A stretch of 32,000 nt of DNA from an uncultured Desulfuromonas sp. GTDB taxonomy: Bacteria > Desulfobacterota > Desulfuromonadia > Desulfuromonadales > Desulfuromonadaceae. The stretch covers positions 1,512,225 to 1,544,224 of the forward strand of contig OY781461.1 of the NCBI GenBank assembly GCA_963676955.1, in the 5' to 3' direction. Below the pieces are notes generated by a model that did not search any database, was not told where the DNA came from, and saw only the letters and a list, made by a program, of their open reading frames with translations. Shown in pieces: positions 1-32,000 of the stretch; position 1 is the stretch's first letter, and each line of letters begins with the position of its first letter. A program made the translations under genes and the position numbers.

Positions 1-164
1 TTGAGGGGAAAGCAGACTGCCGCAACGAACCGTCCACGTCCAAGCAACCCGAACCATGCCGCAGCCATATTGCCCATCGGGATAGAAAAGGTCGGCACTC
101 GGGCCAGGAAGGGCAGGCAAAACGCGCTCACCGTCGAGGAAGGAAAACGCAGGAAGCACAAGAG

Positions 165-1433
165 ATGGCGAAAATTTACTACAGTCTCTACGACCGGCTG
201 TTACACGAACAGAGACTACTTCGGGCATACGCGAAAATCAGGTCCAACAAAGGCAAGGCCGGAATCGACGGCCAGAGCGTAGAGGACTTTGCCGACCACC
301 TGCCGGAAGAAATCGCCGCCCTTGTGGGCGAACTCAAGGACAAGAGCTATCGACCAAAGCCAGTGAGGCGGGTAGAAATCCCCAAGCCTGACGGCGGCGT
401 CCGCCGGCTCGGAATCCCGACGGTTCGTGACCGTGTCGTCCAGCAGGCACTGCTGGACATCTTGCAGCCGATCTTTGATCCTGACTTTCATCCGTCCAGC
501 TACGGTTATCGTCCGGGCCGCAGTGCCCATCAGGCGATCGCCAAAGCCAGCCTGTTTATCAGGCGCTACCAACGGCGCTGGGTGGTGGACATGGACCTGT
601 CGAAATGCTTCGACACCCTAGACCATGACCAGATCATCCAGAGCATTCGTCGCCGGGTGACCGATGGAAGCATACTGGGATTAATTCGGCTGTTTCTGCA
701 AAGCGGGAACATGACGCAAGACGGCTGGCAAGCAAGCGAACAAGGGAGCCCCCAAGGCGGGGTGATCAGTCCGCTAATCGCCAACGTCTACCTCGACGCC
801 TTCGACCAGCACATGAAAAACCGAGGGCATCGAATCGTCCGCTACGCGGACGATATCCTGATCCTGTGTGGATCAAGAAGCGGGGCGGAAAACGCCTTCA
901 ACGTGGCAAGAAACTATCTGGAAGAAACCCTTCACCTGAGGGTCAACGAACGCAAGAGCCGGATTGTTCACAGCAGCGAAGGCGTACCCTATCTCGGAGT
1001 CATCATCACGAGCCGGTACACACGCATACAGAGCGAGAAGGTTCGACAGTTCAAAGCCAAGGTGAAGCGGATCACCCGGCGCAATACACCAGTCAATCTG
1101 GCCAAGGTCATCCACGACCTGAACCCGGTACTGCGTGGATTCACCAACTACTTCCGGGTAGCCAACTGCCGCGAGCAGTTCAGAAAACTGTCCCGGTGGA
1201 TTCGCCGACGCCTGCGAGCCAAGCAGCTGACACTGTGGAAAAAGCCGCAACGGCTCCACCGCAGACTCCGGCAGCTAGGCTATCAGGGCGAGTTCAAGGC
1301 CATCAAAATGAACTCATGGCGCAATGCCGCCAGCAACCTGGCCAACTATGCAATGCCGAACATCTGGTTTGCAAAGCAGGGACTTTTTGATCTAAGCAGA
1401 GTAGAGACGGGCTATCTGCCTCAGAGCTATTAG
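165..1433 (+). CDS. Group II intron reverse transcriptase/maturase (RT domains 0-7 plus X/maturase domain; no DNA-endonuclease domain)
   Basis: RT motifs are present: PKPDGGVRRLGIPTVRDRVVQQAL, YGYRPGRSAHQA, VVDMDLSKCFDTLDH, GSPQGGVISPLIANVYLD, the catalytic RYADDILIL, and the X-domain LNPVLRGFTNYF...WIRRRLR. The ORF ends shortly after domain X, so there is no HNH/En extension. Confidence 0.95.
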   Translation: MAKIYYSLYDRLLHEQRLLRAYAKIRSNKGKAGIDGQSVEDFADHLPEEIAALVGELKDKSYRPKPVRRVEIPKPDGGVRRLGIPTVRDRVVQQALLDILQPIFDPDFHPSSYGYRPGRSAHQAIAKASLFIRRYQRRWVVDMDLSKCFDTLDHDQIIQSIRRRVTDGSILGLIRLFLQSGNMTQDGWQASEQGSPQGGVISPLIANVYLDAFDQHMKNRGHRIVRYADDILILCGSRSGAENAFNVARNYLEETLHLRVNERKSRIVHSSEGVPYLGVIITSRYTRIQSEKVRQFKAKVKRITRRNTPVNLAKVIHDLNPVLRGFTNYFRVANCREQFRKLSRWIRRRLRAKQLTLWKKPQRLHRRLRQLGYQGEFKAIKMNSWRNAASNLANYAMPNIWFAKQGLFDLSRVETGYLPQSY

Positions 1434-1449
1434 AGAGAAGAATGAACAG

Positions 1450-1527
1450 GAGCCGTGTACGAGGCCCGTACGCACGGTTCTGTGAGAGGGATGAGGTGAG
1501 AATTGACCATCTCACCTCACCCTACTC
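1450..1527 (+). ncRNA. Group II intron catalytic domain V (1450-1480) and branch-point domain VI (1484-1527)
   Basis: Domain V has a 7-bp lower stem (GAGCCGT/ACGGTTC, containing the AGC triad), a 2-nt bulge on the 3' strand and a 5-bp upper stem. Domain VI is a long stem (GGG-TGAGGTGAG/CTCACCTCA-CCC) with a basal extension that leaves A1524 bulged. Confidence 0.75.
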
Positions 1528-1986
1528 GATTCTCTAGCTCCTGCCAAACTCCTGTAACAGAATCTTTCTGCTGATCCAGGTTTGTGTGCTAGGATGAATC
1601 CGTTTTTATTAGCATTTGCCATGGTCCGGTCTGTGGCTGGTCACAAAATGGCTGCAACGGGATTTATACCTGTGTTGACCGAGGATTCATGGTTAAATTG
1701 GCAGCGGTTCGTTCCTGTCAGACAGACGATTAAAACATAGCCTGCTAATGACCCCGCCGGGGATATTTTATCCAACCTTTATGGGAAACACATGGAATCG
1801 GTACAGAATCTCTGGAAAATGAAGCTCCGGAACTGTGGAAGGCCTTTACGGCGGCTTGCAGCAAACGCACAGAAAGGTGACAGATTTTATTTTAAGCCCT
1901 CCTTTAATGCGCGAAATTTTTGACCCCAATGAAACTGATGAATTAGGAAAACGCCTTAAGCTCTATCAGGATAATTAATTCAAACT

Positions 1987-3237
1987 TTACCGCGCGGTTG
2001 AAAACGGATTCAAAAACTGACGCCCCCACATCAGAGCCTTATCAACCGTGCTTAGCTCCGCTTCTTCACAGACACGATCCCAATGTTCACGAATGACGGC
2101 TTCTGTTTTATCAAAGAGGCTCATTGCCTCATCAGCGGACAAGAGAAAGTGCGGAGCAACCTCCAGGCAGGTTTTGAGTTGGCTGAAGCGATTATTGCCG
2201 ACAATTAACATGGCCTGTGTCGCTTCATTGCCTGTGCGCGCTTGCGGGCAAATGTCATAGGCGGGAGTTAAGGTCAATTCGCGCCCGTCCCAAAAGGCCG
2301 CATGGTTGCGGGCATGATCATCCGTATTTCCACATAGGATATTAAACACCAGGCGACCATACAGCTCTTGAAGCGTCTGTTTCGGCCTGGAAAAACGTGC
2401 GCGTATCATTTGTGCCAGCTCTTCATAGCTCGCATAGCGTGCCGTCATGTCGCTTAACCCAAACAGGGTCAGGGCGGAGACCATGCTTTTGCGCGTCCAC
2501 CCGGAATCTGATCGGAGGCGGTCAAAGCGTTCAATCAGCAACACATCTTTACCGGCGGCCTTGACCAACCGAACCGGCGCGACATTCAGTCCCGCCATTG
2601 CTGCCAGCCTCATCGCGATATATTCGGCTTTAACCACGCTGTAGGTATCGCTGCTGGATGAAAATTTAGCGATATATTTTGTCCCACGATCTTCAATCAA
2701 AGCTTTGGGGCGTGCTCCACCGATGGAGCTGCCATGAAATAAGGCCTGATCAAGTTCTGGGGTCAACGGGACACCTTTCTCAACCCGCTCCGCGGATTCC
2801 AGCAATTCCTCCAGCCGGGCATTGTGGGGCGATCTTGGGGTGTATTCACGTGGAGAGCGCTGAAAGTCCAGCGCGCCGATCCGGTCTGAACCAGATTCAA
2901 GTAAATAGGTCAGTTCATCAAGTTCCGCCGTATCCGTATGACGCCCTTTTTTTCCTAACTGCCGATTGATAATGACGCGCCGTCCCCATGCATCAGGCGC
3001 AGCATCGCGAATGCAGTTTGGAATTTCCAAGTCGCCGAGTAAAGGTAATATGCCGGGCTGCAAAGGCAGTTCAGGGTCGTAAATAGGGATAGCCTCTGGC
3101 CGGTTCAGATAGCTTTTACCATAGTTAAATTGGACAAGATGATTATCCGCTTCAAGCTTTCCGGCGACAACCGGCTTGGTTTTTCCCGGCAACCAGATCC
3201 AGACATAGGCTTCTTTGTTGTTTTGCTTAGAAGTCAT
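1987..3237 (-). CDS. hipA: HipA-family serine/threonine kinase toxin (type II TA)
   Basis: The 416-aa protein has HipA N-terminal features (DRIGALDF, GGARPK) and the catalytic-loop motif GNTDDHARNHAAF followed by LTPAYDICP. It overlaps the upstream HTH gene by 11 nt. Confidence 0.9.
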   Translation of the reverse strand: MTSKQNNKEAYVWIWLPGKTKPVVAGKLEADNHLVQFNYGKSYLNRPEAIPIYDPELPLQPGILPLLGDLEIPNCIRDAAPDAWGRRVIINRQLGKKGRHTDTAELDELTYLLESGSDRIGALDFQRSPREYTPRSPHNARLEELLESAERVEKGVPLTPELDQALFHGSSIGGARPKALIEDRGTKYIAKFSSSSDTYSVVKAEYIAMRLAAMAGLNVAPVRLVKAAGKDVLLIERFDRLRSDSGWTRKSMVSALTLFGLSDMTARYASYEELAQMIRARFSRPKQTLQELYGRLVFNILCGNTDDHARNHAAFWDGRELTLTPAYDICPQARTGNEATQAMLIVGNNRFSQLKTCLEVAPHFLLSADEAMSLFDKTEAVIREHWDRVCEEAELSTVDKALMWGRQFLNPFSTAR

Positions 3238-3559
3238 CGTCGGCTACCTTTGTTTGCTCCCTGATCCGCTTTGGGAGGAGGGCTATTTTGCTTTGGGTTA
3301 AATCAATGCTGGTTGAAAGCCTTTGGCTGTCCTGCTCAAACAGAGGCACGCCCACTAACACGGCAACTTCAAACACAAGACCAATCCCCGGTGTCATCTC
3401 ACCGGCTTCAATTTTTTGCAGCGTTGCGCGCGAGATCCCGGCACGCTCGGCCAAATTCGCTTCAGACCATTTGCGCTTTTTGCGTGCAAGTTTTATCTGC
3501 TGCCCCAGCAAGAGAGCTGCTTCCTTTGCGTATTTCGAATACGTTCTTTTTTTTGTCAT
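3227..3559 (-). CDS. hipB: XRE/Cro-type HTH antitoxin (HipB-like)
   Basis: The 110-aa protein contains the HTH segment WSEANLAERAGISRATLQKIEAGE. It lies directly upstream of hipA and overlaps it. Confidence 0.8.
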   Translation of the reverse strand: MTKKRTYSKYAKEAALLLGQQIKLARKKRKWSEANLAERAGISRATLQKIEAGEMTPGIGLVFEVAVLVGVPLFEQDSQRLSTSIDLTQSKIALLPKRIREQTKVADDDF

Positions 3560-3570
3560 GTTAGCACCTT

Positions 3571-3671
3571 AAATGGCTACTACAGTATTCGTAAAGCTAT
3601 TTAAAGATTATTATAATAGCCATTTTTTAAATGTCAAAATATGTTGGAAAGGATTGACTACTATAGTGGTC
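3571..3671. promoter_or_regulatory. Candidate HipB operator sites in the divergent promoter region
   Basis: There is an inverted repeat AAATGGCTA (3571-3579) / TAGCCATTT (3617-3625). There is also a near-palindrome GACTACTATAGTGGTC (3656-3671) whose CTACTAYAGT core recurs at 3577-3586. All sit in the AT-rich gap just upstream of hipB. Confidence 0.35.
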
Positions 3672-3987
3672 ACAAAATAGCTTAATGCCTTTTATGATAG
3701 TCATTGACAGGTTTTGTCGAGAAAGAAATCGGTGCTTCCTTTTTATAGTTAGTGTTCTCTCCAAGGGCTGGACACATGACACTCTTGTTCAATAACGAAT
3801 TTACATAACTCCCAAAAATTAAATCCACCGGTGCCATAAACCCCAAAAATCTAAATTGAGATTAAAAAACTGCCCTGAAACCCCATTTGTTTAACAATTC
3901 TGTCGTTGAGTTGAGTTGCGTTCGGCTAAAAAGAGCATTGCCAAGAGCATGAATCCTCTCAATAATGCAAGCTATATTATGCGATAA

Positions 3988-4230
3988 ATGGAACTCATGG
4001 CTGAACGGGCAGGCATATCAAGGGTTACACTTTCTAAAATTGAAAAGGGGGAAGCAACGGCTTCCATGGGGGCTTATGTCTCCGTCCTTTTTGCTTTGGG
4101 GCTGGTGGATAATCTTCAAAATCTTGCCGATGCCGGCCTGGATATCGTTGGGCGCGAATTGGAAGAAAACCCTCCTAAACGTGTGAGGCCTCCCAAAAGT
4201 AACAAAGGCAGTGAACCAAGAGCAGTCGAG
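3988..4230 (+). pseudogene. N-terminally truncated HipB-like HTH fragment
   Basis: MELMAERAGISRVTLSKIEKGE matches helices 2-3 of the intact HipB (LAERAGISRATLQKIEAGE). The codon before the ATG is a stop (TAA 3985-3987), so helix 1 is missing. The track ORF 3988-4386 runs on out of frame into hipA remnant DNA. Confidence 0.6.
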
Positions 4231-4238
4231 AAATATAT

Positions 4239-4823
4239 GTTTTTGTCCAGCTCTGAGAGGACACAATTCCAGTCGGAAAACTGTGGTGTCACCAACGCGG
4301 TGCACGCGAAAGTGCATCTTGTGAATATGATCAGAACTGGCTCAAACATCCTGAACGCTTTGCCCTTGATCCTGCATTGCAACTAACAAAGGGCGCCTTC
4401 CATACTCAGGCGGATCAACTCCTTTTTGTCGCTATTGGCGATTCCGCGCCGAATCGTTGGGGCTGATTATCTTCTGTGTTGATGATGAAGCGCGGCAAGG
4501 GGCGTTGAGATTTTCCCTCAAATCTGATGGTGGTTATCTCCTGCCTACGATATCAATCCCACGCCTGTTGAAATCAAAGCACGTATTCTTTCAATTGCCA
4601 TTGATTTTGACGACCCGATAGTCTCTATGGATGCCGCGCTTTCTGTGCGTGATGAATTTCGGATTAAAAAAAACGCACCCGTGAAATGATTAAGGAGGTC
4701 AGTGCGGCTGTTAGCCAGTGGCAGAAAATTGCTGCACAATATGGCCTCAGCAAAAGAGAAATTGAGCGCATGTCCTCTGCCTTTGAGCATGAGGATGCTG
4801 ATAAAAAAGGGACTTGCATCTGA
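4239..4823 (+). pseudogene. Decayed hipA, with an in-frame stop, frameshifts and the kinase core deleted
   Basis: Frame from 4239: VFVQL*EDTIPVGKLW...YDQNWLKHPERFALDPALQL...IGDSAPNRWG* (HipA N-terminal domain). RQGALRFS lies in a different frame. Frame from 4546: SPAYDINPTPVEIKARILSIAIDF. Frame from 4686: MIKEVSAAVSQWQKIAAQYGLSKREIERMSSAF (HipA C-terminus). About 585 nt remain, against 1251 nt for the intact copy, and no GNTDDHxRN motif is present. Confidence 0.75.
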
Positions 4824-4835
4824 CATGCAAGTCCC
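4809..4835. terminator. Bidirectional intrinsic terminator hairpin between convergent genes
   Basis: The stem GGGACTTGCAT/ATGCAAGTCCC (11 bp) has a 5-nt loop. It is flanked by an A-run (4803-4808) and a T-run (4836-4840). Confidence 0.65.
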
Positions 4836-4858
4836 TTTTTCAGTTTATCTCATTGAAC

Positions 4859-5638
4859 TTAAGCGTCGGTAGTGTCGTCCGCGTAGGGGCAATCCTGCAG
4901 ATTCTGATTTTGACCGGCTCTGTCTGTGGAATCCATGGAGCCGCCGTTGGCGTTGGCCCGACCGGCCTCACGCTCGGAATTGACAATGGCATCCACCTCT
5001 TCCTGAGTCAGGTATTGGGCGGCGTATTCCACATCGTTGAGAGAGAGCTGGTAAACAAAGCTTCTCAGGTGGTTGCGGGAACCGCGCAGCAGATTCTGGT
5101 AGACGGTCATGATATCTTCATTGTCGGTCTGCGCAAGGTACTCTTGCAGGTCGTAGATATCAAGATCTTCAATCGTAGCGCCGACATGCAGGGCATCAAT
5201 CAGAGAAGCGCTGCCACGATCAACCAGGGAATCGTAGAGGTCCTGCATGCTGTCGGAATCAAACATGCCGACGGTATCCGCATTCAACGGAAAATCCAGT
5301 TCATAGCGCTCAAGCAGGTAGGCTACGGCATCCATGTGGCGTTGCTCACTGGTGGCGATATGATCAAAAACCCAATGTCCCCAGGTGGCGTAAAGCGCGG
5401 TGTAAACGTCGCGGGCGACTTTTTCTTCTTCATACATATAAAGAAGTTCAGCGGCTTCTTCTTCGCTTAATTCTTCAAGGGGCAGTTGGTCGATCAGGCA
5501 GTCAACAGTTCCGGCCAGGGCGCTGCCGTTGGAGGCCGGCGTTTGTTGTCCTGATCCACCGCGATAACCGGCCGCAACACACAGTGATGCAGTAAGCAGG
5601 ACACACAAAAGACTCATGATGAGAGAGGAAGATTTCAT
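4859..5638 (-). CDS. Secreted ferritin-like protein (DUF2202-type)
   Basis: It has an N-terminal signal peptide (MKSSSLIMSLLCVLLTASLCVAAG). The motif block LSEEEAAELLYMYEEEKVARDVY...SEQRHMDAV is typical of the DUF2202 ferritin-like family. An AGGAG lies 6 nt upstream of the ATG. Confidence 0.7.
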   Translation of the reverse strand: MKSSSLIMSLLCVLLTASLCVAAGYRGGSGQQTPASNGSALAGTVDCLIDQLPLEELSEEEAAELLYMYEEEKVARDVYTALYATWGHWVFDHIATSEQRHMDAVAYLLERYELDFPLNADTVGMFDSDSMQDLYDSLVDRGSASLIDALHVGATIEDLDIYDLQEYLAQTDNEDIMTVYQNLLRGSRNHLRSFVYQLSLNDVEYAAQYLTQEEVDAIVNSEREAGRANANGGSMDSTDRAGQNQNLQDCPYADDTTDA

Positions 5639-5828
5639 TGTTAGGCTCCTTTTCCTGGGGGGATAAAATAGTTGGTTTATTTTTCTGATATATCAAGTTG
5701 CGTGCCATCAGAATGATTTTTTGTAACTATTTGAAAACAAAATACTTTTTATGGTTGCTTGTTTTTGGCAGGTGTCGAGAGTCGACAAGAAGTGCTGATT
5801 GGAGCGACAATCTTGTCGATTTGTGTTT

Positions 5829-6227
5829 TTATGATTTTTTTGAATAAACTTCAAAATAATGTCGTTGAATATGATGTGAAAGTTTTTCAGCCGTGGGGCT
5901 GAAGACTTTTATTTTGCTGAAATCCACCGGATCGGCGCAGAAGATGTAGGTCAGCCTCAGATCCTCAAGACTGTCGACGGTCAGGCCGCAAAAGACAATC
6001 CGCAACTCGGCGAGCTAGTCGTTTAAGTCCGCGGGCAGCGCCATCATGTAGGGGGGTGTCGTGAGGCGGGTTGGCCCGTTGGCTTCAGCGGTTTGCGTGA
6101 CAATCTCTACACTGTTCTGCGTGTTTTCAATCAATTCCCGGACCGTCAGCGGACGCTGGCTTAATATCGCTTGAGTTTGGCTATGACAGGGCAACGATTG
6201 AGTGGTGGCGGCTGCTGTTTTCGACAT
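5829..6227 (-). other. Unassigned ORF pair in one frame, separated by a single TAG (6015-6017). Possibly a pseudogene or two small ORFs.
   Basis: The first part starts at the ATG at 6227 (MSKTAAATT...ALPADLND). After the TAG, 61 further sense codons follow (LAELRIVFCGLTVDSLEDL...HYFEVYSKKS) to the TAA at 5829-5831. I recognise no family. Confidence 0.25.
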
Positions 6228-7698
6228 ACGCGGCAACCTGCCGGGCAAACGGATCACACAGGTCGATCCTGGCGAAATCAATGGCCAGATTGTTGAGATA
6301 TTGCAGGATCAGGGTATGGCGTCCGTGCAAGCCAAACGGCAACACGCCGCAAAAGAAGAAGCCCATCTTTTCACTGGCCTCACACAGCGCATCACATCCG
6401 GGCTGTTCCAGATCGAGAAACAGATAGAGAACATCGGTGCGTTCCAGGCACAGTCGTTTGGTGGCGACGAAAATTTCGTCGGCCATAGCGGCATCGTTGC
6501 TGAAACAAAGAATGTCCGCGGTATTAAAAATGTCCATCCGCGTGTAGCTGAGTTTGCAGTCCTCGTCGTGGCGATCGGTCTGCGTTGTCGGCACCTGCGG
6601 AGCTTCCATCGTAACCGGAACCTCGCAGTGGTGAAAGATGTCCCCGATCATGTTGCTGTGCTGTTTGGGGGGATAGATTTGCCGCAATGAGGCGTTAAAC
6701 GCCTTGAACACCAGCAGCGCACTCTCTTTCTGGACGGTTTTTCCCGTCAGCTTTTTGAATTCGACATCGTCGGGGAAAAGCCCCAGCAGCAAGCCACACC
6801 CGGCACACCCGGACGCGTGCAATTTTTTCTGTGACAAAGCGTGGCTGGTAACGGCGCGGCTATAGAGACCGGCCAGATTCTCTTGACCCGCCTGTTTGAA
6901 CAGGTAGCGGTGAATGCTGTCGAAGATACCTTTTTTGCGATAGGCCGGGTTGACAAACAGCACACCGGCTTCGGCAACCGGATCGTGGGGGTGATAAAAT
7001 TTCAACGCCGCATGACCTAAAAGGGTCTGTTGATCATCGACGGCCACATAAGAGCGTAAGGTGCCGCTGCGGTTCATCTCGACAATCTGCTCAGGGTAAT
7101 AGATGTAAGACTCGTAGCTGTAGCCATAGGCACGGTAGGCACAGCGTGAGATTTCCAGGGCATCGTCAGGGATAAACGGACGGACCTGCCATGTTGTCAG
7201 GGCAACGGGCGTTTCCGGTGGCTTGGGCGAGGACGGCGTCAGCGGGTCAATCCGTTTTGCCGCGACATGCTTGATCAGCAAGGTCTCTTTTCCGCCCCGG
7301 CCGAGATTGCGAAAATGCACTTCATCCATGGCCTGTTGGAGTAAAAACAGGCTCAAGGAGTCCTTGTGCAGTGGGGCGTCGTCCATGAGGGTGGTGGGGT
7401 CATAGCGGGGAATTTGCCCGGGAGCGACCGGCAGCCCTTTGTCGTAGATGGAGAGCTCCATGCGACCGGCAACATAGCGACACTCCAGGCGGATCTCCTG
7501 CGGGTCTTCCGCGGCTAACCCGTTTATGCCCAGCCCGTTCATGGTATAAACCAGGGCTTCTTCCGTCGCCAGTTGCACCGAGGCGACCTCGTTGTCGGCA
7601 AAGCCGAATAACTGTGCCGTCTGCTGGATAAAAGCCATGGCCACGGGCAGAAACTCCAGTTGACCGGGAAGCTTCAGGGTCAGTGTCGTTGCGGGCAT
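6181..7698 (-). CDS. RsbW/SpoIIAB-like (HATPase_c_2-type) module fused to a GNAT acetyltransferase core and an uncharacterised C-terminal domain
   Basis: I place the start at M42 of the track ORF (ATG 7698), with AAGGAG 6 nt upstream. The N-terminus (LKLPGQLEFLPVAMAFIQQTAQLFGF...ATEEAL...IYDKGLPV) resembles anti-sigma kinases. The middle has a GNAT motif A-like VLFVNPAYRKKGIFDSI. It is the last gene of a tight operon. Confidence 0.7.
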   Translation of the reverse strand: MPATTLTLKLPGQLEFLPVAMAFIQQTAQLFGFADNEVASVQLATEEALVYTMNGLGINGLAAEDPQEIRLECRYVAGRMELSIYDKGLPVAPGQIPRYDPTTLMDDAPLHKDSLSLFLLQQAMDEVHFRNLGRGGKETLLIKHVAAKRIDPLTPSSPKPPETPVALTTWQVRPFIPDDALEISRCAYRAYGYSYESYIYYPEQIVEMNRSGTLRSYVAVDDQQTLLGHAALKFYHPHDPVAEAGVLFVNPAYRKKGIFDSIHRYLFKQAGQENLAGLYSRAVTSHALSQKKLHASGCAGCGLLLGLFPDDVEFKKLTGKTVQKESALLVFKAFNASLRQIYPPKQHSNMIGDIFHHCEVPVTMEAPQVPTTQTDRHDEDCKLSYTRMDIFNTADILCFSNDAAMADEIFVATKRLCLERTDVLYLFLDLEQPGCDALCEASEKMGFFFCGVLPFGLHGRHTLILQYLNNLAIDFARIDLCDPFARQVAAYVENSSRHHSIVALS

Positions 7699-7732
7699 AA
7701 CGGCTCCTTGATGATGACAAATGGCGCGGTGT

Positions 7733-8086
7733 TTATGCGCCTTGGCACAGGGCAATCGCTTGTTCCAGATCGTCCACCACGTTGAGGATGGCGACAAAGC
7801 CGCTGATCTCGAACACCTCACGGATATGGCTGGATAAGCCGCTCACCGCCAGAGCCCCCTGCTGTGCTTTCACCCGCTTGACCGCCATAAGGAACACCCG
7901 CAATCCGGCGCTGGAGATATAATCTAATCCGGAACAGTCAAAAACGAGGTGGTGTTGCCCTTGTTCGATGTCATTCATCAGCTGTTGTTCAAAAGCCGGG
8001 GCAGTGGTGCTGTCCAGGCGGCCATTCAACGCGATCAGTAACAGGTTGTCGCGCTGGTCTTTGGTTACGTTCAGTTGATCTTCCAT
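7733..8086 (-). CDS. STAS-domain anti-sigma-factor antagonist (SpoIIAA/RsbV-like)
   Basis: The 117-aa product starts at the internal ATG 8086 (MEDQLNV...), with an AAGGAT RBS. It has the conserved DCSGLDYISSAGLRVFL segment with the phosphorylatable Ser. Confidence 0.85.
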   Translation of the reverse strand: MEDQLNVTKDQRDNLLLIALNGRLDSTTAPAFEQQLMNDIEQGQHHLVFDCSGLDYISSAGLRVFLMAVKRVKAQQGALAVSGLSSHIREVFEISGFVAILNVVDDLEQAIALCQGA

Positions 8087-8105
8087 GATTCCATCCTTTG
8101 CATGA

Positions 8106-10469
8106 TCAATGCAGTTTTTTGGTGAATTCCAAAACATTAAACGGTGCGTCGCGCCGGTAGCTCACGTCATCCATCAACGTGCGCAGAAAATGGATGCCCA
8201 GGCCGCCGATATCGCGTTGTTCCGCCTCCGACCTGAGATCCGGCTCCGGAGCCTCGAGGGGGTTAAAGGGAACGCCGTCATCCTGGAGACGCACCCGATA
8301 ACCGCCGTGTGTTCCCCACAACTCAATGGTAAACGGGTGATCTCCACCATCGGGAAAGGCATAGGTAATGATGTTGGTGACCAGTTCATCCAACACCAGG
8401 TTGAGTTGAAAGATGGCGGTTTGGTCAAGAGCGATGGTGGCCGAAAATTTTTCCACCGCATCGCCGAGTGCAACGAGCTGGCTGACGTCATTGGTCAAAG
8501 TCATTGTAATATGGCTCTCGTCGGAATTTTCTTGTCGGTTGCCATAGGTCAGGCTCAGGCTGGTGATGTCATCCGATTGTGCGGCGTCGGCTGCGTGGGT
8601 CTGCACTGCGGCAATAATTTCAGCCGTCAACTCTTCGGCGGAACGGTTGGCTTGTCCGGCCAGGATCGCCTGCAGACGTGTTTCGCCAAATTCCTCGTTA
8701 TTCGGATCAAACGCCTCGGTGACGCCATCGGTATAAAATTGCACCGTGTCACGGGGCTGTAGCTGGTGCTGCTTCTCCAGATAGTCCAACTCCGGCAGGA
8801 CGCCAAGGGCGGTGCCTTGGCATAAAGGCAGGGCCGTGACTTCGCCGACGTGCGTCACCAGCGGTGGGTTGTGGCCGCCGTTGGCGTAGGTCAGCAGGCC
8901 GGTTTCAACATCGAGAATGGCATAAAACACGGTGACAAACAGCTCCAACGGGTTTTCGCGGCACAGGATGTTGTTGACCCGCTGCAAGACCTGACCCGGT
9001 GCAAGGCCGGTCATGGCCGAACCGCGCAGTTCGGTGCGGGCGACGGCCATGAAAAATGCCGCCGGAACCCCTTTGCCGGAAACATCCGCGACCACCAGTC
9101 CGAGCCGGTTTGCGTCAATCTGGAAAACGTCATAAAAGTCACCGCCCATTTCGCGGGCCGGGATGGTGCGGCCATAGACCTGATAACGGTCATGCTGAGG
9201 AAACTCCGTCGGCAGGATCGCCATCTGCACGGCACGAGCGGCATCCAGCTCGCGTTGCAGGGTGCGATGAGCGTATTCCAGTTCACTGTTTTTTTGTTGC
9301 AGATCACGGGTGCGGTCTTTGACCTGACGATCCAGATCCTCTTCGCGGGCCTGAACCTGCTGCGCCATGCGGGTAAAAACCTGGGACAGTTGGCCCAGCT
9401 CGTCACGGCGCTCAGTAACCGGTTGCATGGTGTGGGCATCAAAGCGCCCCGCTTCAATCTCGGCCGCGGCGTCCGTTAAGGCAATCACTGGGCGGATCAT
9501 GCGACGGCCGACACTCAGTGAGACCAAGGTTCCGATGAGTGCCACCAGCAAACCCACCATGACGGCATTGGTGACAAGCTCTTGCAACGTGGCATTGATA
9601 TGGGCAGTGGGCAGTCGTACCAGGGTGACGCCGATGGGCTGGCCGTCCGTACCGGGAATCGGTGCCATCACCGTCAGATTCTGCGACGACAACAAACTCA
9701 TCGGCTCGTTTGCCTGATAGACCTCGGCCATTTTTTTCAGTTCGGTCGTGTCCGGGCGCTGATCCCCGCCGAGAATCGAGTCGTGGGCGATGGTCTCCAT
9801 GGTGCGATTCACCACCCAGATGGCGTTGATGTCGCCACCGGCGACCAATTGGCGGATGATATATTCCAGACCGATCCGTTCGTTGAGCTGGGTGAACAGC
9901 CCCATTTCGTAGCCCACTTGAACGATGCGCGGCTGATCAATGCCGGTGACACCGACATATTTAAACATTTTGCCATCAATCTCGCGCGGTTGCGCCGGTT
10001 GTACCACCTCAGACGATTCTCCGCTGAGTAACGGCCAGAACGCGGCGGCCTGAGATTGCTGCCGGGTATCGGCGGTGAAGGTGAAATCAAGGCCGAGATT
10101 ATTCAGAACGGCATGGCCGTGAGCATCGCTGATCCACAACTCATCCATGGCCGTGGAAGCGGTCAGTTGGCGTAATTGACTATTGATCTGTTCCTCGCTG
10201 AGCCCGGCTTGCTGGGCCGCGGCCACGTAATAGGCAGCCAGGCGCGCCTGGCTGACCATCTGCTCGTCCAGCACCTGTTCCACCGCGGCCGGGATCTGTA
10301 CCGCGGCCCCGGCACTGCGGGCGAGCAGAAGTGCCACAATGTTGCCCTCGGCCTCGGCCACGGTCAGCAGTTGGCGGCGGGCATTGACGGCGAGAACGAT
10401 GGTGGTCAAGGCCACGGCAAGGATCACCAGGCCGGTGGTGAACAAGGTCAGGCGCTGTTTAAAACCCAT
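8106..10469 (-). CDS. Membrane sensor: TM, periplasmic domain, TM, HAMP, PP2C (SpoIIE/RsbU-type) phosphatase, C-terminal RsbW-like kinase domain
   Basis: Two hydrophobic segments flank a ~270-aa extracytoplasmic region. A HAMP-like segment (RRMIRPVIALTDAAAEIEAGRF) and a coiled coil follow. PP2C motifs are GGDFYDVF and VVADVSGKGVPAAFFMA. The C-terminal HATPase has an N-box (DELVTNIITYA), G1 (QDDGVPF) and G2 (IGGLGIHF). Confidence 0.85.
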   Translation of the reverse strand: MGFKQRLTLFTTGLVILAVALTTIVLAVNARRQLLTVAEAEGNIVALLLARSAGAAVQIPAAVEQVLDEQMVSQARLAAYYVAAAQQAGLSEEQINSQLRQLTASTAMDELWISDAHGHAVLNNLGLDFTFTADTRQQSQAAAFWPLLSGESSEVVQPAQPREIDGKMFKYVGVTGIDQPRIVQVGYEMGLFTQLNERIGLEYIIRQLVAGGDINAIWVVNRTMETIAHDSILGGDQRPDTTELKKMAEVYQANEPMSLLSSQNLTVMAPIPGTDGQPIGVTLVRLPTAHINATLQELVTNAVMVGLLVALIGTLVSLSVGRRMIRPVIALTDAAAEIEAGRFDAHTMQPVTERRDELGQLSQVFTRMAQQVQAREEDLDRQVKDRTRDLQQKNSELEYAHRTLQRELDAARAVQMAILPTEFPQHDRYQVYGRTIPAREMGGDFYDVFQIDANRLGLVVADVSGKGVPAAFFMAVARTELRGSAMTGLAPGQVLQRVNNILCRENPLELFVTVFYAILDVETGLLTYANGGHNPPLVTHVGEVTALPLCQGTALGVLPELDYLEKQHQLQPRDTVQFYTDGVTEAFDPNNEEFGETRLQAILAGQANRSAEELTAEIIAAVQTHAADAAQSDDITSLSLTYGNRQENSDESHITMTLTNDVSQLVALGDAVEKFSATIALDQTAIFQLNLVLDELVTNIITYAFPDGGDHPFTIELWGTHGGYRVRLQDDGVPFNPLEAPEPDLRSEAEQRDIGGLGIHFLRTLMDDVSYRRDAPFNVLEFTKKLH

Positions 10470-10470
10470 G

Positions 10471-11634
10471 TTAAACCTCAGAATGCACGGGTGAGGGTGT
10501 CCTGGCCTGTTGCATCAACAGCACCGACACCAGAGTGAGAACCGCCATGGCATAGAAAAATACCCCATATCCCAGGGCGCTGATCAGAACACCGCCGAAC
10601 AGCGGACCGACAAAAAAGCCGGCCATGACCATGGCCAGAAAGATATTCTGGTTGAGAGCCCGTTTTTCCGGCGCGGAGATGTCAAACAACACCGCACCCT
10701 GCAGGGGCATGGCAACACCCCATCCCGCGCCCAGCAACACCGCCAAGCCTAAAAAAAGGCCTTCTTGATGGAACTGTGGAATCAGGGCATAGCTGACCAT
10801 GGCCGCCGCCATGCCGATCATGCTCATGGTCACCTTATCATAACGATCAAAAGCGCGTAACAGCAGCACGCGGATGAGGATCATGGCGGCGGAGGCTGCG
10901 CTGAAAAAGATGGCCGGATTTTTCAGATCCACGGAGGCACCGTAGGCGCGAATATAGTAGAAAATTGACGAATAGCCGCAGAACAGCAGCAGGGTCGACA
11001 GCTGCAGACACAACACCGGTCTGGAACGGAAACTGTCGACGACGCTACGTAATCCCGTGGCCTGATGCGCCACGGCAGCGGGGATTCTACCCTTGGGCAG
11101 GAAGACCGCCAGCACCGGCAAGAGTGACACCGCTGCGGCCAGATAGAGCACGGTTGTGAATTGGCCCGGCTGCTGGACACCCAGATCGATGATCACCGGG
11201 ATCACGGTATAGGGCAGCAAACGGATCAATGTAAAGACGCCGAACGCCTCGCCGCTGCGCCCTTCGGGGATAAACTCGATCAGCATTACCACCAGAGGCG
11301 CCTGGATAAATACCAGGCCGCAGCCCTGCACCAGGCGCAACAGTGAAAATTGCCACACCGTGCCGGCCTGTGCCATCAGCACCAGTGCCGTCGCATAGCA
11401 TAACACGCCGAGCACCAGCCAGCGACGGGCGTTTCCGTTGCTGACATAGGGGGCCAGCAGCAGTTGGAACACCAGCGAGGCCAGAGCATCAAAGCTCAGG
11501 ATCATGCCGATGGCCTGGGTGCTTATGCCGAGGTAGCCCAGATACTCCGTAAAGGAAACAAAGCAGGCCATTGCGCTGATAAACGCGCCGAACAGTAGCG
11601 TGATACTGATGAAACCGCGATTATAAAGACGCAT
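10471..11634 (-). CDS. MFS transporter
   Basis: The 387-aa protein has about 12 hydrophobic helices. Its stop codon lies 1 nt from the start of the sensor-phosphatase gene. A GGAG sits upstream of ATG 11634. Confidence 0.8.
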   Translation of the reverse strand: MRLYNRGFISITLLFGAFISAMACFVSFTEYLGYLGISTQAIGMILSFDALASLVFQLLLAPYVSNGNARRWLVLGVLCYATALVLMAQAGTVWQFSLLRLVQGCGLVFIQAPLVVMLIEFIPEGRSGEAFGVFTLIRLLPYTVIPVIIDLGVQQPGQFTTVLYLAAAVSLLPVLAVFLPKGRIPAAVAHQATGLRSVVDSFRSRPVLCLQLSTLLLFCGYSSIFYYIRAYGASVDLKNPAIFFSAASAAMILIRVLLLRAFDRYDKVTMSMIGMAAAMVSYALIPQFHQEGLFLGLAVLLGAGWGVAMPLQGAVLFDISAPEKRALNQNIFLAMVMAGFFVGPLFGGVLISALGYGVFFYAMAVLTLVSVLLMQQARTPSPVHSEV

Positions 11635-11995
11635 GATACTCCAAGGAGATGGATCCTGCTGTGCCCCATCTTTTTAGGAATGCACAATAGTTGCGCCGGA
11701 CCATGATTAATCTTGGTGCGTGAGTGGTGCGGCGGAGGTGCTGCTTTTGTTTATGTTTCATCTGCTTTGAGCCTGGGCAAAAGGATGATAACGTGACATC
11801 GACGCTGTCTGTGAGAGAACAGAAACGGATGTTTATCCTGGGCTTGTGTCAGCACGGCACGCCATAGTCCTTCTATGGCAACGACCTGTAACGCTCCTGA
11901 CGCGAAAAAGACCTAAAATAGTACCATGAAAGCTGATTGAGAACGCCGCCTAAGATGAGCCATTCATTAATACTGAAATTTTATGGAACTTCATT

Positions 11996-13507
11996 ATGAC
12001 AAAATTATCAACAGGTTCGCGAGCTATTTTTCTCGCCAAACTGTCTCTTCCCGTATCACGCTCCATGGTGTCGGTCGCGGTAGGTTGTGCGGGTCAAGTG
12101 ACCCAGGCCTTGCAACTGGATAAGACGTTTCGCAGTCAATTGGAGCTGGCGGTCGAAGAAGCTTTCAGCAATATCGTTGAACATTATTCCGTCATTCCCG
12201 GCGCCGATGATCGTATCCACGTGGCTTTTGCTCTAAACGCCGATACGCTCGTTGTTTCCCTGACGGAAAAAGGCATGCCGTTTTCTCCGGAGGCCGGACC
12301 GCGCTATTCCTCTGAGCGACTTGAAACCATGGAACGGCCGGGACTGGGAACCTTGCTGATGAGCCAGTGCGTGGATCATGTTGAGTTTCTGTTGCATGGG
12401 CGGCAAGGCAAAGAGACGCGACTGAGCAAGACGCTCACGGATGTCACGATTCCGGAGGATTTACTGCCGCTAAAGCAACCGCACAAACCGCAGCGTTTAA
12501 CTGTGGACGATTTTGAGATTCATTGTCCAGAGGAACATGAATTGGCTGAAATCAGTCGTTTGGCCTGGAAGTGTTACGGCTATAGCCAGGAAGAGTTGCT
12601 CTATGATCTCGACCTGTTGAAAAAGAAGTTCCGCTGCGGCGAGTATCGTCCGGTTGTTGTTATTGATGCAACAACACGGGCCATGGTGATGCATAGCTGC
12701 CTGAAATATCACGATCCGAACAGTCACGTTCCCGAGTATGGATTGGCTTTTGCTGATCCTGCGTACCGGGTTCCACGTCAAGCCGTTCGCGCGATGGCTT
12801 CAAAAGCGTTCGAACTCGCGCGGAACAATGGGGCTGACGGTGTTTTTGATTGTTCGGTAACGACCCATACCGCATCGCAAAAAGGGATGCAGGTCTACTG
12901 TGGTTCCCAGCCTTGCAGCTTATTCTTCGCCATTGCCGCAGCGGGAATGCAGGCCAGAGAGTTGTCCACCTCGGTTCAGGAAAAGGGCTCGGTGATCAAT
13001 CATTATTTCGCCTTTAACCGCACGGTAAAACAGGTGTTTTGCCCGCCACGTCACCTTGACATCATGCGCTGTATCTATCAATGGCTTGAGCTGCCACGAG
13101 AATTTTCTCAGCCACAAACCTGTGCGCTGACAGGCGACGCCGAGACGGATGTGTTTGCACTCCCCGACGAACTCAATGTCGTCTTTATTACGGTGCGCAA
13201 GATCGGCGAACAATCCGTGGAACAGATTGGCCAGGCGCTTCGAGATGCGCGCTTGAAACGCCGTCACGCCGTGTTTGTTTTTATCCCCCTCGGCATGCCT
13301 GCGGCACCGGCGCTGGTTGATCACTGTGAAAAGATGGGATTTTCTTTCGCCGGGTTGATGCCGCATATCCATGACGGTGATGACCGGATTCTGATGCAGT
13401 ATGTGGATTGTCCCGTGAATCTGGACGCCATTCGGGTTTATGGGGACCATTCGCGTCAATTGTTTGATTATGTGGTGCGTGAGTTAAAAGAGGTTGGTGG
13501 GCGTTAG
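11996..13507 (+). CDS. Paralogue of 6181-7698: RsbW-like HATPase module, GNAT-like core and the same C-terminal domain
   Basis: It is collinear with the other copy: LAVEEAFSNIVEHY (N-box), RPGLGTLLM (G2), YGYSQEELLYD, ADPAYR, and the C-terminal CEKMGFSFAGLMPHIHDGDDRILMQYV versus SEKMGFFFCGVLPFGLHGRHTLILQYL. Confidence 0.7.
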   Translation: MTKLSTGSRAIFLAKLSLPVSRSMVSVAVGCAGQVTQALQLDKTFRSQLELAVEEAFSNIVEHYSVIPGADDRIHVAFALNADTLVVSLTEKGMPFSPEAGPRYSSERLETMERPGLGTLLMSQCVDHVEFLLHGRQGKETRLSKTLTDVTIPEDLLPLKQPHKPQRLTVDDFEIHCPEEHELAEISRLAWKCYGYSQEELLYDLDLLKKKFRCGEYRPVVVIDATTRAMVMHSCLKYHDPNSHVPEYGLAFADPAYRVPRQAVRAMASKAFELARNNGADGVFDCSVTTHTASQKGMQVYCGSQPCSLFFAIAAAGMQARELSTSVQEKGSVINHYFAFNRTVKQVFCPPRHLDIMRCIYQWLELPREFSQPQTCALTGDAETDVFALPDELNVVFITVRKIGEQSVEQIGQALRDARLKRRHAVFVFIPLGMPAAPALVDHCEKMGFSFAGLMPHIHDGDDRILMQYVDCPVNLDAIRVYGDHSRQLFDYVVRELKEVGGR

Positions 13508-13606
13508 GTGTTGCGGCACTTATCCAGCACTTCCACATGGATCGGGCAAAATCAGGATCAGATAACGCTTTGGGTAGATATCTAGCAGGAATTTTCGTCT
13601 TGCCGA

Positions 13607-13641
13607 CAACATCAAGCACTTAAAACCAGTCCTTGATGTTG
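13607..13641. terminator. Hairpin between convergent genes (possible terminator)
   Basis: There is a perfect 10-bp inverted repeat CAACATCAAG/CTTGATGTTG with a 15-nt loop. It has no clear U-tract. Confidence 0.3.
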
Positions 13642-13684
13642 AGCGGCCCTCCATGGGCTCCACAGGTCGTTTTTCAGTCGTCTG

Positions 13685-14119
13685 CTAGAGCGCGTCCGGC
13701 TCGCTGTGGGCCAACAGATCAATGACGGTGATATCGGCGAGGATGTGCCCCTCATCATCGATCACGGCCAATTCCTTAACGCCGGTCTTGGCCATCCGTT
13801 TGAGAATGGTGTCCACGCTTTCGTCCGGTGAGGCCTTGACGTTGCCGTGGCTCATCAGGTCGGAAGCTTTTTTGACGCTGAGGCGGCGCAGAATGTCGCG
13901 CGAATGGATCTTGGCTTCATAATGATAAGGGTAGAGAAACCGCAGCAGCGAGCCGAGGGTAATGGCGCCGAGCAGCCTGCACTGCTCATCAACCACATAG
14001 ACCAGACGCGAGTGGGGGAAACGCACCGCCACCTCAACCACGTCACGGATGGCGCAGTGCTCATTGACGCACGGGATTTCTCGATCCTTGATACGCTGCA
14101 TGATCTCTTTAATTTTCAT
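13685..14119 (-). CDS. CBS-domain pair protein
   Basis: The start is taken at the internal ATG 14119 (MKIKEIMQ...), which overlaps the antiporter stop by 11 nt. Two CBS-like repeats are visible (IRDVVEVAVRF...VYVVDEQCRLLGAITLGSLL and ILKRMAKTGVKELAVIDDEGHILADITVIDLL). Confidence 0.8.
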   Translation of the reverse strand: MKIKEIMQRIKDREIPCVNEHCAIRDVVEVAVRFPHSRLVYVVDEQCRLLGAITLGSLLRFLYPYHYEAKIHSRDILRRLSVKKASDLMSHGNVKASPDESVDTILKRMAKTGVKELAVIDDEGHILADITVIDLLAHSEPDAL

Positions 14120-15344
14120 CCGATTCCTCCAGATGTGTTTCACCTGCATTGCTGATCGCCCATTTCACCAGAGGTGGCGAGATCATCTCATTGAGGATGA
14201 TGGATACCAAAATGGCACTGAGCAGCATGTCGAAAATTTCCGTTGGCAAAATCGGCTCGGCCAGAAAGACCAGCCCTAGAGACAGACCGGCCTGCGGCAA
14301 CAATGCCAGGCCGAGATTGCGATAAATCGGTGGCGCCGCATGAGAGATCTTACCGCCCACCATCGTACCGCCCAGTTTGCCGATAAACCGACCCAGCAGA
14401 AGGATGATGCCCAGCACGGCCGACGTGGCAAATACCTTTAAATCAAAATGGGCGGCGGCCAGGGTGAAGAACAGACAGAAAATGGTCTCCTCCATGATGT
14501 CCATCTGATGAAACAGATCATCGGCATGTTTCACCCGGTTGATGATGAAAAAGCCCATGGTCATATTGGCCAACAGCGGCGAAAAGCCAAGATGATTGGA
14601 GATTCCGCTGACCAGAAAGATAGCGCCCAGAGTCAGCATCAGATTACTTTCCGGACGTTTTGACGGTTGAAAAAAGTGACCGAACACCAACCCGCCAAGA
14701 CCTCCCATCAGCAATGAACCGACAATGGTCAGGATGCCTTGCATGATCAGATGATTGTCCGCGTGACTGAGTAACAGCTGTCCGGCAATGGTGATCGACG
14801 CTGAAAACAAGACAATGCTCAACGCGTCATCTAGGGCGACAACACCGAGCAGCGTTGTTGTCAGCGGGCCTCTGGCGCGCAGCTCATGCATGACCGCCAT
14901 GGTCGCTGCCGGAGCCGTGGCCACGGAAATGCCGCCAAGAATGAGGATGACCGAGAGAAAGATTCTGTCGCTTTCGTGCAGTAACGGGGAGAGCAATGGT
15001 TGGCAGACATACACGGCCACACAAGTGCAGATAAACGCTCCGGCCCCTTCCGACAGGTTGATCCAGATGATCTCCTTGCCCAAATCGCGGATCCGCGAGA
15101 TGCGCAGACTGCCGCCGATGGAATAGGCGATAAACGCCAAAGCGATTTCCGAGGTGAAAAGAAACAGACGACTGATCTGTTGATAAGGGATCATGCCGGT
15201 CACCGAAGGGGAGAAGAGCAGACCGGCGACAATATAGCCGCTGATACGTGGCAGACGCAGGATGTTCGCCGCCTTACCGGAAAAATATCCGGTGACGAGA
15301 ATCAGGCCGAGAATGGTCAATGGTTGCAGCGCGGGAACGGTCAT
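14109..15344 (-). CDS. Cation:proton antiporter (Na+/H+ exchanger family, CPA-type)
   Basis: The 411-aa polytopic membrane protein has an N-terminus (LILVTGYFSGKAANILRLPRISGYIVAGLLFSP) typical of Kef/NapA-type exchangers. Confidence 0.85.
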   Translation of the reverse strand: MTVPALQPLTILGLILVTGYFSGKAANILRLPRISGYIVAGLLFSPSVTGMIPYQQISRLFLFTSEIALAFIAYSIGGSLRISRIRDLGKEIIWINLSEGAGAFICTCVAVYVCQPLLSPLLHESDRIFLSVILILGGISVATAPAATMAVMHELRARGPLTTTLLGVVALDDALSIVLFSASITIAGQLLLSHADNHLIMQGILTIVGSLLMGGLGGLVFGHFFQPSKRPESNLMLTLGAIFLVSGISNHLGFSPLLANMTMGFFIINRVKHADDLFHQMDIMEETIFCLFFTLAAAHFDLKVFATSAVLGIILLLGRFIGKLGGTMVGGKISHAAPPIYRNLGLALLPQAGLSLGLVFLAEPILPTEIFDMLLSAILVSIILNEMISPPLVKWAISNAGETHLEESDEN

Positions 15345-15550
15345 AGCACACTCTCATGACAAGACCTCCCCATGGATCAGCTGATTGTTGTCATGGGGCA
15401 CATACACAGTATGACAGATATTTTATGATGCGCAGGGCGGCGGTCGTTCCGGCAATAACACGGTCGGTCTGTTGATTATAATTCGCCACTTTATGCCCAA
15501 AGTGGGTTATCCTGCGACGCAATCATTTCAGACGTGACAAGGAGTTTCTT

Positions 15551-15901
15551 ATGGAAAATGACAGCCAACCGAAAAACAGCGCGCATCCGCTTTATATGCT
15601 GTTGCATGCTGAAGAGATTGAAGAGTTCAACAGCGAACGTGAAGCCAACGAGGATTTCAGCGTGTTAAAAGGGCTGGATTTTCGCGGCCTCGATCTGCGC
15701 GGCGCCGATCTGCACGGCTTTGATCTGACCGATGGCTATTTTCGCCAGACCGATCTACGCGGTCTGGATCTGCGTACCTGCAATCTGGAAGGGGCGAGCC
15801 TGCGTTCCGCCAAAATTTCCGGCACCTATTTCCCGGTCGAGCTGTCAGCGGATGAAATTCTTATGTCGCTCAATCACGGCACGCGGTTGCGTTATCGTTA
15901 G
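15551..15901 (+). CDS. Pentapeptide-repeat protein
   Basis: It carries tandem A(D/N)LXX-type repeats: LDFRGLDLRGADLHGFDLTDGYFRQTDLRGLDLRTCNLEGASLRSAKISG. An AAGGAG lies 5 nt upstream of the ATG. Confidence 0.85.
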   Translation: MENDSQPKNSAHPLYMLLHAEEIEEFNSEREANEDFSVLKGLDFRGLDLRGADLHGFDLTDGYFRQTDLRGLDLRTCNLEGASLRSAKISGTYFPVELSADEILMSLNHGTRLRYR

Positions 15902-15933
15902 AGGCGTTCTCATTCTTAAATACAAAGAGTAAT

Positions 15934-15952
15934 CCCCCAGATTTTCTGGGGG
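15934..15952 (+). terminator. Hairpin downstream of the pentapeptide-repeat gene
   Basis: The 8-bp stem CCCCCAGA/TCTGGGGG has a very short loop. No U-tract follows. Confidence 0.35.
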
Positions 15953-16150
15953 ACCCAAAAAGTTTAGCGGTCTAGGGGATATGACGACACTCTTCCTTTT
16001 ACGTCGCGGGAATGACGGCAAGAAGTGTTTTATTTTGAAGCTTGCGTTGAGGGCCTCGCACTCGCTAAAGCTCCCGGATCGACCGGGATACTTCCTTGAG
16101 AACAGCCTCTATCTACCCATTTTGACGAGGCGGGGAAAGATCTTGAAACT

Positions 16151-16858
16151 TTAGGCGGAGAGGCGATGTTGCTTCTTCCTTAGCGCCATAACCCCCATCA
16201 ATCCAAAGCTCAGAAGGGCAAATGTCGAAGGTTCCGGAACAACGGCACTTTGCTCTTCAACAAACCCCGAATAACTCACATAAGCCTGAGAATAATTATA
16301 AAAGCCGAATAGCCCGGTATTAAAATTCCCTGCAATATCAAAAATGGTTTCGTCGTCAATTGATATGATGGTACGTGCCGCGGAATAGTCGAGAGAGAAT
16401 TCGTAACTTTGGAGATCTCGCCATCCCAGGGAAGAAGAGTATGAACTGGCAAGGATCTCAAGATCGTTCCCTGTATGTCCCCACAGATTAATATCAGAGC
16501 CCGTGATTCGAGAAAGAGTGAAGCCTTCTAGTCCTGAGGTCTGATTGTTCTGCTTCCAGTCGAAAAGGAGATAGTCCTCTGAGCCATTAAAGCCAAAAAC
16601 AAAGCCGATGAAATCGTCATCGCTTGTTGTCTTTACAGTAAATGTCCCTTCAATCAAGCGATTAAAATAGTCAGTGTCACTGACAAAGTAAGTGGGTTGC
16701 CCATTGATGGTTTGCAGGACACTGTAGCCATCGTTACTCACGTTCCAGTTACCCCCTGGAGAGGCTGTCCAATTTTGTAAATTAATTGCCAGGGCAAATG
16801 CCATGGACGGCAAAGAAAAGATCATTACTACAAGGGGGAGCATGACGATTTTTCTCAT
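16151..16858 (-). CDS. PEP-CTERM-anchored secreted protein with a LamG/concanavalin-like domain
   Basis: It has a signal peptide (MRKIVMLPLVVMIFSLPSMAFA). The C-terminal sorting signal is VPEPSTFALLSFGLMGVMALRKKQ (PEP motif, TM helix, basic tail). The DDDFIGFVFGF segment is typical of TSP-type LamG folds. Confidence 0.8.
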   Translation of the reverse strand: MRKIVMLPLVVMIFSLPSMAFALAINLQNWTASPGGNWNVSNDGYSVLQTINGQPTYFVSDTDYFNRLIEGTFTVKTTSDDDFIGFVFGFNGSEDYLLFDWKQNNQTSGLEGFTLSRITGSDINLWGHTGNDLEILASSYSSSLGWRDLQSYEFSLDYSAARTIISIDDETIFDIAGNFNTGLFGFYNYSQAYVSYSGFVEEQSAVVPEPSTFALLSFGLMGVMALRKKQHRLSA

Positions 16859-16896
16859 TTTTTATCTCGTCTCAAAAAGAAGGTTAATAAAAAAAG

Positions 16897-17499
16897 CTAG
16901 TTTTGAGCCTTTTTAAGTACAACCAGCCCTAATAGGCCAATGGCAAGCAATATCAGAGTGGTAGGCTCAGGCACTGGCTGTGTTGCGGATTCGGCTACTG
17001 TACCTGTTAACGACCAGGAAAGCAGATCTGTTCCATCTCCAGGCCAGTAGGTATCCAAAAGCACAAGTGTCCATTCTCCAGCAAGACTTAACCCGTTGAA
17101 AACCGAGAGGGAGTCCAGTGCCTGAAAGGTCCCTTCAGCATTGACGGATGTGAAGTCATAGGAGATCAGAGAAGATGCAGCATCGTCAAAAACAACATCA
17201 AAAATGCCTTCAAAAAAATTAATTCCACCTGATGGCGCGAGAGAAACGCCGACACCATTGTGCTCAAGCCAGATGCTCACGTCTTTCCAAAATGTTTTTC
17301 CAGAGCTTTCATCTCCCAGTTCAATCTGAACATTGAGATCCGTTATTAAACCATTTAATTCTGAAGTAAGGGAAACGTAGGTTGCCGGATAGGTGTCGAT
17401 GTTGCCGGTAGCGTCGCCATCGAGAGTAAAAGACATTGCTCCGGCTGTCGTTGCCGTCAAGCCGAGTAAAACAATGCAGGTGACAAAAAGGGGTTTCAT
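16897..17499 (-). CDS. PEP-CTERM-anchored secreted protein with a proprotein-convertase P-domain-like module
   Basis: The start is taken at the internal ATG 17499 (MKPLFVTCIVLLGL...), with an AAGGAA RBS. ITDLNVQIEL...SIWLEHNGVGVSL...LAGEWTLVLLDTYWPGDGTDLLSWSL resembles a P-domain. The C-terminus is VPEPTTLILLAIGLLGLVVLKKAQN. Confidence 0.75.
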   Translation of the reverse strand: MKPLFVTCIVLLGLTATTAGAMSFTLDGDATGNIDTYPATYVSLTSELNGLITDLNVQIELGDESSGKTFWKDVSIWLEHNGVGVSLAPSGGINFFEGIFDVVFDDAASSLISYDFTSVNAEGTFQALDSLSVFNGLSLAGEWTLVLLDTYWPGDGTDLLSWSLTGTVAESATQPVPEPTTLILLAIGLLGLVVLKKAQN

Positions 17500-17836
17500 G
17501 GCTTTTCCTTTCTCGAGCAGGTTCTTCAGTAAGCACAAAATTCAAATCAAAAAAAGACTTTGAGTATAGCGCGATATTTCCCACAAAAAATAGACACTAC
17601 ATAAACTCAGGTTAACTGTAAATATAAAATTAATATAGGTGAATATTGGAATGGTAAAAATGTCAGTGAAAACAGTTGGTTGATAACGGGATAAAATTTC
17701 TAAAAGGTTAAAGTCCTCAAAGTCTAATCTTGACTATGTTTTTGCACATGAATAAATTTTATTGACAGCGGTAAAAACGAGCTGCTAGCCTTCGAGGACA
17801 TTTTGACTTAAAAATGTTTTCATCAAGGAGGCGGAT

Positions 17837-20800
17837 ATGCCCGTTCTGCGTTATTTTCTCTGTACGGTTCTTTTGGTTTTAATCTTTTCAGCTCAGGTCC
17901 TTGCTGTTGATTGCTCGACAGGTGGAGGGGTTTCAACCATCGGCATAGAATATGTTCCTGATACTTGTCCGCCATATGGAGACAATGAAGTCACCCATTT
18001 CATCGACACGATGCTGACATGTAGCGGTGGCAAGGTAACTCTTTATGCTCCTTACGGAGATACCATGGCTACACCGGCCGGCATTGCCGCCTATGCCGCC
18101 TCCAATAACTATCGGGTGATGTGGAACAAAGACAACGGCCACATTGTTATGGTACATCGCTATTTTCGCGGCACTATTGACGGTGTTTCCATGACGAGTG
18201 TCCCTTCTGGAACCATCAACACCGAAGGTTTTGATCAAATTTTCATGCCAAATGCTTTTCCCGATGCGGATGGCAATGGCAATCCGGATTGCGCAGATAA
18301 TGGAGATGCCCCTGAGGCAGAAAAAGAACCGGAGCCGGTCATTGGTGCGTGTGAAGTCGGCAATAGATTTCTCGGATCCCAAGTCAATGTCGCCAGCGGC
18401 AATCTCTCTTTGACACAATCCCTGTTTTCTGAAGCAGAAACCGGATTGCCCGGAGGGCTTTACTTCAGCTGGAATAGTCTGGGGAATGGCTGGCAGTTGA
18501 ATCAGGATGTCCATTACGAACCCACTTGGGCTCCTGCTCCCGGCATCACGTATACCTGCACTGAAAGTGTTTCGAGTTGGACTGCTATCTTGAGCAGTGA
18601 TAAAAACAACGACAACGGTGTCGTTTATCCGATTAAGTGGACTGAAACCGGAACGGATTTGCCGGCCGGCAGTTGCTCAACCGCGGATGCTCCCTATATT
18701 CGCGTTCGTCAGGCCGATGGTGGGTATCTGTATTTTTCCGACACGTCAAGCGGCAGCGATCTTGCCTCGGTCAACGGCTCGTATGCCACCTGGTCGACTG
18801 AAGATCACAGCGTTACCTATCGTAATGGCACGCAATTGACCTTTAATGACGACGGGAGGATTCTTGAGCGCCGCGACCGTAACGGCCTTGTTGCCCAGTA
18901 CGATTATACCGACGACCAGTTGCAAAGCATCACTGATCGCTTCGGTCGTACCACCGTGTTCAGTCATGACGGCGACGGACACATCACCACCATCACCGCT
19001 CCGGATGGCCGTAGCGTCAGCTTGACCTACAGTGACGGGCTGATCGCTTCAATGACCACCAGCGATGGTCGCACCTGGAATTATGCCTACAGTGATGGCC
19101 GTCTGACGCAAATCAGTGATCCCGCCGGGAACGAAAAGAGTTATGCTTACGACAGCAGCGGTCGGGTTGTGCAGGGTACCACTCCGGACGGCACACGCAC
19201 CATCAGCTACGACGACTCCACCAATGAGAGCGTCATCACTGACCGCGACGGCAGCCAGACCATCCACGGCTATGACGCTGATCAACGTACGCCGGTCTAC
19301 ACCATTGACGCCCAGGGCGGAGAAACCCTGTACACGTACAACAGCCGCAACCAACTGACGTCCACCAGCGATCAGGAGTTGCGCACCCGCACCTCCACCT
19401 ACAGCACCCAAGGCGATCTGCTCACTGAAACCGATGCCGCCGGCATTACTACCAGCTACACCTACAACAGCAACGGCGATGTGACTGCCGTCACCGATGC
19501 CATGGGGAACACCACTCAGATCGCCTACGATGCCAACGGCAATCCCATAACCGTCACCTTGGCCAACGGTCTGCAGATTATCAACACCTACAACGGTCTT
19601 GGCCAACTCGTCAGTCGCCAGGATGTCAACGGCGGCGTGACCGGCTATACCTACGATGCGAACGGTTTTCCCGCCCAAGCCATCGCAGCCGACGGCGGCA
19701 TCACCACCTACAGTTTTGACAATGGCGGTCGCCTGCTTAGCGAAACCGATGCCGGCGGATACGTTACCAGTTACACCTATGACAATGCTGGTCGCCTGGC
19801 CGGCAAAACCACTCCCGACGGCGACACCACCAGTTACGGATACAACGTTTTGGGACACCTCACCAGCGTCCTTCACCCCGACGGAACCACGACCAGTTTG
19901 ACCTATGACCATGCCGGTCGTCTGCTCAGCCTTACCGACGGCGCCGGGCGTAGTACACAGTATCAATACAACAACCTCGGTCAGAGAATCGTCAGTACCG
20001 ACGGCAACAGCAACAGCACTGATTACACCAGCAACTTCATGGACCAGCTCACCCGTATCACCGACCCGCTCGGCACGGTTACCGATCTGGTGTATCAGGA
20101 CGACGGTCTCAGCCTGGCCGAGGTGATTGACGGCCGCGGCAACAGCCTGACCTACAGTTACGACAGTGCCGGGCGCCTTATCCAAACCAACCAACACGGC
20201 GTCATCACCAGCTACACCTATAACAGCCTGGGGCAACTGGCAACGCGAACCGACGCCCGTGGTATCGTCACCGAATACAGTTACGACAGCCTCGGTCGTT
20301 TGACCCAGCTTCACTTTCCAGCCGACAGCAGTCAGGATGTTCTTTACGGCTACGATGCCGGTACCTGGGGTGGTGGCCAGCTGACCAGCATGCAAGATGC
20401 CGGTGGCAGCCACAGCTACGCTTACGACAGCCTGGGTCGTCTCGTCAGTCACACCTATACGTTACAAAACACGGCTTACACCACCGACTATAGCTACGAT
20501 GCCACCGGCAACCTGGTCACTCTCAGTTATCCCGGCGGGTTCGCTGTGACAACCAGCTATGACGGCAACCATCGTCCCTTGAGCATACAGGCTGAACTGG
20601 GCGACCAAACCCTGGATATTCTGACCCAGATCAGCTACGACACCAATGGCCGCCCCGTCCAATGGCAACATGGCAACGGTTTGCTCACCAGCGCCGGCTA
20701 CGATGGCGGCGGTTTGCTGCAGAGTCTGACCCTGTCTTCGCATCTGGCGGAAGCATACAACCGAGACGGCGCCGGTCAGCTCACCGCCCTGACACGTACC

Positions 20801-22318
20801 GTGCCGACCACCGGTCAGGACACCTATCAATACGATGTTGTTGGCCAATTGATCTCCGCCGACAAAAACAGCATCCTACGCACCTACAGCTACGACCCGG
20901 TCGGCAACCGCCTTACCCTCAATGAAGATGGCGAGATCGACACGTCCACCCTGGCCACGGACAGCAATCAGCTACTCGCCGTCAGCGGCGTCAACGCCGA
21001 AAGCCGCCTTTACGACATCCAGGGCAACAGCCTGCAACTGTCCACGCCGTTGTTCGACGATCTGCAGTTGACCTACAACCAGAGTGGTCGTCTGAAATCT
21101 CTCAGCAACAGTGGCACAGTCAGCGACTATCTCTACGACGGCAACAACCTGCGCGTGGTCAAAGACAGTGATGGTGTCATCACCCACTACCATTACGACC
21201 TCCAGGGCCGCCTGCTCGCTGAAACCGACAGTGACGGCACTCTGCAACGCGCTGTGGTCTGGTATGGAGATACCCCGGCAGCTCTCATTGACGTCGAGCA
21301 GTCCGAGCCGACCTTCTTCACCTGCACCACCACGGAATCGTATACTGGCGCCGCAGGTCCCGGCATGACCCTCGACACTGTTACTCACACGGTCGTTATT
21401 GAGAGTGGAGACTATGCCGGCACCTATGTCATCAGCGATGAGAACTGGCAGGTTTATTCTTCAGGAATCGTGTTCATCTGGAGTGATGAGAGTTTTCAGA
21501 TTCAAGGTGGATTCGCACCCGATTATGAACTGCCCACGCGCAGCGGCGGTCTGGTTTTTTATCAAAAGAACGACGAAGGTAACTTCGAGATCGCCGATTT
21601 ATACAAACTGTGGAAAGAAAGCGAAAGCGGCGGCAGTGCCATCGCCACCCCGTACCAGGTCCACACCGACCAGATCGGCGCTCCAGTGCTGCTCACCGAC
21701 GCCACAGGCACGGCCGTCTGGTCCGCACAGTATGCCCCCTTCGGTCAGGCCACAATCAACAGCGATGTCGACGGTGACGGCACCGAAGTCGTGTGCAACC
21801 TGCGCTTCCCCGGTCAGTACTCTGACGCAGAATCCGGTCTGCATTACAATTGGCATCGCTACTATGAGCCACGGTCTGGGCGGTATATTACCTTGGATCC
21901 GATTGGCTTGGATGGTGGGATTAATCTTTATGCTTATGTCCAAAACAATCCTGTCAATTCCATTGATCAAGCAGGGTTAGTTCGGGAAGGAGCCAATTGC
22001 CCAAATAACTCGAATTGCGTACAAGATTGCCTTGAGAGAGAGTATGGTGATACCTACACATGGGCTGCCAGCCTTAGTTATATAAGCATACCCTCTGCAG
22101 TCTATGAGTTGTATAGCAATGAGGTTTCAATGGCTTTAAAGAGATCTGCAACATCTAAGCTTTACTCTGATACAGCATACAGGGCTGGGAAGCGGCAAAT
22201 GAAAACCTTGGCTCAATTTTCCAGATTTAACAATATGATGCTCGTGGCAGGCGTTGGTGCAACTTCGTTTCAAGTCACTGCATATATTTATTGCCAAGTG
22301 AGCTGTGCACTAAAATGA
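17837..22318 (+). CDS. Rhs/YD-repeat polymorphic toxin with an N-terminal Sec signal peptide and a unique C-terminal toxin domain (CT1, 21980-22315)
   Basis: An AAGGAGG RBS lies upstream and the signal peptide is MPVLRYFLCTVLLVLIFSAQVLA. Dozens of YD repeats are present (YTYDANG, YSYDSLGRL, YAYDSSGRV and others). The Rhs core is PYQVHTDQIGAPVLLTDATGTAVWSAQYAPFGQ...RFPGQYSDAESGLHYNWHRYYEPRSGRYITLDPIGLDGGINLYAYVQNNPVNSIDQAGL. A 112-aa AT-rich tail follows. Confidence 0.95.
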   Translation: MPVLRYFLCTVLLVLIFSAQVLAVDCSTGGGVSTIGIEYVPDTCPPYGDNEVTHFIDTMLTCSGGKVTLYAPYGDTMATPAGIAAYAASNNYRVMWNKDNGHIVMVHRYFRGTIDGVSMTSVPSGTINTEGFDQIFMPNAFPDADGNGNPDCADNGDAPEAEKEPEPVIGACEVGNRFLGSQVNVASGNLSLTQSLFSEAETGLPGGLYFSWNSLGNGWQLNQDVHYEPTWAPAPGITYTCTESVSSWTAILSSDKNNDNGVVYPIKWTETGTDLPAGSCSTADAPYIRVRQADGGYLYFSDTSSGSDLASVNGSYATWSTEDHSVTYRNGTQLTFNDDGRILERRDRNGLVAQYDYTDDQLQSITDRFGRTTVFSHDGDGHITTITAPDGRSVSLTYSDGLIASMTTSDGRTWNYAYSDGRLTQISDPAGNEKSYAYDSSGRVVQGTTPDGTRTISYDDSTNESVITDRDGSQTIHGYDADQRTPVYTIDAQGGETLYTYNSRNQLTSTSDQELRTRTSTYSTQGDLLTETDAAGITTSYTYNSNGDVTAVTDAMGNTTQIAYDANGNPITVTLANGLQIINTYNGLGQLVSRQDVNGGVTGYTYDANGFPAQAIAADGGITTYSFDNGGRLLSETDAGGYVTSYTYDNAGRLAGKTTPDGDTTSYGYNVLGHLTSVLHPDGTTTSLTYDHAGRLLSLTDGAGRSTQYQYNNLGQRIVSTDGNSNSTDYTSNFMDQLTRITDPLGTVTDLVYQDDGLSLAEVIDGRGNSLTYSYDSAGRLIQTNQHGVITSYTYNSLGQLATRTDARGIVTEYSYDSLGRLTQLHFPADSSQDVLYGYDAGTWGGGQLTSMQDAGGSHSYAYDSLGRLVSHTYTLQNTAYTTDYSYDATGNLVTLSYPGGFAVTTSYDGNHRPLSIQAELGDQTLDILTQISYDTNGRPVQWQHGNGLLTSAGYDGGGLLQSLTLSSHLAEAYNRDGAGQLTALTRTVPTTGQDTYQYDVVGQLISADKNSILRTYSYDPVGNRLTLNEDGEIDTSTLATDSNQLLAVSGVNAESRLYDIQGNSLQLSTPLFDDLQLTYNQSGRLKSLSNSGTVSDYLYDGNNLRVVKDSDGVITHYHYDLQGRLLAETDSDGTLQRAVVWYGDTPAALIDVEQSEPTFFTCTTTESYTGAAGPGMTLDTVTHTVVIESGDYAGTYVISDENWQVYSSGIVFIWSDESFQIQGGFAPDYELPTRSGGLVFYQKNDEGNFEIADLYKLWKESESGGSAIATPYQVHTDQIGAPVLLTDATGTAVWSAQYAPFGQATINSDVDGDGTEVVCNLRFPGQYSDAESGLHYNWHRYYEPRSGRYITLDPIGLDGGINLYAYVQNNPVNSIDQAGLVREGANCPNNSNCVQDCLEREYGDTYTWAASLSYISIPSAVYELYSNEVSMALKRSATSKLYSDTAYRAGKRQMKTLAQFSRFNNMMLVAGVGATSFQVTAYIYCQVSCALK
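21053..21979 (+). repeat. Master copy of the Rhs core-encoding segment, repeated (nested 5' truncations) at ~22528-22899, ~23505-24342 and 24980-~25333
   Basis: Long stretches of near-identical DNA are visible by eye. For example, TTCGACGATCTGCAGTTGACCTACAACCAGAGTGGTCG occurs at 21053 and 24980, and GGTCTGCATTACAATTGGCATCGCTACTATGAG occurs in three copies. Confidence 0.9.
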
Positions 22319-22491
22319 AGAATATTTTTTTGAGAACATTCGCCGCACTGTTGGGAGTTTTTCTGGTTGTTGCAGGAATATGGAAATTCTTTGACCCAGT
22401 CTATGGCAGCCTTGTGGAGAAAGGGAGCTGTGTCTCGGCGTTATTATTTGGAATAATTTTTTTGAGGTTCTCTATTGCCGGTTTCCGGTAG
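22315..22491 (+). CDS. Putative immunity protein for CT1 (58 aa, two TM helices)
   Basis: Its ATG overlaps the Rhs stop (ATGA at 22315-22318). The product is MKNIFLRTFAALLGVFLVVAGIW...SALLFGIIFLRFSIAGFR. Its position is canonical for an Rhs immunity gene. Confidence 0.6.
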   Translation: MKNIFLRTFAALLGVFLVVAGIWKFFDPVYGSLVEKGSCVSALLFGIIFLRFSIAGFR

Positions 22492-22515
22492 ATACGGTTA
22501 CAAATTTGTATCCTG

Positions 22516-23226
22516 TTGACAGCGAGTGTGTGGAGACAGAGCGTACGTGGCAGTAGCACCGTCGCCACCCCGTACCACGTTCACACCGACCAGATCGGCG
22601 CCCCAGTGCTGCTCACGGGTAGCACTGGCACGGCCGTCTGGTCTGCCCAGTATGCCCCCTTCAGCCAAGCCACAATCAACAGCGATGTCGATGGTGACGG
22701 CACCGATGTCGTGTGCAACCTGCGCTTCCCCGGCCAGTACTTTGACGCGGAATCCGGTCTGCATTACAATTGGCATCGCTACTATGAGTCACGGTCTGAG
22801 CGGTATATTACCTTGGATCCGATTGGTTTGGCTGGGGGGATTAATCTTTATGCTTATGTCCAAAATGATCCAGTTAACTGGATTGATCCCAACGGTTTAG
22901 AAGCAATTGCTGCCCCATGGGGATGGGTATGGGATGTCGGTGGAACTCTTGGCAAGTGCAACCCGATTGGTCTCGCAACCTCCATAGTTTTGGGTATGCC
23001 ATCTTCAACATCAACATGTTCAGATTATCCGCAGCCCGATGGGTGTAAAGATGACGATGATGGACATTGCGAAAAGATCTACAAAACAGATACTGATACC
23101 TGTAATGGGATCAGTCGTGTGCGAGGAGCGAGTGCGGGGGCGGCTTGCCACGCCTCCGCTACTGAACGTTATGCTGCTTGTTTACGTGGAAAACCTTTAC
23201 CTCCATTAAATACTTGGAATAATTGA
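22516..23226 (+). CDS. Orphan Rhs C-terminal cassette 1: 5'-truncated core fragment plus a distinct toxin domain (CT2, 22900-23223)
   Basis: Homology to the main rhs starts at about 22528 (ATPYHVHTDQIGAPVLL...). The core ends with NDPVNWIDPNGL. A Cys-rich 108-aa tail follows. It has no RBS or ATG of its own. Confidence 0.85.
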   Translation: MTASVWRQSVRGSSTVATPYHVHTDQIGAPVLLTGSTGTAVWSAQYAPFSQATINSDVDGDGTDVVCNLRFPGQYFDAESGLHYNWHRYYESRSERYITLDPIGLAGGINLYAYVQNDPVNWIDPNGLEAIAAPWGWVWDVGGTLGKCNPIGLATSIVLGMPSSTSTCSDYPQPDGCKDDDDGHCEKIYKTDTDTCNGISRVRGASAGAACHASATERYAACLRGKPLPPLNTWNN

Positions 23227-23228
23227 CT

Positions 23229-23450
23229 ATGAATTTAAACGATTTTGCTCACATTGTTGAGATTGATGAAAAGGAAAGGCTGCTTACTATTTACCGTGTT
23301 CAGGGAGAAGAGCGCCATCTTTATACATCAATTTCATTGCCAGATAAGTCCTGGGATGAAAGCCCAGACGATATCAAGGAATTTTGTCAAAAACTTGGAG
23401 AGAATATTATTATCGATTCGCCAATAGCGAGAAAACTTTTTGGAATATAG
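23229..23450 (+). CDS. Putative immunity protein for CT2 (73 aa, soluble, acidic)
   Basis: It starts 2 nt after the stop of the orphan cassette. The product is MNLNDFAHIVEIDEKERLLTIYRVQGEERHLYTSISLPDKSWDESPDDIKEF... and has no TM segment. Confidence 0.55.
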   Translation: MNLNDFAHIVEIDEKERLLTIYRVQGEERHLYTSISLPDKSWDESPDDIKEFCQKLGENIIIDSPIARKLFGI

Positions 23451-23520
23451 GTTTTAAAAGAAATAGTGAGAGAAGCCGAACTCAAAAGAACATTATGGCA
23501 GCCGGAACAACAACCTGCGC

Positions 23521-24741
23521 GTGGTCAAAGACAATGACGGTGTCGTCACTCACTACCATTACGACCTCCAGGGCCGTTTGCTCGCTGAAACCGACAGCGA
23601 CGGTACCTTACGTCGTGCCGTGGTCTGGTATGGAGATACCCCGGCAGCTCTCATTGACATCGAGCCGTCCGAGCCGACCTTCTTCACCTGCACCACCACG
23701 GAATCCCTCACCGGCGCCGCAGGCCCCGGCATGACCCTTGACACTGTCACTCACACAGTCGTTATTGAGAGTGGAGACTATGCCGGCACCTACGCCATCA
23801 GCGATGAGAACTGGCAGGTCTATTCTTCAGGAATCGTGTTCATCTGGAGTGATGAGAGTTTTCAGATTCAAGGTGGATTCGCACCCGATTATGAACTGCC
23901 CACACGTAGCGGTGGTCTGGTCTTTTATCAGAAGGACGACGAAGGTAACTTCGAGATCTCCGATTTATACAAACTGTGGAAAGAAAGCGAAAGCGGCGCC
24001 ATCGCCACCCCGTACCAGGTCCACACCGACCAGATTGGTGCCCCGATTTTGCTCACCGACGCCACAGGCACGGCCGTCTGGTCCGCACAGTATGCCCCCT
24101 TCGGTCAGGCCACAATCAACAGCGATGTCGACGGTGACGGCACTGAGGTCATCTGCAACCTGCGCTTCCCCGGGCAGTACTTTGACGCGGAATCCGGTCT
24201 GCATTACAATTGGCATCGCTACTATGAGCCACGGTCGGGGCGGTATATTACCTTGGATCCGATTGGCTTGGCTGGGGGAGATGTGAATTTTTATCGATAT
24301 GTGGGTGGAAATCCGATTAATCGGATTGATCCTACGGGGTTTGCTTGGAATGCCTCTTTTGGCTCGGGTGGCGCAGGTAATATTTTAGCTCCCGGAGTAA
24401 CGGCGGATTCTGGAATCGCTGTGGATTCAAATGGCACCATTTGCTTCTACTCAACCATATGTTATGTCGTAGGGTGGAATTCTCTAAGCGGTGGAGGGCT
24501 TGGTCTTGTTGGCTCAGTTGGTTCTGGAACCCTCTGTAGTGGCAAATCAAAATCTGCAGGAGCTTATTATTTCGGAGGTTCTGGATTGGGGGGAGAAGCG
24601 CAGATGCTAATAGGAGAAGGTGGATTGAGCTTTTCTCGTGCTTTAGGAGGAATTGCCGCAGGAGCAGGATCCGGATATATAGAGTGTGAAACAGAATACT
24701 TCTGCATCAATGAATCTGATGAATGTGGTTGTGATGAATAA
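23521..24741 (+). CDS. Orphan Rhs C-terminal cassette 2: longer core fragment plus a Gly-rich toxin domain (CT3, 24343-24738)
   Basis: Homology to the main rhs starts at about 23505 (NNLRVVKDNDGVVTHYHYDLQGRLL...). The core ends with GGNPINRIDPTGF. A 132-aa glycine-rich tail follows. No ATG start is present; the track start is a GTG inside the homology. Confidence 0.85.
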   Translation: MVKDNDGVVTHYHYDLQGRLLAETDSDGTLRRAVVWYGDTPAALIDIEPSEPTFFTCTTTESLTGAAGPGMTLDTVTHTVVIESGDYAGTYAISDENWQVYSSGIVFIWSDESFQIQGGFAPDYELPTRSGGLVFYQKDDEGNFEISDLYKLWKESESGAIATPYQVHTDQIGAPILLTDATGTAVWSAQYAPFGQATINSDVDGDGTEVICNLRFPGQYFDAESGLHYNWHRYYEPRSGRYITLDPIGLAGGDVNFYRYVGGNPINRIDPTGFAWNASFGSGGAGNILAPGVTADSGIAVDSNGTICFYSTICYVVGWNSLSGGGLGLVGSVGSGTLCSGKSKSAGAYYFGGSGLGGEAQMLIGEGGLSFSRALGGIAAGAGSGYIECETEYFCINESDECGCDE

Positions 24742-24931
24742 ACCTTTTTTTAAAAATAAACCCTTAGAGGTTCCATTGTTTATTGGAATTGTGTGTCTAT
24801 TCTGTGCCTTCGGTGGTTTTGCTCTTGCCTGTTGGGGACATGTTGAGCTTGCGCAATTCATTGTATTTCCATCTATCTTGTTAGGTCTGGTTTCATTGGC
24901 TGTTTTTTTTCTGATAAAGCTTAAACAGTAA
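24734..24931 (+). CDS. Putative immunity protein for CT3 (65 aa, two TM helices)
   Basis: The ATG at 24734 overlaps the cassette stop (24739-24741) by 8 nt. The product is MNKPFFKNKPLEVPLFIGIVCLFCAFGGFALACWG...FPSILLGLVSLAVFFLIKLKQ. Confidence 0.6.
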   Translation: MNKPFFKNKPLEVPLFIGIVCLFCAFGGFALACWGHVELAQFIVFPSILLGLVSLAVFFLIKLKQ

Positions 24932-24979
24932 GGTGTAGCCATTTAGGAGATAAATCCCTATGGGCGAAAAGAGGAGCTA

Positions 24980-25333
24980 TTCGACGATCTGCAGTTGACC
25001 TACAACCAGAGTGGTCGCCTGAAATCTCTCAGCAACAGTGGCACAGTCAGCGACTATCTCTACGACGGCAACAACCTGCGCGTGGTCAAAGACAATGACG
25101 GTGTCGTCACCCACTACCACTACGACCTCCAGGGCCGCCTGCTCGCTGAAACCGACAGTGACGGTACCTTGCGTCGTGCCGTGGTCTGGTATGGCGACAC
25201 CCCGGCCGCTCTCATTGACATCGAGCAGTCCGAGCCGACCTTCTTCACCTGCACCACCACGGAATCGTATACTGGCGCCGCAGGCCCAAGTATGACCATC
25301 TAAACCCTTACCACACTGTCGTCATCGAAGAGA
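24980..25333 (+). pseudogene. Orphan Rhs core fragment 3, truncated at both ends, with no CT or immunity gene
   Basis: It matches the main rhs from 21053 onward (LTYNQSGRLKSLSNSGTVSDYLYDGNNLRVVKD...). It acquires a stop at 25301-25303. Residual DNA similarity fades at about 25333. Confidence 0.8.
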
Positions 25334-25340
25334 GGTCGGT

Positions 25341-25760
25341 GGCTAGCGCGCAGGCCTCGACAGTTTTAGGTTGACTTGTCTGTTTGCGCCTCTTTCGTTC
25401 GGCGGTGCCTAAATAGTTTTACCTTCGCAGTTTTACCAACTTTGCCTCATCAAACTGTGCATGCGATTTTTCCTCACATGGCTTTGCGATGTTCTTCACC
25501 GCAAGGCATGCGCTCTCTTCCTGACTGCTAATGTGGGCACTTTTCATAACCCGTATTTCTCATACAGATTCCTATTGCCAAATAGGGCGTATCCCTCTTT
25601 TCGATTTCTGACCTTATGTCTTTGCTCAGGTGAGTGCGTAATCGTTGCCCGACATGTTTTCGAACGTGCTGGAGGCTTTTACTGCAATTACGATACTGAA
25701 AATAACCAACCCTCTAACGGTGGCGTTGACTTCGTTGACCACCTTCTCCAATGGCAGGAG
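25341..25760 (-). mobile_element. Decayed, 5'-truncated group II intron remnant (maturase X-domain/C-terminus plus a degenerate domain V)
   Basis: Minus-strand translations are collinear with the intact IEP. LPLEKVVNEVNATVRG (25745-25710) matches LAKVIHDLNPVLRG. NTGYEK matches QLGYQGE. FDEAKLVKL (25454-25428) matches WFAKQGLFDL. About 86 nt further on, TCGAGGCCTGCGCGC matches the domain V segment ACGAGGCCCGTACGC. The spacing mirrors the intact copy. Several stops and frameshifts are present. Confidence 0.5.
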
Positions 25761-26234
25761 CTGTCATGCCATGGCCGGACGTGAGGTGGCAACACAGAAT
25801 TTTTAAACGTTTGCGGTCAGCACGGCGATGCTACTCGGTGAAATGGTGGTGAGGGAAAATAGGGATGTGCAAGAGGTGATCGAGAATCTGGGTTTATGAA
25901 CAATCTCCCCTCTCCGGTCTGGCGTCTGCCCAGACTGAGCTAGGGAAAAGACCGAAAACGAAGCTGTTATGGCCATGATCGTCTTTGTTTGCGCAGAAAC
26001 TGACTGTCTTTTTTGTCAGGCTTGTCGATGCTTCCATCGGCCTCAAGATCGTAAAAATTAATAGTATATCATATAATTATATTATTTGTAGCATTGCAAA
26101 AGTTACGGTTATTATCATCAAATCTGACTGTCGATTCCAGGCCACTGGCGGCAGAAAGTTTTTTTTCATTTGTTTTTTTAGAGTTTGATTCTAAGTTAGA
26201 TTAGATAGTTTTCGAATAACCCTGTTGATCGGAG

Positions 26235-27509
26235 ATGAAAATGGGTCATGAACGCTGCAATGATCGTGTAAGCCGGAAACGGAATTCCTCCCCGCCTTCC
26301 TCGTGTGACGGTATCCGTTTGCCGCTTTACAAGGGTCCGTTCCAGAACAACGGCGCATCCCCTTGGTATCTGGAGTTGCCGGTCGGTACGCCCAAAGAAG
26401 GAACAAAGCCGCAGCGGCTGAAGTTTTCCCTGGATACGGGCAGCAACTTCGTCTGGGTGACCTCGACCCTGTGCGGTGCGCAGGGCTGCCAACATTATGG
26501 CGGTAAGCAGTTCAATTACGATGACTCGTCCAGTTTTCATTGGTGTTCGCAACAAACGATCCCTGTCGATTTCGGCCCCTGGGGTACCATGCAGGTTGAG
26601 ACCGGTCAGGATGTGCTGGCCCTGGATCAGCAGACGGCAACGACCAGCGAGATCTATCTGGCCGAAGCTTACAGCGGCGATCAGTTCGCGGAGCTCGACT
26701 GGGACGGCGGCATCGGTGTGCCGAGCAGTTATTCCACGGAACTGCATGCGACCAGTCGCACCTTTATTCGCGGAATCCGGCGGAGCCTGACGCAGGGCGC
26801 CAACGAAAAATGCGCCGACGCGGATTTTGCGTTTTTTCAGAACCTGATGAATCAGGGACGCGTCAGTCCCGACCAGCCGTTTCTTGCCTTTGACACCGAT
26901 CCGCAAACCAAAACGGGAACGGTTGCGCTGGGGGCGCTCGATTCGGCTTATCAGGACAGCCTGGAATACCTGTATCTGCCGTTCACCGTCTATCCGACCA
27001 TTACCTATGTCTGGACCTCGGCGCTGAAATCGCTTCGCGTGGGCGAGAAAACGTTGGCGACCGATATGTATTTCTGCCTCGATACCGGCTCGTCGCAATT
27101 CAAGGGCGATGTCGCCGTCATGCAGGAAGCCTTTGCACTGACCGACGGTAAACAGAGCAATCCGCTGGTGACCATCGAGTTGGCACAGCAAGGGGATGAT
27201 ACGCCGGGCACGCTGGTGATTCCCGCCGAAGTTTACAAGGTGGAAATCGAAGCGGGCGACAAAAGCGGGCAAATCATCAGTCAATTCGAGCCGATGGCCG
27301 GGGTGGACAAGCTGATCCTGGCGGGTTCCGTGCTGCTGGATTACCTCTACACAGTCTACGAGTACGAGGTCGCTTGTGAGCCGGATGGCAGCTATCGACT
27401 CTCGGCCAAGGGGATGTGGCTGTTCAACAAGAAGAACGGGTTGAAGATCATTCAAAACACGCAAAGCCAACCGGCGCGGATTTTCGCCGGTGTCGCGGAG
27501 GGGGACTGA
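26235..27509 (+). CDS. Pepsin-family (MEROPS A1-like) aspartic protease with no signal peptide
   Basis: It has two catalytic DTGS motifs: FSLDTGSNFVWV (Asp codon 26433-26435) and FCLDTGSSQF (Asp codon 27081-27083). Other pepsin-like segments are WYLELPVGTP, CGAQGC, DGGIGV and the C-terminal ILAGSVLLDYLYTVYEY. The start may instead be ATG 26241 (GGAG at 26231-26234). Confidence 0.85.
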   Translation: MKMGHERCNDRVSRKRNSSPPSSCDGIRLPLYKGPFQNNGASPWYLELPVGTPKEGTKPQRLKFSLDTGSNFVWVTSTLCGAQGCQHYGGKQFNYDDSSSFHWCSQQTIPVDFGPWGTMQVETGQDVLALDQQTATTSEIYLAEAYSGDQFAELDWDGGIGVPSSYSTELHATSRTFIRGIRRSLTQGANEKCADADFAFFQNLMNQGRVSPDQPFLAFDTDPQTKTGTVALGALDSAYQDSLEYLYLPFTVYPTITYVWTSALKSLRVGEKTLATDMYFCLDTGSSQFKGDVAVMQEAFALTDGKQSNPLVTIELAQQGDDTPGTLVIPAEVYKVEIEAGDKSGQIISQFEPMAGVDKLILAGSVLLDYLYTVYEYEVACEPDGSYRLSAKGMWLFNKKNGLKIIQNTQSQPARIFAGVAEGD

Positions 27510-28291
27510 TGGCTGTAGACCTGAACGGGCGCTGGGAAAACAATTTCGGCTCTTTTCTCAATCTCAAGGTGGATGCTCAGGGTGTTATCACCGGCGTTTA
27601 CGGTTCGGACACCGGTTCTTCCGGCACCTATTATCTGGTCGGTGCCGCCGGGCTGAACGCACCTACCGAGCAGGCTGGACGGAATCTGGCCGTCTCGGTG
27701 TTCTGGCATCCGGTTGACGGCACAAAAAGCGATCCCTCCTGGCATTGGGTCACCACGCAATGCGGCCAGTTGCAGATCGACGGCACGATCAGCTTATTCC
27801 AATCGTTGGTGGCAACCACCGATTTTCCCGGTTTGGCGGGAATCGGCAATTATCTTGAAAAATTGACCTGCAGCACAACCGACAAAGGGCCGACCACGCC
27901 TATCCCCGCAGCGCCGTCTCCCGACGATCCGCAACAGGAGGATCCGCTCAACGGCCAGTGGCAGGCGAGCTACGGCGGACCGGGATTGTCGCTGTCGGTA
28001 AAAAAATCCGATTACGGCTGGCTGTGCGGCCGTTTGAGTCTCGACGGCGAAGCTATCCTGATGCGCGGGTTTGCCGATATTCATGCTGATGACACGATGT
28101 TGCGGGGCGTCACTCTGAGCGGTTATTCCAGTGCTCGCGGGGCGGCGATCGCGCTCAACGGCAGTCTCGATCCTTCCACCGGTCGGCTTACCCTGAGTCG
28201 TTGGTTTGCTCTTTCGACATCGAGCGCCGATGGCTATGTGCAGACCGATCTGGGAAGTTGGGTCTTTGAGCCTGACACAACAGATCGTTAA
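27509..28291 (+). CDS. Tandem avidin/streptavidin-fold protein with no signal peptide
   Basis: Its ATG overlaps the protease stop (TGATG, 27507-27511), with GGAGGGGG upstream. Domain 1 aligns with streptavidin strands: [46 protein letters not shown] and [9 protein letters not shown]. A Pro-rich linker follows, then a divergent second copy ([11 protein letters not shown]...). Confidence 0.7.
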   Translation: [260 protein letters not shown]

Positions 28292-28330
28292 AAGGTCCGC
28301 TTTATTATTCTCCAATCCGGGAAAGCCACT

Positions 28331-31126
28331 ATGGACTTCAGTGCCGCCTTTGAACAGGTCAAACACGACGATATGATTTTGCAGAGCTTTATGCATCTCT
28401 GGCAATATTCGGCCGACCTGATGTTTATCATGGCGGTCGAGGAGGATGGCGAGTTTACCCTCTACGACAACAACCCGGCATCAAGGGCGGTGTGCGGTAT
28501 TGCCGAGGATGCAAATATCCATCGCCTGAATCTTCGTAACATCTGGGACGACGAGGTGGTGGAGGGGCTTTATGAAAGCTATCGCAAGGCGATTGCGGCG
28601 CGCAAGCCGATCACCGTCGAGCAGGAAGCGAACGATCCCGACGGCGCAACTGTTTATGTCAGCACCCTGCTGGTCCCTCTGTTCGACGCGCAGGGCGAAC
28701 CGAAACTGATCTGCGGGGTTTCCCGTAATATCACCGACATAAAAAATGCCGAAAAACTGGCCGTGCGTGCGCAGGGTGAATTGACGCAATCGAACGCGGC
28801 CTTGCAGCAGATCAACCGCGAGCTGGACGAGCAGGTCGAAATCCGCACCGCGGAGTTGAGGGCGTCCAAACTCAAGGCTGAAGAAGCGACCCGGGCCAAA
28901 TCCGATTTTCTCGCCAAGATGAGCCATGAAATCCGCACACCGATGAATGCGGTGATCGGTTTGACGCGACTGGCGTTAAAGACCGACCTTGACCGCCGGC
29001 AGAAGGACTATCTCGATAAGGTTCTGGATGCCGCCGAGGGGCTGTTGGTCCTGATTAACGACATCCTCGATTTTTCCAAAATCGAAGCTGGAAAATTCAC
29101 CATCGAACAAAAACCTTTCCGTTTGGAACACGTGGTCGGCAAAGCAGTCAGCCTTTGTGCCATGAATATTTACAACAAGGGGTTGGAGCTGGTCACTGAT
29201 ATCGCTGCGGAGATTCCGACCCAGTTGCAGGGAGATGAACTCAGGATCCGCCAGGTTCTGGTGAACCTGTTGAATAATGCGGCGAAATTCACCGACGAAG
29301 GTGGCGTCTGCCTGAAAATTCGCGTACGTGAAGAGACGCCGCGGCAGATTCGTCTGCTTTGCTCCGTTATCGACACCGGTATCGGCATGAGCCGCGAGCA
29401 GCAGGGGAAAATCTTCGGCTCCTTTACCCAGGCCGACGAATCCGTCACCCGCAAATACGGTGGTACCGGGCTGGGACTGGCAATTTCACGACAGCTTTGC
29501 GAATTGATGGGCGGAGAGATCTGGCTGGAAAGTGAGTTGGGCAAAGGCACCCGTTTTCACTTTACCCTGCAGCTCGATAAAGTGGCGACTCAGGCAGCAG
29601 GGCAGAAGAGAGAGGAAGGCACGCTGGCGGGGCTTAACGTGCTGGTGGTCGATGACAGCGACATGGCACGAAACGTTCTGGTCAGGATGCTGCACGATTG
29701 TGGTATCAAAACTGCTGAGGCGAGTAACGGGGCCGATGCTGTTGCCATCGTCAACCGGGAGCAACAGGACGGAGTTCTCTTTGACCTTGTCCTGCTCGAC
29801 GGGTGCATGCCCGGTATGAACGGCATCGAGACGGCCGTCATGATCCATCAGGCCCAGCAGGAAAAAGCGCCGCAAATCCTGATGGTCTCCGCCTATGATC
29901 GGGATGAGGTTCTCGGACGGCTTGATCAACAAATCGTCGGACAGGTGCTGGAAAAACCGGTTAACTCATCGGCCTTGTTGGATGCGCTCAAACGGGCCGT
30001 GACCGGAGTCGATGCAGCGGCAGCTTATTCCACCGGCCGCTATTCTGAAGCCGCCGAGCAGGCAAGCGCCCCGGATTTGTCCGCATCACGTATTCTGCTG
30101 GTAGACGACGGCCCTATCAATCGTCAGATCGCCCTTGGTTTTTTGCGGGACACCGGGGCCATTGTGGAGACGGCGAACAACGGCTTGCGGGCGTTGGAAA
30201 AACTGGCGCAAACCGACTACGATCTGGTGCTGATGGATATTCAGATGCCCGAGATGGACGGTCTGACGGCTGTTCGGCAAATACGAACCCGGTTGGGAAA
30301 GCCCGAATTGCCGGTGATCGCCATGACCGCGCAGGCCATGGCCGAAGATGTCGATGCAAGCCTTCAGGCCGGCATGAACGAACATCTGACCAAGCCGATT
30401 GTCCCGGAAACCTTGTACCGTGTCCTGGCAAAATACCTGCCGGAGCAACCGCGACCGATTCGTGGCGAAGCAGCGCCGGAAGAGCCCTTCGACGAGGACA
30501 TATCGTCTTCCACCGGCCCGGTGCGCACCCTCGAACAGCTGGAAACGGTTGCGGGAATCGATAGCGTTGTCGGTATCGGCAACCTCGGCAATGAGGAACT
30601 CTACCTGCCGGTCGTCAATGCTTTCATTGAGAAGTATCAGGGATTTGCCGATAAGTGTAACGCCTGGTTCGAGGCCTCGGATTGGCAGATGCTACAGTGC
30701 GAAAGTCATTCCCTGAAGTCGAATGCCGCCTATATCGGTGCACCGGAACTCTCTGTGTTGGGGGAAACCCTGGAGAAGAAGTTTGCAAGCGGTGTTATCG
30801 ACCGCGATCTTGTGTTCGAGGTCTGTAGGAAATTATCCGATTTGCTGGCACAATTCGATCTCAGCGAGAAAAAAGAACAGCCGGTCGATTCACCGGTCTT
30901 TTCCAGCGAACGGCTGACGCACACGTTGGCCGCGATCCTGCCGTTACTCGAACGTTCCGATTTTGCCGTGGAGGAGCTTTTGCCGCCTTTGCGGCGGTTA
31001 TGCGCCAATACGCCTTATGCCGAGGCTGTCGAGCGGATCATTGCCGATGTAAATGAGCTGGAGTACGAACGCGCCGCCGTTTTTGCGGCCGGTATGCTGG
31101 ATAAACTGTCCCCGGCGGAAAAGTGA
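28331..31126 (+). CDS. Hybrid sensor histidine kinase (PAS, coiled coil, HisKA, HATPase, REC, REC, Hpt)
   Basis: The H-box is FLAKMSHEIRTPMNAVIG. The N, G1 and G2 boxes are LVNLLNNAAKF, DTGIGM and GGTGLGLAISR. The two receivers are LVVDDSDMARN...LLDGCMPGMNG and LLVDDGPINRQ...LMDIQMPEMDG...LTKP. The C-terminal Hpt-like segment is QCESHSLKSNAAYIGA. Confidence 0.9.
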   Translation: MDFSAAFEQVKHDDMILQSFMHLWQYSADLMFIMAVEEDGEFTLYDNNPASRAVCGIAEDANIHRLNLRNIWDDEVVEGLYESYRKAIAARKPITVEQEANDPDGATVYVSTLLVPLFDAQGEPKLICGVSRNITDIKNAEKLAVRAQGELTQSNAALQQINRELDEQVEIRTAELRASKLKAEEATRAKSDFLAKMSHEIRTPMNAVIGLTRLALKTDLDRRQKDYLDKVLDAAEGLLVLINDILDFSKIEAGKFTIEQKPFRLEHVVGKAVSLCAMNIYNKGLELVTDIAAEIPTQLQGDELRIRQVLVNLLNNAAKFTDEGGVCLKIRVREETPRQIRLLCSVIDTGIGMSREQQGKIFGSFTQADESVTRKYGGTGLGLAISRQLCELMGGEIWLESELGKGTRFHFTLQLDKVATQAAGQKREEGTLAGLNVLVVDDSDMARNVLVRMLHDCGIKTAEASNGADAVAIVNREQQDGVLFDLVLLDGCMPGMNGIETAVMIHQAQQEKAPQILMVSAYDRDEVLGRLDQQIVGQVLEKPVNSSALLDALKRAVTGVDAAAAYSTGRYSEAAEQASAPDLSASRILLVDDGPINRQIALGFLRDTGAIVETANNGLRALEKLAQTDYDLVLMDIQMPEMDGLTAVRQIRTRLGKPELPVIAMTAQAMAEDVDASLQAGMNEHLTKPIVPETLYRVLAKYLPEQPRPIRGEAAPEEPFDEDISSSTGPVRTLEQLETVAGIDSVVGIGNLGNEELYLPVVNAFIEKYQGFADKCNAWFEASDWQMLQCESHSLKSNAAYIGAPELSVLGETLEKKFASGVIDRDLVFEVCRKLSDLLAQFDLSEKKEQPVDSPVFSSERLTHTLAAILPLLERSDFAVEELLPPLRRLCANTPYAEAVERIIADVNELEYERAAVFAAGMLDKLSPAEK

Positions 31127-31140
31127 TTTCCCGTATGTGC

Positions 31141-32000
31141 ATGGATCAGCAACAGAAAATACTCATTGTTGACGATGAAAAGGTTAACCTGCGGATATTG
31201 CGCGATATTCTTCAAGCTGAGGCCGCTGTGATTCTGGCTAAGGACGGTGCTCAGGCCATCAGAAAGGCTAATGAATTTCAACCCGATTTGATTCTGCTGG
31301 ATGTGATGATGCCCGACTGTAACGGTTTCGAGGTGCTCGCTAAATTGAAAAGCGATGCGGCCACCGCTTGGATCCCGGTGATTTTCGTAACCGCCTTGTC
31401 CGACGTGGAAAACGAAAAAAAAGGGTTGAAGTTGGGTGCCTGCGACTACATCTATAAACCCTTCGATGCCGAAATCGTCAAGGCCCGCATCGATCTGCAT
31501 CTACAGCTGGTCAGACAGAGGAAAATGCTGGAAAAGTTGGCGAATATCGATGCCCTGACCTCCATCGCCAACCGGCGCAAATACGAAGAGGTGTTCGAAA
31601 TGGAATGGCGGATCGCCCTTCGTTCAGGCAAATCGCTATCAGTCGTGATGGTCGATATCGACTGTTTTAAACAGTTTAACGACCTGTACGGTCATGCGGC
31701 CGGGGATGCCGCATTGAAACAGGTGGCCCGGACGCTCTCCGCAAACTTGAAACGACCGGGAGATTTTGTTGCCCGTTACGGTGGCGAGGAGTTTGTCGTG
31801 CTGCTCCCCGACACCGGTCTCGACGGGAGTAGGCACATCATGCAAACCTGTCGTCAGGCCATTGAAGCGCTGCGGATCGAACACGGTAACAGCCACGCGG
31901 CTCCGGTTTTGACCATTAGCGCCGGCGCGTATACGCTGGTGCCTAAAGAGCAGGACGACCGTCAGGCGGTGCTGAAACAGGCCGACGATATGCTTTACCG
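31141..32000 (+). CDS. Response regulator receiver plus GGDEF diguanylate cyclase (3' end beyond the window)
   Basis: This is my own translation, because the ORF is absent from the track (there is no stop in the window). It reads MDQQQKILIVDDEKVNLRIL...LLDVMMPDCNGFEV...YIYKPF, then ALTSIANRRKYEE...VVMVDIDCFKQFNDLYGHAAGD...RYGGEEFVVLLPDT. An alternative in-frame ATG lies at 31135. Confidence 0.9.
   Translation, partial: MDQQQKILIVDDEKVNLRILRDILQAEAAVILAKDGAQAIRKANEFQPDLILLDVMMPDCNGFEVLAKLKSDAATAWIPVIFVTALSDVENEKKGLKLGACDYIYKPFDAEIVKARIDLHLQLVRQRKMLEKLANIDALTSIANRRKYEEVFEMEWRIALRSGKSLSVVMVDIDCFKQFNDLYGHAAGDAALKQVARTLSANLKRPGDFVARYGGEEFVVLLPDTGLDGSRHIMQTCRQAIEALRIEHGNSHAAPVLTISAGAYTLVPKEQDDRQAVLKQADDMLY

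What the first reader, a model, noticed from the sequence alone, without database searches (positions are those of the whole stretch)
6181..11634. A partner-switching operon has no sigma factor, and its anti-sigma-like kinase module is fused to a GNAT acetyltransferase
What the sequence shows:
- Four minus-strand genes are packed with gaps of 1, 19 and 34 nt.
- In order they are an MFS transporter, a sensor-HAMP-PP2C-RsbW-like fusion, a single-domain STAS protein (DYISSAGL phospho-Ser motif), and a 505-aa protein.
- The 505-aa protein has an RsbW/SpoIIAB-like N-terminal module followed by a GNAT core (VLFVNPAYRKKGIFDSI) and a ~170-aa unassigned C-terminal domain.
- No sigma factor gene lies anywhere in the 32 kb.

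Background: in canonical RsbU/V/W or SpoIIE/AA/AB systems, the kinase sequesters a sigma factor.

Inference: the STAS phosphorylation state may gate an acetyltransferase directly. The output would then be post-translational or metabolic rather than transcriptional. The MFS gene may supply or export the substrate.
Basis: partly seen in the sequence, partly recalled or inferred. Interest (0 to 1): 0.75.

Follow-up and report, generated by a model that had tools for sequence, protein, structure and literature searches.

The report
Partner-switch module driving a fused acyltransferase
A bacterial signalling operon of the kind that normally frees a sigma factor instead ends in a protein whose anti-sigma-like domain is welded to an acetyltransferase, suggesting that an outside signal is turned into a chemical modification rather than into transcription; the protein family is large, widespread and unstudied.

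Summary
Window 6181-11634 (minus strand, an uncultured Desulfuromonas) encodes four genes separated by 1, 19 and 34 nt:
- an MFS transporter;
- a 787-aa TM-sensor-HAMP-PP2C-RsbW-type kinase;
- a 117-aa STAS protein with a phosphorylatable Ser59;
- a 505-aa protein made of an RsbW-like domain, a GNAT domain and a second, degenerate GNAT-like domain.

No sigma factor lies in the 32 kb.

A full-length paralog (27% identity) sits divergently at 11996-13507. The 505-aa copy has lost the ATP-binding Asn and both G2 glycines that about 90% of the family keeps, so it is probably a STAS-binding pseudokinase, and the sensor's own kinase domain is the likely STAS kinase. The family is large: 1366 clusters at 50% identity, in more than 10 phyla.

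Linkage to partner-switch genes is real but partial. STAS, PP2C or RsbW genes lie within 3 kb in 19 of 80 loci. Ten of 15 single-domain STAS genes sit within 500 bp of the family gene (P = 2.6e-9). The same sensor|STAS|fusion trio recurs in WOR-3 and in Gammaproteobacteria. The closest relatives instead sit in MFS/ThiF/carboxyltransferase/AMP-ligase clusters.

Best reading: an enzyme-output partner switch. It is a new variant of a known kind, and no biochemistry has been done.

The parts
10471..11634 (-). MFS transporter (387 aa), first gene of the operon
   Evidence: Pfam MFS_1, E 1.1e-35. It is 30% identical (E 5e-41) to the MFS genes that overlap the start of paralog-type fusions in L087 and L088.
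8106..10469 (-). 787-aa membrane sensor: TM1 (res 7-28), a ~270-aa extracytoplasmic domain, TM2 (res 302-320), HAMP, PP2C and an RsbW-type kinase domain
   Evidence: Pfam HAMP, SpoIIE and HATPase_c_2. Hydrophobic segments and motif positions come from the sequence. Homologs with the same sensor domain are 37-58% identical.
9351..9512 (-). HAMP domain of the sensor (res 320-373)
   Evidence: PF00672, E 6.3e-10.
8547..9113 (-). PP2C (SpoIIE-type) phosphatase domain (res 453-641). The motifs GGDFYDV 442-448, ADVSGKG 461-467, TDGVTEA 580-586 and SDDITS 632-637 are present.
   Evidence: PF07228, E 1.3e-50. Motifs located.
8118..8495 (-). RsbW-type Ser kinase domain of the sensor (res 659-784) with an intact N box (DELVTN 694-699), DDGVPF 730-735 and G2 box (GGLG 755-758). 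It is the likely STAS kinase.
   Evidence: PF13581, E 7.9e-24. Motifs located.
7733..8086 (-). Single-domain STAS protein (117 aa). The predicted phospho-acceptor is Ser59 (codon 7910-7912) in DYISSAGL.
   Evidence: PF01740, E 1.1e-22, and TIGR00377, E 5.9e-23. The alignment to SpoIIAA and to 14 STAS neighbours of family genes shows the motif conserved. SD sequence AAGGA precedes the start.
6181..7698 (-). 505-aa RsbW-like / GNAT / GNAT-like fusion protein (FUS505)
   Evidence: Pfam. AF2 pLDDT 90.1, pTM 0.79. Foldseek hits RsbW, SpoIIAB and SpeG/RimI GNATs. The database copy is 100% identical and is named 'GNAT family N-acetyltransferase [uncultured Desulfuromonas sp.]'.
7270..7665 (-). RsbW-like domain of FUS505 (res 12-143) with a degenerate ATP site: Y51 in place of the N-box Asn, and S114/S116 in place of the G2 Gly-x-Gly
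   Evidence: Column counts in 109 relatives: N in 98, G in 103 and G in 97. Motif string EEYDGPSS against the family's EENEGPGG.
6700..7191 (-). GNAT domain of FUS505 (res ~170-333). Motif A is R254-K-K-G257-I-F. Family-invariant residues are Y193, H229, E243, R254, V283, H286 and Q290.
   Evidence: PF00583, E 8.7e-6. Foldseek hits SpeG and RimI with target TM-scores 0.7-0.85. Invariant columns.
6184..6699 (-). C-terminal domain of FUS505 (res 334-505), probably a degenerate second GNAT-like domain. Invariant residues are G451, P454 and Q466.
   Evidence: AF2 of the domain alone gives pLDDT 92.4. Foldseek against PDB gives only weak hits (E 3e-3 to 1e-2, TM 0.36-0.45, about 90-100 columns), and nearly all of them are GNATs.
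11996..13507 (+). Paralog PARA503 (503 aa, same three-domain architecture), transcribed divergently from the MFS gene. Its ATP-binding motifs are intact (N59, EKGMPF, GLG). Its GNAT motif A keeps the Arg but lacks the Gly.
   Evidence: BLASTP against FUS505 gives 27% identity over 491 aa, E 3e-45. HATPase_c_2, E 2.9e-14. Motifs. It belongs to a Desulfovibrionales-rich subfamily.
11635..11995 (.). 361-bp divergent intergenic region between the MFS operon and the paralog; possibly a shared control region
   Evidence: Coordinates and sequence. The consensus promoter scan was uninformative.

Best explanation
The locus is a partner-switching signal pathway whose output is an enzyme rather than a sigma factor.

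Shown by sequence, HMMs and models:
- A membrane sensor carries, in one chain, an extracytoplasmic domain, HAMP, a PP2C phosphatase with all its metal-binding motifs, and an RsbW-type kinase domain with intact N and G2 boxes.
- The next gene is a STAS protein with the conserved phospho-Ser (Ser59).
- The last gene is a 505-aa protein with an RsbW-fold domain, a GNAT domain and a GNAT-like domain.

Inferred mechanism:
- The sensor sets the phosphorylation state of STAS. Its kinase domain puts the phosphate on; its PP2C domain removes it when the sensor domain is triggered.
- Unphosphorylated STAS docks on the RsbW-like domain of the 505-aa protein, as RsbV docks on RsbW.
- In this copy that domain has lost its ATP-binding residues. 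It therefore acts as a pure STAS receptor (a pseudokinase) that cannot switch STAS off.
- Docking changes the activity of the attached tandem-GNAT acyltransferase, either by relieving or by imposing an intramolecular block.
- The acyl acceptor is unknown. It may be an amine metabolite or peptide moved by the co-transcribed MFS transporter, or a protein such as an adenylate-forming ligase.
- The ATP-competent paralog next door may act as a second STAS kinase/receptor or as a heterodimer partner.
For: Domain and fold assignments:
- Searches support all domain calls.
- The kinase and phosphatase motifs are intact in the sensor.
- The STAS phospho-site is conserved here and in the STAS genes next to family members.
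- The ATP site of FUS505 is uniquely degenerate within a family that otherwise conserves it: 63 of 82 sequences read EENEGPGG.

Linkage, starting from the fusion:
- Ten of 15 single-domain STAS ORFs in the 80 homologous loci lie within 500 bp of the family gene, against 6.4% of the flanking DNA (binomial P = 2.6e-9).
- Partner-switch genes lie within 3 kb in 19 of 80 loci. They are spread over every major clade.
- A WOR-3 genome (L029) has dCache-HAMP-PP2C-kinase | STAS | fusion.

Linkage, starting from sensor homologs:
- Two of 6 look-ups have the fusion adjacent: L092 and L095, the latter also with STAS.

Degenerate ATP sites:
- Two other copies that sit beside a separate RsbW-type kinase have also lost the N-box Asn (L065, L092). 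The tally is 3 of 8 against 5 of 81, Fisher p = 0.022.

No sigma factor in cis:
- None in the window.
- None among the top Pfam families of 124 immediate neighbours.
- None within 7 kb of any family gene.

MFS link:
- MFS genes flank the family in both subfamilies.

Precedent for STAS-type proteins controlling enzymes directly:
- HsbA-HsbD (PMC5085249) and SiaC-SiaD (PMC8457831).
Against: - No binding, phosphorylation or acyl-transfer data exist for any member; no paper on the family was found.
- Most loci (about 70-75%) show no partner-switch gene within 10 kb.
- The closest relatives of FUS505 (50-52% identity) sit in ThiF/carboxyltransferase/AMP-ligase/MFS clusters without STAS.
- The family as a whole keeps kinase-type motifs, so in most members the domain may act as a kinase rather than as a passive receptor. 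The direction of information flow (STAS to GNAT, or GNAT to kinase to STAS) is not fixed by the data.
- The correlation between a degenerate ATP site and a neighbouring kinase rests on 3 cases.
- The assignment of the C-terminal domain is weak (E about 3e-3).
- A sigma factor encoded elsewhere in the genome is not excluded.
Confidence: 0.55

Rival explanations
1. Reversed information flow. The tandem-GNAT part is a metabolite (acyl-CoA or amine) sensing or catalytic module that controls the attached RsbW-like kinase. The fusion protein is then an input that phosphorylates or sequesters STAS according to metabolic state, and STAS controls some other target, for example the MFS transporter or an unlinked protein.
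For: - Most family members keep the full RsbW-type ATP-binding motif set (63 of 82 read EENEGPGG).
- In Verrucomicrobia and Acidobacteria loci (L037, L043, L046, L049, L052, L060, L061) a phosphorylatable STAS lies directly upstream of the fusion with no other kinase gene in the locus. There the fusion is the obvious STAS kinase.
- The paralog PARA503 is ATP-competent.
- Sensor+STAS pairs homologous to the window's occur with unrelated downstream genes such as SulP, ABC exporters and two-component genes. STAS therefore has other targets in those genomes.
Against: - FUS505 itself lacks the Asn and Gly residues needed for ATP binding, so it cannot act as a kinase input here.
- A dedicated kinase and phosphatase already sit in the sensor protein.
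- No alternative STAS target is evident in the operon apart from the MFS.
Confidence: 0.2
2. Classical anti-sigma reading. The RsbW-like domain of the 505-aa protein (or of its paralog) sequesters a sigma factor encoded elsewhere in the genome. STAS releases that sigma factor, and the GNAT part is an accessory, for example acetylating the sigma factor or RNA polymerase.
For: - The N-terminal domain is most similar, by profile and by fold, to the true anti-sigma factors RsbW and SpoIIAB.
- Only 32 kb of a 3.9-Mb genome was visible.
Against: - There is no sigma-70-family gene in the window.
- In 87 sequence sources only two ECF-type ORFs were found, both more than 7 kb from the family gene.
- None appears among the top families of 124 immediate neighbours or in the six sensor-homolog loci.
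- Canonical rsbV-rsbW-sigB-type operons keep the sigma gene adjacent. In L066 (STAS|RsbW|fusion) the fusion occupies that position.
Confidence: 0.1
3. No functional link. The 505-aa protein is simply a biosynthetic or catabolic acyltransferase of the ThiF/carboxyltransferase/AMP-ligase pathway type. Its N-terminal domain is an ATP-binding or oligomerisation domain, and it landed next to an unrelated sensor-STAS pair in a rearranged, island-like region.
For: - The closest relatives sit in metabolic clusters without STAS.
- The window is rich in mobile or variable elements: a group II intron RT, HipA and RHS cassettes.
- The sensor-STAS pair occurs with other neighbours elsewhere.
Against: - The genes are tightly packed on one strand, with gaps of 1, 19 and 34 nt.
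- STAS is strongly enriched next to the family gene (P = 2.6e-9).
- The sensor|STAS|fusion combination has assembled independently in WOR-3 (L029), in Gammaproteobacteria (L092, L095) and here.
- Loci L014 and L068 combine the partner-switch genes with the ThiF/CT cluster.
Confidence: 0.05

Closest known systems
RsbU-RsbV-RsbW-sigmaB and SpoIIE-SpoIIAA-SpoIIAB-sigmaF partner switches of Bacillus
   Same: A PP2C phosphatase, a single-domain STAS protein with a phospho-Ser, and RsbW/SpoIIAB-fold HATPase_c_2 domains. The logic is a phosphorylation-controlled choice of binding partner.
   Different: - There is no sigma factor in cis.
- The phosphatase and the kinase are fused in one membrane sensor.
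- The second RsbW-fold domain is covalently joined to a tandem GNAT, and in this copy it lacks the ATP-binding residues.
HptB-HsbR-HsbA-HsbD of Pseudomonas aeruginosa (PMC5085249; HsbR domain content from my own knowledge)
   Same: One protein combines PP2C and an RsbW-type kinase and acts on one STAS protein. The STAS protein interacts with an enzyme (the diguanylate cyclase HsbD) and not only with an anti-sigma factor.
   Different: - Input is a phosphorelay receiver domain rather than a TM-HAMP sensor.
- The enzyme output (GGDEF) has no RsbW-like docking domain.
- The output chemistry differs: c-di-GMP rather than acyl transfer.
SiaABCD of Pseudomonas aeruginosa (PMC8457831, PMC7647112)
   Same: A membrane HAMP-PP2C protein. 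The 787-aa protein hits the SiaA model NF038263 at E 1e-40, far below that model's cut-off. There is a kinase, a phosphorylatable switch protein, and direct activation of an enzyme by the unphosphorylated switch protein.
   Different: - SiaC binds the stalk of the cyclase SiaD, not an RsbW-fold domain.
- In Sia the kinase is a separate protein.
- The window protein does not reach the SiaA equivalog cut-off (140 bits against 700).
GNAT acyltransferases with fused regulatory domains (mycobacterial cAMP-dependent Pat, Salmonella Pat, ACT-GNAT enzymes; AcuA/AcuC of Bacillus). This comparison rests on my own knowledge and was not tested here.
   Same: - An N-terminal regulatory domain is joined to a GNAT catalytic domain.
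- AMP-forming ligases, the classic targets of such enzymes, are recurrent neighbours of the family.
- HDAC-type deacetylase genes neighbour the family in Bacteroidales.
   Different: - The regulatory domain here is an RsbW-type HATPase_c_2 domain, which has not been described for GNATs in the searched literature.
- The catalytic part is a GNAT plus a GNAT-like tandem.
- The substrate is unknown.
MFS plus GNAT gene pairs such as Blt/BltD (spermidine efflux and acetylation) of Bacillus subtilis. From my own knowledge, offered as a lead only.
   Same: An MFS transporter gene is coupled to a GNAT gene. The best structural matches of the GNAT domain include the SpeG spermidine acetyltransferases.
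   Different: There is no sequence-level relationship beyond the GNAT fold. Nothing shows that polyamines are the substrate.

Membership tests
Partner-switching system (RsbU/V/W type) | Single-domain STAS protein with a phosphorylatable Ser/Thr in the D-S-(S/T)-G-L-type loop | tested here: met
   STAS PF01740, E 1.1e-22, and TIGR00377, 80.8 bits against a cut-off of 53.45. Ser59 aligns with SpoIIAA Ser58.
Partner-switching system (RsbU/V/W type) | PP2C/SpoIIE-family phosphatase with metal-binding Asp motifs | tested here: met
   PF07228, E 1.3e-50. The motifs GGDFYDV, ADVSGKG, TDGVTEA and SDDITS are present.
Partner-switching system (RsbU/V/W type) | RsbW-type Ser kinase (HATPase_c_2) with N, G1 and G2 boxes | tested here: met
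   Met by the C-terminal domain of the 787-aa sensor (PF13581, E 7.9e-24; DELVTN, DDGVPF, GGLG) and by the paralog PARA503.
Partner-switching system (RsbU/V/W type) | A sigma factor as the sequestered target, encoded with the system | tested here: not met
   No sigma-70-family domain in the window's ORFs. None recurs next to homologs. A sigma factor elsewhere in the genome could not be checked.
Partner-switching system (RsbU/V/W type) | Phosphorylation-dependent, mutually exclusive protein-protein binding | not testable with these tools
   Needs binding and phosphorylation assays.
Anti-sigma factor / Ser kinase RsbW-SpoIIAB family (for the N-terminal domain of the 505-aa protein) | HATPase_c_2 (Bergerat) fold similar to RsbW/SpoIIAB | tested here: met
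   PF13581, 38.3 bits against 27.4. The family profile hits 6m36 RsbW at E 9.5e-20. Foldseek target TM-score is 0.87-0.91 to RsbW. It does not reach the NCBIfam RsbW equivalog cut-offs (25.4 bits against 145).
Anti-sigma factor / Ser kinase RsbW-SpoIIAB family (for the N-terminal domain of the 505-aa protein) | ATP-binding residues: the N-box Asn and the G2-box Gly-x-Gly | tested here: not met
   FUS505 has Y51, S114 and S116, where 98, 103 and 97 of 109 relatives have N, G and G. The paralog and most family members do meet this feature.
Anti-sigma factor / Ser kinase RsbW-SpoIIAB family (for the N-terminal domain of the 505-aa protein) | Binds a sigma factor | not testable with these tools
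   No candidate sigma gene lies in cis.
GNAT (Gcn5-related N-acetyltransferase) superfamily | GNAT fold | tested here: met
   PF00583, 26.4 bits against 20.7. Foldseek hits SpeG, RimI and RimJ at E about 1e-8 with target TM-scores 0.65-0.85.
GNAT (Gcn5-related N-acetyltransferase) superfamily | Motif A (Q/R-x-x-G-x-G/A), the acyl-CoA pyrophosphate-binding loop | tested here: inconclusive
   FUS505 has R254-K-K-G257-I-F259. R254 is invariant in the family, G257 is present in 84 of 109, and the last position is Phe rather than Gly/Ala. PARA503 keeps the Arg but not the Gly.
GNAT (Gcn5-related N-acetyltransferase) superfamily | Acyl-CoA-dependent acyl transfer to an amine | not testable with these tools
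   Needs enzyme assays; the acceptor is unknown.
Known anti-phage defence systems (PADLOC) | Match to any PADLOC protein model | tested here: not met
   No hits for any of the five proteins at E <= 1e-3.

The most novel reading that the evidence does not exclude
This may be an 'intramolecular partner switch'. In this family the RsbW-fold domain would hold its own tandem-GNAT catalytic module in place of a sigma factor. Unphosphorylated STAS would compete for that surface. An extracytoplasmic signal read by the HAMP-PP2C-kinase sensor would then be converted directly into acylation of a metabolite or peptide (handled by the co-conserved MFS transporter) or of adenylate-forming enzymes. That would define a widespread, non-transcriptional output class for partner-switching signalling, with about 1366 clusters at 50% identity in more than 10 phyla. 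Copies next to a separate kinase would be evolving into pseudokinase receptors.
Probability: 0.3. Interest if true: 0.8.

Novelty: new variant of a known kind. Interest (0 to 1): 0.62.

Why it matters
Partner switching is a textbook route to sigma-factor control. Only a few enzyme outputs are known, mainly diguanylate cyclases bound by HsbA or SiaC.

Here the docking domain itself, with the anti-sigma/kinase fold, is fused to an acyltransferase. The resulting family has a fixed ~500-aa architecture and is found from Desulfobacterota to Verrucomicrobia, Bacteroidota, Acidobacteriota and Gammaproteobacteria.

If STAS gates the GNAT, two things follow:
- It adds a new regulatory-domain class to bacterial acyl/acetyltransferases.
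- It gives a direct line from a membrane sensor to metabolite or protein acylation.

The system is experimentally tractable. It has four soluble domains, and cultured hosts such as Maridesulfovibrio hydrothermalis, Pseudodesulfovibrio species, Trichlorobacter lovleyi and Syntrophorhabdus aromaticivorans carry family members.

The recurrent neighbours point to a still-unknown acyl-transfer pathway worth identifying. These neighbours are ThiF-like enzymes, carboxyltransferase, AMP-ligases, LuxC/LuxE, MFS transporters, HDAC-like proteins and amidohydrolases.

Tried and rejected
- **FUS505 as the STAS kinase in this operon.** Set aside because its N-box Asn and both G2 glycines are replaced. The sensor's kinase domain is intact.
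- **Window MFS as the ortholog of the MFS in the ThiF/carboxyltransferase clusters.** Rejected: only short, weak local BLASTP matches (best E 2e-5 over 64 aa; the rest E >= 0.004). It is instead related (30% identity, E 5e-41) to the MFS coupled to paralog-type fusions.
- **Search for a cis sigma factor.**
  - Pfam on all sizeable window ORFs found none.
The sensitivity of that home-made profile is limited.
- **Promoter and terminator scans.** Promoter-like sites were at shuffle level; terminator-like hits were more numerous than in shuffles (22 against 8.7 ± 3.8) but defined no transcript boundaries.
- **Literature.** Five searches for an RsbW/HATPase_c_2-GNAT fusion or for surveys of partner-switch outputs found nothing on this family.
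- **Defence-system membership.** Rejected.
- **One malformed Pfam request.** One search failed on a wrong frame and was repeated.

Full report
**1. Observation**

The window matches an uncultured Desulfuromonas genome. The 505-aa protein is 100% identical to an nr entry named 'GNAT family N-acetyltransferase', on a 3.89-Mb contig.

Four minus-strand genes occupy 6181-11634:
- an MFS transporter, 10471-11634;
- a 787-aa protein, 8106-10469;
- a STAS protein, 7733-8086;
- a 505-aa protein, 6181-7698.

The longer ORF versions of the last two (starts at 8137 and 7821) are unlikely. Shine-Dalgarno sequences precede ATG 8086 (AAGGA) and ATG 7698 (AAGGAG), and homologs begin at the equivalent residues.

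- MFS_1 (1.1e-35);
- HAMP (6.3e-10), SpoIIE/PP2C (1.3e-50) and HATPase_c_2 (7.9e-24) in the 787-aa protein;
- STAS (1.1e-22);
- HATPase_c_2 (residues 12-143, 1.6e-9) and Acetyltransf_1 (residues 204-279, 8.7e-6) in the 505-aa protein, both above the curated cut-offs.

No sigma-70-family domain was found in any other sizeable ORF of the 32 kb. The rest of the window holds:
- a group II intron RT;
- HipA;
- DUF2202;
- a CBS protein;
- a Na/H exchanger;
- two PEP-CTERM proteins;
- RHS genes;
- a pepsin-like protease;
- an avidin-like protein;
- a hybrid histidine kinase.

**2. Anatomy of the parts**

*Sensor.* The 787-aa protein has two hydrophobic segments (residues 7-28 and 302-320) flanking a ~270-aa extracytoplasmic region that has no Pfam match. 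Then come HAMP and a PP2C domain with the usual metal-binding motifs: GGDFYDV, ADVSGKG, TDGVTEA and SDDITS. A C-terminal RsbW-type kinase domain has an intact N box (DELVTN), DDGVPF and G2 box (GGLG). It is therefore a bifunctional kinase/phosphatase sensor.

*STAS.* The STAS protein carries DYISSAGL.

*The 505-aa protein (FUS505).*
- A profile of its family matches RsbW (6m36) at E 9.5e-20 and SpoIIAB at about 1e-9.
- Its AlphaFold model is confident (pLDDT 90.1, pTM 0.79). It matches RsbW/SpoIIAB (target TM-score up to 0.91) and the SpeG/RimI/RimJ GNATs.
- The unassigned C-terminal 172 residues, modelled alone (pLDDT 92.4), give only weak Foldseek hits (E 3e-3 to 1e-2, about 90-100 aligned columns). 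Almost all of those hits are GNATs. I read this domain as a degenerate second GNAT-like domain, with low confidence.

**3.

(a) *A paralog.* A gene at 11996-13507 (+), divergent from the MFS gene, has the same three-domain architecture. It is 27% identical over 491 residues (E 3e-45). The window thus holds one STAS domain, one PP2C domain and three HATPase_c_2 domains.

(b) *A degenerate ATP site.*
- In 109 aligned relatives the N-box Asn is present in 98 and the two G2 glycines in 103 and 97.
- FUS505 has Tyr, Ser and Ser at these positions, plus a small insertion after the N box.
- Among 82 sequences from genomes, 63 read EENEGPGG at the eight key positions. FUS505 alone reads EEYDGPSS.
- The paralog keeps all ATP-site residues. 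It has lost the Gly of GNAT motif A while keeping the invariant Arg.
- FUS505 is therefore probably a pseudokinase, and the sensor's own kinase domain is the best candidate STAS kinase.

(c) *A large family.*
- 594 clusters at 90% identity passed E 1e-3 in the word-indexed search.
- 378 stretches in GTDB species-representative genomes (one genome per species) encode a relative.
- 1366 representatives at 50% identity score E <= 1e-30 against the family profile.
- Nearly all are about 500 aa long.
- Invariant residues are Y193, H229, E243, R254, V283, H286 and Q290 in the GNAT domain, and G451, P454 and Q466 in the C-terminal domain.

**4. Is the fusion really tied to partner-switch genes?**

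*Starting from the fusion.* In 80 loci from many phyla I called ORFs and searched them with iterated profiles of the window's STAS, PP2C and kinase domains.
- Partner-switch genes lie within 3 kb in 19 of 80 loci.
- They are directly adjacent on the same strand in 15.
- Among the 53 loci with at least 3 kb on both sides, 16 have them.
- Ten of the 15 single-domain STAS ORFs found anywhere in these loci lie within 500 bp of the family gene. That zone is 6.4% of the flanking DNA (binomial P = 2.6e-9).

The arrangements vary:

| Loci | Arrangement |
|---|---|
| L029 (WOR-3) | dCache-HAMP-PP2C-kinase, STAS, fusion: the window's trio |
| L066 | STAS, RsbW, fusion |
| L065 | dCache-HAMP-PP2C, RsbW, fusion |
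| L050, L064, L071 | REC-PP2C, fusion, amidohydrolase |
| Verrucomicrobia and Acidobacteria loci | STAS, fusion, M23-like |
| L014, L068 | partner-switch genes combined with the ThiF/carboxyltransferase cluster |

On a neighbour-joining tree these loci are scattered over all major clades. The STAS neighbours keep the (D/E)Y(I/V)SSAGLR phospho-site.

*Starting from the sensor.* Homologs share the same extracytoplasmic domain at 37-58% identity. Six look-ups gave:
- two loci with the fusion directly adjacent. L092 (Halothiobacillaceae) reads LuxE|LuxC|AMP-binding|fusion|sensor. L095 reads the same and adds STAS;
- four loci with other neighbours: a SulP-STAS transporter, ABC exporters, or two-component genes.

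None has a sigma factor.

*Sigma factors near the family.* Across all sequence held, a home-made sigma-70 profile found two ECF ORFs, both more than 7 kb from the family gene. No sigma domain is among the top 25 Pfam families of 124 immediate neighbours.

**5. The other side of the synteny**

Most loci show no partner-switch gene. The closest relatives of FUS505 (50-52% identity) lie in MFS|fusion|ThiF|carboxyltransferase|unknown|AMP-ligase clusters, or next to unrelated genes.

Recurrent neighbours across the family:

| Neighbour | Loci |
|---|---|
| Carboxyltransferase | 16 |
| ThiF-like | 9 |
| MFS | 9 |
| AMP-binding | 9 |
| Amidohydro_3 | 7 |
| M23-like | 7 |
| HDAC-like | 4 |

The paralog's subfamily is common in Desulfovibrionales. 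Where it was checked, it is preceded by an MFS gene whose stop overlaps its start. The window's MFS is 30% identical to those MFS proteins (E 5e-41). It has no full-length similarity to the MFS of the ThiF clusters.

Adenylate-forming enzymes and candidate deacylases recur as neighbours. That fits either of two roles:
- a small-molecule acyl-transfer pathway;
- control of AMP-forming ligases by acylation, as in the Pat/AcuA paradigm (my own knowledge, not tested here).

**6. Mechanism proposed**

*Shown:* the domain content, the motif status and the conserved neighbourhoods.

*Inferred:*
- The sensor toggles STAS between Ser59-phosphorylated (via its kinase domain) and unphosphorylated (via its PP2C domain).
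- Unphosphorylated STAS docks on the RsbW-like domain of FUS505.
- FUS505 cannot phosphorylate STAS, so the complex is stable.
- Docking switches the tandem-GNAT acyltransferase, and the MFS moves the substrate or product.

Three copies that sit beside a separate RsbW-type kinase have lost the N-box Asn: the window, L065 and L092. The tally is 3 of 8 against 5 of 81 (Fisher p = 0.022). This is a small sample and some of the cases are phylogenetically related.

The main rival reverses the flow. In copies with an intact kinase site and no other kinase nearby (Verrucomicrobia and Acidobacteria), the fusion is probably the STAS kinase, and its GNAT part may sense acyl-CoA or a metabolite. Lesser rivals are a trans-encoded sigma factor and chance adjacency.

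**7. Comparison with known systems**

The module works like a partner switch. It meets the family's STAS, PP2C and kinase criteria but fails the sigma-factor criterion in cis.

The closest characterised relatives in logic are:
- SiaABCD, where SiaC binds and activates the cyclase SiaD (PMC8457831).

Neither has the docking domain fused to the enzyme, and neither uses a GNAT. The 787-aa protein hits the SiaA model far below its cut-off (140 bits against 700).

No paper in the held library describes an RsbW/HATPase_c_2-GNAT fusion. None of the five proteins matches a PADLOC defence model.

**8. Verdict**

The system is a new variant of a known kind: an enzyme-output partner switch built on an uncharacterised, widespread fusion family.

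Interest is moderate to high (0.62). The chemistry and the direction of signalling are still inferences, but the system is well defined and testable.

Noticed in passing
L081-L084, L002, L006, L009, L014, L017, L021-L023, L026 (family loci): Many family members sit in a conserved cluster: MFS | fusion | ThiF-like (~265 aa) | carboxyltransferase (~465 aa) | unknown ~480 aa | AMP-binding ligase. Some also have biotin carboxylase. This looks like an uncharacterised acyl-activation and acyl-transfer pathway.
   Followed up: partly
L092 1-5857 and L095 1-5810: In Gammaproteobacteria the fusion follows LuxE-like, LuxC-like and AMP-binding genes (fatty-acyl activation/reduction type enzymes). It directly precedes a sensor-PP2C-kinase homologous to the window's.
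   Followed up: partly
L047, L070, L073, L075 (Bacteroidales); L033, L036, L039, L050, L064, L071, L079: The fusion is followed by an HDAC-family deacetylase gene in 4 Bacteroidales loci. It is flanked (up- or downstream) by an Amidohydro_3 gene in 7 Desulfobacterota-type loci. These could be acyl 'writer/eraser' pairs.
   Followed up: no
L090 and L094, 3789-8772: The closest homologs of the window's sensor (55-57% identity) lack the fused kinase. They sit in SulP-STAS transporter | sensor-PP2C | RsbW | STAS | solute-binding protein operons, another sigma-less partner-switch context.
   Followed up: no
window 165-1433 (+): Group II intron reverse transcriptase/maturase (RVT_1 E 1.6e-43, GIIM E 1.5e-19).
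   Followed up: no
window 1987-3237 (-) and 3988-4386 (+): A HipA-like kinase toxin gene (HipA_C E 1.5e-50) with a nearby XRE-type HTH ORF on the other strand. This is not the usual hipBA order.
   Followed up: no
window 17837-25303 (+): A 1493-aa RHS/YD-repeat protein is followed by three shorter ORFs with RHS core or repeat fragments (22516-23226, 23521-24741, 24995-25303). This looks like an array of displaced toxin-tip cassettes.
   Followed up: no
window 26235-28291 (+): A pepsin-like aspartyl protease (PF00026 'Eukaryotic aspartyl protease', E 5.4e-20), uncommon in bacteria, overlaps the start of an avidin-family ORF (27416-28291, E 2.3e-6). A same-length ORF on the opposite strand (26196-27470) is probably spurious.
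   Followed up: no
window 16151-17538 (-): Two PEP-CTERM proteins lie here. One has a thrombospondin C-terminal-like domain (TSP_C, E 2.7e-15).
   Followed up: no
L056 88-2993; genomes DIVV01 (L009, L033) and CAZJFS01 (L020, L028): Several genomes carry two family members, once as a tandem pair. This echoes the two divergent paralogs in the window. Heterodimers of the RsbW-like domains are conceivable.
   Followed up: no

Follow-up and report, generated by a model that had tools for sequence, protein, structure and literature searches.

A probable Sec-type Rhs toxin locus of a Desulfuromonas species and a rare N-terminal domain found fused to, or encoded beside, Rhs proteins

Described Rhs toxins and the Desulfuromonas gene

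The closest described category for the locus considered here is the "T2SS/Sec-dependent" class of polymorphic toxins (Zhang, de Souza, Anantharaman, Iyer and Aravind 2012, Biol Direct 7:18; PMC3482391), which Table 1 of that study characterizes by a signal peptide, no signature neighborhood genes and RHS among the repeats. Its members carry a variable C-terminal region (CT) with a downstream immunity gene and, optionally, a lineage-specific domain right after the signal peptide, such as MafB-N, the Microscilla N-domain or APD1/2. The class was defined by comparative genomics, its outer-membrane step in diderms has not been worked out, and the proposal that such post-signal domains anchor the toxins to the surface was made from comparative data alone. 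Bacterial teneurin-like proteins are likewise YD-shell toxins targeted to Sec, again with immunity genes and polymorphic C-termini; they occur in Thermodesulfobacteriota as well, have no known delivery machinery, and their delivery mechanism is, in the words of the 2026 paper, still to be elucidated (Raoelijaona et al. 2026, Nat Commun 17:2753; PMC13018210). WapA of Bacillus subtilis and Streptococcus suis is a contact-acting, T6SS-independent Rhs/YD toxin with a Sec signal, a CT and an immunity gene, and MafB of pathogenic Neisseria, a polymorphic toxin that also has a Sec signal, comes with arrays of orphan CT/immunity modules and with MafA, a small exported accessory protein whose gene lies directly upstream. 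The T6SS Rhs effectors (E. coli, Salmonella Typhimurium LT2, Dickeya, Tse5, RhsP, Tse15) combine a complete YD shell, a core autoprotease and CT/immunity pairs with a PAAR, prePAAR or VgrG-interacting prefix that lacks a Sec signal, and with linked vgrG and chaperone genes; their nested orphan core fragments are able to recombine with the main gene, and C-terminal displacement occurs between strains.

The window, by which we mean the whole 32-kb stretch of DNA analyzed, contains the rhs locus of a species of Desulfuromonas that is close to D. acetoxidans. Its main gene is composed as follows.

17730-17758: sigma-70-like promoter TTGACT-17-TAAATT, a consensus match only
17825-17831, + strand: Shine-Dalgarno sequence AAGGAGG, 5 nt before the rhs ATG
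17837-22318, + strand: main rhs gene, an ORF of 1493 aa with an N-terminal signal peptide, a complete YD-repeat shell and a predicted C-terminal toxin
17837-17905, + strand: Sec signal peptide, aa 1-23, read by eye; SPase I is predicted to cut after VLA
17906-18256, + strand: N-domain (aa 24-140), a rare Cys-containing beta-rich domain (exhaustive HMMER search, alignment, AF2)
18257-18352, + strand: acidic linker (aa 141-172, 32 aa), DADGNGNPDCADNGDAPEAEKEPEPV (alignment with relatives; low pLDDT)
18353-21271, + strand: DUF6531-type plug and YD-repeat shell (aa 173-1145; Pfam, PDB matches, relatives)
21272-21652, + strand: lineage-specific all-beta insertion of ~125 aa (aa 1146-1272), placed after the last YD repeat and before the RHS core
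21653-21979, + strand: RHS-associated core (aa 1273-1381) with the autoprotease motif DPIGL...18 aa...DQAGL (PF03527, TIGR03696, motif position)
21980-22318, + strand: main CT, 112 aa with 5 Cys (position after the core; no detectable relatives)

The Rhs identity of the protein is plain from its domain matches: 15 RHS_repeat units (PF05593, E 3e-100) and an RHS core (PF03527, E 1e-10) in Pfam, and 12 TIGR01643 repeats and Rhs_assc_core (TIGR03696, E 3e-25) in NCBIfam. A search of PDB sequences returned the solved shells of Tse15 (E 1e-62) and RhsP (E 3e-59), together with matches of the core to TccC/YenC and teneurin-like proteins (E 1e-10 to 3e-33), of which TccC aligned through the core only (E 1e-10 to 2e-16) and the teneurin-like chains reached E 3e-33. 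The second autoprotease motif reads DQAGL instead of DPxGL. The insertion domain is limited to the Desulfuromonas clade, and a fold search with its AF2 model, which is of low confidence (pLDDT 60 overall, 76-87 in the core), gave no significant match, its lipocalin/avidin-like hits included. The same place is occupied in relatives by FN3-like (P0007) or dockerin-like (P0025) sequence, as read by eye.

Set beside the described systems, the gene has the signal peptide, RHS repeats, post-signal domain, variable CT with a downstream candidate immunity gene, and absence of signature secretion genes nearby that mark the T2SS/Sec-dependent class, with T2SS dependence a putative trait; a T2SS (Pul) occurs in relatives (PMC3543383). 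It departs from that class in its N-domain, which is not among the listed domains, has no Pfam or NCBIfam model and also occurs as a separate gene. The shell repeats, RHS core, variable tip and orphan modules with shared DNA are those of Rhs/YD-repeat toxins in general and are held in common with the T6SS effectors, but the prefix of the latter is replaced here by a predicted cleavable signal peptide, no vgrG or chaperone gene lies beside the locus, and the topology is unfit for cytoplasmic loading on a T6SS spike. Neither the protein nor the window contains TcA, the TcB/SpvB beta-propeller of a Tc (ABC) TcB-TcC cocoon, or the NHL propeller, TTR or FN-plug of teneurin-like proteins; unlike the latter, the protein also lacks a TIP, is ~700 aa shorter, yields only YD-shell and RHS segments in Pfam, and is nearer in sequence to T6SS-type shells. 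WapA belongs to monoderms and is held by cell-wall-binding repeats, whereas this protein, whose closest relative comes from the Gram-negative D. acetoxidans, must cross an outer membrane or be seated on it, and its N-terminal domain is unrelated, with no wall-binding-repeat match in Pfam or NCBIfam. MafB, for its part, has no YD shell, and MafA, a lipoprotein adhesin, shows no sequence relationship to the N-domain.

The original prediction of a 1493-aa Rhs protein with a signal peptide, without a T6SS-type prefix and without secretion-system or Tc partner genes in the window, was borne out. The ORF is preceded by a strong RBS; PAAR, prePAAR, VgrG-like, DUF4150 and MIX gave no match in the main protein (Pfam, NCBIfam), and T6SS, TcA/TcB, Eag and TPS families gave none among the 28 larger ORFs of the window (Pfam). 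Nor is any secretion-related gene common to the flanks of the window and of the related loci L001, L004, L081, L082, L085 and L088. Two PEP-CTERM genes upstream of rhs are divergently transcribed and kept only in the sister species, with no counterpart in L001 or L004; on these grounds, and as the Rhs protein has no PEP-CTERM tail, its sorting by a PEP-CTERM/exosortase route was rejected. The accompanying suggestion that a partnerless Sec-type Rhs protein is an unrecognized situation does not stand, as the 2012 class and the teneurin-like proteins already cover it, and the delivery route is not shown to be new.

The orphan array and replacement of the toxin tip

Arrays of orphan rhs fragments are textbook knowledge, and neither the array found here nor toxin switching brings anything new; the novel part of the locus is the N-domain of the prefix. 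The array and the genes within it are listed below.

22315-22491, + strand: candidate immunity gene 1, coding for a 58-aa protein with two hydrophobic helices; start codon and rhs stop codon overlap in ATGA
22529-23226, + strand: orphan 1, core at 22529-22899, then a 108-aa Cys-rich CT at 22900-23226; no start codon or RBS
23229-23450, + strand: candidate immunity gene 2, coding for a soluble 73-aa protein that lacks a signal peptide and transmembrane segments; follows the orphan 1 CT
23508-24741, + strand: orphan 2, core at 23508-24342 including the insertion domain, then a 132-aa CT at 24343-24741
24734-24931, + strand: candidate immunity gene 3, coding for a 65-aa protein with two hydrophobic helices; starts within the orphan 2 CT, sharing its last 8 nt
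24980-25328, + strand: orphan 3, a core-only remnant interrupted in frame by TAA at 25301-25303; neither a CT nor an immunity gene follows

This arrangement of a main CT/immunity pair, two orphan CT/immunity cassettes and one core-only remnant had been predicted, as had a DNA similarity of roughly nine in ten and alignment of the fragments from main-gene positions ~21608, ~21140 and 21053. By BLASTN, identity to the main gene is 88.3% for orphan 1 (22529-22888 against 21609-21968, E 3e-132), 91.6% for orphan 2 (23508-24302 against 21142-21939, E 0) and 91.7% for orphan 3 (24980-25328 against 21053-21402, E 4e-143), which places the breakpoints, checked in nucleotide alignments, within 2 nt of the earlier estimates. 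The reading frames open only at 22492, 23470 and 24947, and an in-frame ATG with a Shine-Dalgarno sequence is absent from all three orphans, again as anticipated. Orphans 1 and 2 are open through their CTs with a small ORF after each, and the homology of orphan 3, which retains part of the insertion domain, ends after its stop codon. The differences between the orphan cores and the main gene are mostly synonymous (dN/dS 0.22, 0.13 and 0.10 for orphans 1, 2 and 3; dS 0.24-0.34), and orphan 2 is equally near to the D. acetoxidans copies (95.1-95.6%) and to its own main gene (94.4%). The core motif that demarcates the tip, where cleavage is predicted, reads DPIGL...DQAGL in the main gene; orphan 1 has DPNGL and orphan 2 DPTGF. 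A promoter-like TTGACG-17-TACAAT (10/12 matches; sites at 22742 and 24182) lies inside each orphan core, upstream of its immunity gene; no tRNA or Rfam feature was found inside the array.

The three CTs are mutually unrelated, and each holds 5-7 Cys, with 7 Cys and 23% Gly in that of orphan 2. Against PDB sequences they returned nothing or low-complexity chance matches to designed "Pizza" propellers, and in Pfam at E up to 10 the CTs, the immunity candidates and the insertion domain gave nothing usable. A word-indexed protein search and the PDB sequence search found no homologue of the main CT, so its label as a toxin comes from position alone. The small ORFs with overlapping or adjacent starts after each CT are candidate immunity genes. 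Two of the three encode two-helix membrane proteins, which together with the Cys-containing CTs would suggest that the toxins are directed at the envelope.

Comparison with relatives indicates that the tip is replaced while the rest of the gene is kept. The nearest relative is D. acetoxidans, where the locus is retained at ~90% nucleotide identity with another toxin tip: in strain N3 (P0001/L079) the syntenic gene is 94% identical in amino acids and ~90% in nucleotides up to main position 21938, beyond which the CT is unrelated and is followed by an immunity gene that also differs, its product having several predicted membrane helices, and then by an orphan of its own. Together with the mostly synonymous divergence of the orphan cores, this agrees with the background of toxin switching invoked earlier. 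Orphan core-CT-immunity modules recur in a Desulfuromonadaceae MAG (L001, 69% amino acid identity), which has two orphans, one of them with a TseH-like CT and Imm58. A D. acetoxidans-like contig has three transposase genes after the locus and an apparently frameshifted main gene. Recombination of Salmonella orphans is cited in PMC4436062.

The N-domain in fused and separate form

The original prediction described the first ~330 aa as unfamiliar. That region proved composite: a distinct domain of ~117 aa is indeed present, and what follows is the 32-aa acidic linker and then an ordinary DUF6531-type plug, which matches weakly in this protein (E 0.18) and strongly in relatives. The prefix is a conserved, separable domain family, which had gone unnoticed and is the most distinctive feature of the locus. 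The N-terminal 327 aa found no matches in a word-indexed protein search, and the N-domain matched nothing in Pfam or NCBIfam; an exhaustive HMMER search of 1.84 billion representatives recovered a family of 73 clusters, always N-terminal and almost always directly after the signal peptide. The family alignment shows no variation at C26, E38, C62 and P80 and almost none at C44, and disulfide bonds between the conserved cysteines are probable. AF2 models the domain with confidence (pLDDT 89.4, pTM 0.80), and a Foldseek search of PDB and viral models found no match to the fold, the best E values being 0.5 and 0.08 with TM no higher than 0.25.

The leader itself, MPVLRYFLCTVLLVLIFSAQVLA followed by VDC, reads by eye as a Sec/SPase I signal without a lipobox, with a single Arg, a 15-aa hydrophobic core and then VLA, and an equivalent hydrophobic leader directly precedes the first conserved Cys in 59 of 64 family members. 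A lipoprotein anchor for the main Rhs protein was rejected, as its leader has no lipobox. Among the N-domain relatives, a lipobox-like triad is seen in ~16 of 64 by a crude pattern. On its other side the domain is followed by the linker. Relatives have DxDGDGxxxCxDCDD motifs (MopE/TSP3-like) throughout that position, which in P0007 match PF11617 (E 1.5e-37), and the linker is a degenerate copy of them.

DUF6531 is present in 20 of the 32 longer members and RHS repeats in 19 of them, and a 372-aa member (P0005) has the N-domain with neither Rhs nor any other Pfam domain. At two loci the N-domain is a gene of its own: at L089 it encodes 228 aa and lies 73 nt ahead of an Rhs gene, at L093 it encodes 215 aa and the distance is 4 nt, and both of these Rhs genes have a signal peptide of their own. 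The Rhs proteins of the two loci are only 39% identical, so the lineages are distant. A third stand-alone gene (L091) has no Rhs gene in the 3.4 kb of contig downstream, many of the short family members may end at contig ends, and a metagenome scan with a narrow alignment found only four loci from about two organisms. The fused and split arrangements lend Rosetta-stone support to a functional link, and from these sequence patterns the N-domain appears to be an accessory module specific to Sec-type Rhs toxins, fused here and supplied elsewhere as a separate secreted protein, an organization that recalls the small exported partner encoded upstream of MafB.

Proposed export and delivery of the shell

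We regard the locus as probably encoding an Rhs polymorphic toxin that is exported by Sec, does not depend on a T6SS and has orphan tips in reserve. It is very unlikely that the protein is instead T6SS cargo, with its hydrophobic N-terminus serving as an uncleaved membrane segment as in prePAAR/Eag-dependent effectors and with the T6SS encoded elsewhere. Nearly all characterized Gram-negative Rhs toxins are T6SS effectors, the closest solved shells are T6SS proteins, T6SS genes occur in relatives of the order such as Pelobacter carbinolicus and Geobacteraceae (the survey here covers the window and the family loci only), and in a near-conspecific organism (L084) a DUF2235/Tle1-like hydrolase gene lies ~6.5 kb past further orphans; but the leader has the shape of a cleavable signal, the domain with three conserved cysteines right after it fits an oxidizing compartment, T6SS-type prefix families are absent from the protein, none of the seven family loci has a vgrG, Eag/DUF1795 or DUF4123 gene beside it, and the signal peptides on both genes of the split version would make no sense for cytoplasmic loading. 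Scarcely probable at all is a Tc/ABC-type or host-directed toxin component, or a teneurin-like adhesion protein, in place of an interbacterial weapon. The matches of the core to TccC/YenC and teneurin-like proteins and the tight consortia that Desulfuromonas forms with green sulfur bacteria (PMC7762298) would suit such a role, but the Tc and teneurin modules are missing, a single protein forms the complete shell as in T6SS-type Rhs proteins (matches at 1e-62 versus 1e-33 for teneurin-like ones), and CT-coupled immunity-type ORFs with orphan cassettes are the signature of self-protection from an antibacterial toxin (PMC4436062).

Two further alternatives accept the toxin system and concern its parts. 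The N-domain may be a folding cap, an oligomerization or a regulatory module, with the shell remaining periplasmic and freed only by lysis or vesicles, a reading that is unlikely and still carries some weight: no outer-membrane translocator is linked to any family locus, a folded shell of ~160 kDa is a difficult secretion substrate, MafB toxins, also of the Sec type, occur in vesicles (PMC4436062), and the fold offers no functional hint. Against it, a separate secreted protein beside Rhs genes in distant lineages resembles a working partner more than a passive cap, and there is the surface anchoring proposed for analogous post-signal domains. Distinctly unlikely, in turn, is that the orphan array is a mere fossil of past C-terminal displacements, unexpressed and no longer used for switching or protection. 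The missing start signals, the stop codon in orphan 3, and the transposase genes and frameshift of the D. acetoxidans-like contig point that way, whereas the frames of orphans 1 and 2 run uninterrupted for 0.7 and 1.2 kb in spite of 8-12% divergence, their immunity ORFs are intact and tightly coupled, each orphan core has the promoter-like element, and the CT on the main gene differs between sister genomes.

On the preferred reading of a Sec-exported toxin with spare tips, the precursor would cross the inner membrane via Sec and lose its 23-aa signal peptide, and the N-domain would fold in the periplasm. The DUF6531 plug and YD repeats would close as a shell around the unfolded 112-aa C-terminal toxin, which the RHS-core aspartyl autoprotease would free inside it, and the producer would be protected by the 58-aa two-helix membrane protein that is predicted to be translationally coupled to rhs. 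The downstream cassettes would represent earlier or imported 3' ends, each with a core fragment, an alternative toxin and a cognate immunity gene; they could be swapped onto the main gene by homologous recombination via the 0.35-0.8 kb of common core, and meanwhile the orphan immunity genes may shield against neighbors carrying those toxins. Passage of the outer membrane might use the general type II pathway or vesicles, and the N-domain would most likely hold the shell on the producer surface or bind the target cell. That display or targeting is what the domain specifically serves is a tentative proposal, to which we give somewhat less than even weight. A stronger version is unlikely, and we offer it as speculation: diderms would have a dedicated route, independent of T6SS, for delivering ~160-kDa Rhs shells, and the N-domain would be the adaptor that defines it. 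Sec-exported in fused form or as a separate subunit, the N-domain would dock the shell either on the producer, at an outer-membrane or surface component, or on a prey receptor, and would be needed for contact-dependent killing. It would then be the counterpart of PAAR/VgrG or TcA for Sec-type Rhs toxins.

How a Sec-exported YD-shell toxin leaves a Gram-negative producer and enters its target is an acknowledged gap. The locus described here offers a concrete handle on it, a small well-folding domain tied to Sec-type Rhs toxins both as a fusion and as a neighboring gene, with an orthologous locus in the cultured D. acetoxidans. If the N-domain is a display or targeting module, it would represent a second way of using Rhs toxins in diderms and would provide a sequence marker by which to find them.

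The rhs gene and its composite prefix

This locus is best read as encoding an Rhs polymorphic toxin that is exported by Sec, does not depend on a T6SS and has alternative C-terminal toxin tips (CTs) in reserve. ORF calls, BLASTN, nucleotide alignments and a start-signal check all agree with the original prediction of an rhs gene followed by an orphan array. The orphan matches come from BLASTN with the downstream DNA as query against the main gene.

The main rhs gene, its orphan core fragments and the small ORF after each CT
17837-22318, + strand: main rhs ORF, product of 1493 aa
ATG at 22315: small ORF after the main CT, ATGA overlap with the rhs stop
22529-22888: orphan 1, matching main-gene 21609-21968 (88.3%, E 3e-132, BLASTN)
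ATG at 23229: small ORF after the orphan 1 CT, 2 nt past the CT stop
23508-24302: orphan 2, matching main-gene 21142-21939 (91.6%, E 0, BLASTN)
ATG at 24734: small ORF after the orphan 2 CT, 8-nt overlap with the CT
24980-25328: orphan 3, matching main-gene 21053-21402 (91.7%, E 4e-143, BLASTN)

A Shine-Dalgarno sequence, AAGGAGG, lies 5 nt ahead of the rhs ATG. The product contains 15 RHS repeats (Pfam, E 3e-100), teneurin-type YD-shell segments, the RHS core PF03527 and the Rhs-associated core TIGR03696 (NCBIfam, E 3e-25). By sequence, its nearest solved structures are complete Rhs shells (Tse15, 1e-62; RhsP, 3e-59; Salmonella bongori Rhs, 7e-56), with far weaker matches to teneurin-like proteins (3e-33) and TccC/YenC (~1e-10 to 2e-16). 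Read by eye, the N-terminus (MPVLRYFLCTVLLVLIFSAQVLA/VDC, slash at the putative cleavage site) looks like a cleavable Sec signal and lacks a lipobox.

The first ~330 residues, previously called unfamiliar, divide into a cysteine-containing N-domain (residues 24-140), an acidic linker (141-172) and a DUF6531 plug. Pfam and NCBIfam searches gave no match for the N-domain; the standard plug begins at about residue 173. The plug is weak in the window protein (Pfam, E 0.18), but among 32 longer relatives it is clear in 20, of which 19 also carry RHS repeats. The linker is a degenerate DxDGDGxxxCxDCDD (MopE/TSP3-like) motif, fuller forms of which occupy the same place in relatives. Homologues of the N-domain were found in 73 of 1.84 billion representative clusters, two of them spurious repeat proteins. 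Across the family alignment, C26, E38, C62 and P80 are fully conserved and C44 is almost so. The AlphaFold model (42-sequence alignment; pLDDT 89.4, pTM 0.80) is mostly β-strands with one helix, and Foldseek returned no match for it in the PDB (best E 0.5, TM ≤0.21) or among viral models (best E 0.08). Of the 64 members in which the start of the domain can be recognised, 59 have a hydrophobic leader that stops a few residues short of the first conserved Cys, and a crude pattern places a lipobox-like triad at the leader end in ~16 of the 64.

The N-domain also occurs as a separate gene. Four short members (192-228 aa) were traced to contigs L089, L090, L091 and L093. On L089, a 228-aa N-domain protein is followed after 73 nt by an Rhs gene whose product has its own signal peptide (MILKRVSTSILLFCCVMVNSGEVLG) and a DUF6531 plug straight after; on L093, a 215-aa protein precedes a signal-peptide Rhs gene by 4 nt, and identity between the two Rhs proteins is only 39%. 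On L090, the short gene has Rhs fragments 1 kb downstream, and the 3.4 kb of contig downstream on L091 holds no Rhs gene. Fusion in some lineages, and adjacent but separately exported genes in others, argues from gene arrangement that the N-domain would work with the shell outside the cytoplasm. A 372-aa protein, P0005 (L080:79-1197), has a signal peptide and N-domain but lacks Rhs and all other Pfam domains, so the N-domain is not strictly confined to Rhs toxins.

A second distinctive element is a ~125-aa insertion (residues 1146-1272) that separates the RHS core from the final YD repeat, present also in orphan 2, partially in orphan 3, and confined to the Desulfuromonas clade. Its low-confidence model is all-β, with no significant fold match. 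By eye, two relatives carry different inserts at the same shell point, an FN3-like one in P0007 and a dockerin-like one in P0025. The shell may use this loop for display.

Orphan cassettes and their tips

The 5′ homology breakpoints of the orphans are sharp in nucleotide alignments, and homology to the main gene stops close to the core-closing DPxG motif; the main-gene core itself closes at 21979, past DQAGL. Orphan 1 runs on into a 108-aa CT (22900-23226) and orphan 2 into a 132-aa CT (24343-24741), while orphan 3 meets an in-frame TAA (25301-25303) and then ends. The three reading frames are not open before 22492, 23470 and 24947, and none contains an in-frame ATG with a Shine-Dalgarno sequence, bearing out the earlier claim that the orphans lack their own start signals. 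A σ70-like TTGACG-17-TACAAT, a consensus match only, occurs at 21822-21850 (main gene), 22742-22770 and 24182-24210 (orphans), scoring 10/12 in both orphans and 9/12 (CTGACG) in the main gene. Codons of FDAESGLHYNW, a conserved motif of the core, give rise to it; a copy sits upstream of each CT/immunity pair and could act as promoter for the orphan immunity genes.

No relatives of the three CTs were detectable in Pfam, the PDB or sequence databases. Each CT has 5-7 cysteines, and glycine makes up 23% of the orphan 2 CT. The main gene and orphan 2 each have a two-helix membrane protein as immunity candidate and orphan 1 a soluble one, a pattern that hints, short of proof, at action on the envelope by at least two of the toxins.

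The ~900 nt past orphan 3 (25330-26230) contain no convincing ORF, Rfam match or tRNA and may be a scar of array breakage. A related contig (ERZ21878363 ctg4147l, L084) is 96.7% identical to window 27675-32000 over 4.3 kb. Directly beyond the equivalent of 32000, at L084:4326-8751, it carries three further fragments of the Rhs core, together with CTs and immunity-type ORFs, of which one is DUF4288. Because of these fragments, the array probably continues past the window; the pepsin-like and avidin-like genes, the histidine kinase gene and the GGDEF gene would then lie between its two parts.

Divergence and displacement among relatives

An exhaustive protein search found an orthologue 94% identical across the first 353 aa on contig JADGIJ010000005 of GCA_015234255.1, the assembly of the Desulfuromonas acetoxidans in the 'Chloropseudomonas ethylica' N3 mixture (PMC7762298, Table 1). 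Synteny covers the CBS/Na+-H+ exchanger genes, both PEP-CTERM genes and rhs up to main-gene 21938, at 82-90% nucleotide identity; since ANI among all the D. acetoxidans strains sequenced is 99.9% (PMC7762298), the window belongs to a related but different Desulfuromonas species. Past 21938, the CT of the D. acetoxidans gene is unrelated, and the immunity candidate after it also differs, with several predicted membrane helices. Next comes an orphan of its own, which matches the D. acetoxidans main gene at 100% over the contig's last 234 nt. A Desulfuromonadaceae MAG locus (L001; 69% aa identity across residues 1-1384) repeats the architecture in an unrelated genomic setting; its two orphans match its own main gene at 93% and 88%, and one bears a TseH-like CT and an Imm58 immunity gene.

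Decay in situ might have produced the divergence of the orphans. Their differences from the main gene are mainly synonymous (dN/dS 0.22, 0.13 and 0.10 for orphans 1, 2 and 3; dS 0.24-0.34), and orphan 2 is 95.1-95.6% identical to the D. acetoxidans copies versus 94.4% to its own main gene, with orphan 1 at 86-89% to every other copy. We reject decay on these ratios and identities, which indicate that the fragments diverged inside working rhs genes and were assembled later, the classical displacement picture (PMC4436062).

On a D. acetoxidans-like 728-kb long-read contig (L083:342-9873), an rhs gene 91% identical to the window's reads as frameshifted, which could be assembly error; IS200-type Y1, IS110-type and DDE-type transposase genes follow, with no orphan array there.

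Neighbourhood and proposed route of export

Other features of the neighbourhood (Pfam on the window's 28 larger ORFs)
165-1520, + strand: 3′ part of a group II intron, RVT_1 and GIIM ORF, then Rfam Intron_gpII domain V/VI (1448-1520)
1987-3559, − strand: hipA/hipB-type pair (HipA_C and Couple_hipA; HTH_3)
6181-13507: partner-switching cluster (RsbU/STAS/anti-sigma-type): HAMP-SpoIIE phosphatase with HATPase_c_2, STAS protein, two more HATPase_c_2 proteins (one GNAT-fused)
16151-17538, − strand: two PEP-CTERM (exosortase-sorted) proteins, directly upstream of rhs and divergent, one with TSP_C
26235-28291, + strand: pepsin-like aspartic protease (PF00026, E 5e-20), then an avidin-family protein

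The window also encodes a DUF2202 protein, MFS and Na+/H+ transporters and, downstream of rhs, a hybrid histidine kinase. Pepsin-like proteases and avidin-family proteins are uncommon in bacteria. The PEP-CTERM pair is kept in D. acetoxidans and absent from more distant family loci; a hipA gene also lies close to the L004 Rhs locus. At two distant N-domain/Rhs loci, a neighbouring secreted protein combines bacterial TSP3 repeats with a Glce-type β-sandwich (L004:16898-18883 and L093:1734-3947; 28-35% identical), and a small HHH (ComEA-like) gene lies just upstream of rhs in L004 and L082; neither is present in the window.

As originally proposed, no T6SS or Tc partner genes, nor TPS or Eag genes, were found among the 28 larger ORFs. 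Among 79 Rhs loci (the window and 78 loci of the genome collection), the N-domain HMM was positive in only 3, namely the window, L001 and L004. When the flanking ORFs of seven family loci were compared all against all, no secretion-related gene was shared, the common items being generic signalling domains and the small HHH protein (two loci). Effector loading onto the T6SS spike is cytoplasmic, and a cleavable signal with a cysteine-stabilised domain right behind it is topologically at odds with such loading. The absent partner genes fit the Sec/T2SS class, which has '-' in the neighbourhood column of Zhang et al. 2012 (PMC3482391). For the outer-membrane step, T2SS is the default proposal of that study (PMC3482391), and a Pul-type T2SS has been found in relatives (PMC3543383); vesicles or lysis are possible alternative exits.

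We infer export, cleavage, toxicity, immunity and recombination in this strain. The system belongs to the class of Zhang et al. and, as that class was catalogued in 2012, is not categorically new. It differs from the catalogued members in its undescribed accessory N-domain, fused or split, and its shell insertion.

Follow-up and report, generated by a model that had tools for sequence, protein, structure and literature searches.

A Pepsin-Family Aspartic Peptidase Gene Overlapping a Predicted Double-Barrel Avidin Gene in an Uncultured Desulfuromonas sp.: A Candidate Split Form of a Bacterial Protease–Avidin Module

In the window (the whole 32,000-nucleotide stretch of DNA of an uncultured Desulfuromonas sp. 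that was analysed), two overlapping genes encode a pepsin-family (A1) aspartic peptidase, ORF1, and an avidin-family protein with two predicted barrels, ORF2 (Table 1). ORF1 and ORF2 are best explained as the split, translationally coupled form of a bacterial "A1 aspartic peptidase + avidin" module. For the explanation as a whole, namely, a coupled protease–avidin module in which the avidin would be the ligand-binding subunit and which lies in the context of a c-di-GMP cassette, the probability was estimated at roughly 50%. The pairing is known in kind, since a protease–avidin module, of which the window carries a version in two genes, was published as a fusion in 2021; the second barrel in the tail of ORF2, the split, fused and reversed forms found across phyla, and the co-travelling PAS hybrid histidine kinase appear to be new.

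The Peptidase and Avidin-Family Genes

ORF1 is, by sequence, a pepsin-family aspartic peptidase with intact catalytic aspartates. Its match to Pfam Asp PF00026 (E-value = 5.4 × 10−20, 72.5 bits, cut-off 19.9) spans residues 56–378, corresponding to profile positions 9–306 of 315 in both lobes, and pepsins, chymosins and plasmepsins of the PDB match it at an E-value of 10−9. In the alignment with pepsin, D32 and D215 correspond to D67 and D283, each in an LDTGS motif and one per lobe, C80 and C85 correspond to the Cys45–Cys50 loop, and the flap residue Tyr75 is replaced by Phe113 in an FGPWG motif (F113-G-P-W-G). The preliminary description of this DNA had recognised both pepsin lobes in the same frame, which is borne out by the profile match and the two aligned catalytic motifs, and all the motif strings that it quoted are present in ORF1. 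D67, D283, FGPWG, C80 and C85 were invariant in 10 ORF1 orthologues and in a 68-row alignment with 67 fusions. The Phe at the flap, the retained Cys45/Cys50 and the 44% identity with the Marinomonas homologue place ORF1 in the Marinomonas-type group of bacterial A1 peptidases, while the NCBIfam search yielded no curated family matching it. The ATG at 26241, giving 422 aa, is the likelier start of ORF1, as judged from the GGAG 6 nt upstream of it and from homologue P0170 (97% identity), whose length is likewise 422 aa. An antisense ORF at 26196–27470 (424 aa) was rejected as a shadow of ORF1, its only recurrences being mirror images of the Asp gene.

Table 1. Features of the ORF1–ORF2 region and the downstream genes (positions in the window).
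Feature	Position	Strand	Basis
Promoter-like site TTAATA-16-TATTAT, AT-rich spacer, upstream of ORF1	26058..26085	+	Consensus scan
ORF1, family A1 (pepsin-like) aspartic peptidase, 424 aa	26235..27509	+	Pfam Asp, pepsin alignment, orthologues
ORF1 catalytic D67	26433–26435	+	
ORF1 catalytic D283	27081–27083	+	
Translational coupling signal: GGAGGGGG (27497–27504), then TGATG (27507–27511)	27497..27511	+	Read directly
ORF2, two-barrel avidin-family protein ("extended-clade" avidin), 260 aa	27509..28291	+	Pfam Avidin, AlphaFold2
N-terminal avidin barrel, residues 5–123	27521..27877	+	Sequence comparison with streptavidin
Pro-rich linker, residues 124–147	27878..27949	+	Translation; no regular secondary structure in model
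C-terminal degenerate avidin barrel (predicted), residues 148–256	27950..28276	+	hhalign and eight modelled strands
Soluble hybrid sensor histidine kinase PAS-HisKA-HATPase_c-REC-REC-Hpt, 931 aa	28331..31126	+	Pfam
REC-GGDEF response regulator/diguanylate cyclase, continuing past the window end	31135..32000	+	Pfam

The stop codon of ORF1 (27507–27509) overlaps the start codon of ORF2 (27509–27511), ahead of which lies a GGAGG site; the TGATG overlap reported earlier was thus seen again, with GGAGGGGG upstream of it. In related split loci, the genes overlap by 1–4 nt or are separated by gaps of 10–75 nt. The promoter-like site ahead of ORF1 is weak evidence, since the consensus scan returned 6 sites against a shuffle expectation of 3.6 ± 2.8. 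In the hydropathy check, on which the export-signal calls for the two proteins are based in place of a dedicated signal-peptide predictor, no N-terminal hydrophobic or transmembrane segment was found in ORF1 or ORF2; the maximum KD(12) values of the two proteins were 0.26 and 0.86, against 1.8–2.8 in signal-bearing relatives, in agreement with the earlier statement that neither has an export signal.

ORF2 matches Pfam Avidin PF01382 (E-value = 1.9 × 10−6, 28.7 bits, cut-off 24) over residues 5–78 only (strands 1–5), and the profile of the ORF2 family matches streptavidin chains at E-values from 2 × 10−10 to 10−6; NCBIfam gave only a far sub-threshold streptavidin match. The AlphaFold2 model (pLDDT 87, pTM 0.87) contains eight-stranded barrels at residues 7–123 and 149–255, each with a TMt of about 0.8 relative to streptavidin, and its best full-length PDB match is an engineered single-chain dimeric streptavidin (6s50/6s4q, TM 0.72–0.78). 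Profile–profile comparison (hhalign) of the N and C halves gave a probability of 84% (E-value = 8 × 10−7, 112 columns). The avidin fold proposed in the preliminary description is accordingly upheld by the above-gathering Pfam score and the modelled barrel, and the Pro-rich linker with a second degenerate barrel by the hhalign result and the eight modelled strands. The C-terminal extension (residues 124–260) is conserved among 85 homologues, and the C-terminal barrel has none of the N/S/Y/S ligand contacts. From the profile comparison and the model, the tail of ORF2 is a second, degenerate avidin barrel, apparently unrecognised before.

In the N-terminal barrel, the equivalents of streptavidin N23, S27, Y43, S45 and W79 are all kept, as had been noted by eye for the Asn, Ser, Tyr, Ser and first Trp: the ureido contacts N11, S15, Y31 and S33 are retained, together with W66, T82 and E117. 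Streptavidin T90 corresponds to T and D128 to E117, the latter position being occupied by D in most of the family. The pocket differs from that of streptavidin by N49→S, S88→W, W92→Q84, W108→Q98 and W120→L, and the family-specific motif D75-P-S-W-H-W80 forms an invariant insertion in the N barrel. Of the replacements listed previously, W92 to Q holds, whereas W108 to F and D128 to N should read Q98 and E117; F97 adjoins Q98. The N23/S27/Y43/S45/W79 equivalents showed no variation among 25 N-barrels of the family, six single-barrel relatives and the 68 aligned rows that include 67 Pseudomonas fusions; within the same sets, the D128 position was D or E and the T90 position S or T.

Thus, the pocket pattern behind the reading of ORF2 as a binding subunit is a retained ureido hydrogen-bond network with a replaced hydrophobic Trp box, and tight binding of biotin is doubtful, since W92, W108 and W120 of streptavidin are replaced. 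It is accordingly very unlikely that ORF2 is an ordinary high-affinity biotin avidin serving sequestration or defence, with the protease as an incidental neighbour. The Pfam Avidin match and the five kept contact residues would agree with such a role, and extended avidins were judged to "look potent biotin binders" (Laitinen et al. 2021, PMC8033661); however, only one of the four biotin-box Trp residues is retained, ORF2 carries no export signal, so that a tight cytoplasmic binder would be expected to starve the cell's own carboxylases of biotin, and the protease linkage described below is far too regular for a chance neighbour. Neither ORF1 nor ORF2 had PADLOC matches, and anti-phage defence was rejected.

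Split, Fused, Reversed and Protease-Free Forms

A survey of other genomes by way of the avidin, a check which the preliminary description had suggested, revealed 23 distinct loci with a two-barrel avidin, in 15 of which an A1 peptidase was fused or directly adjacent. ORF1 and ORF2 together align over their full length with 67 Pseudomonas Asp–avidin fusions (36–42% identity); the Pseudomonas fusions include loci L011, L014 and L023 as well as most of the best matches listed out of 354. Fusions in the reversed avidin–Asp order (P0289, P0299 and P0331) and single-barrel fusions (L028–L036) were also found, so that gene-fusion (Rosetta stone) evidence exists for both orders, and some of the stable Asp/avidin fusions are secreted. 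Split pairs with an overlap or a short gap occur in Desulfuromonas, Marinomonas, Azospirillum, Pedomonas, Thermoanaerobaculia and several metagenome-assembled genomes. The split, fused and reversed arrangements of protease and avidin therefore recur across phyla, which appears to have gone unrecognised. In 14 loci, the distances between Asp sequences co-varied with those between avidin sequences (Mantel r = 0.86, a value reached by 0 of 2000 permutations).

The avidin is also found without the protease, in conserved clusters of Pseudomonas monteilii (L020), Woeseiaceae (L017) and Chromatiales (L019) and in a spirochaete clade with no protease nearby, and in L021 it is fused to MsrB. It has a role of its own, since it is kept in the same hydantoinase/racemase/MFS or TonB cluster in loci that lack the protease. 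In loci of Euryhalocaulis and Woeseiaceae, a lipoprotein signal is present on the protease and absent from the avidin, so that the two proteins are predicted to reside in different compartments.

These data bear on the proposal of the preliminary description that the two proteins form an intracellular protease/inhibitor pair. Eight-stranded barrel inhibitors encoded beside their own proteases are known, the staphostatins and the serralysin inhibitors, and a barrel acting as cognate inhibitor or folding chaperone, as in staphopain/staphostatin, would hold the cytoplasmic pepsin-like enzyme until release. Tight translational coupling would yield both proteins together, and the staphostatin layout recurs in L010, L015 and L016, where only the protease, and not its avidin-like partner, has a lipoprotein signal; the proteases of L004 and L005 bear a Tat-like RRxLLK signal that is missing from the overlapping partners, which would fit a complex formed before export. 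Nevertheless, the invariant residues of the barrel are the small-molecule contacts of streptavidin rather than a surface patch, the avidin persists without a nearby protease or fused to MsrB in the above loci, stable fusions are common, secreted ones included, and the 50 best structural matches listed for ORF2 were streptavidins, with no inhibitors among them. When ORF1 and ORF2 were modelled by AlphaFold2 as one joined chain from the alignment of 67 natural fusions, the domains were confident, but no confident interface was obtained (pTM 0.59, linker pLDDT below 50); such an absence of docking in the model would be compatible with flexible tethering as well as with a complete lack of contact. 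The inhibitor or chaperone reading is therefore weak and considered unlikely. From the pocket residues, ORF2 is more likely to be a small-molecule-binding subunit than a protease inhibitor.

Genomic Context and Proposed Role

The kinase gene starts 39 nt downstream of ORF2, with no terminator-like site in the spacer, and the REC-GGDEF gene begins 8 nt after the kinase stop; the complete REC-GGDEF gene encodes 305 aa in L009 and L040. No transmembrane segment was detected in the kinase by the hydropathy check. The pair is probably co-transcribed with the kinase and REC-GGDEF genes. In Marinomonas sp. C2222, a kinase 40% identical over its full length to that of the window also follows the Asp–avidin pair (identities of 44, 41 and 40% for Asp, avidin and kinase, respectively), and the Asp–avidin–kinase block is present in L009 and L040 as well, being intact in the latter despite rearrangement. 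The pair and the genes for a soluble PAS hybrid histidine kinase and a REC-GGDEF protein are inherited together within the window's clade. The kinase linkage was found in only two genera, and a scan of metagenomes with the window's subclade yielded no more than two loci, both lacking an orthologous kinase. Immediately upstream of eight single-barrel fusion loci are PAS-PAS-GGDEF genes; the similarity between the kinase PAS and the PAS of these GGDEF proteins is only generic (27% over 71 residues, E-value = 0.002), which gives no ground for claiming that they have a specific sensor domain in common. The conserved linkage to the PAS hybrid histidine kinase and GGDEF proteins lends support to a protease with a ligand-sensing partner, the other possibility raised in the preliminary description, which fits better than the inhibitor pair.

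According to the mechanism proposed for the coupled protease–avidin module, the ligand-dead second barrel would take the place of the neighbouring subunit in an avidin dimer, and the ligand of the avidin subunit would be biotin or a different head group of the cyclic ureide/lactam kind, whether free or peptide-bound. Ligand binding would deliver substrates that carry the ligand to the cytoplasmic pepsin-like endopeptidase or would gate the enzyme, and in the window's clade the module probably acts at the input or the output side of a cytoplasmic c-di-GMP signalling cassette. A more specific version, rated as rather unlikely, is a four-gene sensing cassette in which the degenerate single-chain avidin pseudo-dimer would sense a ureido metabolite (biotin or a compound resembling hydantoin) and control the pepsin-family endopeptidase, the kinase would read the protease activity or a cleaved product, and the REC-GGDEF protein would convert this into c-di-GMP. 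If true, this would be a ligand-gated aspartic protease in bacterial second-messenger signalling, of a kind not described before.

A second genomic context suggests another function. Loci L010, L015–L017 and L019 have the order TonB receptor–HyuA–HyuB(–NCS1 permease)–avidin–(lipoprotein Asp), three Pseudomonas loci have HyuB–racemase–MFS–Asp::avidin, and L020 has the same cluster without Asp; a racemase precedes Asp and avidin in L008, and HyuA and TonB receptors are present in Pedomonas L039. From these clusters and the predicted separate compartments in the lipoprotein loci, a catabolic or salvage pathway for a cyclic ureide/lactam can be drawn, in which the protease would free the compound from a peptide conjugate and the avidin would bind or buffer it for an ATP-dependent hydantoinase/lactamase, with no physical contact between the two proteins. 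This is a possible, although doubtful, alternative: there are no hydantoinase or transporter genes near ORF1 and ORF2 in the window, nor hydantoinase, racemase or transporter genes within the flanks examined in L009, L040, L041, L001, L004 and L038, and the frequent fusion and the 1–4 nt overlaps argue for more than mere pathway membership. Moreover, the best score of the HyuAB homologues against the curated equivalogs, that for caprolactamase, was 520 bits (cut-off 1000), so that none of these is matched. Opening of the biotin ureido ring by the Hyu-like enzymes would be speculation; nothing usable on gene clusters for biotin catabolism in bacteria was found in the literature.

Relation to Known Systems and Significance

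Fusions of A1 aspartic peptidase domains with putative avidin domains, the "Extended" clade included, were reported in a bioinformatic-only study (Laitinen et al. 2021, BMC Ecol Evol, PMC8033661), in which extended avidins were described as having a C-terminal tail of about 150 residues with no recognisable domain found in it, and Marinomonas was listed as carrying one. The same two families are joined here, ORF2 has the extension of about 150 residues that defines the Extended clade, and Marinomonas has the same Asp–avidin pair; unlike the published fusions, the pair in the window consists of two overlapping genes and not of one polypeptide. Separate-gene adjacency and the kinase/GGDEF and hydantoinase contexts are absent from that paper (PMC8033661) and are described here. 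The wording of the preliminary description that no described operon couples the two families stands, because no operon of separate genes has been described, although protease–avidin coupling as such had already been published as a fusion (PMC8033661). A literature search found no biochemical study of the pair or of any other member of this protease–avidin group.

In a study of bacterial pepsin homologues, it was noted that biochemical characterisation was lacking for any homologue with Phe at flap position Tyr75, and the Marinomonas enzyme was suggested to be plant-like and horizontally acquired (Rawlings & Bateman 2009, PMC2761423). ORF1 shares with the Marinomonas/Sinorhizobium group of that study the absence of a signal peptide, the flap Phe, the cysteines of the first disulfide and both catalytic Asp residues; that work contains no survey of neighbouring genes (PMC2761423), to which the avidin partner and the kinase cassette are added here. 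Shewasin A (SamP) and shewasin D are likewise cytoplasmic A1 peptidases of bacteria, and their activity depends on recognition of a chemically marked substrate, an alpha-N-methylated leader. However, the shewasins belong to another clade and are associated with a borosin methyltransferase and precursor and with no avidin. Although maturation of borosin precursors has been shown for Shewanella-type A1 peptidases of bacteria (bioRxiv 10.1101/2024.01.09.574750), it is most improbable that ORF1 is a RiPP leader peptidase of the borosin pathway: a TP-methylase/borosin N-methyltransferase is absent from the 32-kb window and related loci, by which context this reading is largely refuted, ORF1 falls into the Marinomonas-type group, and no sign of RiPP biosynthesis was reported around non-borosin A1 peptidases (bioRxiv 10.1101/2024.01.09.574750).

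With streptavidin and avidin, ORF2 shares homology of the N barrel at the sequence level, and the model of the 260-aa protein superposes on the engineered tandem proteins cited above. It differs from streptavidin in being a natural single chain with a second barrel free of binding residues, in having no signal peptide, and in the replacement of W92, W108 and W120 and the invariant DPSWHW insertion. The staphostatin/staphopain and serralysin-inhibitor operons are similar in that a gene for a small eight-stranded barrel protein lies beside a protease gene and, for staphostatin/staphopain, in that the protease is exported and the barrel protein cytoplasmic in some of the related loci. In contrast to those inhibitors, to which ORF2 showed no sequence similarity and which are not among the top-ranked structural matches listed for it, the ligand-pocket residues are conserved, the barrel occurs without a protease, and no confident interface was predicted for the joined chain.

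Pepsin homologues in bacteria are a puzzle, as are avidins in the cytoplasm, and, among the loci examined here, Marinomonas-type pepsins, the group of ORF1, are usually tied to a double-barrel avidin in which the ureido-binding network is retained. A natural single-chain pseudo-dimer may be of interest to protein engineers, since no structure matched it better than a designed single-chain streptavidin. The kinase/GGDEF linkage and the hydantoinase/transporter linkage provide two physiological contexts open to test, and, where the linkage of protease and avidin holds, the ligand of the avidin would point to the substrate of the protease.

The protease and its two-barrel avidin-family partner

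Both ORFs lie at the coordinates given in the preliminary description. The both-lobed pepsin-type protease ORF that had been read from the sequence alone (ORF1) was confirmed by profile search, with Pfam Asp (PF00026) matching across both lobes (E = 5.4e-20). In alignment with pepsin, the catalytic residues D32 and D215 corresponded to D67 and D283, each within LDTGS, Cys45 and Cys50 to C80 and C85 in a CGAQGC loop, and flap residue Y75 to F113 in FGPWG. Rawlings & Bateman (2009, PMC2761423) had described a pepsin homologue from Marinomonas that lacks a signal peptide, has Phe at position 75 and retains the first pair of cysteines. Translation of ORF1 is likelier to start at ATG 26241, since GGAG lies 6 nt upstream of it and a 97% identical homologue from an uncultured Desulfuromonas has 422 aa. 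A 424-aa ORF on the minus strand (26196-27470), which mirrors ORF1 exactly, was rejected as a gene; at related loci it recurs only as a shadow of genes for such peptidases (Asp).

The start codon of ORF2, preceded by GGAGG at 7 nt, overlaps the ORF1 stop codon in TGATG, and its assignment to the avidin fold was borne out by the Pfam Avidin score (28.7 bits against a gathering score of 24), the match being limited to the first five strands. The degenerate second barrel suggested after the Pro-rich linker was likewise recovered: profiles of the two halves aligned globally over 112 columns (probability 84%, E = 8e-7), and AlphaFold2 with 12 homologues (pLDDT 87, pTM 0.87) placed eight-stranded barrels at residues 7-123 and 149-255, separated by that linker. 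The top Foldseek ranks in the PDB were engineered single-chain dimeric streptavidins (6s50 and 6s4q; TM 0.72-0.78 over the whole chain), followed by ordinary streptavidins, each covering one barrel. ORF2 is thus predicted to be a natural single-chain avidin pseudo-dimer.

Selected features of the window
Feature	Position	Strand	Remarks
Group II intron reverse transcriptase/maturase	165-1433		Left window end; RVT_1 + GIIM
HipA-family kinase toxin	1987-3237		Left window end
Partner-switching-type signalling cluster	6181-13507		HATPase_c_2/GNAT; HAMP-SpoIIE-HATPase_c_2; 503-aa HATPase_c_2 protein
Short RHS ORF	22516-23226		RHS core end
Short RHS ORF	23521-24741		RHS core end
Short RHS ORF	24995-25303		RHS core end
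ORF1, A1 aspartic peptidase	26235-27509	+	424 aa; Pfam Asp PF00026
ORF2, avidin-family protein	27509-28291	+	260 aa; ATG within TGATG

Recurrence of the pairing and its published forms

Homologues of ORF2 are rare, with 116 clusters (50% identity, E <= 1e-30) among 1.84 billion representatives. The pair did recur in the survey of loci: in 15 of the 23 distinct two-barrel loci, which were found via the avidin, the protease was fused or adjacent, while in one it lay 5 kb away, in six it was not found in the flank and one was cut by a contig end. Separate genes in the order Asp-avidin, either sharing 1-4 nt or separated by 10-75 nt, occurred in the window, two Desulfuromonas relatives, Marinomonas, Azospirillum, Pedomonas, Thermoanaerobaculia and several metagenome-assembled genomes (MAGs). 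The Pseudomonas fluorescens group has a single fusion ORF, and fusions of 640-680 aa made up most of the top matches listed from an Asp-profile search (354 matches). The avidin precedes the protease in Euryhalocaulis and Woeseiaceae, reversed fusions also occur, and Asp is fused to one avidin barrel in Marichromatium, Thiodiazotropha, Oleiagrimonas and Sedimenticolaceae. Distances between the proteases and between the avidins co-varied over 14 loci (Mantel r = 0.86, reached by 0 of 2000 permutations).

The coupling of the two families, for which the preliminary description knew of no operon, is already published: Laitinen et al. (2021; PMC8033661) found proteins of P. fluorescens, P. veronii, Oleiagrimonas, Nitrincola, a Cytophagales bacterium and Flexibacter in which a putative avidin domain is joined to an A1 aspartic peptidase domain, and they also defined an 'Extended' avidin clade, Marinomonas among its sources, with a C-terminal extension of about 150 residues and no recognisable domain. 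In RefSeq, proteins of these kinds already go by the names 'pepsin-like aspartic protease' and 'avidin/streptavidin family protein'. The joined ORF1 and ORF2 sequences could be aligned throughout with 67 naturally fused proteins (36-42% identity); therefore, the window pair is the split-gene form of a known, functionally unexplored module, for no member of which a literature search found biochemistry. In published accounts of these proteins, no mention was found of a second barrel in the extension, of regular adjacency as separate genes or of the gene contexts; the barrel nature of the extension, the kinase cassette and the hydantoinase and GGDEF contexts look previously unrecognised.

Gene neighbourhoods

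A soluble hybrid kinase (PAS-HisKA-HATPase-REC-REC-Hpt) starts 39 nt past ORF2, with no terminator-like site in the spacer, and a REC-GGDEF gene follows 8 nt past the kinase. The four-gene block is whole in both Desulfuromonas relatives (L009 and L040). Marinomonas sp. C2222 has Asp, avidin and hybrid kinase in the order of the window, with identities of 44%, 41% and 40%, respectively, and its kinase aligns over the full length, including the N-terminal PAS domain. That three adjacent genes have diverged equally between phyla indicates that the cassette travelled as a whole; the window grouped with the Marinomonas C2222 locus and L001 in the avidin tree. A PAS-PAS-GGDEF gene lies upstream on the same strand of single-barrel fusions at eight loci from four genera; in these (L029-L036, about 3280-4870 in each; Marichromatium, Thiodiazotropha, Sedimenticolaceae and Oleiagrimonas), its end is the exact start of the fusion gene.

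Comparison of region 14109-26235 showed TSP_C/PEP-CTERM proteins (16151-17538) and an RHS toxin gene upstream of the four-gene block in the window; in L040 the RHS/PEP-CTERM block lies downstream instead, and in L009 it was not seen within 10 kb on either side. Both relatives have a pentapeptide-repeat gene between a Na+/H+ exchanger and Asp. The surroundings are thus rearranged around an intact four-gene unit. Region 17837-25303 encodes a 1493-aa RHS/YD-repeat protein followed by three shorter ORFs with differing C-termini, two of which have in common a nearly identical segment, VKDNDGVVTHYHYDLQGRLLAETDSDGTLRRAVVWYGDTPAALIDIE; the arrangement resembles an array of orphan RHS toxin tips.

In other clades, two-barrel avidins occur with HyuA/HyuB (hydantoinase/oxoprolinase family), racemase, NCS1/MFS permeases and TonB-dependent receptors (L010, L011, L014-L017, L019, L020, L023 and L039), in clusters of the type TonB receptor-HyuA-HyuB(-NCS1 permease)-avidin-(lipoprotein Asp) or, in Pseudomonas, HyuB-Asp/Glu/hydantoin racemase-MFS-Asp::avidin, the last being a single-polypeptide fusion. 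By gene content, these would be nutrient-type clusters; HyuAB matched no curated subfamily, the nearest, caprolactamase, being far under the cut-off. The protease part is absent in P. monteilii (L020), where the racemase-MFS-avidin cluster is kept, and HyuAB-avidin occurs without protease in Woeseiaceae L017 and Chromatiales L019. In a Rectinemataceae MAG (L021, 6007-7287), a SelR/MsrB methionine-sulfoxide reductase domain is fused C-terminally to a two-barrel avidin; an MFS transporter is encoded upstream of it and no A1 peptidase close by. This hints at a possible thioether or sulfoxide in the ligand or target. Large STAND/AAA_16-type regulators, of the MalT-like LuxR type or Ser/Thr-kinase-AAA_16-GAF-HATPase proteins, adjoin the pair, mostly divergently, in L002, L004, L005, L013, L038 and L039.

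Putative ligand site, localisation and possible function

The ureido-ring and sulfur hydrogen-bonding residues of the streptavidin biotin site are retained in the N barrel. Equivalents of N23, S27, Y43 and S45 occurred without exception in 25 N-barrels of the family, in six single-barrel relatives and in a 68-row alignment that includes the 67 fusions; the D128 position was D or E and the T90 position S or T. W92 was replaced by L/Q, W108 by H/Q and W120 by L, and S88 by a Trp within DPSWHW, a motif invariant in the family. At two positions, the alignment corrects the preliminary description (E117 for D128, not Asn; Q98 for W108, not Phe). The C barrel has none of these ligand-contact residues.

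The strict conservation of the ureido-binding network, and the fact that the avidin is kept at loci lacking the protease, argue for a module that binds a small molecule and not for a dedicated inhibitor. A staphostatin-like safety inhibitor of the protease, which a lipoprotein-signal protease with a signal-less avidin would fit, is for both reasons improbable, and it is the weaker of the two roles first proposed, the other being a ligand-sensing partner; the families, their coupling and its recurrence stand.

In ORF1, ORF2 and the kinase that follows them, hydropathy scanning found neither a hydrophobic segment at the N-terminus nor a membrane segment, signal-bearing relatives scoring clearly higher; the reported lack of export signals on the pair was thereby upheld. 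Protease localisation varies, a point against the ligand-binding mechanism proposed below. Signals are absent in the window and the Pseudomonas fusions; Azospirillum-type pairs have Tat-like RRxLLK signals on the protease, as in L004 (4727-, RRRDLLKG) and L005 (4095-, GRRRLLKG), with signal-less avidin partners, which might be co-exported by Tat hitchhiking. In the reversed loci L010, L015 and L016, Asp has lipoprotein signals (LLPAAC, MLGAC and VLGAC) and the avidin none, an arrangement that would fit one pathway split across compartments, a somewhat less remote but still unlikely reading. Reversed fusions have signal peptides, one with a C-terminal domain of T9SS type.

Shewasin A has a demonstrated role as borosin leader peptidase; ORF1 differs from it in clade and, within the window, in gene context, which largely rules out this role.

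That the two parts are fused in either order, or translationally coupled, indicates a common target for the binding module and the protease. As evidence to the contrary, AlphaFold2 of the joined pair gave confident domains but a pTM of 0.59, a disordered linker and no fixed docking, which is compatible with a flexible tether and does not in itself prove contact. We infer, with a confidence of about 0.5, that a ligand-binding avidin partner targets or gates the protease. The N barrel would bind biotin or another cyclic ureide/lactam head group, with the dead C barrel standing in for the second subunit in an avidin dimer; binding would either direct a substrate bearing the ligand to the cytoplasmic pepsin-like endopeptidase or gate that enzyme. 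In the clade of the window, this module would be wired to the PAS hybrid kinase and the diguanylate cyclase.
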